From contig JBFOMH010000004.1 of the NCBI GenBank assembly GCA_040830765.1, positions 1 to 64,000 on the forward strand: 64,000 nucleotides of DNA, read 5' to 3'. The notes under the pieces are model-generated. The model had not been told where the DNA came from. It saw nothing but the letters and a program-made list of their open reading frames with translations, and ran no database searches. The translations under genes were made by a program, and so were the position numbers. The stretch comes from Puniceicoccaceae bacterium (GTDB taxonomy: Bacteria > Verrucomicrobiota > Verrucomicrobiia > Opitutales > Oceanipulchritudinaceae). How positions within the stretch are numbered: position 1 is the stretch's first letter; every line of letters begins with the position of its first letter. Below are positions 1 to 64,000 of this stretch, one piece after another.

Positions 1-114
1 GTCCAGCTGGCAATAGCAGGAGATACCTGGCTCGCTGCCCGCCACTACGGCGCCTGTAAGCACAAGCTTTAGTTTGATCCCTAGAAGGCGCCTCTCGTCA
101 TCGGTCGGGGCCTC

Positions 115-1014
115 TTGCTCACGGGCGCAACAGCCTTTGTGGTAGTTCTTCTGTTTTTCCCGAGGGCACAGTTCCAGATATTTTCCGGCCTTCCGGATGT
201 TGCCGCCCGCCTCCATTCCAGCGCGGCGGAGATCCCGCTGCTCTTTGCCGGACAGGTTTCGGACGCCGGAGATGGGCCCATCACCTATGCCCACGGCTTC
301 TTTCTCATCTCGACACCGCTCTGGATGCTGCTCCTCCTGGCCCTTGGCATCGGACTTCTCGTCCGGCATCTCACGAGGGGTCCCGAGGGCCTGATGGTGC
401 ATTGGTTTGTCCAATGCCTCTTTCTTGCCGCCGCCGCCTTTCCGTGGGTCTACATCCTTGTCACCCAACCGGCCTTGCACAACGGGATCCGTCATCTCCT
501 CTTTGGGATCCCCCCACTGGTGGTCCTGATGGCCTACGCCGTCGACCAGATGGCCGAGTTGCTGGCGGAGCGCCCGCGTATGGTTCAGGGAACGGCCGGG
601 GGACTGCTGGCAGGCTGTATCATCCTCCAGGTTGCCGGACTTGTCCGCATGCATCCCTACCAGTACGTCGCCTTCAACATGTTCGCCGGTGACCGGACAA
701 CCATTCCCAACCGTTACGAAACGGAGTACTGGTTCACCTCCTCAAGGCACCTGCTGGAGGCCATGCCGGCCATCATTAGCCAGGAGGGCTCAGCCATCCG
801 CCCCGGACAACCGGTCAAACTCCGCATTGCCGGCCCCCTCAACGCAGCCCGGCCCTTTGTCCCGGATGGATGTGTCCTTGTTGATTCGATTGAAGAAGCG
901 GACTACTACCTCTCCAACACCACCTTCCGGACCGACTTGCTGGCCGAGGGCGAAGTCGTCTACCAAATCAACCGGGGCGGAATGACGCTCGGTGTGGTCA
1001 AGCAACTCCAATAA
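115..1014 (+). CDS. C-terminal part of a polytopic membrane protein, ArnT/PMT (GT-C)-like glycosyltransferase; 5' end apparently disrupted
   Basis: Several TM segments with HNGIRHLLF and HPYQYVAFN...YETEYW motifs, resembling GT-C-like membrane glycosyltransferases. In-frame TAG stops lie upstream at 70-72 and 82-84. Confidence 0.55.
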   Translation: MLTGATAFVVVLLFFPRAQFQIFSGLPDVAARLHSSAAEIPLLFAGQVSDAGDGPITYAHGFFLISTPLWMLLLLALGIGLLVRHLTRGPEGLMVHWFVQCLFLAAAAFPWVYILVTQPALHNGIRHLLFGIPPLVVLMAYAVDQMAELLAERPRMVQGTAGGLLAGCIILQVAGLVRMHPYQYVAFNMFAGDRTTIPNRYETEYWFTSSRHLLEAMPAIISQEGSAIRPGQPVKLRIAGPLNAARPFVPDGCVLVDSIEEADYYLSNTTFRTDLLAEGEVVYQINRGGMTLGVVKQLQ

Positions 1015-1031
1015 CCGGCAATCCAACGTTC

Positions 1032-2066
1032 ATGAGATTCCTGATAGAAGCACACCACCCAGGGGATATCCATTTCTGGAAATACCCCATCCGGGAGTTG
1101 CAAAATCGAGGACATACCGTGCTGATGGTGGCACGAGACCGGGATGTCATGAAACGACTGGTCACGGCCTATGACTGGATACCCCACGTCATTCCCAGGA
1201 GACGGAACAACCAGAACAAATTTCCTCTTCTTGAAATGCTCTCACGTCAATGGGCCGTAGCAAAACATATACGAAGCTTCCGCCCGGATATAGTTTGCAG
1301 CCTGTTCGGCAGTTACTGCCAGAGCGCATGGCTGTTTCGAAAGCCTAACTACATCTTCACCGATTCCGAATTCCAGCATTTCAATCATCGCATCGCCCAC
1401 CCCTTCGCAACTGAAATCCACACACCTTATTGTTTTTATAAGCCACTGGGCCCGAAGCAACGGCACTACAACGGTATCCACGAGCTGTCCTTTCTTGATA
1501 GCCGCCGGTTTCATCCGGATGCCTCACTGCTGGACACTATTCCCGGATTCAAACCCCGTGAGTATGTACTCATCCGCCTTTCAGCCTGGAACACCTTCCA
1601 TGACATCAACCAGGAAGGCATCGGGGCCGGGGTAACGGCCTTCATTGAGCGATTCAAGGACCGTTACCGGATCGTCATCTCAGCGGAAGAAAACCAGCTC
1701 CCGGAGGAGCTTCGCCGCTACGCCATGCAGTTTCCACCGGAGGACTTCCACCACATCCTGGCATTTGCCCGCTTTGTCCTCACTGAAGGCGCTTCCACTG
1801 CCAGCGAAGCCGCCTGCCTCGGCGTCCCCACGGTCTACATCAATTCCACGGAACCGCGTGGATACCTCTGCATGCTGGAAAAGGAATACGGACTGGTGCA
1901 AAACTTCCGGGAAGCGGACAAAGGCATTCCCGCCGCCATCAGTTGGCTGGAGCAGCTTGACCGGGATAAACTGCATGCCCTCCAGTCCGAACGGTCCCGG
2001 ATGATTAACGACCATTGCGACGTGTGCAGTCACGTTGTCCAGGTCCTCGAAAATGGGGTTCGGTGA
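1032..2066 (+). CDS. DUF354-family putative glycosyltransferase (GT-B-like)
   Basis: N-terminal HHPGDIHFWK...GHTVLMVARDRD, FTDSE, YNGIHELS and EGASTASEAACLGVPTVY are characteristic of DUF354 proteins in polysaccharide loci. Confidence 0.75.
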   Translation: MRFLIEAHHPGDIHFWKYPIRELQNRGHTVLMVARDRDVMKRLVTAYDWIPHVIPRRRNNQNKFPLLEMLSRQWAVAKHIRSFRPDIVCSLFGSYCQSAWLFRKPNYIFTDSEFQHFNHRIAHPFATEIHTPYCFYKPLGPKQRHYNGIHELSFLDSRRFHPDASLLDTIPGFKPREYVLIRLSAWNTFHDINQEGIGAGVTAFIERFKDRYRIVISAEENQLPEELRRYAMQFPPEDFHHILAFARFVLTEGASTASEAACLGVPTVYINSTEPRGYLCMLEKEYGLVQNFREADKGIPAAISWLEQLDRDKLHALQSERSRMINDHCDVCSHVVQVLENGVR

Positions 2067-2166
2067 GACCACTGGAGGCCGGCGGCAGGTCCGGATTTCT
2101 GCTTTCCATGACAGGGTTTCCCTTGCCTCCCGACCACCTCTGACTTCCAATGAGCCGCGGTAGATC

Positions 2167-3588
2167 GTGCAAAAGAAACGGCGACAACTTCTCTATTTCA
2201 CTAACAATGACAGCGGGCGCGATGTTGAGATGCTGCTGCCTCTTCTGTACTTCGCCGAACGGTTCCTGAACTGCGAGGTGACAACAAGCCTGACCCCGAA
2301 TATTCACGAGATATTCCGACGCAAACCCGACTGTGTGGTCCTCGCCAACACGATCGGGGCAAAACTCCACTTCGATATTGCCCGGATTGCCACTGGGGCC
2401 GGTATTCCGGTTTTTGCCCTTGTTTCGGAAGGCAATTTTCCGACCGATGGGTCCTTTAACTACTGGGGATATAATTCTGCCCAAAAGCTGTACGAAGCGT
2501 TTCTGTGCTGCTGGTCCCCCCGGACCCGCGACTTCATGCAGGCTCAACTACCGGACCAGGCGGAACAAATTGTCCTCACCGGAGCACCCGGATTTGACCG
2601 CTACCAGATTTATTCTTTCTCGACGAGGGAGGCCCTTCTCGAAAAGCATGGCATCGACAAGGAACGGTTCAAGCGCTTCATCGGTTATGCCGGGTGGGGA
2701 TTCGGCAAGCTGGGCCACCCGCGCGGGCGCAAGGAGTTGCGGCAATACTTCAAGGGCGATGCCGGAAAACTGGATTGGGCCGAGCAGCAGCGCAAAGCCC
2801 TGGAAAAAATCCTGGAGCAGGCCGTGGTCGCCAATCCGGATACCTTGTTCATTTTCAAAAAGCACCCCACCGAGACCGTGGCCGCAGAAGGGAACGCAGA
2901 CCTTAATGAAATGGCAGCTCTGCGGCACTACCCGAACGTCCTCTACCTCCTTGAAGAAAACCTTCACGACATCATCAGCAGCGTCGACCTCTGGTGGGTT
3001 TATGAATCCACCACCGCAATTGAGGCGGATATGATGGGGAAAGAGACCGTTTTTATCGTACCCGATGATGACTTTCCTCGCACGGAACTCCACGAGGGAT
3101 TTCCCGAAGTGAGAAACTATCCCGACTTGCAGCAGATGACGGAGGCCTTCTTTAGCGGCGGTTCCCTGCCCTCCTACGAGGCGTTGTCGGGGAGAAGAAA
3201 TGAAATAATCGTCAACACCATCGGATGGAGTGACGGGCTCAACCATGTCCGGGCGGCTTATTATTTATCCAGGACATTGGAATCAGCGCCTCCCGCCGCC
3301 AAGTCTGGCATCTCCTGGTATTATTTTCTCGTCTACTGGATTCTGCGCGGCCTTACTGCACCATGGTTTCCCCGACGGCTTTACGCATTGCCATTCCTGT
3401 CCAGCAAAAGCTGGGTCCTGAAACGTTACAGCCTCGTAAATCTCCCGCGTCTGAGAGAACGGTATCGCCCATTCCTGGAATCCTTTTATACAAGAAATGA
3501 TATTCCGGGGCGATTCCGTGATGGAAGCCTCTTTTCAAGTGTTTTAAAACAGTCTAATTCTAATCTTACTGACTATGGAACTGAATGA
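2167..3588 (+). CDS. Surface-carbohydrate biosynthesis protein, GT-B-like; candidate nonulosonate transferase
   Basis: TGAPGFD, FKKHP and ESTTAIEA motifs. Overlaps the pseB start. Confidence 0.55.
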   Translation: MQKKRRQLLYFTNNDSGRDVEMLLPLLYFAERFLNCEVTTSLTPNIHEIFRRKPDCVVLANTIGAKLHFDIARIATGAGIPVFALVSEGNFPTDGSFNYWGYNSAQKLYEAFLCCWSPRTRDFMQAQLPDQAEQIVLTGAPGFDRYQIYSFSTREALLEKHGIDKERFKRFIGYAGWGFGKLGHPRGRKELRQYFKGDAGKLDWAEQQRKALEKILEQAVVANPDTLFIFKKHPTETVAAEGNADLNEMAALRHYPNVLYLLEENLHDIISSVDLWWVYESTTAIEADMMGKETVFIVPDDDFPRTELHEGFPEVRNYPDLQQMTEAFFSGGSLPSYEALSGRRNEIIVNTIGWSDGLNHVRAAYYLSRTLESAPPAAKSGISWYYFLVYWILRGLTAPWFPRRLYALPFLSSKSWVLKRYSLVNLPRLRERYRPFLESFYTRNDIPGRFRDGSLFSSVLKQSNSNLTDYGTE

Positions 3589-4591
3589 TGCATCAATTCT
3601 CGTAACCGGTGGGACCGGCTCGTTCGGTAAAAGCTTCATCAAGACGGTTCTCAAGCGTTGGCCGAAGGTGAGACGGCTGGTTGTCTTTTCGCGGGACGAA
3701 CAGAAGCAATACCAGATGGCCCAGGAGCTGCCTCCCGGAGAGTATAAGGCATTGCGGTATTTTATCGGTGATGTCCGGGACTATGACCGCCTCAAGCGTG
3801 CTTTCGAGGGGATTGACTACGTTATCCACGCAGCCGCCATGAAGCATGTTCCGATTGCCGAATATAACCCGATTGAATGCATCAAGACGAATGTCAATGG
3901 GGCGGAAAATGTTATCACTGCCGCGCTGGATTCGGGAGTTAAAAGGGTCGTTGCCCTGTCGACCGACAAGGCTTCAAGCCCGATCAACCTTTACGGGGCA
4001 ACCAAGCTGTGCTCAGACAAGCTCTTCATTGCAGCCAACAACTTCAAGGGCACCCGCGACATCCGGTTTTCCGTTGTCCGGTATGGGAATGTTATGGGCT
4101 CCAATGGTTCGGTCATTCCCTATTTCCTGAAACAACGGGAAAGCGGGCGGCTGACCATCACCGACAACCGGATGACCCGATTCAACATCACCTTGGACCA
4201 TGGTGTCGACATGGTCCTGCAGGCACTGGCGGATGCCTGGGGAGGGGAGATTTTCGTTCCCCGTATTCCTTCCTACCGGATCACGGACCTGGCCGAGGCG
4301 ATCGGACCGGATTGTCAAATTGACGTCACCGGGATCCGCCCGGGTGAAAAACTGCATGAGGAAATGGTCAGTGCCTCGGATAGTCCCAATACGGTGCGTT
4401 CGCGGGAAAACTATATCATTCTCCCGTCACGTCCCTCTTGGAATCTGGAGGAATACGCAAAGACCTACTCAACGGAGCCAGTGGAAGCTGGGTTCAGTTA
4501 CAACTCAGGTGACAACGAGGACTTTCTCGATGTGGAAACCATTCGTGAACTGATTCGGACCCATTTGGATCCTTCCTTTTCCGCAGGATAA
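3575..4591 (+). CDS. pseB: UDP-N-acetylglucosamine 4,6-dehydratase (inverting)
   Basis: TGGTGSFG, HAAAMKHVP, STDKASSPINLYGATK, RYGNVMGSNGSV and GIRPGEKLHE; first gene of the pse cluster. Confidence 0.95.
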   Translation: MELNDASILVTGGTGSFGKSFIKTVLKRWPKVRRLVVFSRDEQKQYQMAQELPPGEYKALRYFIGDVRDYDRLKRAFEGIDYVIHAAAMKHVPIAEYNPIECIKTNVNGAENVITAALDSGVKRVVALSTDKASSPINLYGATKLCSDKLFIAANNFKGTRDIRFSVVRYGNVMGSNGSVIPYFLKQRESGRLTITDNRMTRFNITLDHGVDMVLQALADAWGGEIFVPRIPSYRITDLAEAIGPDCQIDVTGIRPGEKLHEEMVSASDSPNTVRSRENYIILPSRPSWNLEEYAKTYSTEPVEAGFSYNSGDNEDFLDVETIRELIRTHLDPSFSAG

Positions 4592-4597
4592 TCATTG

Positions 4598-5818
4598 ATG
4601 GAAGAGGCATCCAGCAGACGCGTCATTCCCTACGGCTTCCATAGCATCAGCGAGGCAGACTGCTCCGCCGTTCTGGAGACTCTCCGTTCCAGCTACCTCA
4701 CGGGAGGCAGTCAGGTAGCGGCATTTGAAGAGGAATTTGCCGCGTTCGTTGGAGCAAAATATGCCGTGGCCGTTTCCAACGGGACAACCGCCCTGCATCT
4801 GGCCATGCGCGTCGCCGGCATCGGTCCGGGGGACCGGGTTATCACATCCCCCAACACCTTCCTCGCCTCCGCAAATTGTGCGGCCTATGTTGGGGCCACC
4901 CCGGACTTTGCTGATATTGATCCGGGCGATTACACCCTCTCTCCCGATTCGCTGGAGTCGGTTTACCAGCCCGATTGCCGGGCCGTGATTCCAGTGGCCC
5001 ACGGTGGCCAATCTGCCGACATGCCGGCCATAGCAGCCTTTGCCCGTTCCCATGACATGCTGATCATAGAAGACGGCTGCCACGGACCAGGAGGGGGATT
5101 CCTCCATGATGGCTCTGTCCACCTCACTGGTGGCCATCAATGGGCCGACATGACGACCTTCTCCTTTCATCCGGTCAAGTCGATGACAACGGGCGAAGGC
5201 GGCATGATCGTAACCAACAACCGTTCCTTCGCCGAAAAGGCCCGCTTGTTGAGGAACCATGGTATGGAACGGTCCAAGGAAAACTTCACCACCTTTGGAA
5301 GGGAAACGGATCCGCTCTTCGAAGAGGGACCCTGGGTCTATGAAATGCAGGACCTGGGATACAATTATCGCATTACGGACTTCCAGTGTGCCCTCGGCCG
5401 GACTCAACTGCAGCGCCTCCCGGAATTCATCAGGAAACGGAGGGAAATTGTCGCCCGCTACAACGAAGCCTTCGCGGACCTCCCCTGGCTGACAACGCCC
5501 GGACTTCGCAACGAGGCCGACAGGGACCATATCTCCTGGCACCTCTACACGGTGCAGATTGACTTTGGCGGGTTGCGGCAAAGCCGCTCCTCCGTCATGA
5601 ATCGCCTGCGCGAGCAAGGCGTGGGCTCACAGGTCCTCTATATTCCGATCTACCTCCAGCCATGGTACCGTGAGACCTACGGTTATGGTCCCGGGAAGTG
5701 TCCCAACGCGGAGGCCTACTACCAACGCTGCCTGAGCCTTCCCCTGTTCCCGGAGCTCACTGAGGCTGAGCAACAAACCGTGATTGATACCATCCGCCAA
5801 CTACCCGAATCGCCATGA
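4598..5818 (+). CDS. pseC: UDP-4-amino-4,6-dideoxy-N-acetyl-beta-L-altrosamine transaminase (DegT/DnrJ family)
   Basis: IPYG N-terminus, SNGTTALHLA, PLP-lysine motif FSFHPVKSMTTGEGG, LGYNYRITDFQCALG; follows pseB. Confidence 0.93.
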   Translation: MEEASSRRVIPYGFHSISEADCSAVLETLRSSYLTGGSQVAAFEEEFAAFVGAKYAVAVSNGTTALHLAMRVAGIGPGDRVITSPNTFLASANCAAYVGATPDFADIDPGDYTLSPDSLESVYQPDCRAVIPVAHGGQSADMPAIAAFARSHDMLIIEDGCHGPGGGFLHDGSVHLTGGHQWADMTTFSFHPVKSMTTGEGGMIVTNNRSFAEKARLLRNHGMERSKENFTTFGRETDPLFEEGPWVYEMQDLGYNYRITDFQCALGRTQLQRLPEFIRKRREIVARYNEAFADLPWLTTPGLRNEADRDHISWHLYTVQIDFGGLRQSRSSVMNRLREQGVGSQVLYIPIYLQPWYRETYGYGPGKCPNAEAYYQRCLSLPLFPELTEAEQQTVIDTIRQLPESP

Positions 5819-6519
5819 ACTGCGCCATCATTCCAGCCAGAGGTGGCAGCAAGCGGATTCCGAGAAAGAATGTCCGTGAATTCTGCGGCCGTCCGATGAT
5901 TGAATGGTCCATCCGGACAGCCATCGATTCAGGCCTCTTTTCGAGGATAATTGTCTCAACGGATGATCCCGAAATTTCAGAAGCCGCGCTGAAAGCCGGC
6001 GCCGAAGTTCCCTTTGTTCGGCCACCGGAAATTTCCGATGACACCACGCCGACCATCCAAGTCATCCGCCATGCCCTTGACTGGCTCGAGAGTGAGAATG
6101 CCGTTCCCGAGTTCGTCTGCTGCCTTTATGCCACAGCACCATTTTTAAGGCCTGCTTTCCTGCAAAAGTCGCTGGAGCAGCTCAGGTCGGACTCGGAAAC
6201 CGCCTTTCTCGTATCGGCGACAGAATACGCCTTTCCCATATTCCGAGCCCTCAAAACAGACCCGGAAGGCCGGGTATCCATGTTCTGGCCGGAGCATAAC
6301 CTGACCCGTTCCCAGGACCTGCCACCCGCCTTTCATGACGCGGGCCAATTCTACTGGGGAACCCCAACGGCCTTTCGAGAACACGAGGGATTTTTCAACG
6401 CTCCCTGCCGCCTTTTCCTTCTTCCTCCCCACCGGGTCCTCGACATCGATTCGCCGCAAGACTGGGAAAAGGCTGAGATAGCTTTTGAGATCATGAACCG
6501 ACTGCCTGCCGATGACTGA
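5815..6519 (+). CDS. pseF: Pseudaminic acid cytidylyltransferase
   Basis: AIIPARGGSKRIPRKN, CCLYATAPF, RSQDL...DAGQFYWG and DIDS..DW. Confidence 0.93.
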   Translation: MNCAIIPARGGSKRIPRKNVREFCGRPMIEWSIRTAIDSGLFSRIIVSTDDPEISEAALKAGAEVPFVRPPEISDDTTPTIQVIRHALDWLESENAVPEFVCCLYATAPFLRPAFLQKSLEQLRSDSETAFLVSATEYAFPIFRALKTDPEGRVSMFWPEHNLTRSQDLPPAFHDAGQFYWGTPTAFREHEGFFNAPCRLFLLPPHRVLDIDSPQDWEKAEIAFEIMNRLPADD

Positions 6520-8227
6520 TTCCGCACAGAAAAAAGTTATCATTAGGGCCGATGCGGGAGGCGAACTCGGCTCCGGTCACGTCATGCGGATGCTGGCCCT
6601 GGCCCAGGCTTTGCAGAAAAGGGGTGTCAGCGTTCTCATGGCCAGTATCCAGTGTCCCGACCAACTCCTTTGCCACCTCCGGTCATCGGGAATCGCCCAT
6701 CACCCCATGGAGGAAGTTACCCTCGGAGGCGTTGAAGACAGCGCCCAAGTCCTAAGCCTGGCCAGGGAGCAGCAGGCCTCCTGGCTGGTTCTTGATGGAT
6801 ATCACTTTGGGCATGGCTACCAGCGATGCCTTCACGAAGCCGGCTTCAAAGTGGCCGTTATGGACGACTTCGCCCACACGGAAGAATGGTGTGCTGACCT
6901 GATCATCAATCAGAATCTGGGGACGGAAGGGAATACTTACAGGAACGACATTCCCGCATACCGTTACCTCGGTGGTCATTGTTTCGCAATGCTGCGGAAG
7001 GAGTTCACAGAGGCAGCTATCTCCCACCCACAGAAACGCGGACCGATCCATCATCTCCTCCTGACCATGGGAGGGGTCGATGCCGGAGACGCTTCAGGAA
7101 AGATCCTCGAGGCGTTGGAAAAAGTAACGGGCACCAACCTCAAGATAACCGTGGTCGCAGGGGGTGGCAACCCACACCTCGAAAGCCTCCGGCAGCGGGC
7201 CGCCGACTCCCGGCATTCCGTAAAGGTAGCCTGCAATGTTGAAAACATGACCAAACTCTACAACGAGGTAGACGGTGTCATTTCAGGCGGCGGCAGCACG
7301 TGTTATGAGTGGCTTTATTACGGGCTCCCTGCAGCCGTTGTCGAGCTGGCGGAAAACCAGGCCCCTATCGTCCGGGAACTGGAACGTACAGGGGCCGCCT
7401 TGAACCTTGGAATCCCGGAGGACTTGGCCGAGGCGGCAACCATTCAATCCCTTCAGGCGTGGCTGGAGAGTCCTTCCCCGACTGGTGAGGCCTGTCCAAG
7501 AGTGGATGGGAAAGGGGCGGACCGGGTTGCCGCAGCGCTAGACAACAAATTAAGGATAACCATCGCCACGGCGGAAAAGTCATGGATGAATGGATACATT
7601 GAACAGTCCGTCAAGGAAGGTGCCTTCAAGGAACATGAGGTGACTGTTGTTCATGATGCTGCCAAGGCACCTCCCGGTGATATGCTTTTTCTTCTCTCCT
7701 ACTGGTCGATTGCTGATGCGGCTACCCTCGGAAAACACACTCATAACCTCGTCGTCCATGCCAGTGACCTGCCAAAGGGAAAGGGATGGTCACCGGTATC
7801 ATGGCAAATCCTTGAAGGGTGTGACCGCATAACCTTCTGTCTCTTTGAAGCAGTTGACAAAGTCGATGCCGGGCCGATCTATCTACGGAAGGTCATGGAA
7901 TTGCAGGGGGATGAACTATTGGATGAAATCCGCGCCCAGCAGGCTGCCATTTCTTTGGAATTGTGTGCCCGGTTCAGCGCGGAGTATCCTTACAGCTGCG
8001 CCACCGGTGAACCACAGCAAGGGGAGGAATCGTTCTACCCGAAGCGGTCTCCGGAGGATAGCAGGCTCGATCCGCATAAGCCCATCGCCGAACAGTTCAA
8101 TTTGCTGAGGATCGCCGACAACGAGGCCTATCCGGCCTTCTTCGAATACGAGGGGAAAACGTATATTCTCCGGGTTTCCAAAAAAGCTAGTCCATCCGAA
8201 AACAGGGAGACGCCCAATGAGCACTGA
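6512..8227 (+). CDS. pseG: PseG UDP-sugar hydrolase fused to a C-terminal N10-formyl-THF-dependent formyltransferase
   Basis: About aa 1-343 is PseG-like (RADAGGELGSGHVMR, LDGY, MGGVD, GGSTCYE, VDGKGADRV). About aa 344-571 is formyltransferase-like (LLSYW, HASDLPKGKGWSP, VDAGPIY, YPAFF). Confidence 0.88.
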   Translation: MTDSAQKKVIIRADAGGELGSGHVMRMLALAQALQKRGVSVLMASIQCPDQLLCHLRSSGIAHHPMEEVTLGGVEDSAQVLSLAREQQASWLVLDGYHFGHGYQRCLHEAGFKVAVMDDFAHTEEWCADLIINQNLGTEGNTYRNDIPAYRYLGGHCFAMLRKEFTEAAISHPQKRGPIHHLLLTMGGVDAGDASGKILEALEKVTGTNLKITVVAGGGNPHLESLRQRAADSRHSVKVACNVENMTKLYNEVDGVISGGGSTCYEWLYYGLPAAVVELAENQAPIVRELERTGAALNLGIPEDLAEAATIQSLQAWLESPSPTGEACPRVDGKGADRVAAALDNKLRITIATAEKSWMNGYIEQSVKEGAFKEHEVTVVHDAAKAPPGDMLFLLSYWSIADAATLGKHTHNLVVHASDLPKGKGWSPVSWQILEGCDRITFCLFEAVDKVDAGPIYLRKVMELQGDELLDEIRAQQAAISLELCARFSAEYPYSCATGEPQQGEESFYPKRSPEDSRLDPHKPIAEQFNLLRIADNEAYPAFFEYEGKTYILRVSKKASPSENRETPNEH

Positions 8228-9305
8228 GATTTCCATTGCGGGCAGGAAGATCGGGACCGGGCACCCAGCCTATGTCATTGCTGAATTGTCGGCAAATCAC
8301 AACCAGTCGATTGAGCGGGCCAGGGAATTGATCCAACTGGCCGCGGATGCTGGAGCCGATGCGGTCAAGATCCAGACCTACACGCCGGATACCATGACCA
8401 TCGACTGCGACAATCCCCACTTTACGATCGGCAAGGGGACGATTTGGGAAGGCAGGACGCTTTATGACCTTTACGGGGAAGCCGCTACCCCCTGGGAATG
8501 GACGGCCGACCTTATCGCAACGGCAAAGGCGTGCGGACTGACCCTTTTCTCAACACCATTTGATGACAGCTCTGTTGACTTTCTGGAGACAATGGGAATG
8601 CCTGCCTACAAGATCGCCTCCTTTGAACTGGTGGACTTGCCCCTGTTGAAGCGGGTGGCAGCAACCGGCAAGCCCGTCATTCTCTCCACGGGGATGGGTA
8701 CTGAGGCCGAGATCAAGGAAGCCGTCTCCACACTGAAGGATGCAGGATGTGTCGAGTTGGCGGTCCTCAAGTGCACCAGTGCCTATCCGGCCCCGGCAGA
8801 AGATGCCAACCTTGCCCTCATTCCGGCAATGGCGGAAAAACTTTCCCTGCCGGTGGGATTATCGGACCATACCCTCGGTCATACGGTAGCTGTGACAGCA
8901 ACAGCCTTGGGTGCTTGCATCATTGAAAAGCACTTCACCCGATCCCGAAGCGAAAAGGGGCCGGACAGTGAATTTTCCATGCAACCTGAGGAATTCAAGG
9001 CGATGGTTGAACGCATCCGTACCGCTGAGAAATCGATTGGCGTTGCCGAGTACAGGCTGAGTCCAAAGGAACAGGCAAGCAGGGTGTTTCGACGGTCTAT
9101 CTTCATAACCGCTGATATCGAGGCAGGCGGCCTGCTAACACCGGATAACTGCCGTGTAATCCGTCCCGGGTACGGGATGGCTCCGAGGGAACTCCCGAAT
9201 GTCCTCGGCAAAAAGGTAGTTGCCGCGGTCAAGCGGGGCACACCTCTGCAATGGAATCTTATCGAGGATGAACCGACCAAGGGTTCTGAAGCAGATCCAG
9301 GCTGA
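8217..9305 (+). CDS. pseI: Pseudaminic acid synthase (NeuB family with C-terminal SAF/AFP domain)
   Basis: IAELSANHNQS, KIQTYTPDTMT, YKIASFE, LKCTSAYPA, GLSDHT, IEKHFT and RVIRPGYG. Confidence 0.95.
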   Translation: MSTEISIAGRKIGTGHPAYVIAELSANHNQSIERARELIQLAADAGADAVKIQTYTPDTMTIDCDNPHFTIGKGTIWEGRTLYDLYGEAATPWEWTADLIATAKACGLTLFSTPFDDSSVDFLETMGMPAYKIASFELVDLPLLKRVAATGKPVILSTGMGTEAEIKEAVSTLKDAGCVELAVLKCTSAYPAPAEDANLALIPAMAEKLSLPVGLSDHTLGHTVAVTATALGACIIEKHFTRSRSEKGPDSEFSMQPEEFKAMVERIRTAEKSIGVAEYRLSPKEQASRVFRRSIFITADIEAGGLLTPDNCRVIRPGYGMAPRELPNVLGKKVVAAVKRGTPLQWNLIEDEPTKGSEADPG

Positions 9306-9309
9306 AAAA

Positions 9310-10752
9310 ATGCGGGTATTGATTTTTAATCACTTTTTCGATCAGGACATACAGGCTCTGATAAAGGCTCGGGGTGCACATGAAGTCTTCCCCATCCCCT
9401 TCCAGTACTTTCGTTCACAGGCTGTCAAAGTCCTTGGCCGGGAAATCACCGAGGGAGAACTGGAGGCTTATAACGATCCGGACAAGGAGAGCCAGCGACT
9501 GGACTGGAAACGGAAAAGCGAAACCATTTTCCTGAAACTCCGGGCCATCTACCGGTTCGACATCTTCGTCGCGCCGTCGGACACCTTTTTCTATATCCGG
9601 GATTTCATCCAGTGCTGTCGTTCAAGCGGTATTCCGGTTATTATCCTGCAAAAGGAAACGACGATCTCCCCCTATACAATGGAGGTCCATTCAAGGCGGA
9701 TCGGAAAAGAATTCCCCTTTATCTCGGACAAGATGTTGGTTTGCAGTTCCCGGCAAAGACAATTCTGGCTCAATGCCGGTGCTCCGGAAGACAAGATCGT
9801 TATCTCCGGACAGCCGCGCTTCGACATTTACGCAGACATTCCCGAGGAGAGAGACTGGCTGGGGATTGGCCTCCCGGTCGATCCACAAAGCAAAGTGATA
9901 CTTTTCTTTTCCTATGACCTCGATGCCTACGCCCCGAAAGGGGAATCCACGGCTGAAAACGCAACGTGGAAACACCTGCGGGATGAAACCGAGGCGGCCC
10001 TTCTGGAACTGGTTGAAAAGGACTACACCGTGCTGGTGAAACCTCATCCACAACAACGGAGCCGGTTGGAAAGAAAGCAACTTGCCCAAAAGGCAGGACA
10101 ACACTGGCAAAAAAAGGTTTTCTGGGTGGATCGGGCGGTGGATGCACGCGACTTGCTCCGCTACGCGGATGTCGTTGTCGGGTTTCAGACAACAGCCCTT
10201 TATGAGGCCATGCTGGCCGGGAAACCGGTCGTCTACACACATTGGACAGACCCTGTACAAAAGTACGAGGACAAGTTGATTCCATTCTGGAAGCACCCGG
10301 GTGCGCTGGAGCTCGCCTCATCCGGTAAGGAGCTTATCCGGGCCATCGCTTCAGGCCAGTTAACGGTTTCAAAGGCAACCATGCAGCAGAGAAGGGATCT
10401 TGCCGTCGAGCACATCGGGGAGATCGATGGAAAAGCGACTGAGAGGGCCTGGTCCGAGTTGGAACAATGGGTCCAGAAGAGTCAGAGGAATGCCAATCCC
10501 AGTTTGGGTTCCGTTGTCGCAACCCTGCGGTGCATTTCGGGATATTCCCGTTATTTGGCAAATCTGGCCGGCCTGGCCTTGTCTCCCCTGCTCTTTCTCA
10601 TCCTGGCCTCACTGTCGCGCTTTTTCCCGGCTCTTTCGAAAGGCAGCACCATCAGCAAGGAAGGCCTCAAGGCAAGATTCGCCAAGTTCGCTGGATTCTG
10701 GAAAGGGTATGCTCAAGAGTCTTGGCGATCCGGCCGCAATTCGGAAAAATAG
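9310..10752 (+). CDS. GT-B / CDP-glycerol glycerophosphotransferase-like protein; candidate pseudaminyltransferase
   Basis: SGQPRFD, VKPHP and ADVVVGFQTTALYEAMLAGKPV. ATG 9310 lies 4 nt after the pseI stop; an alternative ATG is at 9268. Confidence 0.6.
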   Translation: MRVLIFNHFFDQDIQALIKARGAHEVFPIPFQYFRSQAVKVLGREITEGELEAYNDPDKESQRLDWKRKSETIFLKLRAIYRFDIFVAPSDTFFYIRDFIQCCRSSGIPVIILQKETTISPYTMEVHSRRIGKEFPFISDKMLVCSSRQRQFWLNAGAPEDKIVISGQPRFDIYADIPEERDWLGIGLPVDPQSKVILFFSYDLDAYAPKGESTAENATWKHLRDETEAALLELVEKDYTVLVKPHPQQRSRLERKQLAQKAGQHWQKKVFWVDRAVDARDLLRYADVVVGFQTTALYEAMLAGKPVVYTHWTDPVQKYEDKLIPFWKHPGALELASSGKELIRAIASGQLTVSKATMQQRRDLAVEHIGEIDGKATERAWSELEQWVQKSQRNANPSLGSVVATLRCISGYSRYLANLAGLALSPLLFLILASLSRFFPALSKGSTISKEGLKARFAKFAGFWKGYAQESWRSGRNSEK

Positions 10753-12230
10753 GAGCATAAAAATTTCCATTCTTCCCTGCTGACCGAAAAGCCGAGCGCA
10801 ACCCCCAGGTAGCTAACGAGGACAAGTCCCATACTGAAAACGGGGCTTAGCGCCGGAAGGAACTGGATTAAGATGGCATAGAGCGCCAAGGATACAACAG
10901 CGGGCGCCAGGCCCGGTAAAAGTAGTCGCCGGATGGTATCCCGGATGGATACAGAGAAGTGGTGCATCCCCTGATAGAGGAAGAGGACTGCCGACAGGGC
11001 GGTACTGATGAGTGTTGCCAGAATGACGCCACTCAACCCGAGCGGAACAACAAGGAGCAGGCTCAGGCACAAGTTGAGCGCTGTTGTTGCTGTAGTGACA
11101 AGTGCCACCATCTTAAGGCGACCTGTCCCGATAAACATGTTCTGGGCACTTGCCATCAGGGCCACCGCAATGACGTTCCCGGCCAGCATCCGTGCTTCGG
11201 GTGCGATCTCCGTGAATTCGGGACCAACCCATAGGGAAAGGATATTCCCGGCGTAGCAGAAAATAATGACAACCACCGAAAGGCTAAGCAGGAGGGCGAC
11301 CTTCGTGGAGCTAATGAAACGGTGGCTCAATTGCTGGGTGTTGTTGTTGGCCGCCGACTCAGCGGCGGGAGAGACCATCATGGAGGAAATGACGGTAATG
11401 CAGGCAATTCCCACACCAGCCAGTTTGAACACGATGTCATACTGAGTCAGCACCGCCGGGAGAAGGAAAAGCCCGATGATAATCCGATCCATTCCCTTGT
11501 GAACAGCAGCCTGGAGACGAATCACCAGAATGATTGAACTGGTTCTCAGCAAGTTGGACCAGGTGTCATGAGGTATCGAAAGCGTCAGGCGCCACCACGG
11601 AATCGCCCGCCTGAGTGCCAGAAAAAGGAGGACCAACTGGGTTGCGGAGGCCGTTGCGGCTGCCAATCCGAGGCCGGGTAATCCGTCCCCCCGGTAAACA
11701 AGGAAAACCATCAGCCCGGCTTGTAGTAAAAGTCCGACTACTTGAATCAGCTTGGCCCGGGCAAATTCCTGGAATCCCTGCAGTGTGGCAGAGAGGGCCA
11801 GCTTTACCAGATCCAGGAAAACGACCACGGCCATTAACCGGAGGAGGATCGCTGAATCTGCCATCAACCCGGGTTCGACATCAAATACTTCCTGAAGAAA
11901 ACCCGTACCCAGTAAAATCATCGCACCAAGGAATATACCCAGGGCTCCCAGAAGCATCGCTCCTCCACTGACCGTTGCATTCGTCAACTCCCTGTTTTCC
12001 GCAGCAGCGGAGCCGCCCACTATTTTCACAATGGAAGAAGCAATCCCGAAGTCGGCAAAGGAGAGAAATCCGTGGGCAATGGAGAGTGTGAGGACAAGCG
12101 TCCAGAAACCATATGCGGTAACGCCGAGTTGATGGATAAGAAAGGGAGTCAGCAGCAGATTGACGATGATCGTGAGGACCATTGCCAATGCGTTTGCAAA
12201 TGCACCGGATATGAGTTTGCTCCCGGCCAA
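10713..12230 (-). CDS. wzx: Wzx-type oligosaccharide flippase
   Basis: About 12-14 hydrophobic segments, LTPFLIHQLGVTAYG, ADFGI, MDRIIIG and LSLWVGPEF. Converges on the pse operon with a 40-bp overlap. Confidence 0.85.
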   Translation of the reverse strand: MAGSKLISGAFANALAMVLTIIVNLLLTPFLIHQLGVTAYGFWTLVLTLSIAHGFLSFADFGIASSIVKIVGGSAAAENRELTNATVSGGAMLLGALGIFLGAMILLGTGFLQEVFDVEPGLMADSAILLRLMAVVVFLDLVKLALSATLQGFQEFARAKLIQVVGLLLQAGLMVFLVYRGDGLPGLGLAAATASATQLVLLFLALRRAIPWWRLTLSIPHDTWSNLLRTSSIILVIRLQAAVHKGMDRIIIGLFLLPAVLTQYDIVFKLAGVGIACITVISSMMVSPAAESAANNNTQQLSHRFISSTKVALLLSLSVVVIIFCYAGNILSLWVGPEFTEIAPEARMLAGNVIAVALMASAQNMFIGTGRLKMVALVTTATTALNLCLSLLLVVPLGLSGVILATLISTALSAVLFLYQGMHHFSVSIRDTIRRLLLPGLAPAVVSLALYAILIQFLPALSPVFSMGLVLVSYLGVALGFSVSREEWKFLCSYFSELRPDRQDS

Positions 12231-12303
12231 CTTATCTTTGGGGCATTCCCCCGGTTGCTAGGTTCATCATGGCGAGTATTTCCTGCAGGTGGATTACATG
12301 AAG

Positions 12304-13317
12304 CTATTTGCCGCTGCCAGCAGGGGGTTCCAGTCTTTCAAACTCCCCGGATGACCGCTCCATATCCAATGTCCGGTACAGCACCAGCTCGGCGACCAGC
12401 CCGAGCGAGATCAACTGGGCCGAGAGCAGGGTCCCGAGGATGCCGAAGAAGAACAAGGGGCGGGTGCCAATTCCCTTGTAGCCGAGGAACCAGCCCGCGG
12501 AGAGATAAACCAGGATGCCGAGGCCAAGGGCCCCAACCAGCAGGCCCAGCCCGCCAAAGAAGTGCGCCGGACGCCGCAGATAGCGGGTCAGGACAACCGT
12601 TGTCAAGAGGTCGAGAAACCCCTTGATCAGGCGGGTGGCCCCGTACTTGGAACGACCGTGGGTCCGCGGCTGATGTTCAACGACAATTTCGGCCACCCGG
12701 TAGCCGTCGGCATTGGCCAGGATGGGGATAAAGCGGTGCATTTCGCCATAGAGCTTGAGGCCCTTTGCCACTTCAGACCGGTAGGCCTTGAAGCCACAAT
12801 TGACGTCATGCAGCTTCAGGCCGGAAACCACCCGGACCATGCCATTGAAAATCCTTGAGGGAAAGGTCTTGTCCAGTGGGTCTTTCCGGTTTTTCTTCCA
12901 GCCGGAAACCATGTCAGCCCCGGCTTCCAGGGCCTCGAGGAACTTGGGGATTTCCTCCGGCTGATCCTGCAGATCGGCATCCATGGTTATGATGATCCTG
13001 CCGCAGGCCTCCCTGAATCCACGGGCCAGGGCAGCAGCCTTGCCGAAATTACGCCGGTGGCGGATGGCCCTAATCTGGTTGGGATGGGCCCGGTGCTGTT
13101 CCCGGATGCGGTCCCATGACCCATCGCCGCTGCCATCATCGACAAAGAGAATTTCAAACGCCTCTCCGGCCGCATCCCTTAAGACAGGCAGCAAACGATC
13201 CACCAACTCATCAATACTATCAACCTCATCATAGACCGGAATGACGACCGAAAGAGCAAGTGACCTGTCCTTCAAATCAGGCTCGGTTGGTAAAAGCGGA
13301 TTCACAGGAATTGACAT
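12304..13317 (-). CDS. Glycosyltransferase family 2 (ArnC/DPM1-like polyprenol-phosphate glycosyltransferase)
   Basis: LSVVIPVYDE, VDDGSGD, RNFGKAAAL, MDADLQD, HDVNCGFKAY, YGEMHRFIP and two C-terminal TM helices. Confidence 0.9.
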   Translation of the reverse strand: MSIPVNPLLPTEPDLKDRSLALSVVIPVYDEVDSIDELVDRLLPVLRDAAGEAFEILFVDDGSGDGSWDRIREQHRAHPNQIRAIRHRRNFGKAAALARGFREACGRIIITMDADLQDQPEEIPKFLEALEAGADMVSGWKKNRKDPLDKTFPSRIFNGMVRVVSGLKLHDVNCGFKAYRSEVAKGLKLYGEMHRFIPILANADGYRVAEIVVEHQPRTHGRSKYGATRLIKGFLDLLTTVVLTRYLRRPAHFFGGLGLLVGALGLGILVYLSAGWFLGYKGIGTRPLFFFGILGTLLSAQLISLGLVAELVLYRTLDMERSSGEFERLEPPAGSGK

Positions 13318-13429
13318 ACAGTATTGGGCTCCCGTTGCAACCTCAACCCGTCCCCATGGCACTGGCCGAGACAGGTCCGTTGGCAAAAGCTTGCCCTGTC
13401 GACCTCGCAGCGGCACCTTCATCCTGAAA

Positions 13430-14113
13430 ATGAAGAAACCAAGCCATCGACAAGCTGTCATCGGAGGAGCCATCCTGGTGGTCCTTCTGGTACTCGTTGG
13501 CGGCTTCGTTCTTTGGGCCAACCGGGAAAGCCTGCCCCCGGTGGATGAGATGCGGGGCCGCTTGCTGGCTTTCCTTGAGACCATCCCGGAGCCGCTCTAT
13601 TTCCTGGCTTTCCTGATTCTTCCGGCACTTGGGGTGCCCTTGACCCTTTTCTACCTGACCGCCATTCCCGTATTCGGTGACGGTCAGCCAGCAGTGGCCA
13701 TCGGCCTGGCTTGGACAGCCCTGGCCTTGAACATGATCCTCTGCTACGTCCTTGGACGCTGGCTGCTCCACCCGGTGATAGAATGGGTCATCCGCCACAG
13801 GAACCTGAAAATCCCCGAACTGACTCCCCAGAATGAATGGAAGGTCGTCCTCGCCGTACGGGTTTCCCCGATCCCTTATGCGCCACAAAATTATATCCTG
13901 GCCTTGGGAAATGCGCGCTGGCGCACCTATCTCTGGATGTCGCTTCTGATTCAGGGAGCCATTGGCCTCGCCATCATGCTGGTCGGGGAATCCGTCCTGA
14001 CCGGCGGACTGGGCTATATCCTTCTGGCCCTCTTTGGACTACTTGTCCTGAACCTGGTCATAGATTTTATCCGCAAGCGACTGACCCGTGAATCCGTCCC
14101 CGACAAAGAATAG
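13430..14113 (+). CDS. TVP38/TMEM64 (DedA superfamily, VTT domain) membrane protein
   Basis: Hydrophobic, with the RVSPIPYAPQNYILAL motif typical of the family. Confidence 0.75.
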   Translation: MKKPSHRQAVIGGAILVVLLVLVGGFVLWANRESLPPVDEMRGRLLAFLETIPEPLYFLAFLILPALGVPLTLFYLTAIPVFGDGQPAVAIGLAWTALALNMILCYVLGRWLLHPVIEWVIRHRNLKIPELTPQNEWKVVLAVRVSPIPYAPQNYILALGNARWRTYLWMSLLIQGAIGLAIMLVGESVLTGGLGYILLALFGLLVLNLVIDFIRKRLTRESVPDKE

Positions 14114-15362
14114 GAACTGCTATACGGTCACCGAGCTGACCCGGGAAATCAAGGGCCTGCTGGAGAGCCGGTTCCCGGTGGTCCATCTGCGGGGCGAAAT
14201 CAGCAACCTGCGGCGCCATCAGTCCGGCCATGTTTACTTTTCCCTCAAGGACAGTGGAGCCTCCATTTCCTGTGTCTGCTTCAGGGGGGATGCCATGCGG
14301 TTGAAGGTCCAGCTCAAGGACGGTTTGCAGATTGTCGGGAACGGCCGCATCACCGTCTATGAGCCAAGGGGCAACTACCAGGTCATCTTCAGCACCATCG
14401 AGGAAGACGGCATCGGGCGCTTGCAGCAGGCGTTTCTGGCCTTGAAGGAGAAGCTCGAGAAAGAGGGCCTCTTCGATCCGTCCCGCAAGCAGCCGCTTCC
14501 CCAATTGGCAAAAACAGTCGGCTTTGTGACATCCGATACCGGGGCCGCCCTGCGCGACTTCATCTCTATCCTTCGCCGCCGGCATTGGGCCGGTCGGCTG
14601 GTGGTGATCCCAGCCCGCGTCCAGGGCGCCGGGGCCGCCGAGGAGATTGTCTCCGGAATCGAGGCCGCCAACCGTCACCAGCTCTGCGATCTCCTTGTCA
14701 TCGGCCGAGGTGGGGGCAGCCTTGAGGACCTCTGGCCCTTCAACGAAGAAATCGTCGCCCGGGCCATAGCGGCTTCACAAATTCCACTCATCTCCGCCGT
14801 CGGCCACGAAATTGACTTTACGCTGAGTGACTTTGCGGCCGACTTTCGTGCCGAGACCCCATCCGCCGCCGCTGAATGGATCACCAGTGCCCGTCAGGCC
14901 TTTGTCGACCGGGCTACCAGCTTGAGCGATCGCTTCCGCACTGGTGCTGAACGCTTGCTGGAACGGAAGTCGCACCGGCTTTCCATGGCATCGGCCAGCC
15001 TCAAGCACCAGCACCCGCGTAACCGGCTCGACCAGGCGGCCTTGCGGCTCGACGACTTGCATGGGCGTCTTGGACAGTCCCTCCTCAGCAGCCTCAAGGA
15101 TAATCGCCAACGCTTTCAACTGGCCGCCCAGCGCTTCCAGGCAATCCGTCCGGAAACCCGGTTGCAGCATTTCCGGGAGAACCTGCGCCAGCTGGGCCTG
15201 CGGCTGTCGACCAACAGCCATCAGGGAACCCTCAAGCGGGGCTTCGCCATCCTGCGCCGGAAAGGCAAGGTCGTCGGTGAATCATCCGCCCTCGAACCAG
15301 GAGAGGCTTTCAGCGTGGAAATGCGGGACGGATCCTTCGGGGCACAGCGCGACCGGGAATGA
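14088..15362 (+). CDS. xseA: Exodeoxyribonuclease VII large subunit
   Basis: GEISN, SGHVYFSLKD, TSDTGAALRD, GRGGGSLEDLWPFNEE and SAVGHEIDFTLSDFAADFRAETPS. Confidence 0.96.
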   Translation: MNPSPTKNRNCYTVTELTREIKGLLESRFPVVHLRGEISNLRRHQSGHVYFSLKDSGASISCVCFRGDAMRLKVQLKDGLQIVGNGRITVYEPRGNYQVIFSTIEEDGIGRLQQAFLALKEKLEKEGLFDPSRKQPLPQLAKTVGFVTSDTGAALRDFISILRRRHWAGRLVVIPARVQGAGAAEEIVSGIEAANRHQLCDLLVIGRGGGSLEDLWPFNEEIVARAIAASQIPLISAVGHEIDFTLSDFAADFRAETPSAAAEWITSARQAFVDRATSLSDRFRTGAERLLERKSHRLSMASASLKHQHPRNRLDQAALRLDDLHGRLGQSLLSSLKDNRQRFQLAAQRFQAIRPETRLQHFRENLRQLGLRLSTNSHQGTLKRGFAILRRKGKVVGESSALEPGEAFSVEMRDGSFGAQRDRE

Positions 15363-15532
15363 ACGAATTCCAACACGCGTTTGTTACAGATGTGTTAAAC
15401 CGGCCCTATTTTGAATATTTCTGCATTTCGGACTTGTCATCCGGCTAATATGGGCAATTAGTAAACGCATACTAAATTTCCCGTAAGGGAGTTTTGGGGT
15501 AACATATAAGGAGTAGTGAAATAGAAAATAAT

Positions 15533-15570
15533 GGCAGGCGGCTTAGGGGTAGGCCGCCTGCCTTCTTTTA
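15533..15570 (+). terminator. Rho-independent terminator
   Basis: 13-bp stem GGCAGGCGGCTTA / TAGGCCGCCTGCC (one G-U pair), GGGG loop, followed by TTCTTTTT. Confidence 0.8.
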
Positions 15571-15628
15571 TACATCCGAAAAGCGCTTCACGCTTCCCCT
15601 CCGTTGAAAATTCGCTACCCTGTCCGGC

Positions 15629-16549
15629 ATGGCTGGAGAACGAGACGGGCAGGAAACGCATATCGAGGAATTCTCGGTTGGCTCCTCCCGGTTTCGCCTG
15701 GCTCCGGAATACGGGTTTCGCCTGATGCAATGGACCCTTCAAACCGCTTCGGGAACCCGGGACATCTTCCACTGGCCGGAAAATGCCGATGACCAGCCCC
15801 TCGAAAAGGTCCGCGGCGGCAACCCCATCCTTTTCCCCTTTGCCGGGAGAAGCTTTGACCGCGGTCTGGAAAACCACTGGCGGGCACCGGACGGTTCGCG
15901 GCTCCCGATGCCACGTCACGGCTTTGCCCGCAACGGCCGCTTCAGCTTCAGCCGGGTTTCGGAAAACGAAATCTCCGGACAACTCCTGCCGACGGAAGCG
16001 GATGCTGCCGCCTTCCCATTTGATTATGTCTTCACGGTCACTTACCGCTTCGAGGAGCTGGCCTTGCAGGTCGATCTTGCCCTGGAGAACACCGGCCAGG
16101 AGCCGGTCCCCTGGTCAGCCGGCCATCACTTTTACTTTACCCTACCCTGGCATCCGGCAGCCCTGCGGCAGGATTACCGCCTCAACATGGAAGCCCGCAA
16201 ATGTGCCTACCACGCTCCGGATGGGAAACTGGTGATGGACCGCGATCGGGAAACTTGTCATGATTTAGCCGATACAAATCTCCTTGATCGCATCCACTGG
16301 CAATTGCGCCACAACCGGGTTTCCTTCGGTCCCAAGGGCGGCGAGGAGGACATACACCTCGTTCTCGGTGATAACCCGGCGCCCCAGAAGAACTGGGCCA
16401 TCGTTACCTGGTCGGAATCGGAAACAGCTCCCTATTACTGCATCGAGCCTTGGATGGGCCCGCCCAACGCGGCTGAGCATGGCAAGGGGCTCCACTGGGT
16501 CGGCCCGGGGGAAAGCCAGGTCTTCCGGGTCGAGGTCAGCCTCTATTGA
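15629..16549 (+). CDS. Aldose 1-epimerase / galactose mutarotase-like protein
   Basis: VRGGNPILFPFAGR, MPRHGFAR, WSAGHHFYF and YCIEPW. Confidence 0.85.
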   Translation: MAGERDGQETHIEEFSVGSSRFRLAPEYGFRLMQWTLQTASGTRDIFHWPENADDQPLEKVRGGNPILFPFAGRSFDRGLENHWRAPDGSRLPMPRHGFARNGRFSFSRVSENEISGQLLPTEADAAAFPFDYVFTVTYRFEELALQVDLALENTGQEPVPWSAGHHFYFTLPWHPAALRQDYRLNMEARKCAYHAPDGKLVMDRDRETCHDLADTNLLDRIHWQLRHNRVSFGPKGGEEDIHLVLGDNPAPQKNWAIVTWSESETAPYYCIEPWMGPPNAAEHGKGLHWVGPGESQVFRVEVSLY

Positions 16550-17053
16550 TCAACCGGGCATGCTGCCCATGAGGGAAATCTCCTCCTGGAAAGCCGTGAT
16601 GAGCTCCGGGGAAATTTCCAGTTCCGGCACGGTCAACTCGCGCTTGGTCGGCATGTGCCGGAAGCGCTGACCGCCCAGCCGCTTCAGGATCCGTTTCCTT
16701 TCCAACTGCAGGGCGAGAAAGAATTTCAGGCGGTCCCGCGTTTCATCAACCAGTCCTTCGTCCCCCCCGTCCACCGGCTCCTCGAATAGACTGAGAAAAA
16801 TCTCATCCGCCGACTGCAGGGCGGCTCGCTTTTCCTCGGCCTCACTTGTTTCCTTTTCCTTTATTTGCTGGCTCCACCGGCAAATAACCGCCCCTTCCAG
16901 CTGCACGTCATCACGCTCCTCTTCAAGGATGTCCAAGCGGTCGATAAATCCCTCCTTGGTCCGGTAAAGATAGCTCCAGACAATATCACCCGCACTAAAC
17001 GGTGCTTCCGAGTGACCGGAAACTTTCCCCACGGACCTGATGGCGATATCCAT
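16550..17053 (-). CDS. Hypothetical protein
   Basis: 167-aa acidic ORF that fills the gap between neighbours; contains LALQLERKRILK. No function recognised. Confidence 0.7.
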   Translation of the reverse strand: MDIAIRSVGKVSGHSEAPFSAGDIVWSYLYRTKEGFIDRLDILEEERDDVQLEGAVICRWSQQIKEKETSEAEEKRAALQSADEIFLSLFEEPVDGGDEGLVDETRDRLKFFLALQLERKRILKRLGGQRFRHMPTKRELTVPELEISPELITAFQEEISLMGSMPG

Positions 17054-17076
17054 GGGAAAAGTTTGTGCACATTCCC

Positions 17077-17140
17077 GATCCCAACCTCAATCCTAATCTC
17101 AATCCCAATGACAACCCACCCCAAGTTTGCCATTGAGATT
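17077..17140. repeat. Degenerate hexamer tandem repeat (consensus AATCYY) with a downstream inverted copy
   Basis: gatccc-aacctc-aatcct-aatctc-aatccc at 17077-17106; aatcccaatg (17101-17110) pairs 9/10 with cattgagatt (17131-17140). Confidence 0.5.
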
Positions 17141-17168
17141 GTGCAAGGGATGAAGATGATTCCGTCCA

Positions 17169-17864
17169 ATGGGAGGCCTCCGCATCAAGACCTTGTCACC
17201 GGCCAAAGGACGGACGCTCTTTATCGGCGACGTCCATGGCTGCGCCAAGGAGCTGGAAAAGCTGCTCAAGGCCTTCAAGAAAAAGAAAAAGGACCGCATC
17301 ATTTTCGTCGGTGACCTGATCAATGGAGGACCCAGGAGCGCCCGTGTCCTGGAGATTGCCCGGGACCTTTCGGCCAAGTGCGTCCTTGGCAACCATGAGG
17401 TTCGCTTCCTCAAGGCCCGCAAGGCAAAGAACGCCCGCTATCTAAAACGGAAGGACAGGGACGCCTATGAGAGCCTTTCCAAGGCGGACTGGAAATGGAT
17501 CAACGCCTGGCCTCACCTGATCCACATTCCCGAGAGCAAGCTCCTTGTTGTCCACGGGGGATTTGACCCGGCCGTGAAGTGGTGGAAACAGGATGAGGAA
17601 ATGGTCACGCAGATTCAGGTCATCACCCAAAAGAAGAAACCTGCGCGCCGGGCTACCGTTCCCCGGGGAGCCCCCTGGGCCGATGCCTGGGAGGGCCCGG
17701 AGCATGTCATTTATGGCCACACCCCGCGACCCCATCCCCTGCTCCACGCCAAGGCGACCGGATTGGACACCGGTTGTGTCTACGGGTACAGCTTGTCAGC
17801 GATCAGCCTGCCTGATCACACCATTTACCGGGTCCCCGCCCGCCGTGCCTACTACGATGACTAG
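17169..17864 (+). CDS. Metallophosphoesterase (ApaH/PrpE/PPP-like)
   Basis: IGDVHGC, VGDLINGGP, LGNHE, VHGG, YGHTP and GLDTGCVYG. Confidence 0.9.
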   Translation: MGGLRIKTLSPAKGRTLFIGDVHGCAKELEKLLKAFKKKKKDRIIFVGDLINGGPRSARVLEIARDLSAKCVLGNHEVRFLKARKAKNARYLKRKDRDAYESLSKADWKWINAWPHLIHIPESKLLVVHGGFDPAVKWWKQDEEMVTQIQVITQKKKPARRATVPRGAPWADAWEGPEHVIYGHTPRPHPLLHAKATGLDTGCVYGYSLSAISLPDHTIYRVPARRAYYDD

Positions 17865-17937
17865 GCGATATCCCTCGAAATCGCTTTGACCGCAGGCGAA
17901 CTATCCGAATAAGTAGATTCCTCATCCCACCGGAACC

Positions 17938-19299
17938 ATGGATACCACCACTGAAAGCCAAGATCTCTCCTATTCCCATGAAGAGTTGATGGATTGGCCC
18001 CGGGAGCAACTGGCCAACCTGAACGCGGTCCGGCTGGGCTCGACATCCGCCTTTACCGTGGCCCAGTTCCTTGAACGGCTGGAAGTGGAAGACCGCCGGG
18101 ATGTCCTGCGGCAACTCTCCACTGAGCGGGCAGCCGAGGTCCTCTCGGAAATGGATGACGAGGACGCCGCCGATGTGCTCTCGGAAATGCGCGTTCCGCG
18201 GGCGGTGCGGATTCTCGATGACTTTGAACCGGATGATGCGGCCGACGTGGTGGCTGAGCTCGATCCGGAGGTCCGGGCCGAACTCATGTCCAAGCTGGAA
18301 CGGTCCTCCCGCAGCAGTATCGAGACGCTGCTTTCCTATGACCCGGAAAGTGCCGGCGGGATCATGACCACGGAGGTGGACACGGCTTATGAGGACATGA
18401 CGGTGGAAGAGGCAACCGCCGTTATCCGGGAATTCGCGGACAAGCATGAGGACCTGCATTACGTCTACGTCGTCAACCAGGAGCACCAACTCAAAGGCAT
18501 CGTCTCCCTCCGCAAACTCATTCAGGCGAAGCCGCACCAGCGGATCAACGCCATCATGCGGACCGATATTCACGGGATCAGCAGCCCCGAAATGGACAAG
18601 GAGGAAGTGGCCCTGCTGATGGCCGAGCATAACCTTCCCGACATCGCCGTTGTCGATGACAACCGCATCCTGCTGGGTGTGATCACCCACGACGACGTGC
18701 TTGATGTCATCCAGGAAGAAGCCACCGAGGACATCCAGAAACTGGCCGGTGCCGGCGGTGACGAGGACATCCATGACGACATCCTCTTCAGCATTCGTCG
18801 CCGTCAACCCTGGCTGGCGGTCAACCTGGCCACAGCCTTTATTGCCGCCACCGTGGTCAAACTCTTTGAGGCCGAGATTGGGGCCCTGCCCATTCTCGCT
18901 GCCATCATGCCCATCATCGCCGGGGTCGGGGGTAACAGCGGCCAGCAATCCCTTGCCATCACCATCCGTTCCATTGCCCTCGGGCAGGTCAAGGAAGGGG
19001 ACTCCCGCAACATCCTTTTCCGTCAGGCCGCCATCGGGCTGGTCAACGGCATCCTCATCGGCCTGCTGGCAGCCCTGATGGTCATCTTCTTCGGCGGACC
19101 GACCCAATTGTCGGTCATCGTCTTCGCTGCCATGATCGTCAACCTCGCGATCGGTTGCCTCACCGGCACCCTCATCCCTCTAGTGATGCTCAAGCTTAAG
19201 CAGGACCCGGCCCAGGTCTCCTCAATCCTGCTTACCTTTGTGACCGATACGGGCGGCTTCTTTGTCTTCCTTACCCTCGGGTCGATATTCCTGCTCTAG
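17938..19299 (+). CDS. mgtE: Magnesium transporter MgtE
   Basis: Acidic N-domain, CBS pair (AGGIMTTE), RQPWL, GGNSGQQS and DPAQVSSILLTFVTD. Confidence 0.95.
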   Translation: MDTTTESQDLSYSHEELMDWPREQLANLNAVRLGSTSAFTVAQFLERLEVEDRRDVLRQLSTERAAEVLSEMDDEDAADVLSEMRVPRAVRILDDFEPDDAADVVAELDPEVRAELMSKLERSSRSSIETLLSYDPESAGGIMTTEVDTAYEDMTVEEATAVIREFADKHEDLHYVYVVNQEHQLKGIVSLRKLIQAKPHQRINAIMRTDIHGISSPEMDKEEVALLMAEHNLPDIAVVDDNRILLGVITHDDVLDVIQEEATEDIQKLAGAGGDEDIHDDILFSIRRRQPWLAVNLATAFIAATVVKLFEAEIGALPILAAIMPIIAGVGGNSGQQSLAITIRSIALGQVKEGDSRNILFRQAAIGLVNGILIGLLAALMVIFFGGPTQLSVIVFAAMIVNLAIGCLTGTLIPLVMLKLKQDPAQVSSILLTFVTDTGGFFVFLTLGSIFLL

Positions 19300-19302
19300 G
19301 TA

Positions 19303-19716
19303 CTAAATATACCACATCTCGTCCGTGCTCGTGGTCATGAAGTCTTCCACGCTCACTTCCTTCAGCGAGTCCTCGAACTTGCGGGCAATATCACCCCAGA
19401 TGGCAGCAGTCCTGCCGGAAGAGGCACCTTCCCCTGACGGGCTGTGGGCCAGGACTTCCCCCTCAACCGCCTTCATGATGTCATAGAGGCTGATCTCCGA
19501 CGGATTCCGGGCCAGGGCATAACCTCCCTGCTTGCCCCGCTTGCTGGTGATCAACCCCGCCGTGCGGAGCTCGTTGAGAATCTGGACGAGATAGTTTGAA
19601 GGTATCGATTCAGCCTTCGCCAAATCCTCGATGTGGGGCAGCTCCGCCTTGTTGACGGTGTATCCCAGCTGCGCCAGCACCTGGCAGGCGTATTCAACTT
19701 TCAGGCTTAACTTCAT
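19303..19716 (-). CDS. Rrf2-family transcriptional regulator (CymR-like, no Fe-S cysteine triad)
   Basis: MKLSLKVEYA, IPSNYLVQIL, SKRGKQGGYALAR and ISLYDIMKAVEG. Confidence 0.92.
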   Translation of the reverse strand: MKLSLKVEYACQVLAQLGYTVNKAELPHIEDLAKAESIPSNYLVQILNELRTAGLITSKRGKQGGYALARNPSEISLYDIMKAVEGEVLAHSPSGEGASSGRTAAIWGDIARKFEDSLKEVSVEDFMTTSTDEMWYI

Positions 19717-19738
19717 GATCCCTATTCTTCCGTGCAGT

Positions 19739-19761
19739 ATTTTGGGTTTCAAACCTAAAAT
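19739..19761. promoter_or_regulatory. 11-1-11 inverted repeat; candidate Rrf2 operator
   Basis: ATTTTGGGTTT-C-AAACCTAAAAT (10/11 symmetric), 22 nt upstream of the rrf2 start in the divergent rrf2/glnD intergenic region. Confidence 0.55.
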
Positions 19762-19847
19762 TAAAGAAGGGCCAGGACGCCACCCCTGCGGATATCGGTT
19801 CAGCCGTGCCTTGCATTCCTCCAATCGGGCCGCATAGTCCTCAATTC

Positions 19848-22652
19848 GTGGCAACCTCACTGCCCAGACCTGAGCGATTCTATGAGAAGATGACGCAACT
19901 GGCTGGTCGGCTTGGATTGACGGAGAAGTCGGGAACCCAAGGCGAACAACTGGCGCGTTATCGTGCTTATCTGGACCAATCCAGCCAGCTGATCGCGCGG
20001 TACCACCGGCGCGGAGGAAGCGGCTTACGGGTTGTGCACTGCCGTTCAATCGCCATCGACGTCCTGATTGCGCACCTGTACGACCTTGCCTGCCACCGGA
20101 TCAAGGAAGAACAGGGGAAGCTATGCGCGGCGGTGTCCCTGCTGGCGCTTGGCGGGTATGGCCGCTCCGAGCTCTGCCCGTTCAGCGATGTGGATCTGAT
20201 GTTTCTTTACCCGGCCAAGGTGAAGGCATCGGGATTCAAGGACATGCAGCGCCTGTTCAATGACACCATCCTCTACATGTTGTGGGACCTCAACCTCAAG
20301 GTAGGCCACAGTACCCGGACCATCAAGGAGGCCCTGGCCGAGGCGGAAGAGGATGAGCAAAGCAAGAATGCGATGCTGGAATCCCGACTGATCTGCGGGG
20401 ACGAAAGACTCTACAAGCAATTCTCAAAGGACTACAGTCGCTATATCCGCAAGGACAACGTCTTTGCCTATCTCACGGAACGGCTCAAGGACCAGTTGCA
20501 AAGGCGCGAGAAGCACGGAAACACCGTCTTTTTGCAGGAACCGGACATCAAGAGCGGGGTTGGTGGCCTGCGGGACTACCAGAACATGCTCTGGATGACC
20601 CGGCTGCAATATGACGGCAAGGGACTGGAACATCTGGTCAAGCTGAAGCTTATTCGGCGCAAGGAACACGCGGCACTGGTGAACGCGTACGACTTCCTGC
20701 TCCGTGTCCGCAATGAACTGCACTTCCTGAGCAACCGGGCCTCCGATCTGCTGGATATCGAGAAGCAGCCAAAAGTGGCCTGGGGGATCGGCTACAAGCA
20801 CCGCCCGATCTTTCCACGAGTGGAAGCGTTCATGCGGGATTACTACCAGGCTACCTACAAGATTTATCACCTCTCAACCTATCTTGAGAAGCGCATGTCC
20901 CTGAACGCGCAGACGTCTGTATCCTTCCATTCTGTTCTTGAGTCGAGGCGCCTTGGAAAAACGGAACGCTTTGACGGCTTTGCCGTCCAGGGAAACCTCC
21001 TCATGGCTGGTTCCGATTCTGTCTTCAAGGATGATCCGATTCGCCTCATCCGGGTATTCCGGCACATGCAATCACGAGGCCTTGAGCTGGACTTCGATCT
21101 AGAGCGCCTCATCGTGGAATCCCTCGAACTGATAACGCGCCCAGTCGTTGAATCAGAGGACGCCAACCGGTCATTCCGCTCCATTCTGCAGTCCAAAGGG
21201 AATGTCTACCCGATTCTCTACCTGATGAACACCACCGGGGTCCTGTCGGCCTTCATGCCGGAGTGGAAGGGCCTGCACTGCCTCGTCCAACATGAGTACT
21301 ATCACCGCTACCCGGCGGACGAACATGTGCTCAAGACGATCAAGGAACTGGATAATATCTTTTCCGGGGAAGAGCCGGGTTTAACCCGCAAATACCGCCA
21401 GGCCCTGGAAGAAACCGAGTTACCCGGGCTACTGTATTTGATCCTGCTCCTGCACGATATCGGGAAGTCGGAGGCCATTGAGAATCACAGTGAAATTGGT
21501 GCCCAAATGGCCGTTCCGGTCCTCGATCGCCTGCAAGTCGTCGAGAAGGCACGCGAAAAAATTCTCTTTCTGATTCGGAATCATCTGGAAATGGCACGAA
21601 TCTGGCAGAGATACGACCTGGATGACCCTCAAACTGCCAGTTTATTTGCCCAGATGGTCGGCTCCGGAGAAAACCTCCGGTACCTCTATGTCCTTACTTT
21701 CTGTGATGCTCGAGGAACATCCCATGGCTTGTGGAACGGATTCAAGGATGCTCTCCACCACAACCTGTACAAAATCACCCTTGGCTGCCTGCAGGCACCC
21801 GGTGCCACACCTCCCGCATTACCCATGATTTCACCCGCCAGTATTCTAAAGAAAGCTCCCAATCTTTCGGAAGAGGAAATCGAGGCCCACTTCAATCTTC
21901 TTCCGGATAGGTATTTCAGCTACCACAACGAGAAGGAAATCCTCCTTCACCTGGAAATGATCCACAGCCTGCTGCACAATATTTCCACGGCAGACTCGCT
22001 TGGCTCATTGGTACCGGTTGTTGAATGGGAGGATGACGTGAATCTCGGCCTGACGGTCGTCCATGTGGTGACCTGGGACCGGGCCGGATTGTTCTACAAG
22101 CTCTCCGGTGCCTTGACCCTGGCCGGCCTTTCCATTGTAAGCTCGAAGGCCTTGTCTCGTGCCGACCATATCACAATCGACACCTTCTATGTCAGTGATC
22201 CGGCCGGTGGCATGGTGAAGGACCCGGATGCCCTCAAGCTCTTCAAGCATCACCTCGAGGACACGCTTATCCGCAACGAGGACCTGTTCCCGAAAATCGC
22301 CGCCCAGGCTGAAAGCAACAGCCAGCCCAGCTACCTGAAGACGGACAGCACCCTGCAAACCTCCATTCCGGTCCGGGTGGATGTTTACCACGAGCTCTCG
22401 CTTAAGCGGACAATTATCGAAATCGAAGCCAATGATGAATTGGGTCTGCTCTACAAGCTGGCCCGGATTATCACCAGGCAGGGCTTTGACATTACCTTTG
22501 CGAGAATTTCCACCGAGCGCAAAGTGGCGGTCGACACTTTCTACATCGAACCCAACCAGCCGGGAACCGAAGAAGAGAATTCCGACCGCCTGATTGAGCT
22601 CAAGGAACAATTGCTGGAAGTCCTGCAAAGCTCACGCAAAGAGGTCTCCTGA
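19848..22652 (+). CDS. glnD: [Protein-PII] uridylyltransferase/uridylyl-removing enzyme
   Basis: ALGGYGRSELCPFSDVDL NTase motif, EPDIKSGVGGLRD, HD domain (HRYPADEH, LLHDIGK) and two ACT domains. Start is uncertain (GTG 19848 or ATG 19890). Confidence 0.95.
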   Translation: MATSLPRPERFYEKMTQLAGRLGLTEKSGTQGEQLARYRAYLDQSSQLIARYHRRGGSGLRVVHCRSIAIDVLIAHLYDLACHRIKEEQGKLCAAVSLLALGGYGRSELCPFSDVDLMFLYPAKVKASGFKDMQRLFNDTILYMLWDLNLKVGHSTRTIKEALAEAEEDEQSKNAMLESRLICGDERLYKQFSKDYSRYIRKDNVFAYLTERLKDQLQRREKHGNTVFLQEPDIKSGVGGLRDYQNMLWMTRLQYDGKGLEHLVKLKLIRRKEHAALVNAYDFLLRVRNELHFLSNRASDLLDIEKQPKVAWGIGYKHRPIFPRVEAFMRDYYQATYKIYHLSTYLEKRMSLNAQTSVSFHSVLESRRLGKTERFDGFAVQGNLLMAGSDSVFKDDPIRLIRVFRHMQSRGLELDFDLERLIVESLELITRPVVESEDANRSFRSILQSKGNVYPILYLMNTTGVLSAFMPEWKGLHCLVQHEYYHRYPADEHVLKTIKELDNIFSGEEPGLTRKYRQALEETELPGLLYLILLLHDIGKSEAIENHSEIGAQMAVPVLDRLQVVEKAREKILFLIRNHLEMARIWQRYDLDDPQTASLFAQMVGSGENLRYLYVLTFCDARGTSHGLWNGFKDALHHNLYKITLGCLQAPGATPPALPMISPASILKKAPNLSEEEIEAHFNLLPDRYFSYHNEKEILLHLEMIHSLLHNISTADSLGSLVPVVEWEDDVNLGLTVVHVVTWDRAGLFYKLSGALTLAGLSIVSSKALSRADHITIDTFYVSDPAGGMVKDPDALKLFKHHLEDTLIRNEDLFPKIAAQAESNSQPSYLKTDSTLQTSIPVRVDVYHELSLKRTIIEIEANDELGLLYKLARIITRQGFDITFARISTERKVAVDTFYIEPNQPGTEEENSDRLIELKEQLLEVLQSSRKEVS

Positions 22653-22737
22653 GCCGCCCTTGGGGAATAAAAGATTTGGATTGGAATGCCCCCGGCGGGC
22701 ACCATATTTAAATCCAGCTGGCATATCAGCGGACGGC

Positions 22738-24453
22738 ATGAGAAGAGGATCCGAGCAACAGGCAATTGACGCCCTTTACCGGGTTACCCGGGTGGTCAAC
22801 AGTACTGACGACCCCCGCGAGGCGCTGGAATTGATCATTGACGAGATCATGCATGTCCTGCCGGCGGAATCCGCTGCCATCGAGTTGATGAACCCGGACC
22901 GGACCCACCTCATGGTGGAAGTCTACCGCGGCTTTCCGAAGGAACTCACAGAAACCCACCTCAAGGTGGGGATGGGCGTGACAGGATGGGTGGCCCTGCA
23001 TGGTAAGGCCCTCAATATAGGAAATGTCCGTGAAGATGCCCGCTATATCGAGATCGATCCACGCATTCGATCCGAGCTCGCGGTCCCCATGCTGAATGAT
23101 TCCGGCTTGCTCATCGGGGTGGTCAATGTGGACAGTTCGAAGCCCGATGCCTTCAGCGACAGCGACAAGAAAATCCTCACCCTGCTGGCAGCGGAAGCGA
23201 CCCGTGTCCTCAGCCGGCTCTGGTTGATCCAGCAACTGCGCCATACCGCGGGACAGTTGGAGGCGCTGATCGACATCGCCCAGACCATTGCCACCAAACG
23301 ACGCCTGGAGGACCTCTTGCAGACCATCGCCTCCCGGTCGACCGAAATCATCGCCTGTAAGCTATCAGCAATCTTCCTGCTGAATCCTGAAGACGGTAAA
23401 CTGACCTTGCGGGCCGCCAGTGGCCTCGATGAACGGACCAACCTGAGTGAGAGCATCTCCCTTGAGGAATCCGCCATCGGCACCGCTTTCCGGCGTTGCA
23501 AGACGATTGAAATCAACGACCTGCCGAAGATTGAAGAACATCACTTCCAAGAGCTGATCCAGGAGGAAAACCTGGTCTCCATGCTCGCCTGTCCGATCCA
23601 TATCGAAAAGGAGGCCATCGGGGTGCTCAACATCTACATGGGGCACCAGCACTTCTTCACGGACAGCGAAAAGCGAGTCTTCGAGACGCTGGCCAGCCTT
23701 GGTGCTACCGCCATCCGCAACGCCCAGTTGTATGAACGGATTTTCCAGAGCGAGGAATTGCTCAGGCGCTCGGAGCGCTTAACCACCCTGGGACTGCTGT
23801 CGGCGGAAATCGCCCACGAGATCCGGAATCCCCTGACGGTCATCCAGTTGCTTTTCGAAAGCCTTTCGCTCGACTTCGAGGAAGCGGACCCGCGTTGCAA
23901 GGACGTCAAGGTCATCAACGAGAAGCTGAACCAGTTGGAATCAATCGTCAGCCGCGTCCTCGATTTCGGGAAGTCGCAACAGGAAATGCACTCGCGCTAC
24001 AACCTGGACCAGCTGATTGAGGATACCTTGCACCTTGTCCGACTGAAATTGCGCCAGTTGCAAGTGGAGGTTGAGTTTACCCGAGCCGCCGATCCCCCAC
24101 CCTATGCGGATGTCAACAAGGGACAGATCCAACAGGCCATCCTCAATCTCCTTATCAATGCCACCCAGGCCATGCCGGACGGTGGGCGTATCGAAATTTC
24201 CACGACAGTTGAGGGTGAAGACGACTTTCCCCTGGCGGTCATCCGCATCAGCGATAATGGGGGCGGCATCGATCCGGGATTGCATGACGCCATATTCGAC
24301 TCCTTCCTCACCGGCCGCCCGGACGGGACGGGCCTGGGGCTATCCATCGTGAAGCGAATCCTCAAGTCACACAGCGGATCCATCGAGGTGGAGAAAAGCA
24401 GCCCTGAAGGGACAACCATGAAGATGGCCCTGCCCCTGGCCACCATGCGATAA
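22738..24453 (+). CDS. Cytoplasmic GAF-GAF sensor histidine kinase
   Basis: Two GAF domains (GVTGWVA...RSELAVPM; SMLACPI...GVLNIY), H-box AHEIRNPL, N-box NLLINATQA, DNGGGI and GTGLGL. No TM segment. Confidence 0.9.
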   Translation: MRRGSEQQAIDALYRVTRVVNSTDDPREALELIIDEIMHVLPAESAAIELMNPDRTHLMVEVYRGFPKELTETHLKVGMGVTGWVALHGKALNIGNVREDARYIEIDPRIRSELAVPMLNDSGLLIGVVNVDSSKPDAFSDSDKKILTLLAAEATRVLSRLWLIQQLRHTAGQLEALIDIAQTIATKRRLEDLLQTIASRSTEIIACKLSAIFLLNPEDGKLTLRAASGLDERTNLSESISLEESAIGTAFRRCKTIEINDLPKIEEHHFQELIQEENLVSMLACPIHIEKEAIGVLNIYMGHQHFFTDSEKRVFETLASLGATAIRNAQLYERIFQSEELLRRSERLTTLGLLSAEIAHEIRNPLTVIQLLFESLSLDFEEADPRCKDVKVINEKLNQLESIVSRVLDFGKSQQEMHSRYNLDQLIEDTLHLVRLKLRQLQVEVEFTRAADPPPYADVNKGQIQQAILNLLINATQAMPDGGRIEISTTVEGEDDFPLAVIRISDNGGGIDPGLHDAIFDSFLTGRPDGTGLGLSIVKRILKSHSGSIEVEKSSPEGTTMKMALPLATMR

Positions 24454-24467
24454 GGTCCGCCGAACCC

Positions 24468-25103
24468 TCAGGAAACGTTTCGCTCGACCGGAAGGAAGTG
24501 CCGCCACTCCTGCTCGATCCGGGAAGAGGCAACCACTGCGGAGAAGGGACGCCACTTGGGCCGCACGGGCTTGCGGATGAGCTTCAATCCGGCTTCATGC
24601 GGAAGGCGGTTGGCCTTCAGGGAATTGATATCGCGCCGGCAGGTGACAATATTTTCCCAACTGGTGCGCCCGCCCCGTTCCCTTGGGATGACATGATCCA
24701 GGGTCAAATCCGAGGCCTTGCAGCGCTTGCCGGTGTACTGGCAAGTATAGTTGTCACGGATAAAGATATTTTCCCGGTTGAACTTGATTTCAGTGACCGG
24801 AAGACGGTCATAGCTGCGCAGGAGGAGAACCTTGGGAATGAGGATATTGAGGCGTACGGTATGGATAAAGTCCCTCCCGGGACCACCCTCAACCTCCTGG
24901 GAATAGGCGATCCACTCGCCGGCATCCATGGGAGCAAACTCGCCATTGGAGGTGTTGATGACCCGTGCATGATCCTGGCACAGCAAACTGAAGGCCCTGC
25001 GGACGCCGACAATGTTGACCGCCTGCCAGTTGCGGTTGAGGACCAGCACCCGGTGTCCGGCTACGGATGGCAAAAGGTCTGTTTGGTTGTTTTCGACTGA
25101 CAT
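24468..25103 (-). CDS. HNH endonuclease (McrA-like)
   Basis: VLVLNRNWQ, RENIFIRDNYTCQY, LTLDHVIPRERGG and WENIVTC...NSLKANR. Confidence 0.9.
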   Translation of the reverse strand: MSVENNQTDLLPSVAGHRVLVLNRNWQAVNIVGVRRAFSLLCQDHARVINTSNGEFAPMDAGEWIAYSQEVEGGPGRDFIHTVRLNILIPKVLLLRSYDRLPVTEIKFNRENIFIRDNYTCQYTGKRCKASDLTLDHVIPRERGGRTSWENIVTCRRDINSLKANRLPHEAGLKLIRKPVRPKWRPFSAVVASSRIEQEWRHFLPVERNVS

Positions 25104-25278
25104 GGCTAGAGGCTAACTCGGGCTTGTTTCTCAAGGTGCGTTCGCGACAACGACTGTCAACGTCAAACACTCCCTGGCATCCAATGGCGGGCCATGTTGC
25201 AGAGTTGTCACGCAGGTGGCCCGAAGTTTGCCATTTTCTAATTGTACTGAGGAAAATGAAACTTGAAGATATTTCTGA

Positions 25279-26706
25279 ATGAGTAACCGGAAATACCGTC
25301 ACACCAAGATCGTCTTCACCATTGGTCCAGCAACCAACAATGTGGACACCCTGAGTGAGCTCTTGCACAAGGGGGTGGATGTCTGCCGCTTCAACATGGC
25401 GCATGCTGACCACGATTGGACCCGCGAGGCGATTGCCAACATCGAGGCGGCATCGAATGCTGTCGGCCGCCGTGTCGCCCTGATGATGGACGTCAAGGGT
25501 CCGGAAATCCGGACCGGCTTCCTGGAGGAAGCGTTCGAACTGGAACGGGATGAGGAGTTTGAATTTTTTCTCGATTCGGAAGCCGAACCTGTAACGACAG
25601 GGGTACGCGGCGTGCGCATCAATTATCCAAGTCTCAAGGACGACGTTGCGGTGGGTGATACCATTCTCGTCGACAGCGGCCTCATCCGGTTGCGCGTCCT
25701 CGAGGTGACAAATGAAAAGATCCGTTGCCTGGTCCGTATCGGCGGGCAACTGGGAAGCCGGCGTCATATCAACCTGCCGGGAGTCCACGTCAACCTCCCG
25801 GCCCTGACCATCAAGGACCGCAAGGATATTGAAATCGGGATCGAAAACGGGATCGACTTTTTTGCCCTCAGTTTTGTCCGCAGCGGGGATGACCTGGATA
25901 TCCTCCGGCGCTTTATCGAGGAACGGGGCTCAAAGGCCCGTATCATTGCCAAGATTGAGGACCAGTCCGCCATCTCCAATCTGGACGAAATCGTCACTGC
26001 TTCGGACGGCCTGATGGTAGCCCGGGGCGACCTCGGAATTGAGATTCCCTTTGAAACACTGCCGGTCGTCCAGCGACGGGCGGTCCGTACCTGCCAGAAG
26101 ATGGGCAAGCCGGTCATCGTCGCCACCCACATGCTGGAATCGATGATCACCAATCCCCTACCCACACGGGCGGAAATAACGGATATTTCCAATGCGGTGT
26201 TCGAGCAGGCGGACTGCGTCATGCTCTCTGGGGAGACCACTGTCGGGAAGTATCCTGTCGAGTGCGTCGACGTCATGAACAAGGTCATCCTGTCCGTGGA
26301 ATCGCAGGATGAGCGGCGGCACAATGAATCATTTCCCTTGCGCTCACCAAGGGCGCTGATGCTCAAGGCGGCGATGATTTTCAGTGATGAACTGTCGAAC
26401 AGCTCCATCCTGGTATTTACCCGCAGCGGCTACCTGGCCCGCACCCTGAGTGCCCTCCGCCCACGCAAGTCCCCGATTTTCGCCTTTACGGACGTGGAGG
26501 AGGTCTTTGAGAACCTTCTCATTTACTGGGGGGTGGAGCCATTCCTGATGGACTTCGATAAGGATCCCGAAACAACCGTCCAACGGGCACTGACCCGCCT
26601 GAAGGGGCGCGGTTGGGTCGAGAGCCGTCAGAATATCGTAGTCATCTCCAATGTGCTCGCGAGGGAGAAAGTAGTCGACAGCATCCAGTATCGAACGGTC
26701 CCTTAA
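25279..26706 (+). CDS. pyk: Pyruvate kinase
   Basis: TKIVFTIGPA, RFNMAH, DVKGPEIRTG, AKIE, MVARGDLG and MLSGETTVG. Confidence 0.97.
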   Translation: MSNRKYRHTKIVFTIGPATNNVDTLSELLHKGVDVCRFNMAHADHDWTREAIANIEAASNAVGRRVALMMDVKGPEIRTGFLEEAFELERDEEFEFFLDSEAEPVTTGVRGVRINYPSLKDDVAVGDTILVDSGLIRLRVLEVTNEKIRCLVRIGGQLGSRRHINLPGVHVNLPALTIKDRKDIEIGIENGIDFFALSFVRSGDDLDILRRFIEERGSKARIIAKIEDQSAISNLDEIVTASDGLMVARGDLGIEIPFETLPVVQRRAVRTCQKMGKPVIVATHMLESMITNPLPTRAEITDISNAVFEQADCVMLSGETTVGKYPVECVDVMNKVILSVESQDERRHNESFPLRSPRALMLKAAMIFSDELSNSSILVFTRSGYLARTLSALRPRKSPIFAFTDVEEVFENLLIYWGVEPFLMDFDKDPETTVQRALTRLKGRGWVESRQNIVVISNVLAREKVVDSIQYRTVP

Positions 26707-28055
26707 GCCTTCAACCGGTCGGGCCCGGCCAGGCCCTCAATACGATCCCGCAATCCCTTGCGGAACTTGAAGAATCCAGCACCCGCATGCGGCCAGTGGA
26801 CGGAATCCCACTGGTTACGGTATTCGAACAGCTTGATATTCCTCGCCTTGAGTGCTTTTCGCAAGTTGGCCGTCGCATCTTTCCAGGGACCTACCGGGGG
26901 TTGGACCATCCAGACAGACTTCAAATTTTCGTTTTGCGCCCAGGTAACGACACTTGGGACCCACTTGTCCACATAGCCTGTATGAACACGGGGATCCTCC
27001 ATCAAACCAACGTTACCGGAACCGGCCTTGCCAGCCTTACGACTTACCGTTCCGGAGTGGTTGACCACTTTGGCTGACCAGTGCTGGGCAGTACGACGGG
27101 CACAATCCTCGACCGCGCCATTGACGAAAGCGCGCACTCCGGGAGCAGCTTGAATGACATCCATCCGGTCAGCTCCGTTGAAAACACAAAATGAAGCGAA
27201 TGGACTGTCCTGAAGGGGGCCCAGTTCAGGAGTCAGCTCCTCCGGACAAACCAGCAAACCGGCAGGGCTCTCAGAGAGACTTGGAAACGCGTAAGCGGTC
27301 AAGGTATCAACGTTGGACAAAGGAATCTGCCGATGCGTCCGGGAAGGCACCAGATCGTTCGGTTGCTCGTTTAGCTGACCTTCCGGATTAAATTCACCGT
27401 TGGTATATTTGGCGATGTTGCTGGCACGGGCAATATATCGCTTCCCCTTGGTATGAAGCCCGGCTACCCAGCGCCACGACAATGTATTTGAAGCGGGATC
27501 GCCGTCCAGGAGGTGCTCAAGGAAGAAGGCTGCCCCCAACTCCCAGGGGAGGCGGAGCGTAAATATCCAAATACTGGCAAACCACATGCGGGCGTGATTG
27601 TGCAACCACCCGTTTGTTCGCAGCTGACCCACCCAATGGTCGAAGCACTCTATACCTGTTTGCCCGAATATGGCTGATTGCCAGCGCTCGAGATCCAAAT
27701 CATTCATCGTATCCGGCAACTGCTTCCGTTGCTCACGGTAGTGGGCCCAGATAGACGGATGCAATTCGAGATACCCCTTCCAGTAGGTCCGCCACGCGAC
27801 TTCCTCAATGAACTTGGCCGCTGTTTCGTAACTGTGCTCCCTGAGGACGGTGGCAATAACCTCCCGCTCACGAATTAGCCGGCTTCGGATGTAGGGACTC
27901 AAGCCGCTGACGTACAGACTGCCGGGGTAGTCATAGTTGCGCTTTGCGGCATATTGGGGAACCTTGTCGAGAAACTGGTCCAGCAAAGCAAGGCCCGCAT
28001 CCCGTGAGGATTCGAGCTCAAGCACGCCGACAACCTGCTCCTTGACTGATTTCAT
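26703..28055 (-). CDS. Photolyase with N-terminal FAD-binding domain (inverted domain order, NewPHL-like)
   Basis: YAAKRNYD, VSGLSPYI, KFIEEVAWRTYWKG, GWLHNHARMWFASIW and LLDGDPASNTLSWRWVAGLHT all lie in the N-terminal half. C-terminal WPHAGAGFFKF. Confidence 0.85.
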   Translation of the reverse strand: MKSVKEQVVGVLELESSRDAGLALLDQFLDKVPQYAAKRNYDYPGSLYVSGLSPYIRSRLIREREVIATVLREHSYETAAKFIEEVAWRTYWKGYLELHPSIWAHYREQRKQLPDTMNDLDLERWQSAIFGQTGIECFDHWVGQLRTNGWLHNHARMWFASIWIFTLRLPWELGAAFFLEHLLDGDPASNTLSWRWVAGLHTKGKRYIARASNIAKYTNGEFNPEGQLNEQPNDLVPSRTHRQIPLSNVDTLTAYAFPSLSESPAGLLVCPEELTPELGPLQDSPFASFCVFNGADRMDVIQAAPGVRAFVNGAVEDCARRTAQHWSAKVVNHSGTVSRKAGKAGSGNVGLMEDPRVHTGYVDKWVPSVVTWAQNENLKSVWMVQPPVGPWKDATANLRKALKARNIKLFEYRNQWDSVHWPHAGAGFFKFRKGLRDRIEGLAGPDRLKA

Positions 28056-28186
28056 GCATGAATATTCCAACTTTCCGGCAGATCTTTCACCAAAATTTCC
28101 ATCTGCGGTAAAAACGGCCGATGGACGGCAGAAATCGGGGGATTGGGCATTGCCAAAAGGCAACTGAATCCGTTCCATTCGTGGGC

Positions 28187-29464
28187 ATGAACGCTTCAAC
28201 CGAGCTCTTTGAGAAAGCCTCCCAGTTAATCCCCGGCGGAGTGAATTCCCCAGTCCGTGCCTTTCGCTCAGTCGGCGGGACGCCGTTTTTCACCCAATCT
28301 GCCAACGGCAGCCGCCTGACAACGGTCGACGGGACGGAATTAATTGATTTTGTCTGCACCTGGGGACCTGCCATTCACGGCCATAATCCTCCGAAAGTTC
28401 GTGAAGCCATTGCTGCGGCCCTGGAAAAGGGAACCAGCTTCGGGACCCCCAATCCTTATGAAGTGGAAATCGCCGAGCGTGTCATCGGAATGGTTCCCTC
28501 CCTTGAACAAGTCCGCTTTTGCAACTCGGGGACAGAGGCCACGATGAGCGCCATCCGCCTCGCTCGCGGGGCCACCGGGCGCTCAACCATTGTCAAGTTC
28601 GCCGGCTGTTACCACGGGCATGTTGATTCCTTGCTGGTCAAGGCAGGGTCCGGTGCCCTGACACACGGCAATCCTGACAGTGCCGGCATTCCGGCTGCCT
28701 TTGCGGCGGAAACCCGCGTCCTGGAGTATAATGACAGCGAGGGCCTGGCGTCCCTATTTGCCAGTGAAGGGGATTCCATTGCCGGTGTCATCGTGGAACC
28801 CTACCCGGCCAACTGCGGACTGATTCTTCCGAATCCCGGTTTTCTGGAACAGCTGCGGGAGCTCTGCACCCGGCATGGCACCATCCTCATTTTCGATGAA
28901 GTCATGACCGGATTCCGTCTCGCCGCTGGTGGCGTTCAGGAGTGTACCGGTGTCACCCCTGACCTTACGGCCATGGGTAAAATCATAGGTGGTGGCCTGC
29001 CGGTTGGCGCTTTTGGAGGCAAGCGGGAACTGATGCAGCAGCTGGCCCCGGTCGGCCCGGTTTACCAGGCTGGGACCCTGTCCGGAAATCCCCTCGCCAT
29101 GTCAGCTGGCATTGCCGCGCTCGACCTGCTCCTCGAACAGAATCCCTACAGCGAGCTGGATGCCATGGGCAGTCGCCTCAAGGAAGCCCTCTTGGCCACC
29201 GCTTCGGAAAAAGGCCTCCCCCTTCAGGTGCCCCAGACCGGTTCGATGTTCGCCTTTTTCTTCGCCGAGGAACCCGTGACAAACTTCACCCAGGTCATGG
29301 CCTCGGAAACCAGCCATTTCAAGGTCCTCTTCCGGGAGGCATTGGACCGGGGTGTTTATCTGCCGCCCAGTCCCTTTGAGACCTGTTTTATTTCCACCGC
29401 CCACCAGGACGGGGACATTGATCGGGCAGCGGAGGTTCTATGCGCCTCCATCAAGGCTATCTGA
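28187..29464 (+). CDS. hemL: Glutamate-1-semialdehyde 2,1-aminomutase
   Basis: [44 protein letters not shown] and [10 protein letters not shown]. Confidence 0.97.
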
Positions 29465-31234
29465 ATCGGCCCGCCCCGGTTGCAGCATCAGCTTGCGATT
29501 GATTTCGCTGTTCCGCTGCTCGACGAATGTTGGCCTGCCGCGGGCATCCAGAAGCGGGTTTTCGCATTGCAGAAGCTCTTTCACCAGAGCTTCCCAACCG
29601 GATTGCTCCTTCGGGGAAAAGCCCCGCGCTGCGCGAATGGCAGCCAGCCGCGCCACCAGGATAAGGGCGGGCTGCTTGTCATCCGGACGCAATCCCCGCT
29701 CGCGTATCCGGTTAACCAATTCTTCTACGAATGGCTCCGCCTGTTCTGCCTCCAGCCAGGCCGGGATACTCCGGATGCGAAACAGATGACGCCCGAACGG
29801 CTCGATGGTGAACCCTATGGAAGCGAAGAAATCGACCTGGTCGCCCAGAAGGGTGGCTTCAAGTGGCGCAAGTTCCAGCATCGGAGGAATCAACATCGGC
29901 TGGCTGGGAATACTTTCCTGCTTCAAGGATGCGGACATCTGCTCAAACAATATCCGTTCCCGTGCCGCAACGGGGTTGACCACAATGAGGCCGTCCGGAC
30001 TTTCGAACAGGCCCAGGCGGCCTTGGAAAATGCCACAATAGCGCCAGACATCCGGGGATGGCCTGGCCGGCGGTGAAGGGAGCTCCGCTTTTGGAAAGGA
30101 CTCTGTAAGGGCTTTTGGAAACTTGTCGGTTCGGGAAGCCGGCTGCCGTGGCTGTTGTGGAACAACGGAGGGACGTGGCGGTTCGGGTGTGGCTGGTTTC
30201 TCAACCGGCTCGACCGGCTCAGCCTGTCTCAGGGACTGGCGGGACTGGCTGGCCAGGAATTCCGTCAACCCTGACATCACAGCGCTGCGGATACGCGGCT
30301 CGGCACGGAAGCGGACCTCCCGCTTTGTCGGGTGGACGTTAACATCCACCTCACCGTCCGGAACATCAACAAACAGGAAAGCCATCGGGTATCGACCCCG
30401 GGGCAGGTAACGATGGTAGCTTTCAATGAGGGCGTAATTCAGCAAGCGACTGTCCACCGGGCGTTTGTTGACAAAAGTAATCATCTCCGCCCGGGTACTC
30501 CGCCCCACTCCGGGCCGGCCAACAAGCCCGCTGACCTGAAGCCCGTCGTTCTCGAATTCCAGCGGGAGCAAATCCTCGACCCGGCGCCGGCCGAAAATTT
30601 CCCGTACCCGTTGGAGGCGGTCCGGACAGGCTGGCGTGCGGAACACTTCATGCCCGTCCTCGATGAGACTGAAAGCCACCTCCGGATGGGCGACCGCAAG
30701 GAGCCGGCACATCTGCAATATGTGGGCTGCCTCGGTCCGGTCGGTCTTCATGAACTTTCTCCGGGCCGGGACGTTGTGGAACAGGTGGGAAACAATGACT
30801 TCCGTTCCGGGTGACATCCCGCAAGCGTTCAGCACCGGTTCCCGGCCTCCGTCCACTTTCAATTCGGTCCCTTCCGATGCCTCCCGCTGACGGGTCCGGA
30901 GAACGAAACGCGAAACGCTGGCTATACTGGGCAGGGCCTCTCCGCGAAAACCGAAACTGCCAATCCGGAGAATGTCCTCCACCTGGCGAATCTTACTGGT
31001 GGCATGCCTTTGCAAGGCCATTGCCGCATCTTCCGGACTCATGCCAACCCCGTCATCAAGTACCCGGACAAGGGCTTTACCGCCCTGTTCGAACTGGATT
31101 TCAATCGAACGCGCCCCCGCATCGAGGGAATTTTCAACCAGCTCCTTGACCACCGCCACGGGCCGCTCGACGACTTCACCGGCCGCGATCTGGTTCGCGA
31201 CCGAGTCCGGCAACTTGACGATTTTTCCTGCCAT
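29438..31234 (-). CDS. mutL: DNA mismatch repair protein MutL
   Basis: [41 protein letters not shown] and [12 protein letters not shown]-terminal dimerisation domain is present with degenerate nuclease motifs. Confidence 0.96.
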
Positions 31235-31255
31235 GGTCAGGACCGGGATACTGTC

Positions 31256-31693
31256 CTATTCGGACTCCCGGGATTCCATCTCGTTGATTTCATCCTCTCC
31301 GCGAAGCCATTTGATGTCGAAGCAGCGGACAATGAAATAAATGGCCACCCCGACTCCGACAAAGGGCAGAATAAAATGTTGGCTGCCCTCCCTTCCCGGA
31401 ATGAGCGTATCGAGATACATGGACATGAGCACGCTGAGGCAAATACTGAGCACACCTGCTGACGGAAAAAGGATCCGGGCCACCTCGACGGATATCTCGG
31501 GATCGACCTTGTGGACCACGTACCAGTTGACAAGAAACCACACCAGCATGGTCAGGAAAATCATGCCGATGAAATTCATGGCATCCTTTTGTCCCTGGAT
31601 AGCGAGCGTGGCAGACATCAGTAAAAGACAAAGGACTGCTGTCAGGGTGAGTATCTGCGAGAGGCGTAAAATGAATGAACGAAACATTCTCAT
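31256..31693 (-). CDS. Hypothetical 4-TM membrane protein
   Basis: Four hydrophobic segments; ends 21 nt before the mutL start on the same strand. Confidence 0.6.
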   Translation of the reverse strand: MRMFRSFILRLSQILTLTAVLCLLLMSATLAIQGQKDAMNFIGMIFLTMLVWFLVNWYVVHKVDPEISVEVARILFPSAGVLSICLSVLMSMYLDTLIPGREGSQHFILPFVGVGVAIYFIVRCFDIKWLRGEDEINEMESRESE

Positions 31694-31808
31694 CGGAAAA
31701 CAAGAGGATAGATTGAGGTAAATGATCAGTTCAAGGCAAACCCGAGGAGGCAAGAGTCAAATTCAGCAAAAGCTTGAGCAAATCCGGAAAGCGTCCATGA
31801 ATGCCACC

Positions 31809-33332
31809 ATGGGCAATTCAAGCAGGAAAACGGCCATCCAGCCAACACGGGTGGAGAATTATCCCGAATGGTACCAGCAGGTCATCAAGGCCGCCGAGCT
31901 GGCTGAGAATTCACCGGTGCGCGGATGCATGGTCATCAAGCCGTGGGGCTACATGCTGTGGGAAAACATGAAGCATGTCCTCGACCGCATGTTCCGCGAC
32001 ACAGGCCACCGGAATGCCTACTTTCCACTCTTCATTCCCAAGAGCTACCTCGAAAAGGAAGCGGAACACGTGGAGGGTTTCGCCAAGGAATGTGCCGTGG
32101 TGACCCATTCCCGCCTGGAGGCCGGGGAAGACGGGAAACTGCATCCCGCTTCACCCCTTGAGGAACCCCTGATTGTCCGGCCGACCTCGGAGACCATCAT
32201 CGGGGAAATGTATTCCAAGTGGGTCCAGAGCTATCGCGACCTGCCCATCCTGATAAATCAATGGGCAAATGTCGTCCGCTGGGAAATGCGGACCCGCCTC
32301 TTCCTGCGTACCGCGGAGTTCCTCTGGCAGGAAGGCCATACGGCCCATGCCACGGAGGAGGAAGCCTGGAAGGAAACCCGGCTGATGCTGGATGTCTATG
32401 CTGACTTTGCGGAAAACTACATGGCCATGCCCGTCCTCAAGGGCGAAAAGACGGAGGGGGAACGGTTCCCCGGAGCTGTCTCGACACTTTGCATCGAGGC
32501 CATGATGCAGGACCGCAAGGCCCTCCAGGCCGGCACTTCCCACTTCCTTGGCCAGAACTTCGCCAAGGCCAGCGATATCAAGTTTCTCAGTGCCGAAGGG
32601 GAGCAGGAATTTGCCTGGACCACTTCATGGGGGGTCTCTACCCGCCTCATTGGCGGCCTGGTCATGACCCACAGTGATGATGACGGACTGATCCTTCCGC
32701 CCCGGCTGGCCCCTGCCCAAGTGGTCATCCTGCCGGTTATACCCAAGGAAGAGCACCGCGGACCGGTCATGGAAGCCTGCGAGGCCTTGAAGAAGGAGCT
32801 CCACGACCTGACCTGGCTCGACGGACAGCGGCTGGAAATCGAACTGGACGACCGGGATATCCGTGGCGGGGAAAAGATGTGGCAATGGATCAAGCGCGGT
32901 ATTCCGCTACGGGTGGAAATTGGACCGCGTGACCTTGAGTCCGGTTCGGTCTTTGTCGGCCGCCGGGATACCGGTCAAAAGAGTGGCATGCCGAAGGCGG
33001 AGTTTGTCGATAAGGTGGTCGGCCTGCTGGAGGAAATCCAGTCCGGCCTCCTGGAACGTGCCCGCAACTTCCGTGAGGAGCACTCGCGGACGATTGATTC
33101 GGAGAGCGAATTCCGGGAATTTTTCACCCCGGCCAACGCCAACAAGCCGGAAATCCATGGCGGATTCGCCTGGGCCCATTTCTGCGGGGACCCGGAGCTG
33201 GAAGACAAGCTGCAGAAGGAACTCAAGGTGACCGTCCGCTGCATTCCGTACATGGAGAACGCTGAGTCCGGAACCTGTATTTTCACCGGCAAGCCCAGCC
33301 CCCAGCGGGTGGTCTTCGCCAAAGCCTATTGA
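31809..33332 (+). CDS. proS: Proline--tRNA ligase (archaeal/eukaryotic type)
   Basis: WYQQVI, GFAKECAVVTH, VRPTSET, RWEMRTRLFLRTAEFLWQEGHT, QAGTSHFLGQNF and C-terminal FAKAY. Confidence 0.97.
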   Translation: MGNSSRKTAIQPTRVENYPEWYQQVIKAAELAENSPVRGCMVIKPWGYMLWENMKHVLDRMFRDTGHRNAYFPLFIPKSYLEKEAEHVEGFAKECAVVTHSRLEAGEDGKLHPASPLEEPLIVRPTSETIIGEMYSKWVQSYRDLPILINQWANVVRWEMRTRLFLRTAEFLWQEGHTAHATEEEAWKETRLMLDVYADFAENYMAMPVLKGEKTEGERFPGAVSTLCIEAMMQDRKALQAGTSHFLGQNFAKASDIKFLSAEGEQEFAWTTSWGVSTRLIGGLVMTHSDDDGLILPPRLAPAQVVILPVIPKEEHRGPVMEACEALKKELHDLTWLDGQRLEIELDDRDIRGGEKMWQWIKRGIPLRVEIGPRDLESGSVFVGRRDTGQKSGMPKAEFVDKVVGLLEEIQSGLLERARNFREEHSRTIDSESEFREFFTPANANKPEIHGGFAWAHFCGDPELEDKLQKELKVTVRCIPYMENAESGTCIFTGKPSPQRVVFAKAY

Positions 33333-33341
33333 GGTGGTTTC

Positions 33342-34355
33342 ATGATTATTGTCCTTAAACCGAATGCCGGTAAGCCGGAAGCCGACGAGATTCTTGCCAA
33401 GATCGAGGGCATGGGCCTGAAGCCCCTGTACATGCCGGGAAGCGAACGAACCGTCATTGGCGCACTGGGCGACGAGCGCAAACTGGGCCTTTTGCACCTG
33501 GAGAGTCATCCGGCCGTCGAGCGGGTCGACCCGATCCTTGCTCCCTACAAGGCCGTCAGCCGGGAAATGCATGCCCAGAACAGTATTGTCAAGGTGGGCA
33601 AGTTGACGATCGGGGGTAGCGGGTTTGCGGTCATAGCCGGACCCTGTGCCGTGGAAAGTCTTCAGCAGATGCGGGCCACTGCCCAGGCAGTCAGCAAGGC
33701 CGGCGCGCATGGGCTTCGCGGTGGCGCCTTCAAGCCAAGGACCAGTCCCTACTCATTCCAGGGACTGGGACTGGAGGGTCTCGAGATCCTGCAGCAAGTA
33801 GGTTCCGAGGAAGGATTACCGGTCATCACCGAGGTGGTGGAAGTGGCGGATGTGGAAGCGGTTGAATCCCATGCCGATGCCTTTCAGGTCGGCGCACGCA
33901 ACATGCAGAATTTCCGACTCCTGAGCGCCCTTGGCCGGGCGGGCAAGCCCGTCTTCCTGAAGCGGGGGATGGCAGCGACCGTCAAGGACGTCCTCATGTC
34001 GGCGGAGTACATCGCCTCTGAAGGCAACCACCAGATTATCCTCTGTGAGCGGGGAATCCGTACCTTCGAGGGCGGTACCCGGAACACTCTCGACCTCTCC
34101 GCGGTCTGCCAGTTCAAGAAGTTGAGTCATCTTCCAGTCGTGGTCGATCCCAGCCATGGAACCGGTGTGCGGGAGTTTGTTGCCCCGATGGCTTATGCCG
34201 CGGCAGCCGCTGGGGCGGACGGGCTTCTCGTTGAAGTGCATGCCAATCCGAAGGAGGCCCTTTCCGATGGTGCGCAATCGCTTTTCCCGGAACAGTTCGC
34301 CGAGTTGATGCAGGGCTTGCGGGGATTTGTGGAAGCCGCCGGCCGGACCCTTTAA
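33342..34355 (+). CDS. aroF: 3-deoxy-7-phosphoheptulonate synthase (type I-beta with N-terminal regulatory domain)
   Basis: IAGPCAVES, GGAFKPRTSPYSFQG, GARNMQNF, CERGIRTF, DPSHGTG and ALSDG. Confidence 0.95.
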   Translation: MIIVLKPNAGKPEADEILAKIEGMGLKPLYMPGSERTVIGALGDERKLGLLHLESHPAVERVDPILAPYKAVSREMHAQNSIVKVGKLTIGGSGFAVIAGPCAVESLQQMRATAQAVSKAGAHGLRGGAFKPRTSPYSFQGLGLEGLEILQQVGSEEGLPVITEVVEVADVEAVESHADAFQVGARNMQNFRLLSALGRAGKPVFLKRGMAATVKDVLMSAEYIASEGNHQIILCERGIRTFEGGTRNTLDLSAVCQFKKLSHLPVVVDPSHGTGVREFVAPMAYAAAAAGADGLLVEVHANPKEALSDGAQSLFPEQFAELMQGLRGFVEAAGRTL

Positions 34356-35215
34356 TCAAAGACAACCGTCTTGTTGCCGTAGACGAGGACCCGGTGTTCC
34401 AGGTGCCAGCGGACGGCCTGGGCCAGCACGCTCTTCTCGAGATCGCGGCCCTTGCGGACCAAATCACGCACGGAGTGGCGATGGTTGACCGGCGAGACGT
34501 CCTGCTGGATGATCGGGCCATCATCAAGGACGGCGGTGGCGTAGTGCGCCGTGGCCCCGATCAGCTTGACCCCGCGAGAATGGGCCTGGTGATAGGGACG
34601 GGCACCGGCGAAGGCCGGCAGGAAGCTGTGATGGATGTTGATCACCGGGCAACCGCAGTTGTTGAGAAAGTGTTCCGACAGGACCTGCATGTAGCGGGCC
34701 ATGACAATCAGGTCGACATTGTAGTTATCCAGCAATGACAACTGCGCGGCTTCGGCCTCCAGTTTCTTCCCCTTGACGACGGGAACATGATGAAAGGGAA
34801 TCCCGTAGTATTCAGTGATTGAGGCCAAATCCGGATGGTTGGAAATGACACAGGCCAACTCGCAGGGAATCTCACCCATTTTCCAGCGGGCCAATAGATC
34901 GACAAAGCAGTGCTCGATGCGGGAGACAAAAAGCGCTACCCTCGCCTTCGTGTCAGAACGGGATACGGAGACATCCATCCCCTGTTCCCGCATAAACTGG
35001 CTGAACTCCTCCTCTTCCGTGTCATGAGCCTCCGCGGGGACCCACTCAATGCGCTGGAAGAAAATTCCCACCTCGTCATCGCGGTGCTGGTCGGCGTGGA
35101 GGATGTTTCCCTGACGGTCATAAATCCAGTTGGCCGAACGGGCCACCAACCCGGGCTGGTCAGGACCGTGCAACAGGGCAACAAGCGTCGATTTGGACTG
35201 TGTGTCGTTTTCCAT
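34352..35215 (-). CDS. purU: Formyltetrahydrofolate deformylase
   Basis: N-terminal ACT domain (PDQPGLVA), ISNHPD, MARYMQVL, INIHHSFLPAFAGARPY and GATAHY...LDDGPII. Confidence 0.96.
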   Translation of the reverse strand: MENDTQSKSTLVALLHGPDQPGLVARSANWIYDRQGNILHADQHRDDEVGIFFQRIEWVPAEAHDTEEEEFSQFMREQGMDVSVSRSDTKARVALFVSRIEHCFVDLLARWKMGEIPCELACVISNHPDLASITEYYGIPFHHVPVVKGKKLEAEAAQLSLLDNYNVDLIVMARYMQVLSEHFLNNCGCPVINIHHSFLPAFAGARPYHQAHSRGVKLIGATAHYATAVLDDGPIIQQDVSPVNHRHSVRDLVRKGRDLEKSVLAQAVRWHLEHRVLVYGNKTVVFD

Positions 35216-35311
35216 CTATCGAAATAAAGGATAACTTGGACCACAAAGGGACCAGTTAGTCTACATTAAGAAGATCAGACGGTAAGGCAAACTCACCTTG
35301 AGCGGGCCGGA

Positions 35312-38551
<3,240 letters not shown>

Positions 38552-38625
38552 TGAAAAAGGAAATAAGCCCCCACCTGCTACAGCATGCAAGGACAATCGC
38601 CTCTTTGTGGAAAACTTCTTTGTTT

Positions 38626-39645
38626 TTAGGGCAAAGGACGCCCTCTTCCGGCGAGATAGAGCGCATACCACTCCTCCCGGCTGAGTTCCAGTGAGAGGGC
38701 CTCATGGCAACCCTTGAGGCGCCCGGGATCCTGGCTCCCGATAATGGGCTGGATCATTGACGGGTGCTTCAGGAGCCATCCGATGACCACCGCTTCCGGG
38801 CTGACCCCATGCTCCCCGGCGATGCGCTGCACGCACTCGGCTGCCGGCCCCACCCTCTCGGGTTCCCAATCCGGCTCACGGCCGCAGAGATACCCGTAGG
38901 CCATCGGTGCCCAGGCCTGCGTCACCACCCCCTTACGGCGGTGCCATTCAAGGGTGCCGTCCGCCGGATGACCCGCCTCGGGGTCGCGGTCAGCGGTGGC
39001 CACCATGCTGCCATCGATAAGGCTGGTCCGAAGCAGGTTGATCTCCACCTGGTTGGCCACCGGGACAAAGCCCGCCGCCTCGAAGAGGTCCAGCAACGGC
39101 GGAGTGAAGTTGGATACCCCGAAGTGGCGCACTTTTCCGGAGGCCTTCAAAGTCGCCATCGCTTCCAGCATCTCCTCCGGCCGGGCGAGGAAGTCCGGCC
39201 GGTGAAAGAGGAATATATCGAGATAGTCCATGCCCAGACGCTGCAGGCTGGCCTCCGCCGAACAGATGATATGGTCCTTGGAAAAGTCATAGCGATGCGG
39301 GTCGCCGGGCTGGGGATCATCCGGAAAGCGGATCCCGCACTTGCTTTGGACAATGATCGATTCCCGCTCAACCTTGAGTTCCCGGACCAGCTCGCCGAAG
39401 AGGACCTCACTCCGCCCGCGGCAGTAAATGTCCGCATGGTCATAGAAGTCCCAGCCCAGCTCAAGGGCGGTCTCCAGAGCCCCGCGAGCCCGCTTGCGGG
39501 CACTCTCGGGAATGGCGGCGTCGGGCTCCCAGCTGCCGGCAAACTGCATGCAGCCCAGAGCCAGCCTCCCGGACTTCAGGCCCTCGGCGAGTGGAAAATC
39601 TAGGGATAGTCCACTGTCACTGGAAATAACGGGTAACGATGACAT
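38626..39645 (-). CDS. Aldo/keto reductase (YdhF-like)
   Basis: LALGCM, YDHADIY, QSKCGI, LFHRPD, FGVSNF and NQVE. Start is uncertain (39645, 39657 or 39681). Confidence 0.9.
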
Positions 39646-39683
39646 ACCCTGTCGCATGTCGCCCGAATCCTCCCGGGTCAAGC

Positions 39684-40838
39684 CTACGCCTCCAGCAGGT
39701 CGACCATGAACTGCCCGGGACGGTAGTTGCCCATCAGGATAGTGGTCTGGCCGCCCTTGTGCATGCGGACTTCCGGAATCCGCACCTCCGGTGTCTTGTG
39801 GGGCGCGTAAAGGACATCATCATGGGAGGAATTCTTGTGCTCCTTGAACATGTCGGGAGTGATATTTCCCCCGAGATGGTCATCGCGCCCGGTAGCCACG
39901 TGAATCGTCCCGAGGATTTTTTCATCCTGGATATCCCGTCCACTGAAAGGCAGGACCTGCGTCCCGAATCCCAGCTCCCCGATGGCGCCGATCATGGGAT
40001 CGTCCTTGAGGCGGTTGTTGTGGTCCTCGATAAAGTCATACTCGCCATAAATCAGGCGGCTGCTGACGATCTTGCCACCCTCGACGGTCAGAAGTCCCAG
40101 GGTTTCCTCATCATACTTGAAGGGGAACTGGCCCTCCGCCCCTTCCGGGACGAAATAGACCTCACCGGCCGGGAGGTTAGCCACATCGGGCTTGCCGGGC
40201 GGGCAGAGACCATGACTCTTCTGGGCTTCCTGCCCGTTGGTAATGAGCCGCAGGGTGGTCTTCACGCCCTCGACCTCAAAGTCGATTTCGAACCAGTCCG
40301 CCTGGGTGAGTCCAAGGCGCAGCTTTTCCGCATCGCTGCTGACCTCGTCGTAATTCACGCTGAGTCCGGTATCGACGATGATCTGGTTAAGGCCATGCAG
40401 GGTGGCTCCACGGAAACCAAACTCCTTGGCCTTGGCGGTCAACGGAGCAGTGGCGGAAAAGGTCGAGACAATCAGGATAATGCCATAGTTGGGATAAATG
40501 TCCTTATCGAGGCTGAGTTTGTTGCCGTGGATGTCGTAGCACTCGTCCTCCATGTCGAGGTTGCTGCCGCCGGTCTCGTGGTAGGCATAAAAGTCGCCAT
40601 CGGTGTAGTTCATTTCCTCAAGGCCCCCGTTCTTGAAGCCCTCATAGAACACCTTGTGCCCGTAGTTCTGAATCGAGAGCCGCGGATTGTTGAGGAAGGC
40701 GAAATCCTTCACCTCCTTGGGATCGGGCAAATCGATCATGATGCAAAGGCGCTCCCCGGAACCCTTGCCAAAACAAGTCTCCATAAGGCGCTTGAGTGAG
40801 AAGGGAGCGAAGTTTCTTCTGCTTGCGTCGAATTCCAT
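39684..40838 (-). CDS. M29 (aminopeptidase T/AmpS)-like metalloenzyme
   Basis: NLPAGEVY, GELGFG, DEKILGTIHVATG and HDD match the E/E/E/H/H/D ligand pattern of the M29 fold. Confidence 0.65.
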   Translation of the reverse strand: MEFDASRRNFAPFSLKRLMETCFGKGSGERLCIMIDLPDPKEVKDFAFLNNPRLSIQNYGHKVFYEGFKNGGLEEMNYTDGDFYAYHETGGSNLDMEDECYDIHGNKLSLDKDIYPNYGIILIVSTFSATAPLTAKAKEFGFRGATLHGLNQIIVDTGLSVNYDEVSSDAEKLRLGLTQADWFEIDFEVEGVKTTLRLITNGQEAQKSHGLCPPGKPDVANLPAGEVYFVPEGAEGQFPFKYDEETLGLLTVEGGKIVSSRLIYGEYDFIEDHNNRLKDDPMIGAIGELGFGTQVLPFSGRDIQDEKILGTIHVATGRDDHLGGNITPDMFKEHKNSSHDDVLYAPHKTPEVRIPEVRMHKGGQTTILMGNYRPGQFMVDLLEA

Positions 40839-40901
40839 GGCGGCACTTTAGGGGAAAGTAGCCAAACTGTAAAGGGCCCAAGGAAATTTCCCTGGCACCG
40901 G

Positions 40902-41591
40902 CTATTCAAAGAGGCCGTCGCGCATATGGAAGGTGGCGTCGCAGGCCTTGGCGAGGTCCCGGTTATGGGTCACGACAAGGATAGTCCGGTTCAGCTCATG
41001 GGCGAGACCCTGCAGCTGCCCGAAGAGGGTCAACGAATTTTGGAAGTCCAGATTGCCGGTTGGTTCATCCGCAAGGACAAGGTCCGGATCATTGGCAAGG
41101 GCCCGGGCCACGGCCACGCGCTGGCGCTCGCCACCGGAAAGCTGATTCCCCTTGCGCCCGGTCTTGTCACCCAAGCCAACGATGTCGAGGAGCTTGCAGG
41201 CCTTCTCATGGGCTCCCTCGCGGCTGATGCCTCCCTGCTTGAGCATGGGCAGCATCAGGTTTTCGGCGGCAGAAAATTCCGAAAGGAGAAAGTGGAACTG
41301 GAAGACAAATCCGATCCGGCTGCCGCGGATGCGGGTCCGCTCCGCCTCGTTGGACTGGTCCACGCGTTCCCCACCAAGCCAGATTTCACCGGAATCCGGC
41401 CGGTCCAGTAACCCAAGCAGATAAAGGAGCGTACTTTTGCCGCAGCCACTGGGCCCGACAATGGCATAGGTCCGGCCACGCTGCAGGGTAAGGTCGATTC
41501 CCCGCAGGACGTGCACCTGATCCGCTCCACTTCCCAGTGTCCGGTGGAGCTGGCGGGTTTCCAGAACGGCCTCTGTGGTGGAATTCTCCAT
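40902..41591 (-). CDS. ABC transporter ATP-binding protein (LolD/MacB-like)
   Basis: GPSGCGKST, IGFVFQFH, LSGGERQRVAVARAL, LADEPTGNLD and VTHN. Confidence 0.93.
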   Translation of the reverse strand: MENSTTEAVLETRQLHRTLGSGADQVHVLRGIDLTLQRGRTYAIVGPSGCGKSTLLYLLGLLDRPDSGEIWLGGERVDQSNEAERTRIRGSRIGFVFQFHFLLSEFSAAENLMLPMLKQGGISREGAHEKACKLLDIVGLGDKTGRKGNQLSGGERQRVAVARALANDPDLVLADEPTGNLDFQNSLTLFGQLQGLAHELNRTILVVTHNRDLAKACDATFHMRDGLFE

Positions 41592-41594
41592 ACC

Positions 41595-42845
41595 TCAGCC
41601 TCCTGTCCCCCGGATAACTTCGCCTGGCTCGACCCGTGCCGCCCGGCGGGCCGGAATGAGGGCGGCGATGAGGACAACCAGCCCGGCCACCACGGCTGCT
41701 GAAACGTAATGCCAAATCGACCAGGCGACGACAAAGTGGTCTGTGGAAAAGATCCCCCGGATACGGATCGGCAGGCTCTCAATCCCCTTGGTCAACAGGG
41801 CCGCCATGATGAATCCAATGAGGGTGCCCATGACGTAGACGATGATTCCCTGGAAGAGGAAAATGTTAAGGATGTCCCGGCGGCTGTAACCAACTGAACG
41901 GAGGATGGCGATTTCCCGGGAACGTTCCATGACAATGATGGCGAGGGTGTTGAACATCCCCAGTCCAGCGATCAGGATTATCGTCGACATGGAGAGGGCG
42001 GAGGAAATCCGCAGGACCCGGAAGACCTCCAGCCAGGACTTCTCCCGTTCCTGCCAACTGGCAACGTAGTGACCCAGTGCATACTCCATTTGCCGGGCCT
42101 GGGCGGGAGCCTTGTCCGGGTTCTTGGTCATCACCTGGATGTAACTGACCCGCTCCATCTCGTTGAGCAGGCGACGGGCCTCCTGCAAGTGGACAAAGAC
42201 GTGGGTTTTATCGAAAAAATCGATACCGGTCTCGAAGATTCCGGTGACTTTGTAACGACGGGTCTCCCCGACATGGCTCAGGAGCAGGAAACTTCCCGGC
42301 ATGACCTCCATGCGTTCCGCCAGTCGCTTGCCGACCAGTATCCCGTCAGGCGCCTCGGCAAATGCCCGCAGGTCCCCGTATGTGATCTGGTACTCCAGAT
42401 CGGAGACCTCGATGTATTCGTTCGGCAATATCCCGATGGCCCGGCCGGCCTCGGTCCGGAAACCGCTGGAGATTTGGACATCGCCCCGAAGGACCGGGGC
42501 CGCCCCCTCGACATCCTCAAACTGGTTGATGGCCTCCATCAGCTGGTTGGGATTGCGGATTCCGGAAATATAACTCCTTCCCTCACGGAGCGGGATTTCG
42601 AAACGGCCTGCTCCCTGGTCACTGGCCACTACCATGCTGGTGATGGTGTTCTGGAATTCATCCTGGACCCGGATGCTGCCGTTGGTCCCGAGGATCGTCC
42701 GGATGAAGAAGTTTTCAAACCCGCTGGTCTGGGCCTGGGTAAAGATGAAAAACGCCACCCCGAAGACAATGCCGGCGAGGCTCATCAACATGGCCCGCTT
42801 CTTGGCTATGAGAAACCGCCAGGCAATGAGGATGTTTTCCCTCAT
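41595..42845 (-). CDS. ABC transporter permease (LolC/E, MacB/FtsX family)
   Basis: N-terminal TM, a large periplasmic domain, then ERSREIAILRSVG and three C-terminal TMs ending IPARRAARVEP. Confidence 0.92.
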   Translation of the reverse strand: MRENILIAWRFLIAKKRAMLMSLAGIVFGVAFFIFTQAQTSGFENFFIRTILGTNGSIRVQDEFQNTITSMVVASDQGAGRFEIPLREGRSYISGIRNPNQLMEAINQFEDVEGAAPVLRGDVQISSGFRTEAGRAIGILPNEYIEVSDLEYQITYGDLRAFAEAPDGILVGKRLAERMEVMPGSFLLLSHVGETRRYKVTGIFETGIDFFDKTHVFVHLQEARRLLNEMERVSYIQVMTKNPDKAPAQARQMEYALGHYVASWQEREKSWLEVFRVLRISSALSMSTIILIAGLGMFNTLAIIVMERSREIAILRSVGYSRRDILNIFLFQGIIVYVMGTLIGFIMAALLTKGIESLPIRIRGIFSTDHFVVAWSIWHYVSAAVVAGLVVLIAALIPARRAARVEPGEVIRGTGG

Positions 42846-42851
42846 GATTCC

Positions 42852-43964
42852 TTAGCCGCGTCCGGGAAGGATGGCCTTAACCCGTTCGCCGGGCTTGAGC
42901 AGGTTCTGGTCCTCAAGGACGACACGGTCGCCCGGCTCGATTCCCTCAAGGATTTCCGCCTTGTTCAGGCCGAGGTAACCCGGCTTGACGCGCCGGACCT
43001 CTACCTTTCCTCCGGATACGACATAGACAAGATTTCCGATCAGGGCCCGGCGGGGAATGAGGACGGCATCGGGACGCTCATCCTTGACCAGATAACCTTC
43101 ACCAGTAAGTCCGGGGACAAGAACGGAATCCGGGGCGTCAACCTTGACGAAGACATTACGCGTCTTGTTCTTGGCGTTGGCGACGTCCTCCATGCGGAGA
43201 ACCGTGCCGGAGAACGTGCGGTCAGGATAACTGGCCAGGCGCAGGGTAACCGGCATCTCATCCGCCACCCCAAAGTAGTCCTCCTCCGTCAATTCCATGA
43301 CTACGTAGCGGCCGTGGGCGACGAGCCGGAGCAAATTCTGGTTGGCATTGACGAGGTCTCCCTTCCAGGCGGTGATCTCAGCCACAATGCCTCCAAACGG
43401 GGCGTGCGTGGACATCTGCTCCCGTTGCAAAAGCAACTGTTCCAGTTGGTTCTGAAGCAGGCTGAGGTTCTCCGTTTCCTGGATCTCTTCCAGCTTCCAA
43501 AGAACTTCACGCTTACGGCGTTCCCGCTGAACATTCTCCAGCTTCGACAAGGGGGCTTGTTTCAAATCAACCGCCAGTTGGACACCTTTCAACTCCTCGT
43601 CGAGTGTCTCCAGATCAATCTTGTGGGTACTCTCGAGTCCGGACCGGGCCTCGGCAGCCTCAAGGCGGATACGAACCTGTTCAATCCGGAGATCCAGTTC
43701 CTCGGAATCCTGCAAGGCCAGCAAGTCCCCTTCCTCAACGACTTCGCCGGGCTTGATTGTGTTTTCCAGGAGCGTACCGCGGCTTTGGGCCTTCACCCGG
43801 ATGTCCATGTAGGCCAGGACTTCCACTGTTCCGGTGACGGCATTGACGGCCGTCCCGGTCTCCGCTTCCGCAACCGGTACCGAAACCGTCAGTTGTCGAT
43901 TAAAGAGGAAAACCGCAACCAGCAGGACGAATGCCGGAATTCCAAACTTGAGCCATGGCTTCAT
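42852..43964 (-). CDS. Efflux periplasmic adaptor (membrane fusion protein)
   Basis: N-terminal anchor, lipoyl halves (PGEVVEEGDLLA / APFGGIV) around a coiled coil, then IPRRAL and GIEPGDRVV. Confidence 0.9.
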   Translation of the reverse strand: MKPWLKFGIPAFVLLVAVFLFNRQLTVSVPVAEAETGTAVNAVTGTVEVLAYMDIRVKAQSRGTLLENTIKPGEVVEEGDLLALQDSEELDLRIEQVRIRLEAAEARSGLESTHKIDLETLDEELKGVQLAVDLKQAPLSKLENVQRERRKREVLWKLEEIQETENLSLLQNQLEQLLLQREQMSTHAPFGGIVAEITAWKGDLVNANQNLLRLVAHGRYVVMELTEEDYFGVADEMPVTLRLASYPDRTFSGTVLRMEDVANAKNKTRNVFVKVDAPDSVLVPGLTGEGYLVKDERPDAVLIPRRALIGNLVYVVSGGKVEVRRVKPGYLGLNKAEILEGIEPGDRVVLEDQNLLKPGERVKAILPGRG

Positions 43965-45337
43965 GATTCCATCCGGTAATACGATGCAGCGGGGTCCTCC
44001 CCAAGGAGGAGTCCCAGTTCCATCAGGTTCAAAAGGTAATTGACGCGTGCTTCCATTAGGCGTTGCCGCACCTCGAGGTAATCAATCTCGCCCTCGATAC
44101 GATCGACCCCGGTGATCTGGTTGCGGTCCGCCTGTTCACGGAGGAAGGTTACGCGGCGATCGAGAATGATTTCCCTCTTACTGCGGGCTTCTATCTGTTT
44201 CAGGTTTAACTGCAGATCGGCCAAAAGGGTTTCAATCCTTTGCCGGGTTTCGTCGCGGGCGGCCTCTTCCTGGAGGGCATAGGCCCGCTTGCGGGCCAGT
44301 GAACTGCGCTTCCAGCCATCCGTCTGCCAGCCGTCGAAGATATTCCAGTTAACCTGCAGCCCGGCATAATACTGGATGCGGAAGACAAAGTCCTCCTGGT
44401 TGATGCTATCGAGGTAATCGGAAAAGACGCCGGCGACGAGATCCACATTGGGACGATGGTTGCGATTCAGGATGGCCAGGTTTTCGCTTTCGATTTCCTC
44501 GAGAACAGAAAAGCGCTCCACCGAGGGATCGAACAAGGTCGTGCTGGTCCCGGTGGCGCGGGCCACCAGGCGGTCAAAGCTGGCCCCATCCATTGGCTCG
44601 ATAATCGTCAAGGCCACCGGCTCCAGGCTGTCCCTGCTGAAAGACGGCCCAACGAGACGACGCAGCTGGCTTTCCAGTTCGCTGGAACGCCGGACGACAT
44701 AGGCCAGCGACTCGTGGTTTTCCAGTAAGCGGGCCTCCATTTCCAGCACGTCCTGCTCCGAACTCTGGCCGGCCTCGACCAATTGACGGCGGGCAGAAAC
44801 AAAGGACTCATTGAGATTGATGGACTGCTCGAGAATACGCTGGCGCTCCTGCATCAGGAGCCACTCCAGGTAGGCCTGCCGGATGGCCATAAAATGACGG
44901 GCGCCCTGCCCGGTGGCCATTACCTCCTCAAGGGCAATACGGCTTTCCGCAACGACTTCCCGACGCTCCAGGTTTCCCCAGTGATAGAGCGGCTTCGACA
45001 CGGTCACCCGGGCATCAACATTGCCCCGGAAACGATTGTCGATGTCTTCGCGCATTTCATAGGCCCCGGCAAGGCGGCCGGCGGCCCGGACCTGGAAGTT
45101 GTTTTGTCCCTGCACCGCGGCAAGGTTTCCCTCCTGCTCCTCAAGGCGGAAATCGCTCAGCTGAAGCGTGGTCCCTTCCCGCGCTGCCGTTGCCATGAAG
45201 GAGGCCAGCTGCGGGAACATCTCCTCCGCAAAAACAATTTCCCCTCGCACGGATGACAGTGGCAAGAGCAGCGTTAACACGGCCAGGCAACGCACTGCCC
45301 GGCGATTTTTAGAACTTGGATTGCGGAACAAAACCAC
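43961..45337 (-). CDS. TolC-family outer membrane channel
   Basis: Signal peptide, PLYHWG and VNWNIFDG motifs, helical repeats; leads the MFP-ABC genes. Start is uncertain. Confidence 0.82.
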   Translation of the reverse strand: MVLFRNPSSKNRRAVRCLAVLTLLLPLSSVRGEIVFAEEMFPQLASFMATAAREGTTLQLSDFRLEEQEGNLAAVQGQNNFQVRAAGRLAGAYEMREDIDNRFRGNVDARVTVSKPLYHWGNLERREVVAESRIALEEVMATGQGARHFMAIRQAYLEWLLMQERQRILEQSINLNESFVSARRQLVEAGQSSEQDVLEMEARLLENHESLAYVVRRSSELESQLRRLVGPSFSRDSLEPVALTIIEPMDGASFDRLVARATGTSTTLFDPSVERFSVLEEIESENLAILNRNHRPNVDLVAGVFSDYLDSINQEDFVFRIQYYAGLQVNWNIFDGWQTDGWKRSSLARKRAYALQEEAARDETRQRIETLLADLQLNLKQIEARSKREIILDRRVTFLREQADRNQITGVDRIEGEIDYLEVRQRLMEARVNYLLNLMELGLLLGEDPAASYYRMES

Positions 45338-46553
45338 GATTGCGCTTTTTCTTTTTTGGTGTGCCCAGCTTGTCGAAGAGCGGGGACCAGTTGTAGGTGA
45401 AGGTTTCCAGCTTCATCTGGGGAATCGGCTGGGAAATGAATCGCTCGATGGCGCGCAGATAGTCGAGCTCCCCGGCGGTCAAGATTGTAACGGCATCGCC
45501 ACTACGCTGGGCCCGGCCCGTCCGGCCGATACGGTGGACATAATCCTCCGGGTGCAGGGGAATGTCATAATTAATGACATGGCTGACCCCGCTGACATCA
45601 ATCCCCCGGGCGACAATATCGGTCGCCACGAGGATTTCGATCTTGCCGGACTTGAAGTCCGCCAGGGAAGCGTCCCGCTCCTTCTGTTTACGATCGGAAT
45701 GCAGCACCCCGATGGGGCCATGGTTGGTCTCGTTGAGCCAGCGGGAAATGGTGTCCGCACCAACCTTGGTCCGGGTAAAGATGAGGACACTGTGGTATTC
45801 CAGCTTTTCCAGGAGGGCGACCAGCAAGTCGAACTTCTGCCGGTCGTCGACTGGATAAATGGTGTGGTTGATGGTCTCGGCCGGCATGCGCCCGCCGCCA
45901 ATCTTGATCTGTACCGGATCCCGGAGCATCGACTTGCTGAGGCGTTCGATCTCCGGCGGAATAGTAGCCGAAAAGAGCAGGCTCTGTCGCTTCTTGGGAC
46001 ACAGGGCCACGATGCGGCGGACATCGGGCATGAAACCCATGTCGAGCATGCGGTCAGCCTCATCGAGGATAAGCACCTCCACCCCTTTCAGGGTGAGGGT
46101 CTTCTGGCCTATATGGTCCAGCAACCGGCCCGGTGTAGCGACAACGATATCAACCCCGTTTTTCAAGGCTTCGCGTTGTTTGCCGTAGCCGACACCGCCG
46201 TGCAGGAGGACCGACTTCAAGGGACGGTACTTGCCGTAAAGTTCAAGTTGCTCGATGACCTGCTGCGCCAATTCCCGGGTAGGCTCGACAATGAGAACCC
46301 TTGGTGTCTTGCGGTTGCCCTCAAGACGGGAAATCAGCGGGAGTGAAAAAGCCGCGGTCTTTCCGGTTCCGGTCTGCGACCCGCCGATCAGGTCCTTGCC
46401 TTCCAGGAGCATCGGGATGGCCTCAGCCTGGATGGGGGTTGGCTTCTCATAGCCTTTTTCCTCGAGGGCCTTCAAGACATCCGGGTGCAGGCCCAATTCT
46501 TCAAAGGAGGGCAGCTCAATCGCAACCGCTTCCGATTCGTGTAATTCTTCCAT
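45309..46553 (-). CDS. DEAD-box RNA helicase (RhlE-like)
   Basis: Q motif PTPIQ, QTGTGKT, PTRELA, TPGRLLD, DEAD, SAT, ARGID and HRIGRTGR. Confidence 0.96.
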   Translation of the reverse strand: MEELHESEAVAIELPSFEELGLHPDVLKALEEKGYEKPTPIQAEAIPMLLEGKDLIGGSQTGTGKTAAFSLPLISRLEGNRKTPRVLIVEPTRELAQQVIEQLELYGKYRPLKSVLLHGGVGYGKQREALKNGVDIVVATPGRLLDHIGQKTLTLKGVEVLILDEADRMLDMGFMPDVRRIVALCPKKRQSLLFSATIPPEIERLSKSMLRDPVQIKIGGGRMPAETINHTIYPVDDRQKFDLLVALLEKLEYHSVLIFTRTKVGADTISRWLNETNHGPIGVLHSDRKQKERDASLADFKSGKIEILVATDIVARGIDVSGVSHVINYDIPLHPEDYVHRIGRTGRAQRSGDAVTILTAGELDYLRAIERFISQPIPQMKLETFTYNWSPLFDKLGTPKKKKRNRGFVPQSKF

Positions 46554-46599
46554 AATATTCGTGTGTTGGCTTTCATCTACCGGGACATCCGGGAGCCGC

Positions 46600-46671
46600 T
46601 AACCACGAACCTACAGGGATACCCTTGTGCAAATCCCGCTTAAAAAGGGCATTCGTGTCCATTCGTGGTTA
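46600..46671. repeat. 72-nt imperfect inverted repeat (REP/MITE-like hairpin)
   Basis: The left arm taaccacgaacctacagggat matches the reverse complement of attcgtgtccattcgtggtta at 16/21. Pairing extends inward through ccctt/aaggg. Confidence 0.65.
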
Positions 46672-46758
46672 ACGATTGAAAGTCCGGGCATTATCACGCA
46701 AGTTTCCCTCGATTCAAGAACGAATGCGGATTTCGTGGAATCATGGGAAATGGGAGAA

Positions 46759-47610
46759 ATGCCAAGGGAAACGGATAAATCAGCACAATCGGGACGATAT
46801 CGCGGCCGGATCGCCCCCACACCCTCCGGCTGGCTGCATCCCGGGCACGCCTCGACCTTCCGTACCGCCTGGAAACGGGCCCGCGAGGCGGGAGGAACCC
46901 TTGTTTACCGGCTCGAGGACATCGATCCGGCACGCAACCGGGACGAGTATATCAAGGGAGCGGTGGAGGACTTGCAGTGGTGCGGACTCGACTGGGATGA
47001 GGGCCCGGACTGCGGGGGAGCCCATGGTCCCTACGAGCAGAGCCGCCGCAAAGCCCTCTATCAGTCCGCGTTTGCCAAACTGCGGGACCTTGGCCGGATT
47101 TATCCCTCCCCCCACTCGCGCAAGGATATCCGGGCAGCCAACCCCGTCCCATCGCCGATCGACGGGGACCCTATATTTCCTCCCGCGATGCGCCCCCCCA
47201 ACACGGCCGTTCGCAGCCAGACTCCGGAAACGGGGGTCAATTGGCGCTTCCGGGTCCCGGACGGGCGCATCATTCGCTTTATCGACAACCGGCTGGGTGA
47301 ACAGGCCTTCATGGCCGGTAGGGACTTCGGGGATTTTATCATCTGGAAGCGCGACAACTGGCCGGCCTATGAACTGGCGGTGGTGGTGGACGACGAGGCC
47401 ATGAGAATAACCGAGGTTGTCCGCGGGGAAGACCTGCTGGTCTCAACGGCCCGCCAGCTGCTCCTCTACGAAGCCTTTGGCTGGAGCGCGCCGGAATGGT
47501 ACCATTGTGAACTGGTCATCGATCCCTCGACGGGCCACCGCATGTCGAAGACCAACAAGTCCATCAGCCTCCGGGCCCTGCGGGCAGCCGGGGAAAAGGC
47601 GCCTGTCTAG
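46759..47610 (+). CDS. gluQ: tRNA glutamyl-Q(34) synthetase GluQRS
   Basis: YRGRIAPTPSGWLHPGH, RLEDID, GLDWDEG, GDFII, YELAVVVDD, VRGEDL and RMSK. No anticodon-binding domain. Confidence 0.9.
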   Translation: MPRETDKSAQSGRYRGRIAPTPSGWLHPGHASTFRTAWKRAREAGGTLVYRLEDIDPARNRDEYIKGAVEDLQWCGLDWDEGPDCGGAHGPYEQSRRKALYQSAFAKLRDLGRIYPSPHSRKDIRAANPVPSPIDGDPIFPPAMRPPNTAVRSQTPETGVNWRFRVPDGRIIRFIDNRLGEQAFMAGRDFGDFIIWKRDNWPAYELAVVVDDEAMRITEVVRGEDLLVSTARQLLLYEAFGWSAPEWYHCELVIDPSTGHRMSKTNKSISLRALRAAGEKAPV

Positions 47611-48486
47611 TCAGGTGCCTGCGCGGTCGATCCGGTTGCGCAGGGTCTCGGCGCTTTTCTCCATTTCCATCTCCTCGAGGATGGCACAGGCGCGCTGGTG
47701 ATCCGGCTCGGCATGGGCATCCAGGTCCACCGCAATGGTGTGGTCCAGCCGTGTCATCTCCAGGTTCCGGCGCAACTCATCGGCCTCGGCATAGACCATG
47801 CCCTGGAATCGCTTCGGATTAAGCTCACCGGAATGGTTGATGATTTCCTCGAGGTTCCCGTACTGGACAAGCCACTTGGAGGCGGTCTTGGGCCCACATC
47901 CCTTGAGTCCGGGAATATTGTCCGAAGTGTCCCCGACGAGGGCCAGATAATCGGCGATCTGGCTTGGCTTGACCCCGAATTTTTCAACCACGCCATTTGG
48001 ATCCAGCTCCCGCCAGCCAAGGCGCGGGTTGGCGGTCGGCGGCGGGACCAGTTGGTGCACGCCATCCGTGACCAGCTGGGCCAGGTCCTTGTCAGCACTG
48101 ATGATGACAACGGAATGTCCCTGCCGTGAAAGCTCATGGCTGTAGGCGGCGATAAGGTCATCCGCTTCAATGCCATTCTCTTCGACACCGGCATAGCCGG
48201 CTGCGCGCGTCCAATCCTTGATAACCGGGACCTGCTTTTCCAGTTCCTCCGGGGTCTCCCCCCGGTTGGCCTTGTAATCCTCCCGGATGGCCAACTGGCG
48301 GCTGGCTCCCCCGAGATCGAAAAAGACATAAATGGCGTCGGCCTCAACGTTGTCTTCAATCCACCAGAGGGTCCGGACCCAGCCGTGGATGGCCCCGGTC
48401 GGAAAGCCATCTTCCCGGGTCAGGTCAGGCATTCCATAAAAGGCCCGGAAGGCCATGTTAAATCCGTCTACAAGGGCAATCTTCAT
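47611..48486 (-). CDS. Standalone 5'-3' exonuclease/flap endonuclease (PolA N-terminal-like)
   Basis: VDGFNMAFRAFY, YKANR, EADD, SADKDLAQL and LVGDTSDNIPGLKGCGPKTA. Stops after 291 aa with no polymerase domain. Confidence 0.92.
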   Translation of the reverse strand: MKIALVDGFNMAFRAFYGMPDLTREDGFPTGAIHGWVRTLWWIEDNVEADAIYVFFDLGGASRQLAIREDYKANRGETPEELEKQVPVIKDWTRAAGYAGVEENGIEADDLIAAYSHELSRQGHSVVIISADKDLAQLVTDGVHQLVPPPTANPRLGWRELDPNGVVEKFGVKPSQIADYLALVGDTSDNIPGLKGCGPKTASKWLVQYGNLEEIINHSGELNPKRFQGMVYAEADELRRNLEMTRLDHTIAVDLDAHAEPDHQRACAILEEMEMEKSAETLRNRIDRAGT

Positions 48487-48503
48487 CGGTAAAAGGAAAG
48501 GGG

Positions 48504-49385
48504 TTAGAGCCGGCAGGTCCGGATGTCCTGGGCGATGATGCCCTTGCCGCCCAATTCGCTCAGTTCGTCGATGATCCTGTTCAAACCGGCCGACTTGACC
48601 ATGGCGGCAACCGCCATCCAGCCCTCTTCGCTGACCGGGGAAACGGTCGGACTCTTGACCCCCGGGGTGATGCGGCAGGCTGCCTCCAGCGCGTCGCTGG
48701 GAATAACATACTCCAGCAGGACATATTCCCGCGCTACAAGAATGCCCTCGAGACGCTTGATGAGGAGGTCCAGTCCCGCGACCGCCTCTGTCTCCTGGCG
48801 CTGGATGAGGATTGCTTCCGAACGGAGAACTGGTTCCCCGATAATCTCCAGTCCGGCCTCCACCAGCGTTCTTCCGGATTCAACGACATCCGCGATGGCA
48901 TCGGCAACACCCAGCTGGATGGAAATTTCCACCGCCCCGTCCAGGCGAACGGTCTTGGCTTCAATGCCCCTTTCCTGGAGATCCGCCCGGACAATGTTCG
49001 GATAGCTGGTGGCAATCCGCATTCCCGCGAGGCCGGAAGGATCCAGCCCCTGGTCCTTTGGCGCGGCATAGCAAAAGCGGGACTTACCGAAATTCAGGGC
49101 CATGCATTCCGTCACCGGTGCCTTCGAGTCCACAGCGAGGTCCCGTCCGGTAATGCCGGCATGAATGAGGCCGGACCCGACGTAGACAGCAATGTCACGC
49201 GGCCTCAAGAAGATGAACTCCACCTCGTGCTCCGCATCGCGGACAACCAGTTCGCGACTGTGACGGCGACAGGCATACCCAGCCTCACTTAATATCTTCA
49301 CGGCCCCCTCGGAAAGGGCCCCCTTGTTTGGAATAGCCAGTTTCAACATTTCCATATCCCTCCCCTTAAAGGTATCGGTAGACAT
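48504..49385 (-). CDS. hisG: ATP phosphoribosyltransferase (long form)
   Basis: [34 protein letters not shown]...[14 protein letters not shown] and a C-terminal regulatory domain. Confidence 0.96.
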
Positions 49386-49629
49386 CCTCCAGTTTCAATT
49401 CGTTGGCCAGCATCATGACCTGGGCGTAGTACAGGAGCTGGGAGATTTCCTCAGCCGCCTCTTCCTTGCTCTCATAACGCGAGGCCATCCACACTTCCCC
49501 GGCCTCCTCGATCAGCTTTTTGCCAATGGCATGCTTGCCCCGCGCCAGGAGCTTGACCGTCCCGGATTCCGGGTCGCCGCGTTCCGCCTTTTCTGACAAC
49601 TCAGCGAATAAACTTTCAAAATCTTTCAT
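49366..49629 (-). CDS. hisE: Phosphoribosyl-ATP diphosphatase (monofunctional)
   Basis: [14 protein letters not shown]...EEISQLLY; directly upstream of and overlapping hisG. Confidence 0.94.
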
Positions 49630-49683
49630 GAACCGACCAACAAAACGCCTCCTGCCCTTTCCCACAATGGCAAATTTTCCTCT

Positions 49684-49710
49684 TTGACATGATTTTTACA
49701 TTTGTAAAAC
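49684..49710 (+). promoter_or_regulatory. Candidate sigma70 promoter (TTGACA) overlapped by the perfect palindrome TTTTACA-TT-TGTAAAA
   Basis: TTGACA at 49684-49689 and palindrome at 49694-49709. The SD-like AGGAGA lies just upstream of the ATG at 49751. Confidence 0.55.
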
Positions 49711-49750
49711 CTGCACATATCCCTCAACCTTGGGACAGGAGAATTAGAAC

Positions 49751-50518
49751 ATGGCGAAACCAAAACCACTCATACTGATCGTCGAGGACGATCCTGAACT
49801 TGCCCAGTTGATTTCCGACCAGCTGGAATCGGCAGGAATGCTGACCCAGGTCCATCACCGGGCCGCCAACGTTACCCGCTACCTGCAGAACAACTTTGCC
49901 AACCTGATGTTGCTGGACGTCAACCTTCCGGACCAGTCGGGATTTGCCCTAGTTGACACCCTCAAGCAGGAGGACATCGACCTTCCGGTCATCTTCCTGA
50001 CGGGTAACGACAGCGAAACGGACCGCGTCAAGGGCCTGGAAATGGGCGGAGACGACTACATTACCAAGCCCTTCAGCTTCAGTGAGCTGGTGGCCCGGAT
50101 CAATGCCGTCCTGCGCCGCGCGGAGACCTCCAAGGATGACAAGGTGACCAAGAACGCCAGTGTCTCGGAGGAACCCTTTGAGTTCCAGGGGGCGATGGTG
50201 AATCCGGAACGGATGGAAATCGGCTTCCCGGATGGGGAGTCGGTCAAGATTGGGCGCAAGGAACTGGGCATCCTGTCCTTCCTCAATTCCAATCCGAACA
50301 CGGTCATCACCCGCCGGACCCTCATCCACGGCGTCTGGGGCATCCATGCCGACGTCCGCAGCCGCAGTCTTGACCAGTACATCGTCAAGGTCCGGGGCCT
50401 CTACCAGAAGCACGGACTCAACCTGGATGCGTTCAAGACCATCCATGGTGTGGGCTACATCTACAACACCGAGGGGGAGGCGGATGAAGCCGAGTCCACG
50501 GAGAGCCCGGTAGAGTAG
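49751..50518 (+). CDS. OmpR/PhoB-family DNA-binding response regulator
   Basis: Receiver domain with VEDD, phosphoacceptor LLDVNLP, FLTG and YITKPF. Winged-helix output with HGVWG, RSLDQYI and TIHGVGY. Confidence 0.94.
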   Translation: MAKPKPLILIVEDDPELAQLISDQLESAGMLTQVHHRAANVTRYLQNNFANLMLLDVNLPDQSGFALVDTLKQEDIDLPVIFLTGNDSETDRVKGLEMGGDDYITKPFSFSELVARINAVLRRAETSKDDKVTKNASVSEEPFEFQGAMVNPERMEIGFPDGESVKIGRKELGILSFLNSNPNTVITRRTLIHGVWGIHADVRSRSLDQYIVKVRGLYQKHGLNLDAFKTIHGVGYIYNTEGEADEAESTESPVE

Positions 50519-50529
50519 GCTCCCTGCCC

Positions 50530-51186
50530 ATGGAACTGGAACCGAAAACGATCCGGGTCCTTGGAGCCCTGATGGAGAAGGCCCGTACAACCCCGGAAAG
50601 CTACCCCCTTACCCTCAACGCGCTGGTCCATGCCTGTAACCAGAAGACCAGCCGGGACCCCGTGACGGACTATGACGAGGACGAGGTACTGGACGCGCTG
50701 GACGCGCTGCGGGAAATGGGATTCGTCATGCGGGTCGATCTGGCCGGCTCACGAACCGCCAAATTCCGGGAGAACCTGAGTACCCAATGGGACCTGAGTG
50801 CTGAAGAATATGCCCTCCTGGCCACCCTCTTCCTGCGGGGTGCACAGACCCCCGGGCAGCTCCGCCAGCGTTCCGACCGCATGCACCCGTTTGCTGACTT
50901 GCAGCAGGTGAATGATTGTCTGCACCAGATGCAGGAACGGGAGGAAGAGCCGCATTGCCTCGTCCGGTCGCTGGAACGCGCCGCCGGGACCAAGGAGATC
51001 CGCTGGGAACACACCTTTTTACCGGAATCCGCCCCGGCAGCTGGGATTGTTGAAGAGGAGGAGCAGAAACTTCCACCCCCGCAAAACCAGCAACCCAGCC
51101 GGATTGACCAGCTGGAGGAAAGACTGGCGGCATTTGAAAACCGCCTCAAGGCCATCGAGGAGCTGCTCCATGAGCTCAACGACTGA
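50530..51186 (+). CDS. yceH: YceH family protein (DUF480)
   Basis: RVLGALMEKARTTPESYPLTLNALVHACNQKTSRDPV and LRGAQTPGQLRQRSDRMHPF, plus a C-terminal coiled coil. Confidence 0.9.
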   Translation: MELEPKTIRVLGALMEKARTTPESYPLTLNALVHACNQKTSRDPVTDYDEDEVLDALDALREMGFVMRVDLAGSRTAKFRENLSTQWDLSAEEYALLATLFLRGAQTPGQLRQRSDRMHPFADLQQVNDCLHQMQEREEEPHCLVRSLERAAGTKEIRWEHTFLPESAPAAGIVEEEEQKLPPPQNQQPSRIDQLEERLAAFENRLKAIEELLHELND

Positions 51187-52492
51187 ACCCACGGGGAACG
51201 GTCTGGTTCTCCTCGACCACAAGACGGTCATCAAGGGGAAGTTTCCACCACTGGAGGTCTATCCGCTTGATGCCCCGACCGGATCCGCCTGGGTGGGTGA
51301 GTTTGACGGAAAGGTGGCATGGCTGTCACTGGGTGACCTCGACGAAAACGCCATCCGCCGATACTGGAAAGGGGAAGTCCGGATCGCAGATGAAGGCCGC
51401 ATCGGTCCTGGGGACCTGTTTGAGGCTTTCCAGGGACAAGCCCGGCTGGAACTGGTGCCCGTCGGGACTGCGTTCCAGCTGTCGGTCTGGCAGGAGCTGG
51501 TTCGTATTCCTTTTGCCACTACACTGACCTATGGGGAACTGGCCGAACGGCTTGGCTCGCCTTCCAAGGCAAGGGCTGTCGGCACGGCAGTGGGGGCCAA
51601 CCCCATCGCCTGGCTCATTCCCTGCCACCGGATCCTTCCGGCTGGGGGCGGCATTGGCAGCTACCGCTGGGGCAGCGCGATCAAGGAGAGCCTCCTGAAC
51701 TGGGAAAACCAGCCCCATCCCACCGGCGCTCCCGATCAGGATGTCGAGGACATCCGCAAGCTGGAAGCGATGCTGCTCAATGCCCAGCGCTTTGAGGACA
51801 TCGCCAAGCTGGCCGGGCACATTGCCCATGACTTGAACAACCTCCTCGCCCCCATCCGGATGGCGACCGAGTTACTGAAGCGCAAACTGGAAGATGATTC
51901 GGTCGGGCGTTATGTGGAAATCATCGAGACCAGTACCGGCCGGGCCCGGGCGGTGATCCAGGAAATCCTTACCTATGCGAGGGAATCGGAAAGCGCGGAC
52001 GCGGAAGTGATCGACATCAACCAGCTTCTCGAGGAACTGGAAGGTCTGGCAGATGATACTTTCCCGGATACGATTACCCTGTCATTTGACTATGATCCGG
52101 AAACTCCCCTGGTGAGCATTGCCCCGCACCAGCTGCACCGCTCCATCCTCAATCTTCTGGTCAATGCCCGGGACGCCATTTCCGGCAGCGGCGAAATCCG
52201 GGTCAAAGTCAGCACCCATGATTTGGAAATGCGGGTCTGCGTCGGGGACCGGTGCATTGTCCCGGGACGTTATGCCTGTATTTCCGTTTCGGATACGGGT
52301 TGTGGCATCAGTCCGGAAATCCGGGAGGAAATATTTGATCCCTTCTTCACCACCAAGCCGAAGGAGAAAGGTACGGGCCTCGGGCTGGCCTCGGTCTTCG
52401 GGATCATCGCCCGATCGGGTGGATTCATCGACCTCGAATCAATCGAGGGCAAGGGCTCGACATTCCATCTGTTCCTGCCTGAAGCAGGATGA
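51170..52492 (+). CDS. Fusion protein: methylated-DNA--protein-cysteine S-methyltransferase (Ogt) plus histidine kinase (HisKA-HATPase_c)
   Basis: Ogt part: GTAFQLSVW..L..IP...TYGELA..LG.P..ARAVG.A...NP....IPCHR...YRWG..K..LL.WE. Coiled-coil linker, then AGHIAHDLNNLL, NLLVNARDA, DTGCGI, IFDPFFTTK and GTGLGL in one uninterrupted frame. Confidence 0.92.
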   Translation: MSSTTEPTGNGLVLLDHKTVIKGKFPPLEVYPLDAPTGSAWVGEFDGKVAWLSLGDLDENAIRRYWKGEVRIADEGRIGPGDLFEAFQGQARLELVPVGTAFQLSVWQELVRIPFATTLTYGELAERLGSPSKARAVGTAVGANPIAWLIPCHRILPAGGGIGSYRWGSAIKESLLNWENQPHPTGAPDQDVEDIRKLEAMLLNAQRFEDIAKLAGHIAHDLNNLLAPIRMATELLKRKLEDDSVGRYVEIIETSTGRARAVIQEILTYARESESADAEVIDINQLLEELEGLADDTFPDTITLSFDYDPETPLVSIAPHQLHRSILNLLVNARDAISGSGEIRVKVSTHDLEMRVCVGDRCIVPGRYACISVSDTGCGISPEIREEIFDPFFTTKPKEKGTGLGLASVFGIIARSGGFIDLESIEGKGSTFHLFLPEAG

Positions 52493-52500
52493 ATGGCCCG

Positions 52501-52800
52501 TTATTCCTTTTTCTCAGGAGCAGCTTCTGCCTCGGGGGCTTCCGCAGCGGGCGCCGGTGGCGGCACCTCTTTGGCGGCTGGTGGAGCCGGCTTCTTTTCC
52601 GGCTCAACGGAATCCATGGCTTCCTGAAAATCGTCCTGCACTTCCTGGGCGGCCTTCTTGAATTCCTTCATGGACTTGCCCAGCCCCTTGGCCAGTTCCG
52701 GAAGCTTCTTGGCCCCAAACAAAAGCAGAATGATAACAAGGATAATCAGCAGCTCGGGACCACCGAAACCCTGAATAAATGCTGGATGGAGTAAATTCAT
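52501..52800 (-). CDS. tatA: Twin-arginine translocase subunit TatA
   Basis: [38 protein letters not shown] with a Pro/Ala/Glu-rich tail. Confidence 0.93.
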
Positions 52801-52934
52801 CAACTTCAACCATAAGGTGGGCGGGGCATCTGTAAAGGATAAGAAACAGCTGCCATGGAATGCCGGGAATGTTCTTCGCGCTTGCAAAGTCGCCCGGCCA
52901 TTTGCTTCCTTTGTAGGGGAAGTTTCCCACTGCC

Positions 52935-53387
52935 ATGAAACCGATTAGGCGAGACGAATTAACAACAGCATACATGACCGCCCTGCAAGAGGCAGAAGCC
53001 GCCCTCGAGCAGAGCTATTGCCCGCACTCCGGGCTATCCGTGGCCGCCGGCCTCGTCCTTTCCTCGGGGGAAGTGATCACGGGCATCAACTACGAAAGTG
53101 TCTCCTACGGACTGACCCTGTGCGCCGAGCGCAGCGCCATTACCCGTGCCCAGGTCGAAGGCAAAATCCCGGACGTGGTAGGGCTGGTCCTGTCCGCCTG
53201 CAACCGGGAATCTGAAAAAGACGGTCAGCCCCTCACTCCCTGTGGAGCCTGCCGGCAGTGGTTGCTAGAGCTGAGCAACCGCCTCGGGCGGGACATCCCC
53301 GTCTACAGTTTCTGGAAGGGCACTGATTCCGGATTGGCCGGAACGGTGCGTGAATTATTACCATCGGCCTTTGAATCATTCCAATGA
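52935..53387 (+). CDS. cdd: Cytidine deaminase (homotetrameric type)
   Basis: [30 protein letters not shown] and ELLPSAF. Confidence 0.88.
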
Positions 53388-54424
53388 AAAGCACCCAAGC
53401 CGCATCCATCGCCATTATCATCACCTTTGTCTTTGCCATCCTGACACTGGGGAAGGATCTCATCATCCCGATGGTCCTGGCCATCTTCATCTGGTACCTC
53501 ATCAACATCCTGGCAGACTCCATCGCCATGCTGAAGATCGGGAAATTCACCCCACCCCGTTTCCTCTGCTTCCTCCTCGCGATGTTTGTCATCTTCGGAT
53601 CGTTGATTGTCTTCACGAACCTGATCAGCACCAGCATTAACAATGTCATCAAGACCGCTCCCTCCTACCAGGCCAATGTGGAAAGCCTGCTGGAACGTGG
53701 TGCCGACCTGATGGGCCTGGACGAGTCGCCGCAGCTGGCAGAGCTGGTCCGCAAGATTGACTTCACGAAGATCATCCAGGGCCTGGGCCTGACCGTTGCC
53801 GGGTTCATTGGAAGTGCCGGGATTATCCTCATCTACACCCTCTTCATCTTTCTTGAGCAGAAATGCTTCCTGCCAAAAATCGATAACATGGTCGGAGGCG
53901 GGCAGCAGCGGGACAAGGTGCGTTCCATCATGCGCCGCATCTACAGCGACACCAAGACCTATATCGGCATCAAGACCCTGACCAGTCTCCTGACCGGATT
54001 TGTCAGCTACTTCATCATGCGCTCCATCGGCCTGGACTTTGCCGTCTTCTGGGCACTGCTGATTTTCCTCTTCAACTACATTCCGACGATTGGGTCCATC
54101 GTGGCCACGGTCTTCCCTTCCATCCTGGCCCTGGTCCAGTTCCCCACCCTGACCCCGTTCTTCATTGTGGTCATCGGCGTGACCGCCACCCAGATGGTTG
54201 TCGGGAATATCATCGAGCCTCGCCTGATGGGGAATACGCTGAACCTGAGCCCATTGGTCATCCTGCTCGCCCTCGCCTTGTGGGGATCGATATGGGGAAT
54301 CCCCGGGGCCATCCTTTGTGTTCCCATCACGGTCCTGATGATGATCATTTTCAGCAATTTCCAGGCCACCCGGCCAATTGCCATTCTCCTTTCCAAGAAC
54401 GGCGAGATCCGGCCGGATTCCTGA
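53384..54424 (+). CDS. AI-2E family transporter
   Basis: Multi-TM protein with NYIPTIGS, IEPRLMG..LNLSPLV and WGIPGAILCVP. Confidence 0.92.
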   Translation: MKSTQAASIAIIITFVFAILTLGKDLIIPMVLAIFIWYLINILADSIAMLKIGKFTPPRFLCFLLAMFVIFGSLIVFTNLISTSINNVIKTAPSYQANVESLLERGADLMGLDESPQLAELVRKIDFTKIIQGLGLTVAGFIGSAGIILIYTLFIFLEQKCFLPKIDNMVGGGQQRDKVRSIMRRIYSDTKTYIGIKTLTSLLTGFVSYFIMRSIGLDFAVFWALLIFLFNYIPTIGSIVATVFPSILALVQFPTLTPFFIVVIGVTATQMVVGNIIEPRLMGNTLNLSPLVILLALALWGSIWGIPGAILCVPITVLMMIIFSNFQATRPIAILLSKNGEIRPDS

Positions 54425-54428
54425 TTCG

Positions 54429-56909
54429 ATGTACCGTTCCCTTTTGATTGCCGCACAACTGGCAGCTGTTGTGGCCTCCGCCGGGCTACCGGAAGACTAT
54501 GGCCAAATCATCCTGAGCCGCCAGTCCTCCCCGGACGTCGAAGCATCAGCTGCTGACCTGGCCGGGTTGCTGGAACGCACCTACGGGGAACGGCCGCTTG
54601 TCCGGTTTGAAAACCTCCTCGGCGGCCCGCGGGGTATCCATGTCGGGCCCGTCAGGGAGCATCCCGCCTTTGACGGGGACCCCCTGACGGATGAAGTCGT
54701 GGTGGAGCGGACTAGGCGGGGACTGGAAATCCGGGGAAGCGACAACACAACGACCGCTTTTGCCGTCTATCGCTTTGCTGAGAACATGCTCGGCTGGCGC
54801 TATTTCCAGCCGGGTCCACTGGGAATGGAACGCCTGGATGACCCGCCCAAACCACCATCAGTCGCCGGCCCGGAGGAAATCCTCCTGCTCGAAAAGGCGG
54901 GATTCCTGAGCCGCAATCCCGATATTCGGGTCTCCCCCGGAGCTTCTCCCAATTGGCGTACCTGGCATGGCTTACGGGAACGGTTTGTCTATAACCATTC
55001 CCTGCACAAGGTCCTGCCGCCGGACAAGTTTGCGGATCACCCGGACTGGTTTGCCAAGGATACCGATGGGCGTCCCATCCGTCAGCCGTATCCCCAGCCC
55101 CATGGATACAACCATCATCCTGACCTCGCCAACCCGGAAGTACGCAACTGGGTAGCCCGGCAAACCCTGACGGCCCTGACAGGGGAAACGGCAAGCGACA
55201 GTTCCCTGCCCCAAGTCAGGCAATCGCCCGGATTAGTGTCGACCAGCCTGAGCCTTGGAGACTCCTACATTTTCGGCAGCTTTCCGGATGAATATCCATG
55301 GGATCCAGATGATTACTTCCGAAGATGGCCCGACTGGAGCAACCATGTCTTCGCCTACACCAATGAGGTCGCGAACGCCATATCGGCGTCATGGCGTCCG
55401 CAAGAGCCCGGCCAGCGACTGGCCCTGGGCGCCCTGGCCTACCTACGCTGGGAAAACATCCCTGACTTTCCGGTCCACTCCTCGGTAGTTCCCTACCTGA
55501 CCTTCGACAGGAGCCAATGGCACGATCCGGATGCCAGGCGGGATGACCCGGAACTTGTCAGCCAATGGAGCTTAGCTGGTCCGGAGATCATCGGGACATG
55601 GGACTATATTTTCGGTTATGGATACCTGATTCCGCGTTCCCTGCGGAAGGTGATCTCCGAATCCATTCCAGCCCTCCACGAGCGGGGTGTCCGGGCCTAC
55701 TATTCCCAGGTGTCCGCCATCTGGCCCTATGATGGCGTGACGAACTGGCTCGCTGCCCGGCTCTTGTGGCAGCCCCAGGCGGATGCAGCCGCTCTCGAAG
55801 CGGAGTTTTTCCGGGAGTTCTATGGTCCCGCGGCAGCCCCTATGCGCGCCTTCCACGACAAGGCGGAATCGCTCTGGATGGGCCAGGAGGGCAAGGGCTG
55901 GTGGCTCCGCTACTGGAAGGATCCCTGGCAGGCGGCCTTGTGGGATGCTGCGGACATTGAGGAGATGGAGGAAACGCTCCAGCAAGCACAGGAGCTGGAC
56001 CGCATGGAGGACGTTGCCACTTCGGACGGGCTTTCCGGATCCCGTTTCCTTGCCCGGGTTCAGGAGGTCGGAAATCTCTTCCAGCTGACGAGCCGCTTCG
56101 TGGAGTATATGCGCCTTTCATGGGAGCTCCAGGGGGGCGATTGGGAATCCGCGGATTCCGTCGGAATTGCCCAGGGGCTGAATCTGGCACTGAAGACCCT
56201 GGAGGCACGGGACCGCTTTGTCGGCAAGTCGGCGGAGGTCCGGCAGCAATCTCCCAACTCCCGCCACGCCCATGACCTCACCTGGCCATTTCGGTATGAC
56301 GGGATTGGGGCAGCGATCGCCGCCCTCCGGCAAAGGGCCGGGGAACTCGGTATGTCGCGCACCTACGGCCCACGGCTGGACGTCCTGATGTTGGCATGGT
56401 CACTGGCCCGCAGCCTGGAGGGAAGGCCCGCCTATTCCGGTGTTTCATCGGTCCTCCGGGACCAGACCTTCGCCTCGATTGAGGACCCGGGCGTGTGGCG
56501 GCAACAGTCGCTTGAATCGGAAGGCATGTTCATGGGAAGCGGCGGCCACGCAGCTGGGTACACTGCCAAGGATGTCCGCCGGGGACATATCTTCCAGGTC
56601 TTTGAGGCACAGGAGGGCCATTTTTATCTGGGAAGCCTTGATCTGGAATCCATCCAGAGTCCCTCCGGCGAAATCTACATCCGGCTCGATTTCTTCAATG
56701 GAAAGGAACTCCTGGCCAAGTCGGCCCGGGGCAGGCTGGCGCCGGTTGCTGAACAGGGTGCGAAGCAAAGGATCCGGGTCCTCTGGCAGGCCCCGGAGGG
56801 CACGACCCATGGACGTATCCTGGTTCGCTTTTATGAGATGGACGAGGGCAGCGAGGCGGACCTTTTCAGGATCAATGTCCTTGATCTGGGCTATCTTGGG
56901 AGCCCATGA
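54429..56909 (+). CDS. Secreted DUF4838-like protein (putative carbohydrate-active)
   Basis: Signal peptide, a GH20/GH67-like N-terminal domain (IRGSD...FAVYRFAE..LGWR), YNHSL, HPDWFA, PDLANP, LAY and WLAARLLWQP...FYGPAA. Confidence 0.7.
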   Translation: MYRSLLIAAQLAAVVASAGLPEDYGQIILSRQSSPDVEASAADLAGLLERTYGERPLVRFENLLGGPRGIHVGPVREHPAFDGDPLTDEVVVERTRRGLEIRGSDNTTTAFAVYRFAENMLGWRYFQPGPLGMERLDDPPKPPSVAGPEEILLLEKAGFLSRNPDIRVSPGASPNWRTWHGLRERFVYNHSLHKVLPPDKFADHPDWFAKDTDGRPIRQPYPQPHGYNHHPDLANPEVRNWVARQTLTALTGETASDSSLPQVRQSPGLVSTSLSLGDSYIFGSFPDEYPWDPDDYFRRWPDWSNHVFAYTNEVANAISASWRPQEPGQRLALGALAYLRWENIPDFPVHSSVVPYLTFDRSQWHDPDARRDDPELVSQWSLAGPEIIGTWDYIFGYGYLIPRSLRKVISESIPALHERGVRAYYSQVSAIWPYDGVTNWLAARLLWQPQADAAALEAEFFREFYGPAAAPMRAFHDKAESLWMGQEGKGWWLRYWKDPWQAALWDAADIEEMEETLQQAQELDRMEDVATSDGLSGSRFLARVQEVGNLFQLTSRFVEYMRLSWELQGGDWESADSVGIAQGLNLALKTLEARDRFVGKSAEVRQQSPNSRHAHDLTWPFRYDGIGAAIAALRQRAGELGMSRTYGPRLDVLMLAWSLARSLEGRPAYSGVSSVLRDQTFASIEDPGVWRQQSLESEGMFMGSGGHAAGYTAKDVRRGHIFQVFEAQEGHFYLGSLDLESIQSPSGEIYIRLDFFNGKELLAKSARGRLAPVAEQGAKQRIRVLWQAPEGTTHGRILVRFYEMDEGSEADLFRINVLDLGYLGSP

Positions 56910-57486
56910 ATTCCGTCATCGTGGCGGCATTCTCGGCATTAATCCCCTCCCGCTGCAGAACCGTCAAAACGGTCTTCCAGAGGATTACCAGGTCGAGCTT
57001 TAGCGAGCGGTTGTCGACGTACCAGACATCATGGCGGAAGCGGTCCTCCCAGCTGAGAAGGTTGCGTCCATTCACCTGGGCCCATCCGGTAATTCCCGGA
57101 AGGCAGTCCTGCCGGCGGGCCTGCTCGGGTGTGTAGCGAGGCAGGTACTTTGTCGGCAGCGGCCGGGGTCCCACCAGGCTCATCTGGCCCCTGAGAACAT
57201 TGAGCAGCTCAGGAAGCTCATCCAGCGAAAGGGACCTCAAGAGGCGGCCGCTGCGGGTGAGGCGCTCCTCGTCCGGCAGCAGGTTACCGTTGCTATCCCG
57301 GAGGTCCTTCATGGTGCGGAACTTGATGATATGAAAGGGTTTCCTCCCCAGCCCGGCCCGTTCCTGACGGAAAAAGGCCGGCCGCCCGAAGGAAATGAGG
57401 ACGAATAGCCACGTCGCGAGAAACAGGAGCAGCCAGATGGGCGCACTGATGAGGATAAGAAGAATGTCCAGGATGCGCTTGGTCAT
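56872..57486 (-). CDS. Monotopic phosphoglycosyl transferase (PglC/EpsL-like sugar transferase)
   Basis: KRILD, FRQERAG, KFRTM, SLDELPELLNVLRGQMSLVGPRP, PGITGWAQVNGRN and DVWYV. Confidence 0.92.
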   Translation of the reverse strand: MTKRILDILLILISAPIWLLLFLATWLFVLISFGRPAFFRQERAGLGRKPFHIIKFRTMKDLRDSNGNLLPDEERLTRSGRLLRSLSLDELPELLNVLRGQMSLVGPRPLPTKYLPRYTPEQARRQDCLPGITGWAQVNGRNLLSWEDRFRHDVWYVDNRSLKLDLVILWKTVLTVLQREGINAENAATMTEFMGSQDSPDQGH

Positions 57487-57511
57487 GGGTGCGAGGGTCC
57501 GCTGGCTGGAA

Positions 57512-59401
57512 TCAGGTAATATACGGCTTATATTCGGGGACAAAGTCCTTGATCATCTGCTTCAGGCTCTCCGTGTTGGCCGTGCCGAATTTTGAGGAGA
57601 TATTTTCCAGAAACGCCTCCACGTCAGCCAGCGGATAAGGCTCACCGGTAAACCGGAGAATCTTCGGATGGTGGGTCGGGGTATATTTTTCCCCAACATG
57701 CTGCAGTTCCTCAAAGAGCTTTTCCCCCGGCCGAAGCCCGATGAAGCTGATCTCAATGTCCTTTTCCGGCTCGTACCCGGAAAGCTGAATCATCCGATGG
57801 GCCAAATCGACAATCTTGATCGGATGGCCCATATCGAGGACGAAGATTTCCCCGCCGGAGGCCTGGGTGGCGCACTGAAGCACGAGCCCGGCTGCCTCGG
57901 GAATGGTCATGAAGTAGCGGATGACCTCGGGATGCGTGACCGTCACCGGTCCCCCCTCGGCAATCTGTTTCCGGAAAAGGGGCACCACGCTTCCGGAGGA
58001 GCCCAGGACGTTACCAAAGCGGACGGCCATGAAACGCGTTTTCGAGCCGTTCGACTGGTTGTAGCTTTGCAGGAAAATTTCCGCCATCCGCTTGCTGGCC
58101 CCCATGACGTTGGTCGGGTTGATGGCCTTGTCGGTCGAAATGAAGATAAAACGCTCCACCTCGTACTCCTTGGCCAGGGTTGCGGTCAGGCGAGTGCCGA
58201 GGGTGTTGTTTTTCAACGCTTCCACCGGCTGGTGCTCCATCATCGGAACATGCTTGTGAGCGGCGGCATGGAAGACGATGTCCGGCTTGTAACGGCTGAA
58301 GAGTTCACGCATCCGCGGCTCGTCACAGACATCGGCAATCAAGGGAAGCACGTTCCCGTTCGTCAGGGCCAGTCGACGGATATCCATTTCGATGGCATAG
58401 AGCTGCACCTCGCAACGGTCAACCAGCAGGAGACGCTCAGGAACGTTACTGAAAATCTGGCGGCACAATTCACTGCCAATGCTCCCTCCGGCACCCGTGA
58501 CCATGACCACCTTGCCCTGGATGAGGGCCCGGATGTCATCGGTGTCCAGGTCCACCTGCTCGCGTCCCAGCAAATCCTCGATCTCTACTGGCCGGATGCG
58601 TGATGCCCGGACCTTGCCGGTGGCCAGCTCCGAAACCGACGGCATGATGTCCGTGCTCAGGCCAAGGGCACCGGCTGCCTCGGTTATTTCCAGGATCCGC
58701 TTTGGGGAAGCTGTCGGCATGGCAAGAATAATCCCCTGGATGCCAAACCGCTTTTTCATCTCCTCGAGCTCGTCCGTTCCTCCCGCAACCGGGATGCCAT
58801 GAATCCGATGGCGCCATTTTTTACGATTATCGTCGAGAAAAACGACCGGACGCAGGCCAACGGCGGCCCGGCTCAATAAATCATAGGCCAGATTCGCCCC
58901 GGTCATGCCGGCTCCGAGGATGGCAACCCGTTTTCGCTTCCTGAGAGTGGCTGAATCCTGCATATACCGCTCCCGGTAAACCCGCAGGGACATCCGGAAG
59001 GCGGTCAGGAAAAAGAGGCTGAAAATGTAATCCGCCAGCAGGACACTGCGGGGGGAAATGATGAAATCGGGCATGATATACCATGCCTGGACGAGCAGAA
59101 TCGACGACAAGGTGAGGGCCATCCCGATGCGGTTCAGGTCCGGCAGGCGGAAGTAGCTCAGGAGGATCCCGAATTGCCCGAAGAGCATGAGGAAGAACAA
59201 CTTAATGGCCACCACGAGGGGCAAGGCGAGGACGTATTCCAGCTGGTAGGTTTCCGGAATCACGAAGTCCCACCGGAGCAAATAGCCAATCCACAGGCTG
59301 ACCGCGAAGATGGCACTGTAGATCAGGACCAGGGAAATCGTCCGTCCCAGAAGAAACTGGCCGGCGACCGACTTGATGAGGCTGTTCAGGCGCTTCTGCA
59401 T
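57512..59401 (-). CDS. Membrane-bound UDP-GlcNAc 4,6-dehydratase (CapD/WbpM/PglF family)
   Basis: Four N-terminal TMs, a CoA-binding-like domain, EDLLGR, TGAGGSIGSEL, HAAAHKHVP, STDKAINPTNVMGASK and RFGNVLGSSGSV. Confidence 0.93.
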   Translation of the reverse strand: MQKRLNSLIKSVAGQFLLGRTISLVLIYSAIFAVSLWIGYLLRWDFVIPETYQLEYVLALPLVVAIKLFFLMLFGQFGILLSYFRLPDLNRIGMALTLSSILLVQAWYIMPDFIISPRSVLLADYIFSLFFLTAFRMSLRVYRERYMQDSATLRKRKRVAILGAGMTGANLAYDLLSRAAVGLRPVVFLDDNRKKWRHRIHGIPVAGGTDELEEMKKRFGIQGIILAMPTASPKRILEITEAAGALGLSTDIMPSVSELATGKVRASRIRPVEIEDLLGREQVDLDTDDIRALIQGKVVMVTGAGGSIGSELCRQIFSNVPERLLLVDRCEVQLYAIEMDIRRLALTNGNVLPLIADVCDEPRMRELFSRYKPDIVFHAAAHKHVPMMEHQPVEALKNNTLGTRLTATLAKEYEVERFIFISTDKAINPTNVMGASKRMAEIFLQSYNQSNGSKTRFMAVRFGNVLGSSGSVVPLFRKQIAEGGPVTVTHPEVIRYFMTIPEAAGLVLQCATQASGGEIFVLDMGHPIKIVDLAHRMIQLSGYEPEKDIEISFIGLRPGEKLFEELQHVGEKYTPTHHPKILRFTGEPYPLADVEAFLENISSKFGTANTESLKQMIKDFVPEYKPYIT

Positions 59402-59523
59402 CTATTGTGAGGACAAACCTTCAACAAGAGTTGTTCAGGTTCTTCTGACAAGCGAAATCTGGATCGTCGCCTATGGCCGATGAAATCCCGCTGGGGAGCT
59501 CAAATCTCTTTTCTAAATTGTTA

Positions 59524-59596
59524 TTGACAAGGAACTGGGAAACTTATGAAACATATATAGGTATAATCCCCTATTTTAGTCGCGAAAACTAAATAA
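59524..59596 (+). promoter_or_regulatory. AT-rich promoter region upstream of wecA
   Basis: TTGACA at 59524-59529 and TATAAT at 59562-59567 are too far apart for one promoter, so tandem promoters are possible. An inverted repeat tttagt...actaaa lies at about 59575-59593. Confidence 0.45.
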
Positions 59597-59604
59597 ACAG
59601 TCAC

Positions 59605-60714
59605 ATGGTCAATTCTACATACATACAGGTTTTCCTGTTTGTCTCGGGACTCGCTGTCGGGATCACGGCTACAGCCGTGCTCACTGTCCTGGTCAAACGC
59701 CTGGCGCTGCGCTGGAACCTGGTCGACAATCCGAATCACCGGAGTGTCCATTCCAAGCCCATTCCCCGTGTCGGGGGCATCGCCATTGTCGGCGGGTTCA
59801 TTGTTGGACTCACCTATTTTTACATGCTGCAGCTCATCGTCGAGGATTTCGCCTGGATAATCGATTTTCCAAGCAAATGGATTCTCCTGGGAGCGGGCAT
59901 GATGTTCCTTCTCGGGCTGGTGGATGATGTCCTCCACCTGAAGGCACGGGTTAAGCTCTTTTTCCAGGCATTGGCCGCATTTATCGTGGTCGGCGCCGGA
60001 TACCGGTTTGAAATTCCCTTCCTGCAATTCCAGGACATGGGGACCCTCAACACCATCATCTCTGGTGGCATCACCTTCCTCTGGATTATCGGCATCATCA
60101 ATGCCGTCAACCTGATGGATGGCATGGACGGGCTTGCTGCCGGAATGGGCGTGATTGCTGTCAGCAGCCTGAGCATTGCCCTGGCCCTCAACGGTTATGG
60201 CTCGGACATCGTCCTGGTCACTGCCTTTGTTGCCGCACTGGTCGGATTCCTCGTTTATAACACGCATCCGGCAAGCATTTTCATGGGGGATTCCGGGAGC
60301 CTATTCCTTGGGTTCATCCTCGCCACCTTTGCCTTGCCGACCTCCGGCATGCCTGTGGGTGGCCTCTCCTATCTTGTCCCGATCCTCGCGCTCGGCCTGC
60401 CCATCCTTGACACCGCCACGGCCATTTTCCGTCGCGCTTCCCAAGGCAAAGGCGTTTTTACCGCCGACCGGGATCACATCCACCACCGCATCCTGCAAAA
60501 GACCGGCCAGAAGCAGCGTTCCGCTGTTTTCGCGCTCTACGCAGTCAACGTGGTCTTCGGGGTGATGGCCATTCTCATCCTCACCTCCCAGGCCTTCGCC
60601 CAAGTGGCGCTTATCCTTTCACTAACCGCAATTTTCTGTCTTCTGTTCCTTCTCAAGCTGGGATACATTCAGATCAAACAAGAATCTCCACTTAAAGACT
60701 CCCAAGCACATTAA
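59605..60714 (+). CDS. wecA: Undecaprenyl-phosphate GlcNAc-1-phosphate transferase (WecA/TagO; MraY-like glycosyl transferase family 4)
   Basis: VDNPNHRSVH..PIPRVGG, GLVDD, NAVNLMDGMDGL, IFMGDSGS, PILDT and DRDHIHHR. Confidence 0.88.
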   Translation: MVNSTYIQVFLFVSGLAVGITATAVLTVLVKRLALRWNLVDNPNHRSVHSKPIPRVGGIAIVGGFIVGLTYFYMLQLIVEDFAWIIDFPSKWILLGAGMMFLLGLVDDVLHLKARVKLFFQALAAFIVVGAGYRFEIPFLQFQDMGTLNTIISGGITFLWIIGIINAVNLMDGMDGLAAGMGVIAVSSLSIALALNGYGSDIVLVTAFVAALVGFLVYNTHPASIFMGDSGSLFLGFILATFALPTSGMPVGGLSYLVPILALGLPILDTATAIFRRASQGKGVFTADRDHIHHRILQKTGQKQRSAVFALYAVNVVFGVMAILILTSQAFAQVALILSLTAIFCLLFLLKLGYIQIKQESPLKDSQAH

Positions 60715-60720
60715 TCAAAT

Positions 60721-61809
60721 ATGGGCGCATTCCCCGAAAGTCGTCCAACCACATCCCCCGATACGAAGCAAGCAGCGCTGATATGCCCGGAAGATGTGGA
60801 TTGGATTTTTGACGTTGATACACTCCGTTCCGCCGGAGGGGAAACGTTGATGCGGCTACATGGATTGGAAGAGGCGCCGAAGGACTATCCCCACTATCCC
60901 TTTAACCTGAGCAACAGCTCTGCCGTCATCTGGGACCAGACGGTCCGGAAGCTTTCCATGGCAGCCGGGGAATCCCACCTCATCGTCACCGGGCACAGCC
61001 GCAGCGAGGCCCAGGACATTGTCTTCTATGCCCGCATCGCCGGATACCGTGAGGAAGGCCTGCCGCGGATTGCCGCCACTTTCCAGAAGATTGACCAATC
61101 GAGTTACCAGACGGTAGCCGACTCCACCCGTCAAAACTGGCTCTATCTCCTTCACGAGATCAAGAACCCGATCTCCATCCTCAAGACCGCCGAGGACCTG
61201 GAGTTCCAGAAGGCGACTGGTGGAGTGAGTCCCGAAGAGGCCTCCCAGACCCGGCTCTTTGCCATGGCCTGCCTCGAGGACCACCTGCGCAACGGGGTCT
61301 TCCTGGCCACTGAGGATTCACGGATGATCCCCAGTCACCCTGAGCCGCTTGACCTGAAGATCTTCCTCGACGATGTCCGCGCAACCTTCCAGACCCTCCT
61401 GCGCCTGCAGAATAACACACTGGAAGTGAAGCTGGATATCGACACCCACCAGGTTGCCCGGATCGACCGCACCCTGCTGGCCCAGCTGCTCAATAACCTT
61501 CTCCTGAACAAGATGAACGTCCTCCAGGGAGAGACCGTTGTCCTCGAGTGCTCCCTCGGCAGTTCGAGGCATGACGGAAGCGGGACCCACCTTGTCATCA
61601 CCATCGAGGACGAGGGACCGCCCTTCCCGGAATTTGTCCTCCACGGCGGTGAACAGGAAATCAACCTTGAGGGCCTCCTCCAAGTGCAGCGCAGCTCCGG
61701 TTTAGGCTTGCCGATTTGCCGAAGAATTGCCTCCGTAATGGGAGGAGAAATCAAGTTCTACAACGATGCGCCAAAAACCCGCATCCGTATCTGGTTGCCC
61801 CTTGAATAG
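60721..61809 (+). CDS. Atypical cytoplasmic histidine kinase
   Basis: H-box LHEIKNPI, N-box QLLNNLLLN, degenerate G1 box DEGPPF, no clear F-box, G2 box SSGLGL...MGG. Confidence 0.7.
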   Translation: MGAFPESRPTTSPDTKQAALICPEDVDWIFDVDTLRSAGGETLMRLHGLEEAPKDYPHYPFNLSNSSAVIWDQTVRKLSMAAGESHLIVTGHSRSEAQDIVFYARIAGYREEGLPRIAATFQKIDQSSYQTVADSTRQNWLYLLHEIKNPISILKTAEDLEFQKATGGVSPEEASQTRLFAMACLEDHLRNGVFLATEDSRMIPSHPEPLDLKIFLDDVRATFQTLLRLQNNTLEVKLDIDTHQVARIDRTLLAQLLNNLLLNKMNVLQGETVVLECSLGSSRHDGSGTHLVITIEDEGPPFPEFVLHGGEQEINLEGLLQVQRSSGLGLPICRRIASVMGGEIKFYNDAPKTRIRIWLPLE

Positions 61810-61864
61810 ATAACTTTCGCGACAATTCCTACAGACAGCAGCAGAAGTAGGACCATGAAGACAC

Positions 61865-61900
61865 AGCGCGCGGTCGGCAACGGCCGCGCGCTACTTCTTT
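61865..61900 (+). terminator. Rho-independent terminator-like hairpin
   Basis: 12-bp stem AGCGCGCGGTCG / CGGCCGCGCGCT with a GCAA (GNRA) loop, followed by ACTTCTTT. Confidence 0.65.
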
Positions 61901-61976
61901 GAATAGTTTGTCAATATGTCATCTCGACTTGCACGCCGAACCGAATTCCCCTAGGAACATTGGCGAAAACAGGTTC

Positions 61977-64000
61977 ATGAAGATCAGGAAACCCACACCC
62001 CCATTTGCTGTCCTCTCAGGATGCCTCATTCTGGCTATGGCCATGAGTGGATGCGGCAAGCGCCAAGCTGCGGAATTCGAGCCCGACCGCTGGGCCAACA
62101 TGCAGGAAGAGCAGCTGACCCGGAATTTGGAGAACTACTTCTCTTCCGGCAACCTGCCAGCCGGCCAGGAAAAAGCCTTCATTGTCTGGGCCTTTGAGAA
62201 GGATGCAGATACAGCGGAAGCCTATGTCCGCCAATATGCGAACACGGTTCCAAACCTGCCATGGTATCTCAGCGACGGGGCATGGGACTTGGTCAGGGAA
62301 AGAAAGGTGGAAACCAGTGGCCGGATGTTGTCCCTGGCCCGGGAGCTCTATCCCAATAATCCAGATGTTCTGGGCATTACAGGAATCATTGCCTACCTGC
62401 AGGGAAACCAGGAGCTCGCCCGGCGACTTCTTGAGGAGGCCGAGACCTGGCGCCGCAACCGGCCCATCGTCGACTTCTACCTCGGCGGATTACTGGTGCA
62501 GTCCGAATCGGCAGCGGACCGGTCCCGCGGCAAGGCAATCCTGATGAACCTCGTCAATGGTTCGGACACTGAGTTGAGGGAACTCGCCGGATTGACGGTA
62601 TTCAGCAACATCAATGTCCCCTTGATTCCGAAGGATCTCGATACCCTGTATACGACCCTTGAAGCAGATTCGGTTTTCACGCTCGGCAATTCAGACCTTC
62701 CGCCCGAAGCCCTGCGGATCATCATCAACCGCCTGGCCAACATTTATCCGGAGCGGGCCTTCGAGCTCGCGGAATTACTGCTGCAGTATCCGGAAACGAA
62801 TGTTGAAGACATGATGGGCGTTATCCAGATCGCCCAGTTGCTTGGCAGGGCAGAGGATTCAGGCAAATACCTCGACCAATTGCTGGCCAACGATGCCTTT
62901 GTGGAACAATTGGGCGAAGATCCGAGAATCCCACGCATCCAAGCCATACAGGCCTTCAAGGAAGAGGCATATGAAAACGGTCTGGAAGCATTGGCCGCGT
63001 TGGTTCAGGCCCAGGAAGCCGACGCTGCAGGCCTGCAGCAGACTTTCAAGGTTATCCTCATGCACGAGCTTCCCATCAGCACGGAAGAGGCAGTCATGCG
63101 GCTGTATATCCAGCTACCCGTCCAGAACGTGCGGGACTCGGTGGGGATACTGAACCGGCTAATGAACATTGCTCCGCTTGAAAAGGACCAGTGGACCGCG
63201 TACGCTATCGACCAACTCCTTGAGGAAAATCCCATCCTGGTCGGCGGATGGCTTGTTGACATGAAGGCCTCAGAATCTGTCATTAATGCCCTGGAGCCCC
63301 GTTCAACAAATTTGAGCCCGGACGAAGCGGTTGTGCTGGTCAATGCCTACATCGAAAAGGAGTCAACCGAAGAAGCAGAGGCCATCCTGGCGGCAACCAA
63401 AGGATTGATGGACCCGGTCATGGAGGTCTACCTGCGGTCCCGGGTACTCCTGCAAAAGGGTGATTTGGAGGAAGCCCTTGTCTTCTGGGAGGAAGCACAC
63501 CAGGGCGTCCTCGGGAGCAATCGCTTTCCCCTGATGAAAAACCTAGGGATCGTGGCCTTGCAGCTCGAGCAACCGGTCCACGCCATGCAATCCCTGTACA
63601 CCGCCTTTTCCGCCGGCATTCCTTTCAGTCCGGCCCAGGCGACCAAGCTGATTGAGTTAACTTTGGAGTATGGTACTCTCCGGCAAAGCATCCAGATCGC
63701 GGAGTATCTGGCCGCCCGCTTTCCCGATTCGCCAGTGCACAAGAACAACCTGGCTTACTTCAAATTCCTCTCCGAGGAAGGCGTGGATGAAGCGGTGGAA
63801 GTCATGCGCAAGGTGACAGAGGACTACCCTGATGTCCCGCAGTTCAAGCTCACGCTGGCACTCGGGCTGGTCAAGGCGGGGCGGACCAACGAGGCCAACC
63901 GCTTGCTCAAGGGAACGGACATCGACTGGGGAAAGACCTCCACCCGGGGGCTCTTGATTTACGCGGTGGTCCTGGCAGCTTCTGACCAGCGAACGGTTGC
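61977..64000 (+). CDS. TPR-repeat lipoprotein (partial; runs off the window and is absent from the ORF track)
   Basis: My translation begins MKIRKPTPPFAVLSGCLILAMAMSGCGK (lipobox-like MSGC) and contains TPR-like helices (ARELYPNNPDVLG; HKNNLAY; YPDVPQFKLTLALGLVKAGRTNEA). The start and the window end are in the same frame. Confidence 0.8.
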   Translation, partial: MKIRKPTPPFAVLSGCLILAMAMSGCGKRQAAEFEPDRWANMQEEQLTRNLENYFSSGNLPAGQEKAFIVWAFEKDADTAEAYVRQYANTVPNLPWYLSDGAWDLVRERKVETSGRMLSLARELYPNNPDVLGITGIIAYLQGNQELARRLLEEAETWRRNRPIVDFYLGGLLVQSESAADRSRGKAILMNLVNGSDTELRELAGLTVFSNINVPLIPKDLDTLYTTLEADSVFTLGNSDLPPEALRIIINRLANIYPERAFELAELLLQYPETNVEDMMGVIQIAQLLGRAEDSGKYLDQLLANDAFVEQLGEDPRIPRIQAIQAFKEEAYENGLEALAALVQAQEADAAGLQQTFKVILMHELPISTEEAVMRLYIQLPVQNVRDSVGILNRLMNIAPLEKDQWTAYAIDQLLEENPILVGGWLVDMKASESVINALEPRSTNLSPDEAVVLVNAYIEKESTEEAEAILAATKGLMDPVMEVYLRSRVLLQKGDLEEALVFWEEAHQGVLGSNRFPLMKNLGIVALQLEQPVHAMQSLYTAFSAGIPFSPAQATKLIELTLEYGTLRQSIQIAEYLAARFPDSPVHKNNLAYFKFLSEEGVDEAVEVMRKVTEDYPDVPQFKLTLALGLVKAGRTNEANRLLKGTDIDWGKTSTRGLLIYAVVLAASDQRTV

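Follow-up and report, generated by a model that had tools for sequence, protein, structure and literature searches.

The window, i.e., the whole 64,000-nucleotide stretch of marine Verrucomicrobia DNA that was analysed, encodes a response regulator (RR), a YceH/DUF480 protein and an Ogt-HisKA-HATPase_c kinase, in this order, between hisE and tatA (Table 1). The frame of the kinase ORF spans 50912-52492, and in the ORF listing the in-frame ATG at 51170 gives a 440-aa protein. Only 11 nt (50519-50529) lie between the RR stop and the yceH ATG, and yceH and the kinase gene overlap by 17 nt (51170-51186). The RR-yceH spacing is 7-21 nt in all 10 yceH-bearing genomes of the genus; an ATG is found 17 nt ahead of the yceH stop in 8 of these 10, with an 8-nt overlap in one other and an unclear yceH-kinase junction in the one that remains. 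Because both gap and overlap recur across the genus, the packing of the three genes is not due to chance.

Table 1. Features of the RR-yceH-kinase locus (window coordinates)
Feature	Position	Strand	Size and basis
hisE (phosphoribosyl-ATP pyrophosphohydrolase), divergent left boundary	49366..49629	-	Pfam PRA-PH
Palindrome TTTACAttTGTAAA, candidate RR box/operator in the hisE-RR intergenic region	49695..49708	.	
Response regulator (RR), OmpR/PhoB family, receiver and winged-helix output	49751..50518	+	255 aa; Pfam
YceH/DUF480 (UPF0502), two winged-helix repeats and C-terminal helix	50530..51186	+	218 aa; Pfam PF04337
Soluble histidine kinase with N-terminal O6-alkylguanine-DNA alkyltransferase (Ogt/AGT) domain	51170..52492	+	Pfam
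Ogt domain, residues 9-180	51194..51709	+	AF2 pLDDT 93-98
Pro-rich disordered linker, residues 183-189, Ogt to kinase	51716..51736	+	pLDDT <50, AF2 model
Kinase core: DHp helices (190-272) and ATP-binding domain (279-438)	51737..52483	+	AF2 secondary structure
Phospho-acceptor His220	51827-51829	+	Kinase-core alignment
tatA, convergent right boundary	52501..52800	-	Pfam TatA_B_E, 75.5 bits

The start of hisE is most likely at 49629 rather than 49665, because orthologue alignments begin at residue 13, where an ATG is present. By the same type of evidence, alignments that begin at residue 29-30, tatA most likely starts near 52800; its stop is 8 nt from that of the kinase. The hisGE|RR arrangement is found in 12/12 genus genomes and at 12 of 18 loci from other genera, and of the 12 genus loci, 10 have a contig that reaches the tatA side, each with tatA in synteny. 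Gene order, gap, overlap and both borders had been described in an earlier note on this DNA, and the ORF listing and Pfam agree with that description.

An RNA-library contig (49765-52926) runs unbroken over RR, yceH and kinase, with gaps confined to the pair of divergent promoter regions (49636-49764 and 52927-52942), and a contig from a second RNA run likewise begins at 49765; these contigs are unstranded, DNA carry-over is possible and tatA transcripts may supply the cover at the 3' end. A promoter and terminator scan of the locus returned matches near shuffle expectation, and nothing was taken from it. Readings of -35 and -10 elements by eye around the palindrome were dropped, as they show no conservation across the genus.

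Domains of the three proteins

The RR consists of a receiver (Response_reg, 93.2 bits, residues 8-118) and an output domain (Trans_reg_C, PF00486, 49.5 bits, residues 162-237). D13, D14, D56, T84 and K106, which we take to be the CheY phosphorylation residues, are conserved in an alignment of 30 orthologues, in agreement with the earlier statement that all phosphorylation residues are kept. The RR falls under every NCBIfam equivalog cut-off (PhoB, CreB, OmpR, BaeR and others) in all 25 listed matches, the best being PhoB NF053854 with 158.2 bits (cut-off 270). In the alignment, helix alpha1 and the beta5-alpha5 region, presumably the kinase-contact surfaces described in the literature, carry genus-specific substitutions.

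For the kinase, Pfam gives only DNA_binding_1, HisKA (44.6 bits versus 26.9) and HATPase_c (79.2 versus 26.4). There is no Response_reg match in the fusion, confirming the reading of a kinase without its own receiver. H220, N328, N332, D375, G377, G379, G401, G403 and G405 are invariant in 74 kinase sequences, and the AF2 model of the fusion has a mean pLDDT of 87.2. Neither Pfam nor the model places a PAS, GAF, HAMP or transmembrane segment N-terminal to DHp, where Ogt alone is found; in three genus genomes with Ogt-less kinases, only approximately 25-45 Pro-rich residues precede DHp. Outside the genus, the kinase's closest relatives are CckA-like hybrid kinases with receivers, so the caution voiced earlier, that kinases of this type usually have CckA/NtrC-type partners, was fair. 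The fusion is old: Ogt-fused forms make up a paraphyletic background in the tree of kinase domains, with the Ogt-less forms nested inside it. A scan of genome contigs with the single kinase protein yielded 48 loci with one true relative (L003), and the other 47, generic kinase cores of 23-39% identity, were set aside. With the fusion as query, the ESM Atlas returned generic HisKA/HATPase clusters only and no Ogt-kinase cluster of at least 50 members, which is uninformative on rarity.

The Ogt domain scores 98 bits with DNA_binding_1 (PF01035; cut-off 27) and 92.4 with TIGR00589 (cut-off 46.4). Its PCHR motif occupies residues 151-154, the cysteine being residue 152 (codon 51623-51625), and is retained in 48/48 Ogt-bearing family members, down to 47% identity. 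From this conserved cysteine, the domain is predicted to be catalytically intact. The Ogt consensus also retains the ARAVG and GANP motifs, which we assume to have a role in DNA binding. For residues 1-100, where the ribonuclease-like lobe Methyltransf_1N would be expected, Pfam gives no match even at E = 10, yet AF2 builds a beta/alpha lobe at residues 9-100 with a pLDDT of 95-98. Judged from the model, the disordered linker would leave no rigid path from Ogt to the DHp helices.

YceH matches PF04337 with 186.6 bits (gathering score 25) over residues 3-153, i.e., profile positions 1-148 of 149, and falls below the E. coli YceH equivalog (NF008413/PRK11239) with 160.6 bits (cut-off 321). Its relatives in the PDB, 5u8j, 5vyv (E. 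coli YceH; 127.8 bits across 202 residues) and 3bz6, are winged-helix proteins, with no function stated for any of them. Alongside the two winged-helix repeats, YceH has numerous invariant Arg, Lys, Asn and Gln residues, and in the operonic copies other residues stand in place of the C-terminal family motif F..F+.QF. According to the YceH tree, the operonic protein is the native orthologue of the genus. Complex prediction with two copies of kinase residues 185-440 plus YceH, using alignments, scored 0.00, a "no answer" that speaks neither for nor against binding.

Distribution of the operon and the upstream palindrome

A kinase orthologue lies directly downstream of the RR in 12/12 genus genomes that hold the RR, and the two genes are adjacent and co-inherited throughout, in three arrangements. 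RR-YceH-Ogt::HK is found in seven genomes; an Ogt-less RR-YceH-HK, with a kinase of 263-277 aa and a persisting 17-nt overlap, in three; and the remaining two have the RR, a stand-alone Ogt and a 405/406-aa HK with a PAS-like N-domain, without operonic YceH. RR-yceH without the kinase occurs in 0/10 genus genomes. The kinase orthologue was not found away from the RR, and a search of 295 further genomes of the order gave no match above 46% identity; the RR, by contrast, exists without the kinase in other genera. RR and kinase are an invariant pair, and Ogt and YceH are each separately losable. Across the genus, identity falls to 52% for YceH and to 57% for the full kinase core (47% for the partial core of genome G312). 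The relatives concerned are named Oceanipulchritudo or Puniceicoccaceae by their sources.

The trio is a real two-component operon, restricted to one genus. The proposal that the three genes form one unit is borne out by the kinase downstream of the RR in every case, by the lack of any RR-yceH pair without it and by the single RNA contig; the neighbourhood comparison, which found no kinase beside unrelated genes, does not refute it either.

In the two genomes without operonic yceH (G287 and G308), the N-terminal 156 aa of the kinase have no Pfam match at E = 10, and a model with a mean pLDDT of 68 shows a beta2-alpha3-beta3 topology, by which alone the N-domain may be called PAS-like. At 10/10 loci with yceH the kinase has no N-terminal sensor fold apart from Ogt, and 2/2 loci without yceH have the PAS-like domain, a pattern that probably goes back to one evolutionary event. 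The operonic stand-alone Ogt is the sole PF01035 match in both genomes, so that it looks like a housekeeping repair enzyme there and not like a sensor. That this arrangement is ancestral was rejected: in a hisG+hisE+RR tree, G287 and G308 are sister to G312 (support 96) and group with G202 and G278, not at the base, with deeper nodes having support of 40-51. Both genomes contain a non-operonic yceH, making a binning artefact unlikely for the copy in G287.

Elsewhere, the two genes have separate histories. The RR orthologue is single-copy in 34/37 family genomes at 56-96% identity, and is conserved together with its TGTAAA/TTTACA boxes across the family Puniceicoccaceae. Outside the genus it is an orphan at 18/18 loci examined and must have another kinase there. 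At 62/62 loci outside the genus, YceH is single-copy with heterogeneous neighbours and not linked to this RR/kinase pair; only two of these loci have any two-component gene directly adjacent, and there is no enrichment of signalling genes near them.

The palindrome TTTACAnnTGTAAA has a single occurrence in the genome, and TTTACANNTGTAAA likewise is found once in 3.99 Mb, compared to 0.08 expected. In 12/12 genus genomes, approximately 45-55 nt separate it from the RR ATG downstream. TGTAAA/TTTACA half-sites are present at most 300 nt upstream of the RR at 17/18 loci from other genera, including 4/6 without a neighbouring hisE. A perfect TTTACANNTGTAAA precedes the RR in G074 and G186, from a genus with DUF480 matches in 0/2 genomes, and the palindrome is also found in genera with yceH located elsewhere. 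As it stands upstream of the RR even in genera lacking DUF480, the palindrome is probably the RR's own box and not that of YceH. The RR, its boxes and the hisGE synteny are older than the kinase cassette. A genome scan for the exact palindrome did not find a second one, and of TGTAAA/TTTACA pairs spaced within 30 bp there were just five more, at four places and two of them inside ORFs. With the ORFs beside these five pairs listed without Pfam annotation, no RR target beyond its own locus is in evidence, and no regulon could be proposed via the box search.

Possible roles of the alkyltransferase and YceH

The locus had been read as a complete damage-signalling module, which goes too far. Ogt is absent from 3/12 genomes and from 19/74 aligned family proteins, is a separate gene in 2/12 genomes and is tied to the kinase by a disordered linker only; moreover, RR and operator are older than the kinase. 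Damage signalling by the operon is plausible but unproven, and Ogt may be cargo rather than sensor. A separate canonical Ada with Ada_Zn_binding, AraC helix-turn-helix and Ogt (L001:601-1785) is encoded in the same genome and could already cover the adaptive response.

The explanation that we consider best, and put forward tentatively, is that an orphan RR of greater age, which regulates itself, has acquired an addition specific to the genus, with Ogt coupling and YceH as partner. RR, yceH and kinase would be transcribed as one mRNA from a promoter bearing the RR box; the kinase would set the phosphorylation state of the adjacent RR, and the RR would control the operon that encodes it by feedback. 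The Ogt domain would couple the kinase to O6-alkylguanine in DNA, either by holding the kinase on damaged DNA or via irreversible self-alkylation of Cys152 that inactivates or destabilises the whole fusion protein, and by either route alkylation stress would alter both RR~P and the alkyltransferase supply. YceH, translationally coupled to the kinase, would be the trans-acting partner of an otherwise sensor-less kinase, and in the two genomes without operonic yceH the PAS-like domain would fill its place in cis. A more specific "consumption-sensing" circuit, which we regard as quite unlikely, would be of an undescribed kind and would have each repair event irreversibly alkylate Cys152 and turn off one kinase molecule or tag it for degradation, with the unspent Ogt pool read as RR phosphorylation and restocked via the single, genome-unique operator, and with YceH as a trans modulator of the bare kinase core in place of the PAS-like domain of sister lineages. 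Such a circuit needs no allosteric path and so fits the disordered linker; if true, no DUF480 protein before YceH would have had a defined partner.

Should Ogt be cargo, which strikes us as somewhat unlikely, RR and kinase would answer another cytoplasmic signal via YceH or the PAS-like domain, and the alkyltransferase would have begun as a neighbouring gene that was later fused in frame, linked by nothing more than shared transcription and stoichiometry. The disorder of the linker in the AF2 model would suit this, as would the clean loss of Ogt in 3/12 genomes where RR-YceH-HK and the 17-nt overlap persist, the stand-alone operonic Ogt serving as sole AGT of G287 and G308, and an RR whose boxes and hisGE synteny are older than the cassette; in addition, the few paired half-sites elsewhere have no identified repair gene next to them, with neighbouring ORFs listed without Pfam annotation. 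Such a passive role is, however, harder to reconcile with the maintenance of the fusion with an intact PCHR in all 48 diverged members, down to 47% identity, with Ogt-fused forms being the background state in the kinase tree, and with the location of Ogt directly N-terminal to DHp, the usual input-domain position, in a protein that has no other sensor domain.

Retention of the arrangement in 12/12 genomes, despite divergence of YceH to 52% and of the kinase core to 57% (47% partial, G312), makes it decidedly improbable that a housekeeping YceH landed by historical accident between an orphan RR and a kinase that each have partners elsewhere. The conserved start/stop overlap, the continuous RNA-library contig, a kinase that is never away from the RR and the genus-specific changes on the RR contact surfaces all argue in the same direction, and the heterogeneous neighbours of single-copy YceH at 62/62 non-genus loci, the orphan state of the RR in other genera and the CckA-like hybrids among the kinase relatives are what such an accident would predict. 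The earlier note had suggested that YceH may be a DNA-binding accessory, which in a damage-signalling trio would work alongside the RR, either on the operon's operator or on damaged DNA. Its two winged-helix repeats, its numerous invariant Arg, Lys, Asn and Gln residues, its winged-helix relatives in the PDB and its co-transcription with the RR on the RNA-library contig would be compatible with this role, but it is very improbable given that a perfect TTTACANNTGTAAA lies upstream of the RR in G074 and G186, from the genus without a DUF480 match (0/2), that the palindrome also occurs in genera with yceH elsewhere, and that two genus members have the operon without yceH. The functional lead for DUF480 that was expected from this locus stands within the genus and fails in general, since none of the 62 non-genus loci has this RR/kinase pair: the link of YceH to signalling is real but limited to one genus, making the lead local. 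DUF480/YceH, solved three times without a known function, has gained one testable partner and not a family-wide function.

Input domains of many types are known from two-component kinases. In the operon kinase, the only domain in the input position is a suicide DNA-repair enzyme that appears intact by sequence, and full-text literature searches did not find an Ogt-kinase architecture; the alkyltransferase-kinase fusion is not described before in the literature searched. If Ogt is the true input, the operon would be a second, phosphorelay-based means of alkylation sensing in bacteria beside the Ada methyl switch, and would show that a sensor used once and irreversibly exists in nature. The genus variants (fused, Ogt-less, and split with a PAS-like domain) constitute a ready-made deletion series for the contribution of each part.

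A close parallel for the Ogt-kinase is Ada (E. coli; AraC-Ogt fusions), in which an alkyltransferase is likewise fused to a regulatory module and irreversible alkyl transfer could become a transcriptional response; AraC-Ogt proteins are also the nearest non-kinase relatives of the Ogt domain in a protein search (approximately 55-61% identity). Unlike Ada, the operon proteins lack Ada_Zn_binding and the AraC helix-turn-helix, and output would use a kinase and a separate RR. The Ada switch is methylation of the N-terminal Cys38, not of the Ogt cysteine. With stand-alone Ogt/AGT (MGMT), the domain shares DNA_binding_1, the PCHR active site and, in the AF2 model (pLDDT 93-98), probably the two-lobed fold, scoring 75 bits with M. 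tuberculosis Ogt chains (4bhb and related entries), but it is covalently joined to a DHp and ATPase core. The closest solved chain to the kinase is Caulobacter CckA (5idj, 146.8 bits, residues 204-437), with which it shares the HDLNN H-box and the N, G1 and G2 boxes. It differs from CckA in having no PAS array, receiver or membrane anchor and in adjoining an OmpR-type RR instead of a ChpT/CtrA relay, and it scores 187.8 and 181.2 bits with the NCBIfam CckA equivalogs, both with cut-offs of 1000.

Soluble kinases can be set by small, separately encoded partner proteins, as with PII-NtrB and with Sda or KipI and KinA. The logic proposed for YceH, whose binding to the kinase is a proposal, resembles that of PII-NtrB and Sda/KipI-KinA, with no sequence relation. 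Like E. coli YceH/UPF0502 (5vyv, 5u8j, 3bz6), the operonic protein is a DUF480 member; unlike it, its C-terminal end is remodelled where the gene overlaps the kinase start, and unlike the 62 other DUF480 loci, it is embedded in a two-component operon. One preprint assigns E. coli YceH to an interaction cluster predicted for "negative regulation of transcription". The yceH gene of B. subtilis is unrelated to DUF480 YceH.

Operon layout and expression

The operon between hisE and tatA encodes an OmpR/PhoB-family response regulator (RR), a YceH/DUF480 protein and an Ogt-histidine kinase fusion (Ogt::HK). With the ORF list, the junction sequences and Pfam/NCBIfam searches, we recovered every element that the earlier note had described, each where it had been placed. 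The three genes are co-directional and are flanked on the left by hisG-hisE (minus strand, divergent) and on the right by tatA (convergent); the RR retains D13, D14, D56, T84 and K106, and no receiver domain was detected in the kinase with Pfam or NCBIfam.

The Pfam match and orthologue alignments of tatA begin only near residue 29-42 of its long frame, and the true start is probably an ATG near 52800. On the hisE side of the spacer, a block of DNA (...CAAAAC...CCCACAATGGAAATTTT) is almost invariant across the window genome's own genus. It reads as the opening 12 codons of the long hisE frame, but orthologue alignments begin at the ATG at 49629, and the block could be a leader or a promoter element of hisE.

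Coordinates of features in the window and, where a genome, contig or locus is named, elsewhere
Feature	Position	Strand	Remarks
RR	49751-50518	+	ORF list; Response_reg + Trans_reg_C (Pfam, NCBIfam)
yceH	50530-51186	+	Starts 11 nt past RR stop; DUF480, 186.6 bits
Kinase, 440 aa	51170 (ATG)-52492	+	17-nt overlap with yceH; DNA_binding_1 (Ogt) + HisKA + HATPase_c
Palindrome TTTACAttTGTAAA	49695-49708		hisE-RR spacer; sequence scan
RR variant segments	49790-49830; 50060-50090		Residues 14-23; residues 107-114
Invariant block	49630-49690		hisE side of spacer
tatA frame	52501-52887	-	128 aa counted from first TTG
Canonical Ada, window genome	contig C8, L001:601-1785	+	Full-length
PF01035 match, genome G013	G013:C3:2368-2505		69-aa open frame; profile positions 35-80
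DUF480 copy, genome G308	G308:C173:9163-9609		Non-operonic
DUF480 locus, genome G287	contig C216, L124:1-3512		Copy closes a same-strand run
yceH with TPR kinase, genome G095	L117:649-3249		Same family, other genus

The stretch was found in three oligo-dT metatranscriptome runs of one study ('mollusc metagenome') and in further runs. In run X2, a single 3162-nt contig over 49765-52926 covers all but the first 14 nt of the RR, followed by yceH, the kinase and tatA, and a contig from run X4 also begins at 49765. The sole uncovered parts, 49636-49764 and 52927-52942, are exactly the two divergent promoter regions, which argues that the cover represents RNA rather than DNA carry-over. These data fit a single RR-yceH-kinase transcript, with the reservation that the contigs are unstranded and so fall short of proving one molecule; tatA transcripts may supply the 3' part of the cover.

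The kinase, its Ogt domain and YceH

We aligned the window kinase with 73 homologues chosen from the first 76 of 120 listed. The 74 proteins comprise 48 that bear Ogt, 19 Ogt-less ones (a few of which may be truncated gene calls) and 7 with another N-terminal domain. The H, N, G1 and G2 residues of the kinase do not vary in this set, and the PCHR motif is retained in all 48 Ogt-bearing proteins. In an AF2 model of the window kinase (pLDDT 87.2), Ogt is two-lobed and complete at residues 9-180 (pLDDT 93-98), residues 183-189 are disordered, and residue 190 opens a 50-residue DHp helix that carries His220 some 30 residues along and is followed by the ATPase domain; the model thus predicts no rigid helix connecting Ogt to the kinase.

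Judged by its DNA_binding_1 match and its PCHR motif, the Ogt domain qualifies as a bona fide AGT. Among the best 120 of 3943 Ogt-region matches, from a search restricted to proteins of 242-770 aa, the kinase-fused ones all belong to this kinase family and the remainder are mostly AraC-Ogt proteins. The operon resembles Ada in idea only, and Ada's defining domains are absent from it. A canonical Ada (Ada_Zn_binding + AraC HTH + Methyltransf_1N + DNA_binding_1) is encoded on another contig, so that the window genome has two alkyltransferase-based regulatory proteins. The RR matched none of the named equivalogs and is a generic OmpR/PhoB-family member; the kinase core resembles CckA without qualifying as one. 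YceH matches three solved UPF0502 structures, none with an assigned function, and the family C-terminal motif F..F+.QF is gone from the operonic copies, where the gene overlaps the kinase start.

In the portions of the literature covered, we found no account of the function of DUF480/YceH/UPF0502, nor of an alkyltransferase-kinase or an alkylation-sensing two-component system; PMC10957082 describes a different methylation-dependent transcription switch in bacteria. The operon joins an ordinary two-component core to an undescribed domain in the input position and a genus-specific accessory protein.

Distribution and history

Close homologues of the kinase carry the source names Puniceicoccaceae, Oceanipulchritudo or Puniceicoccales (one of them Puniceicoccales bacterium CK1056), which places the organism among the marine Verrucomicrobiota. 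Among 301 genomes of the order, the window's included, matches at orthologue level (identity of 57% or more across the kinase core) are confined to the window's genus, where the window genome and all five other sampled genomes have one; the best match elsewhere is 46%, to hybrid kinases. A family-wide search gave the RR in 34 of 37 genomes, among them 12 of the 13 genus members; the remaining one, G309, is 84% complete and counts neither way.

Inspection of the 12 genus loci by tblastn and ORF calling revealed three arrangements, every one flanked by hisGE and tatA-cdd-AI-2E. Seven genomes have RR-YceH-Ogt::HK: the window's (G000), G310 (locus L003, counted once), G202, G278, G314, G135 (split over two contig ends) and G312 (kinase cut by a contig end). 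Three (G013, G311 and G313) have RR-YceH-HK, with a kinase of 263-277 aa lacking Ogt or any other N-terminal domain. G287 and G308 have RR-Ogt-HK and no operonic yceH; their Ogt is a 190-aa protein with PCHR and is the only PF01035 match in either genome, and their HK (405/406 aa) has a different N-terminal domain. This domain has no Pfam match and was modelled as beta2-alpha3-beta3 (mean pLDDT 68), a topology that would be PAS-like. As for the Ogt-less genomes, G311 and G313 each have one PF01035 match away from the operon; the sole match in G013, reported as 100% complete, is a short open frame, and this genome may lack any intact O6-alkylguanine alkyltransferase.

Outside the genus, the RR is an orphan at all 18 loci examined (±1.5 kb). 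Unrelated genes, most of them convergent, lie downstream of it (a 5'-3' exonuclease at 7 loci; others include Omp85, T2SS ATPase and TruA), a convergent hybrid kinase lies beside it at a single locus, and hisE is its divergent neighbour at 12. DUF480 occurs in single copy in 102 of the 301 genomes from the order and in 108 of the 401 from the phylum. At 62 loci outside the genus its neighbours are mixed (argininosuccinate lyase five times, DsbH-like thioredoxin four, BrkB three) and never include this RR/kinase pair, so that the functional lead for DUF480 proposed in the earlier note is not borne out beyond the genus. Only two of the 62 have an adjoining two-component gene: L117, with a TPR kinase directly downstream, and L115, with an NtrC-type regulator upstream. 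L086 and L103 have a HATPase or Hpt neighbour, and at L118 and L119 kinases lie more than 2.5 kb away. Apart from the operon itself, L117 is the one case among these 62 loci in which a kinase directly follows DUF480; here 183 nt separate yceH from a downstream gene on the same strand for a 641-aa TPR + HATPase_c kinase.

In the YceH tree, the operonic copies cluster with YceH proteins of the same family; by this placement, operonic yceH is the genus's native orthologue, relocated into the operon. The non-operonic DUF480 copies of G287 and G308 cluster with those from other families within the order. The G287 copy closes the run RmuC - MarC - SRAP - YceH; SRAP is an SOS-response-associated peptidase, giving the neighbourhood a DNA-damage flavour. 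A hisG+hisE+RR tree places G287 and G308 as sister to G312 (support 96), beside G202 and G278, and the three Ogt-less genomes in another clade with G135 and G314 (deeper supports 40-67). In a FastTree built from the kinase domains of the 74 family proteins, with the G287-type clade as root and read without supports, Ogt-fused proteins form the background and Ogt-less ones nest inside in at least two clusters. The most economical reading of these sequences is that a long-standing orphan RR acquired the YceH + Ogt::HK cassette in the ancestor of the genus, that the Ogt domain would later have been lost once or twice, and that in one lineage Ogt would have separated from the kinase, which there has the other N-terminal domain, with loss of operonic yceH.

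Candidate operator and possible mechanism

The palindrome upstream of the RR is retained in all 12 genus genomes and occurs once in the 3.99 Mb window genome, where 0.08 occurrences are expected. In other genera, 17 of 18 loci have TGTAAA/TTTACA half-sites in the 300 nt ahead of the RR, against a genome-wide background of 658 per 3.99 Mb. Exact TTACA-N0-4-TGTAA palindromes are found at 7 of these loci, 4 of them among the 6 with a gene other than hisE as neighbour, and perfect ones occur in G074 and G186, from a genus with no DUF480 match. The element thus travels with the RR rather than with hisE or YceH, and we infer that the RR controls its own expression through it. A palindrome and half-site scan of the window genome gave no further convincing site and so offers no basis for naming a regulon, whether for DNA repair or for anything else.

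We tentatively favour, at a little short of even confidence for the package as a whole, a scheme in which the kinase would set RR phosphorylation, phosphorylating or dephosphorylating the operon's RR, and the RR would regulate its own operon. Ogt, which in the AF2 model stands directly ahead of DHp and so in the usual input-domain position, would be the kinase input, via DNA tethering or an irreversible self-alkylation that alters the fusion's activity or stability; YceH would act in trans as a modulator of the sensor-less kinase. The main rival, which we consider rather unlikely, is that Ogt is mere co-expressed cargo, later fused; the flexible linker, the clean loss of Ogt in three genomes and its stand-alone, sole copy in G287 and G308 speak for it.

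That the neighbourhood is accidental seems distinctly improbable to us; the RR and yceH stand 7-21 nt apart at every one of 10 loci, and 8 of the 10 retain the ATG 17 nt ahead of the yceH stop, G310 being an exception with another ATG and an 8-nt overlap and G312 an ambiguous case. The occurrence of the palindrome in a genus without a DUF480 match contradicts the reading of YceH as an accessory that binds DNA at the operator, a form of the proposal in the earlier note, and we regard this reading as most unlikely.

Returning to the favoured kinase-RR pairing, the RR itself differs between the genus and its relatives. All 12 genus genomes have DPELAqLISDQ as the sequence of helix alpha1, versus DKQIAQMISEQ in most other genera, and beta5-alpha5 reads FSFSELV versus FSFPELI; these changes would be consistent with a retuning of the RR to a new kinase. 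The RR sequence of genome G230 is intermediate between the two forms.

Follow-up and report, generated by a model that had tools for sequence, protein, structure and literature searches.

The window analysed here is a stretch of 64,000 nucleotides from a Puniceicoccaceae genome (G000; assembly GCA_040830765.1, contig JBFOMH010000004.1), and it carries a gene in which an O6-alkylguanine alkyltransferase (Ogt) and a histidine kinase are joined in one protein, P0001. The locus reads DEAD helicase, gluQ-like, 5'-3' exonuclease, hisG, hisE, regulator, DUF480, kinase, tatA, deaminase and AI-2E, an order that is constant across the genus wherever contigs reach. The fusion gene starts within the end of the DUF480 gene, with an overlap of 17 nt, and an overlap of the DUF480 stop with the start of the kinase gene recurs in every state of the locus that was checked. 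Elsewhere in the window, positions 60721-61809 encode a soluble kinase-like protein of 362 aa with a HATPase_c match, no HisKA match and a degenerate ATP lid. Feature coordinates are given in Table 1.

Table 1. Features of the fusion locus, in positions of the window
Feature	Position	Strand	Basis
Palindrome TTTACA-TT-TGTAAA, probable operator	49695..49708	.	Conserved; flanked by hisE and the regulator gene, which diverge
OmpR-family response regulator, first gene of probable operon	49751..50518	+	Pfam; order-wide
DUF480 (YceH-like) gene directly upstream of the fusion	50530..51186	+	Pfam; synteny
Ogt-HisKA-HATPase_c fusion gene, protein P0001 (440 aa)	51170..52492	+	One stop-free frame; Pfam
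Alkyltransferase N-terminal domain, about residues 26-95	51245..51454	+	Structural alignment to 1sfe, 4bhb, 1mgt and 1eh6 from residue 26-29
Alkyltransferase C-terminal domain, residues 96-179	51455..51706	+	PF01035; Tyr121, Arg135, Asn144, PCHR, Lys172, Glu179
Variable Pro-rich tether, residues 180-195	51707..51754	+	Least conserved segment; pLDDT <50 at 183-189
Pre-H-box helix, residues 196-212	51755..51805	+	Shared with sensor-less and PAS-bearing orthologs
DHp domain, residues 213-272, His220 (51827-51829) in HDLNN	51806..51985	+	Pfam; alignments
ATP-binding CA domain, N/G1/F/G2 boxes	51986..52486	+	Pfam; alignments; closest solved fold CckA 5idm/5idj

P0001 matches DNA_binding_1 (residues 101-180, E 2.8e-28), HisKA (213-272) and HATPase_c (319-439), and no further Pfam family at E≤0.1, neither PAS nor REC; no transmembrane segment was seen on inspection of the sequence and of the predicted model. 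An earlier note on this DNA had described a single continuous frame with a complete Ogt, an intact kinase core and no transmembrane or PAS domain, and the stop-free frame, the Pfam and TIGR00589 matches and the structural alignment all uphold that description. The codons that it named for the active-site cysteine (Cys152, TGC, 51623-51625) and the phosphoacceptor histidine (His220, CAT) are also correct. The junction, at which it saw a chimeric assembly to be excluded, is bridged without a gap by contigs of two runs from two studies (X2, 49765-52926; X3, 51603-52787). Some of the runs containing the fusion stretch are labelled as mollusc metagenome. Contigs from RNA libraries cover the gene as well, a kind of coverage that cannot show transcription. 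Because contigs bridge the junction and 52 other protein clusters from five source collections, among the matches listed, have Ogt plus HisKA in one chain, the fusion is confirmed as real and not a chimera. An assembly or gene-calling artefact, in favour of which nothing was found although the window comes from an uncultured genome, is refuted by the same two lines of evidence and by synteny in seven genomes, and we regard it as practically impossible.

The first 100 residues of P0001 have no Pfam match. In the AlphaFold2 model (mean pLDDT 87.1, pTM 0.53), residues 26-182 align with the whole two-domain E. coli Ada-C (1sfe; Z 19.6, rmsd 2.2, 155 aligned residues), and the same region aligns with M. 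tuberculosis OGT (4bhb; Z 17.4) and with 1eh6 (Z 15.2); by this alignment to whole two-domain alkyltransferases, the N-terminal domain of Ogt is present. P0001 scores 92.4 bits with TIGR00589 ogt (cut-off 46.4). P0001 thus shares with Ogt/MGMT (PF01035, TIGR00589; 4bhb, 1sfe) the two-domain fold, Tyr121, the arginine finger Arg135 of the helix-turn-helix (HTH), the Asn144 hinge, the PCHR site with Cys152, Lys172 and Glu179, and differs from them in that its alkyltransferase is fused C-terminally to a histidine kinase. Its active site, IPCHRI, agrees with the motif I/V-PCHR-V/I given for AGTs in PMC10779285. R135, N144, P151-R154, K172 and E179 are kept in 52/52 rows of the family alignment, as is PCHR, and Y121 in 51 of them, the remaining row having a gap; the mean column identity of the Ogt core is 0.73. 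In alkyltransferase-like (ATL) lesion markers the active-site cysteine is usually exchanged for tryptophan. ATL proteins are also described as being without the Asn hinge (PMC10779285), and an ATL marker is excluded here by the invariance of Cys152 and Asn144. The intact residues suggest that the Ogt half carries out ordinary suicide repair of O6-alkylguanine.

The kinase half scores 44.6 bits with PF00512 (cut-off 26.9), and the best structural match of model residues 207-440 is CckA (5idj/5idm; Foldseek E 1.2e-19, 36% identity; VIA Z 22.3-22.4). H220, D221 and N224, together with N328, N332, D375, G377, G379, F389, F392, G403 and G405, are invariant in 61/61 kinase rows (44 fused, 10 sensor-less and 7 PAS); that is, the kinase boxes are invariant in the fused and sensor-less rows and the catalytic residues in the PAS rows too. 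Mean column identity of the DHp domain is 0.82, and the 10 sensor-less rows have kept the H-box, the DHp surface that follows and the ATP boxes as well as the 44 fused rows have. The CckA/NtrB-type core with H, N, G1, F and G2 boxes that had been reported for this gene is therefore sound. With the Caulobacter CckA class (NtrB-related) P0001 shares the fold, the HDLNN H-box and, putatively, an ancestor of the PAS-kinase-REC hybrid type, but it differs in having no transmembrane, PAS or REC domain; orthology to CckA is ruled out by this absence of PAS and REC and by scores of 187.8 and 181.2 bits against an NCBIfam cut-off of 1000. It would be a soluble kinase/phosphatase of the CckA/NtrB class, its activity being predicted.

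The earlier note placed a coiled-coil linker directly after Ogt. A helix is present, but it is separated from Ogt by about 16 residues of variable, Pro-rich tether. The tether has the lowest mean column identity of all segments (0.29), is 12% Pro with at least one Pro in 44/52 rows, and is of low confidence in the model. The spacing from Glu179 to His220 is 41 residues in 32/53 members and ranges from 31 to 44, with ten different lengths that are not helical steps. The pre-H-box helix is shared by PAS-bearing and bare orthologs and mostly deleted in three fused members (P0050-P0052), which does not bear out the proposal that it transmits a signal from Ogt; it was inherited from the PAS-kinase ancestor. 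The join is better described as a tether than as a signalling helix, the modal spacing of 41 being left unexplained, and such a tether would be compatible with control by unfolding and proteolysis. A complex prediction of the Ogt domain with the kinase dimer scored 0.01, which is no answer either way.

To follow the spread of the architecture we used residues 20-260 of P0001 as query, which gave 3635 matches among 7999 scored candidates. Of the best 120 rows, the first 53 have PF01035 and HisKA, and 52 have HATPase_c as well; the exception, P0039, is partial and was left out of the family alignment. The 52 aligned rows, of which P0044-P0052 are divergent, have 43-87% identity to P0001, and the catalytic positions of both halves are invariant or nearly so, showing an architecture conserved among relatives with each half intact. 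The fused proteins carry source names such as Puniceicoccaceae, Oceanipulchritudo sp. and Puniceicoccales bacterium CK1056, from which the genus is probably Oceanipulchritudo. A kinase ortholog (E≤1e-60) is present in G000 and in 10/12 other genomes of the genus, and in 0/24 genomes from other genera of the family; with the outgroup kinase P0122 as query, 11/401 genomes of the order matched, 10 of them inside the genus. On these searches the fusion appears confined to one genus of Opitutales and to one syntenic locus.

An independent Ogt-kinase fusion was not found in thresholded searches, which could miss a fusion to another kinase class. Of the top 150 rows from a profile search, 147 lie outside the family, and none of these has PCHR or PWHR; no kinase domain occurs in the 25 non-family Ogt proteins above 385 aa (65 matches, 810 candidates). 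A search for Ogt in proteins above 455 aa gave no match among 733 candidates, which is weak evidence. Generic kinases overwhelmed a scan of metagenome loci with the family alignment, and one apparent match from residue 18 (L065) is a PAS kinase. The Ogt-protein search also returned fusions with PF00730 (AlkA-like) and with HTH domains. Among its other products were an HTH_10/Sigma70_r4 plus Ogt fusion (P0274, 8 members), an apparently frameshifted tandem double Ogt (P0268) and an ankyrin plus Ogt protein in a yeast (P0284).

Across the 12 genomes of the genus with the locus (G003, 84% complete, gave no match) three states were observed. The fused state occurs in 7/12 (G000, G001, G004, G006, G007, G010, G012). 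In the sensor-less state (3/12; G005, G008, G009) a bare kinase of 263-277 aa, with no input or receiver domain, comes straight after DUF480 (L043 9150-9930, L045 8230-9020, L046 9190-10010). In the split state (2/12; G002, G011) DUF480 is missing, and the regulator is followed by an ogt that stands alone and ends in its own stop, then by a PAS-like kinase; free and fused Ogt share 44% identity along 154 residues, N-terminal domain included, and the kinase has at its N-terminus a different domain, about 130 residues long. This domain also heads P0124, which has no REC, and the nearest outside relatives P0122, P0125, P0126 and P0131, which consist of the N-terminal domain, the kinase and a terminal REC. 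It is PAS_3-like by Atlas (score 0.96; 7/30 matches PAS_3, 23 unnamed), a lead that comes without an alignment.

In a kinase-core tree of 61 rows, rooted on four PAS-kinase-REC rows after 10 near-duplicates and 6 distant outgroups had been dropped, the PAS forms without receiver branch first, fused and sensor-less rows form one group (SH-aLRT 94), and all 10 sensor-less rows are nested in the subgroup containing P0001. A tree of seven neighbour genes, rooted on the split pair as chosen from the kinase-core tree, agrees with it and gives the split pair, G001, G004/G006/G012 and then a group of G007, G005, G000/G010 and G008/G009 (82/93). In a first kinase tree, with six distant outgroups and midpoint rooting, the split form had fallen within the fused group; this tree was set aside because the tool flagged the meeting of long branches, and with near outgroups the split form falls outside. 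The sensor-less genes keep the DUF480 overlap and start like the fused genes before they jump to the pre-H-box helix, which points to a clean internal deletion. The history reconstructed from the sequences leads from a PAS-kinase-REC protein to a PAS-kinase beside ogt, then by one deletion to a single fusion in which Ogt replaced PAS, and finally to in-frame loss of Ogt by a later deletion at least once. Several independent losses are not claimed: parsimony needs 4 changes, but one clade stands in a test of 9 rows against 47 (p-AU 0.61, after four long-branch rows and P0116, whose call may be truncated, had been dropped), and the loss may have been one event.

Selection was compared between the closest pairs of each state with our own Nei-Gojobori script. 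The dN/dS of the kinase was 0.054 in the fused pair (G000/G010), 0.075 in the sensor-less pair (G008/G009) and 0.062 in the split pair (G002/G011), dS being near saturation in the last two. Relative to four control genes, kinase dN was 1.30-1.99 in fused, 1.64-2.26 in sensor-less and 1.65 in split comparisons, so that the states overlap, the highest rate (2.26) belonging to one sensor-less pair. The fused Ogt core had a dN/dS of 0.077 (G000/G010) and the free Ogt 0.19; a stronger constraint on the fused form is not supported, as the relative rates overlap (1.64-3.61 fused; 3.44 for the single split pair). The sensor-less kinases are thus conserved under similar selection, which suggests that the kinase has a job independent of Ogt in the same chain. 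The earlier argument that Ogt, as the only candidate, must be the input domain does not hold, since orthologs in 3/12 genomes have no N-terminal domain at all and are under purifying selection.

In G001 (68% complete), G004, G006, G012, G002 and G011, PF01035 matches nothing but the ogt of the locus, the two matches in G012 being halves of one gene on two contigs. Repair alone explains the invariant PCHR, because in G001, G004, G006 and G012 that only match is the fusion. A second alkyltransferase gene occurs only in the derived clade, as a full Ada (G000, G010), as AraC-Ogt (G007, G008, G009) or as a remnant (G005), and Ogt was lost in 3/6 genomes of this clade and in 0/6 elsewhere. The loss being possibly one event, this pattern, a small one, is not independent evidence; second alkyltransferases of the AraC regulator type would, moreover, make a sensor redundant too. 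G005 (100% complete) has kept the kinase and seems to have no intact alkyltransferase, its sole PF01035 match being a 46-residue remnant. This remnant (L054 2152-2520) comprises the last 46 positions of the PF01035 profile joined to an unrelated broken frame.

All fused and sensor-less loci have DUF480 and both split loci lack it, a distribution by which its arrival may have roughly coincided with the fusion. The OmpR-type regulator upstream is 77-97% identical within the genus and occurs in 68/121 genomes of the order, single-copy in nearly all matches and mostly without this kinase. It usually adjoins hisG with no adjacent kinase, and it persists in genomes of 0.8-1.0 Mb with 2-4 candidate matches, which makes it a candidate core regulator of Opitutales. 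Within about 1.5 kb downstream of the regulator no kinase or ogt was found at any of 28 loci of other genera, one of which has an upstream kinase match; five reduced genomes have the regulator and two kinases whose best matches in G000 are other genes. G000 itself has 35 receiver matches. A pairing of regulator and kinase is unsupported by the wide occurrence of the former without the latter. The core pattern of the palindrome recurs at 11/11 other loci of the genus and at 3/28 loci of other genera, and the 14-mer occurs once in G000; TGTAAA half-sites upstream of the regulator are visible in several more loci of other genera. A palindrome-defined regulon was rejected, G000 having 8 half-site clusters and none at ada. 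In the comparisons of palindrome, regulator and reduced genomes, nothing ties the output of the kinase to repair genes.

We give a slight preference to a bifunctional protein in which Ogt repairs DNA and the kinase needs no input in cis. On this account an in-frame deletion would, once, have joined ogt to the kinase core of the next gene, removing the PAS-like domain; the Ogt half, on its flexible tether, would carry out its suicide reaction. The kinase would have one and the same function whether the ortholog carries PAS, Ogt or no sensor, and would therefore require no input domain in cis; ATP/ADP or a trans-acting partner probably sets its activity. The sequences establish the fusion with its spread and history, selection acting on each half, and the survival of the kinase where Ogt was lost; that both halves are active, and act uncoupled, is our inference. 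Against two separate jobs stand the durability of the fusion across 43-87% identity, a spacing of exactly 41 in so many members, more than a free tether needs, the low dN/dS of the fused Ogt core in G000 and G010 despite their full Ada, and the place of Ogt exactly where the sensory PAS domain was.

That replacement of PAS at the input position and the modal spacing, together with a catalytic Cys, His and Glu invariant in 52/52 rows, speak for a kinase that senses alkylation, a reading that we find doubtful. Methylation of Cys152 would open or destabilise Ogt and either free the DHp helix from a restraint, or place one on it, or lead to proteolysis of the whole chain, a route that needs no rigid linker; output would fall or rise with the alkylation dose, and the sensor-less kinases would be constitutive derivatives. 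Alkylation destabilises AGTs and triggers degradation of the human, mouse, yeast and archaeal proteins, and its extent in other organisms is given as not established (PMC10779285, section 3.3). In its most specific and equally tentative version, each methyl on Cys152 might switch or destroy one kinase subunit, a one-shot chemical counter from which a two-component pathway would read the dose; it is conceivable, if unlikely, that this pathway runs via the order-wide regulator two genes upstream, as a phosphorelay adaptive response distinct from Ada. Against sensing stand the kinases retained under similar selection without Ogt (G005, G008, G009), the variable tether and deletable helix, the single origin with no convergent case found, the operon palindrome not found upstream of ada, and a PCHR fully accounted for by repair. 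What had been presented as a candidate DNA-alkylation sensor kinase therefore stands as an architecture, real, conserved and intact on both sides, but not in the step to an input domain.

A still less probable reading is that the sequence-independent DNA binding of Ogt keeps the kinase dimer on the nucleoid, or gathers it there in clusters, regardless of alkylation, altering local kinase activity or access to a DNA-bound regulator. The conserved HTH and arginine finger, a suitable flexible tether and flanking genes for a winged-helix regulator and DUF480 agree with it, and AGTs bind DNA non-specifically, with the N-terminal domain aiding cooperative binding (PMC10779285); the sensor-less and PAS-bearing orthologs manage without it.

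Among known systems, E. coli Ada also joins an alkyl-accepting protein to a regulatory module. Ada differs in that its signal passes through a Zn-cysteine domain at the N-terminus and a switch in DNA binding (PMC10779285), and not through its O6-alkyltransferase cysteine; P0001 has neither an N-Ada nor an AraC domain, and since only its three Pfam families match it is not an Ada-type regulator of the adaptive response. G000 has a separate full Ada besides the fusion. AGTs fused to endonuclease V, to a histone-like domain and to the regulator of Ada are described in PMC10779285. In AGTendoV and AlkA-Ogt, as in P0001, an intact alkyltransferase is joined to a second working protein, but their partner is a repair enzyme, whereas that of P0001 is a signalling kinase, formerly a neighbouring gene. 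Full-text literature searches, covering open papers mainly, gave no published account of an Ogt-histidine kinase, in line with the earlier remark that no characterised protein of this architecture is known.

The architecture is thus real, old, of genus level and apparently undescribed, and it is more likely a two-job fusion than a proven sensor of DNA damage. If coupling were true, this would be a histidine kinase that reads DNA damage when its input domain is covalently and irreversibly modified, and an alkylation biosensor could take it as a natural template. Without coupling, the locus still offers an unusually clean natural series at one syntenic place, from PAS-kinase-REC through PAS-kinase and Ogt-kinase to the bare kinase, and a single assay could use all four forms as controls. 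The series would then show that occupying the input position does not make a domain an input, which bears on the inference of sensors from architecture.

Follow-up and report, generated by a model that had tools for sequence, protein, structure and literature searches.

A complete O6-alkylguanine-DNA alkyltransferase (AGT) was found to be joined to an intact histidine kinase in a single open reading frame, and the interpretation of this fusion protein as a DNA-alkylation sensor kinase is plausible, although it falls somewhat short of probable. The frame runs from an ATG at 51170 to a stop codon at 52490-52492 and encodes 440 amino acids, in the order two-domain AGT, short disordered linker, HisKA and HATPase_c. 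A literature search found no paper describing an AGT-histidine kinase architecture, in agreement with the initial reading of the sequence alone, which knew of no characterised protein of this kind; the Ada response and other AGT fusions are already known. The window, meaning the whole stretch of DNA that was analysed, is 64,000 nucleotides (64 kb) long, and the host of the fusion gene is a marine verrucomicrobial bacterium. The gene and its parts are the following.

51170..52492, plus strand: gene for the AGT-histidine kinase fusion (P0001), encoding 440 aa, stop codon included.
51248..51454, plus strand: AGT N-terminal domain, residues 27-95 (AlphaFold2 model; Foldseek matches to whole OGT structures).
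51455..51709, plus strand: AGT C-terminal catalytic/DNA-binding domain, residues 96-180 (PF01035, TIGR00589, alignments to 4bhb and 1sfe).
51710..51736, plus strand: flexible linker, residues 181-189 (low pLDDT, hypervariable, rich in P, G and S, variable in length).
51737..51985, plus strand: DHp (HisKA) helical hairpin, residues 190-272 (Pfam HisKA; modelled helices 190-239 and 243-272).
51986..52489, plus strand: catalytic ATP-binding (CA) domain, residues 273-440, with the N, G1, F and G2 boxes (Pfam HATPase_c; invariant columns).

Pfam searches identified DNA_binding_1 (PF01035) at residues 101-180 (98 bits, cut-off 27), which places the protein among the AGTs, HisKA at residues 213-272 (44.6 bits, cut-off 26.9), and HATPase_c at residues 319-439 (79.2 bits, cut-off 26.4; 3.9e-22), while TIGR00589 matched with 92.4 bits against a cut-off of 46.4. 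The kinase belongs to the HisKA class, with a DHp domain that carries the conserved histidine and a HATPase_c domain that carries the N, G1, F and G2 boxes. Pfam, NCBIfam and alignment together confirmed the earlier observation that Ogt and kinase share one frame with all catalytic motifs intact, and the codon positions first given for the active-site cysteine (Cys152, 51623-51625) and the H-box histidine (His220, 51827-51829, given by its first base) proved correct. The AGT residues Tyr121 (TYG), Arg135 (RAVG), Asn144, P151-C152-H153-R154 and Glu179 are fixed in all 38 of the fused homologues that were aligned, as are the kinase boxes (H220; N328/N332; D375xGxG; F389/F392; G401xGxG), and PCHR is kept in all 49 fused clusters. 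The reported lack of transmembrane, PAS and GAF segments was likewise borne out: 19-residue Kyte-Doolittle means peak at 1.43, within the CA domain, and Pfam detected no PAS, GAF or further domain at E<=0.1. The fusion protein is a soluble, presumably dimeric HisKA-type sensor kinase.

Residues 1-190 were modelled by AlphaFold2 with a pLDDT of 91.8 and a pTM of 0.86, and Foldseek aligned the model to M. tuberculosis OGT (4wxd/4bhb) with a TM-score of 0.80 by target, over 162 columns for a 165-residue target. The N-terminal AGT domain (PF02870) went undetected by Pfam; the AGT is nevertheless considered complete and two-domain, because the model superposes on the whole of M. tuberculosis OGT. 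Key residues of the C-terminal domain are Tyr121, Arg135, Asn144, Cys152, His153, Arg154 and Glu179, with Arg135 as the finger, Asn144 as the hinge and Cys152 as the acceptor of a catalytic network that also includes Tyr121 and Glu179. The pocket is of the Ada type (Ala147, Trp167). From its motifs and predicted fold, the AGT is apparently catalytically competent for O6-alkylguanine. The catalytic columns that are fixed in the fused AGTs are those conserved across 98 standalone AGTs, and, since loss of the cysteine, as seen in ATL proteins, is what one would expect of an inert relic, these columns indicate that the AGT chemistry of the fused forms is under selection. The N-domain residues W41, G43, W51, S53, G55, Y65 and G68 are present in 91-98% of 46 fused modules, compared with 3-16% of the 98 standalone AGTs, a family-specific pattern that would fit an additional surface for interaction.

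The connection between the two halves is loose. Linker residues 183-189 were modelled with pLDDT <50, and the distance from PCHR to the H-box varies between 63 and 71 among 48 fused forms, 32 of which share the value 68. The segment beginning EDIRKLEAM, which had been described as a coiled-coil linker, turned out to open DHp helix 1, modelled as residues 190-239, and the true linker comprises residues 181-189, leaving AGT and DHp with no continuous signalling helix between them. The full-length model reached a pTM of 0.50, and therefore no confident packing of the AGT on the kinase is predicted. The phospho-acceptor His220 sits in the motif H-D-L-N-N. The best match of the kinase half is to the DHp-CA cores of CckA type (PDB 5idj/5idm; E 7.5e-42, 36-38% identity), from which the fusion kinase differs in having neither PAS domains nor a receiver domain. 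Identification of the kinase as CckA, as VirA-like or as NtrB was rejected on its NCBIfam scores (187.8 vs 1000, 203.1 vs 647 and 97.6 vs 240 bits, respectively).

The kinase gene is the third and last of an operon, preceded by the genes for an OmpR-type regulator and a DUF480/YceH protein.

49751..50518, plus strand: OmpR/PhoB-family response regulator, 255 aa (Pfam Response_reg 8-118, 1.4e-26; Trans_reg_C 162-237, 4.4e-13).
50530..51186, plus strand: DUF480/UPF0502/YceH-family protein, 218 aa (Pfam DUF480, 3.5e-55).
51170..51186, plus strand: translationally coupled overlap of 17 nt, shared by the 3' end of the DUF480 gene and the 5' end of the kinase gene.

The regulator consists of a receiver and a winged-helix Trans_reg_C domain, its best NCBIfam matches are PhoB and CreB, all below their cut-offs, and the 3' end of its gene lies 11 nt before the DUF480 gene. 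As an OmpR-family product encoded within the kinase operon (49751-50518), it is presumed to be the cognate partner of the kinase. DUF480/YceH is, to our knowledge, a widespread family without an assigned function, even in E. coli, and the PDB relatives of the protein encoded here (5u8j, 5vyv, 3bz6) are all named 'UPF0502'. The regulator and DUF480 products both carry winged-helix domains. A GAGGAG sequence is located 7 nt upstream of the kinase ATG. Pairing of DUF480 and kinase in relatives was defined by presence on the same contig, identified by eye, together with a test of peptide overlap; peptides compatible with the 17-nt overlap were found in 32 of 40 contig-matched pairs, compared with 149 of 1560 mismatched control pairs. 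By class, compatibility was seen for 23 of 28 pairs with a fused kinase, 9 of 9 with a 'naked' kinase, which is one without the AGT, and 0 of 3 in which the kinase has a different N-domain. The pairing recurs in fused and naked relatives alike, and, given this tight coupling in both forms, DUF480/YceH could be the real signal input of the kinase.

The same architecture was found in 49 of 120 listed protein clusters, at 46-87% identity, where each count represents an independent cluster at 90% identity. The fused clusters originate from four collections, namely ncbi, jgi, ena and lgn, every organism name given for them belongs to the Puniceicoccales, and one of them (P0023) comes from the isolate genome of Puniceicoccales bacterium CK1056, which carries the fusion on a 1.19-Mb contig. 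Recurrence in 49 clusters is far beyond chance, and, as judged from these homologues, the fusion is conserved across a family-level clade and in many independent assemblies. The sequence-only reading had allowed for a chimeric assembly, or for a fusion absent from all relatives, and the presence of the fusion in 49 clusters, including an isolate, removes the assembly chimera. More broadly, it is extremely improbable that separate ogt and kinase genes were joined artificially by chimeric assembly or a frameshift: the same junction recurs in these clusters, collections and the isolate, the base composition is smooth over it, and no close standalone AGT with the fused-type N-domain was present among the matches listed, the next best having 46% identity and 125 bits. 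No evidence in favour of such an artefact emerged; the sole short AGT-only relative among the matches listed, P0205 (170 aa, 56-57% identity, 1051-bp contig), is probably truncated by the contig end. With the whole protein as query, the ESM Atlas returned generic kinase clusters only, and no PF01035-kinase cluster of at least 50 members was among the matches listed. A scan of genome contigs with two generic kinase peptides gave at least 80 loci, and the 80 listed were unrelated CckA-like kinases matching residues ~149-440 only, at 31-40% identity; tblastn found DUF480 in 0 of the 80 loci listed, and the AGT part also in 0 of 80.

Naked kinases constitute 19 of the 120 listed relatives. They retain the N-terminal peptide and the linker, keep the translationally coupled DUF480/YceH partner, share 63-76% identity with the fused kinase half, and have no recognisable input domain. 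In a kinase-core tree, the naked forms are nested at no fewer than three places inside the fused clade, and constraining them to one clade was rejected (AU p=0.0014, for a group named after the tree had been seen). The combined fused-plus-naked clade (67 rows) received an SH-aLRT of 97, and the nearest kinases outside it carry an N-domain of ~150 aa, which Pfam does not name even at E<=5 and whose resemblance to PAS_3 (language-model feature score of 0.96 in the ESM Atlas) is a lead only. Both sets of Puniceicoccales/Opitutales sister kinases, the naked ones (a subset of P0045-P0067) and those with the PAS-like N-domain (a subset of P0068-P0084), share the orthologous kinase core and the DUF480 neighbour with the fusion, but lack the AGT. 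Because the naked forms are scattered in the fused clade, the AGT appears to have been lost repeatedly or, less likely, gained repeatedly, and the kinase can do without it. Gene fission as the origin of the naked forms was rejected in favour of in-frame loss, as among the matches listed no standalone AGT with such an N-domain came close. Since these 19 relatives keep the kinase, the leader peptide and the DUF480 coupling without the AGT, the core system works, and must take input, without it, and the claim that Ogt is the only possible input domain could not be upheld. The AGT thus fills the sensor slot, and yet is an optional add-on to a pre-existing DUF480-kinase(-regulator) module.

In a mechanism for the alkylation sensor, for which we infer the DNA repair activity, the coupling of alkylation to the kinase, the direction of that coupling and the regulon, the AGT module would bind DNA and flip out O6-methylguanine into a narrow, Ada-like pocket (Ala147, Trp167), and the methyl group would pass irreversibly onto Cys152. 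Alkylation of Cys152 would then loosen the link between the two AGT domains and strongly destabilise the protein, as in the AGTs that have been studied. Excerpts from one report state that methylation lowers the Tm of S. solfataricus OGT by ~20 degrees C, that changes at the two-domain link of this enzyme impair stability and repair, and that human AGT is highly unstable once alkylated (PMC4605297). In the fusion, a flexible stretch of about nine residues suspends the AGT immediately above DHp helix 1, and this change, or altered DNA tethering or proteolysis accompanying it, would tip the balance between kinase and phosphatase activity towards the regulator. The regulator would in turn alter transcription, probably including that of its own operon, so that the consumed one-shot sensor is replaced and repair capacity is raised. 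Such a role is favoured by the selection on the AGT chemistry, the complete AGT fold and the family-specific N-domain residues, by the location of the AGT, which follows the short leader and precedes DHp helix 1 at the place of the PAS-like domain in the sister kinases, and by the intact kinase core and the DNA-binding regulator in the same operon. The disordered, hypervariable and length-variable linker argues against it, as do the AGT-less naked relatives, the DUF480/YceH coupling common to both forms and the lack of any other alkylation-repair gene in the 64-kb window, in which alkA, alkB, aidB and ada were absent. A fuller version is put forward more tentatively, in which the suicide repair enzyme would serve as a one-shot covalent sensor, each molecule recording one O6-methylguanine repair as a change in regulator phosphorylation, with DUF480/YceH as an accessory or co-sensor, which would amount to an Ada-independent adaptive response in the Puniceicoccales.

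Two other explanations assign the AGT a different role. It is possible, if rather doubtful, that another input, such as DUF480/YceH or the expression level, drives the kinase, and that the AGT is simply a repair enzyme that became joined to the product of the first gene downstream, with co-expression and perhaps nucleoid localisation as the result. Such a passenger would account for the recurrence of AGT-less orthologues with the DUF480 coupling kept, the contig-matched naked pairs all fitting the 17-nt overlap, and it agrees with the flexible, length-variable linker and the low inter-domain confidence; fusions of AGTs to unrelated functions, for example EndoV and a histone-like domain, are also described in excerpts from PMC10779285. 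Against a passenger, the insertion lies exactly at the sensor position, at the leader/DHp helix 1 boundary where the sisters have their PAS-like domain, and the fusion has been maintained in 49 clusters with divergence down to 46% identity. Its invariant N-domain residues are family-specific rather than a feature of standalone AGTs, and bulk repair would be poorly served by a suicide enzyme tied 1:1 to a signalling protein of low copy number.

An ATL-like action of the AGT, placing the kinase dimer on DNA so that the output follows occupancy by DNA or a lesion and not alkylation of Cys152, is unlikely. The invariance of the DNA-contact residues Tyr121, Arg135 and Asn144 and the winged-helix domains of the other two operon products would fit a DNA tether, and so would the finding, given in excerpts from PMC4605297, that alkylated AGTs lose DNA binding only slightly, which makes binding and transfer separable. 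Nevertheless, Cys152, His153 and Glu179 are fixed in all fused forms, whereas ATL-type binders lose the cysteine, and this strict retention implies that transfer matters, in line with the alkylation-sensor interpretation.

ATL proteins have the active-site cysteine replaced and lack the N-terminal domain. Membership of the fusion in this group was ruled out, as it retains both the N-domain and an invariant Cys152. Standalone Ogt/AGT proteins (M. tuberculosis OGT, 4bhb; E. coli Ogt) agree with the fusion in their two-domain fold and in every catalytic and DNA-binding residue; the fused AGT differs in its kinase partner and in the conserved, family-specific residues of its N-domain. The analogy with E. 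coli Ada, drawn from the start, holds in part. The C-terminal AGT domain of Ada is of the same sub-type (PMC10779285, in the excerpts available), sharing YRWG, an alanine at the human P140 position and a tryptophan at the human G160 position, and the logic proposed for the fusion, irreversible self-methylation leading to a transcriptional response and autoinduction that replaces the consumed protein, is that of Ada. The trigger does not correspond: Ada senses through methylphosphotriester repair by its N-terminal Zn-Cys4 domain, and not through its Ogt-like domain, according to the same excerpts (PMC10779285), and is itself a transcriptional activator of the AraC type, whereas in the fusion the signal would start at the O6-methylguanine acceptor domain and travel by phosphorelay. 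The fusion protein is not a member of the Ada family; Pfam found neither an Ada_Zn_binding nor an AraC domain at E<=0.1, and the Ada NCBIfam equivalog, with a cut-off of 345 bits, scored 80.3, matching the AGT part (96-181) only. Like the fusion, AGT-EndoV of Ferroplasma, ATL-EndoV and C. elegans AGT-2 contain an AGT as a joined module, as described in excerpts from PMC10779285; their partners are DNA-repair or chromatin domains and the AGT N-domain is often absent, in contrast to the signalling kinase and complete AGT found here.

If alkylation of Cys152 controls the kinase, the fusion would be the first two-component sensor with a stoichiometric DNA-repair reaction as its input, would provide a second, mechanistically distinct adaptive response to alkylation besides Ada, and would represent a natural irreversible 'counting' sensor that is reset by resynthesis. 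An accessory or co-sensor role, if true, would give DUF480 its first functional context, and the conserved translational coupling of DUF480/YceH with the kinase is a lead on DUF480 whatever the role of the AGT. Should the AGT be a passenger, the case would serve as a caution that an enzyme domain in the 'sensor slot' is not thereby a sensor. The AGT-less orthologues offer natural built-in controls, and Oceanipulchritudo coccoides CK1056 a cultivable, non-pathogenic relative.

The operon is preceded by a short non-coding region.

49666..49750, no strand assigned: intergenic region between the divergent hisE (minus strand) and regulator (plus strand) genes, presumed by inference to be the operon promoter/operator.

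A sigma-70 consensus scan of 49666-49750 gave no site inside the region, and a palindrome was observed within it at 49694-49709, its 7-bp arms matching perfectly across a spacer of 2 bp.

The fusion protein P0001 was found to be encoded by a single open frame, running without interruption from an ATG at 51170 to a stop codon at 52490-52492 (440 aa), as the sequence-only reading had proposed; the positions that it gave for the codon of the active-site Cys152 (51623-51625) and for the start of the H-box His220 codon (51827) proved exact. Pfam assigned three domains:

P0001 residues 101-180, + strand: DNA_binding_1 (PF01035), 98 bits (cut-off 27)
P0001 residues 213-272, + strand: HisKA
P0001 residues 319-439, + strand: HATPase_c

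No further Pfam domain was detected at E<=0.1, in line with the earlier statement that PAS and GAF domains are lacking. The protein likewise has no hydrophobic segment, its peak 19-residue hydropathy (1.43) lying within the HATPase_c (CA) domain, so that the claim of no transmembrane segment also stands. The NCBIfam model TIGR00589 ("ogt") scored 92.4 bits (cut-off 46.4), and searches of PDB sequences matched residues 91-184 to M. tuberculosis OGT (4bhb) and E. coli Ada-C (1sfe), and residues 204-437 to the DHp-CA region of CckA (5idj, E 7.5e-42). The kinase half resembled the NCBIfam CckA, VirA-like and NtrB models, which agrees with its previous description as a CckA/NtrB-type core, but all scores were far below the equivalog cut-offs, and P0001 is not CckA, NtrB or VirA. 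By each sequence or fold criterion examined, P0001 belongs to the O6-alkylguanine-DNA alkyltransferase (AGT) family and to the HisKA kinases. It is neither an ATL nor an Ada protein: the Zn-Cys4 and AraC domains of Ada are absent, and the Ada model scores 80.3 bits (cut-off 345).

The N-terminal AGT domain, which had been read from the sequence as part of a complete Ogt, was not detected by Pfam. Residues 1-190 were modelled with AlphaFold2 from 40 sequences (pLDDT 91.8, pTM 0.86). Foldseek matched this model to M. tuberculosis OGT across 162 columns of the 165-residue target (TM 0.80 by target), and also to Ada-C (TM 0.75) and to human and archaeal AGTs. The match spans the whole of M. tuberculosis OGT, which makes the module a complete two-domain AGT. 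In a full-length model (pLDDT 84.2, pTM 0.50), the last AGT helix comprises residues 169-180, residues 183-189 have pLDDT <50, and the first DHp helix extends from 190 to 239. The segment formerly described as a coiled-coil linker is instead the beginning of DHp, and the true AGT-DHp linker in the model is about nine residues long. Among fused homologues, the sequence of this linker is extremely variable, with many Pro, Gly and Ser residues, and the distance from the PCHR motif to the H-box is 68 residues in 32 of 48 (range 63-71).

A homologue search of a 5.8-billion-protein collection revealed PF01035 and HisKA together in 49 of the best 120 clusters (46-87% identity to P0001; sources ncbi, jgi, ena and lgn), all with HATPase_c except one truncated entry. 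Names on these clusters were Puniceicoccaceae bacterium, Oceanipulchritudo sp. (a genus placed in Verrucomicrobiota, Opitutia, Puniceicoccales) and the isolate Puniceicoccales bacterium CK1056, whose fused form (P0023) lies on a 1.19-Mb contig. Among the best 150 matches in a set of 1.84 billion representatives clustered at 50%, the family appeared only as P0029, P0121 and the truncated P0074. An assembly chimera was ruled out by the recurrence of the fusion across these sources and by the smooth composition across the junction; the fusion is real and conserved. PCHR is kept in all 49 clusters. An alignment of 38 of them showed invariance in AGT at Y121, R135, A136, N144, P151, C152, H153, R154, K172 and E179, and in the kinase at H220-N224, N328, N332, D375, G377, G379, F389, F392, G401, G403 and G405. 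The H-D-L-N-N sequence of P0001 is what we take to be a bifunctional-type HisKA motif.

The fusion gene is the last of three + strand genes arranged head to tail, preceded by GAGGAG 7 nt upstream of its ATG:

49751-50518, + strand: OmpR/PhoB-family response regulator, below all NCBIfam cut-offs
50530-51186, + strand: DUF480/UPF0502/YceH protein (Pfam, 3.5e-55)
51170-51186, + strand: 17-nt overlap between the DUF480 stop and the kinase ATG

Housekeeping genes flank these three: hisG, hisE and a gene for a 5'-3' exonuclease lie upstream on the opposite strand, and tatA, cdd and a gene for an AI-2E transporter lie downstream. The 64-kb window was found to contain no ogt, ada, alkA, alkB or aidB. 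The regulator gene is divergent from hisE, and the 85-bp region upstream of it contains an inverted repeat (49694-49709) whose 7-bp arms match perfectly and lie 2 bp apart. This repeat could be an operator or a chance occurrence within an AT-rich stretch.

Contig-mates were identified by eye, as DUF480 homologues (P0382-P0501) whose longest_contig values were identical to the base with those of kinases. Such matches were obtained for 28 of 49 fused kinases, 9 of 19 AGT-less ("naked") relatives and 3 of 16 relatives with another N-domain; 14, 4 and 2 of the matched contigs, respectively, were <=10 kb, and a 2175-bp contig carries both P0010 and P0442. Each pair was then assessed for whether the same 17 nt could encode the last five DUF480 residues plus stop and the first residues of the kinase. 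This overlap was compatible in 32 of 40 pairs (fused 23/28, naked 9/9, other N-domain 0/3), compared with 149 of 1560 mismatched control pairs, a rate that is not negligible because the same peptides recur in many pairs. These comparisons show DUF480 and kinase to be adjacent and, as judged from the overlap, translationally coupled throughout the fused-plus-naked clade, and the overlap accounts for the conserved kinase leader M-x-S-x-P-E. DUF480/YceH has solved structures (PDB relatives 5u8j, 5vyv and 3bz6, all unannotated), yet its function is not known, and it adjoins fused and AGT-less kinases alike. Where full-text literature outside subscription journals mentions it, the protein is simply left without annotation, as in a passage of bioRxiv 10.1101/2025.05.07.652715.

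Two further groups of kinases were recovered:

19 of P0045-P0067, same homologue search: naked kinases
P0068-P0084 less P0074, 16 proteins: kinases with an unrelated N-domain of ~150 aa, some with a C-terminal receiver (hybrid kinases)

The naked kinases, which occur among the best 120 clusters, are 253-283 aa long, share 63-76% identity over the kinase half and, where named, come from Puniceicoccaceae or Opitutales. They have no input domain whatever, just a short disordered leader ahead of DHp. The leader M-[NST]-S-x-P-E of the fused forms also begins 17 of the 19, followed directly by linker and DHp, and they represent in-frame AGT-less versions rather than fragments. The ~150-aa N-domain was unnamed by Pfam even at E<=5; by language-model features it lies beside clusters of PAS_3 (score 0.96), which is no more than a lead towards a PAS_3-like domain. 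A maximum-likelihood kinase-core tree, from a quick search with SH-aLRT as its only support, included 94 of 96 rows (P0074 is truncated and P0081 has no H-box match). The fused rows (48) and naked rows (19) formed a single clade (support 97), on which the naked label changes five times, at least three of these being forced by starred branches. Forcing the naked rows together cost 68.4 log-likelihood units (AU p=0.0014), for a group defined after the tree had been seen. The simplest reading is that AGT was acquired once, in the sensor position, and was then cleanly lost several times. Gene fission was rejected as the source of the naked kinases, because among the matches listed no close standalone AGT has the fused-type N-domain except P0205 (56-57% identity, 1051-bp contig); the next best standalone AGT has 46% identity (125 bits).

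The fused modules (46) were compared with 98 standalone AGTs, the 150-200-aa, PCHR-containing subset of 119 proteins (P0263-P0381). In the C-domain, the fused family conserves the same columns as all AGTs compared. The pocket is Ada-like (Ala147 98%, Trp167 96%), and the equivalent E. coli Ada residues are linked, in the accessible text of a 2023 review (PMC10779285), to exclusion of bulky alkyl groups. Seven N-domain residues distinguish the fused from the standalone set: W41 (91% vs 3%), G43 (93% vs 8%), W51 (98% vs 6%), S53 (98% vs 12%), G55 (98% vs 16%), Y65 (96% vs 6%) and G68 (98% vs 5%). Part of this contrast arises because the fused set covers a narrower phylogenetic range; its mean pairwise N-domain identity is 45%, a background that the seven near-invariant residues exceed.

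What is established is that the AGT motifs and the HisKA core are intact, that the operon encodes a regulator, that the DUF480 protein is coupled and that AGT is optional; the fusion puts a predicted-active repair enzyme into the sensor slot of a kinase. The earlier proposal of a DNA-alkylation sensor kinase is reasonable and not established, and must be reconciled with the orthologues that lack AGT and with the DUF480 partner. Transfer of a methyl group to Cys152 would irreversibly change the AGT module on its nine-residue tether above DHp, the changed module would alter the kinase/phosphatase balance, and the regulator would change transcription, plausibly of its own operon, so that the spent sensor is replaced. 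In PMC4605297, methylation of S. solfataricus OGT is described as lowering Tm from 80 to 60 degrees C, disturbing the contact between the two domains and reducing DNA binding just slightly, and alkylated human AGT as highly unstable. That alkylation of Cys152 controls kinase output through the regulator is a tentative reading, held at slightly below even confidence. The main rival holds AGT to be a co-expressed passenger, with the signal arriving through DUF480 or by another route; we regard it as somewhat less likely. Control by occupancy of DNA or of a lesion seems unlikely.

According to the accessible text of PMC10779285, Ada is triggered by phosphotriester repair in its N-terminal domain; compared with Ada, therefore, a trigger in the AGT domain would use a different sensor, respond to a different lesion and have a different output. 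The same text names AGT fusions to EndoV and to a histone-like domain, with no occurrence of "histidine kinase" or "two-component", and the accessible part of PMC3788762 has no occurrence of "kinase". No paper on an AGT-kinase fusion was found in full-text searches outside subscription journals, and on that coverage the architecture is so far undescribed.

Elsewhere in the window, a GlnD-like PII uridylyltransferase gene (19806-22652) is followed by a GAF-HisKA-HATPase_c kinase gene (22594-24453), the longest ORFs overlapping by ~59 nt; this kinase is the window's sole other kinase-core match (29% identity). Between it and pyruvate kinase lies a gene for a standalone HNH endonuclease (24468-25103, - strand, 211 aa). 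The only match of a 498-aa ORF (26703-28199, - strand) is to the FAD-binding domain of DNA photolyase, at residues 130-274, with no N-terminal photolyase domain at E<=1e-5; this ORF may be a cryptochrome/photolyase-family variant. A 362-aa protein (60721-61809, + strand) has a C-terminal HATPase_c and no HisKA match at E<=1e-5, and is followed by a TPR protein gene extending past the window end. Six sizeable ORFs (115-1014, 2167-3588, 6512-8227, 16550-17053, 31256-31753 and 39684-40838) match no Pfam family at E<=1e-5; several of them are located within a polysaccharide-biosynthesis cluster at 1-13.6 kb.
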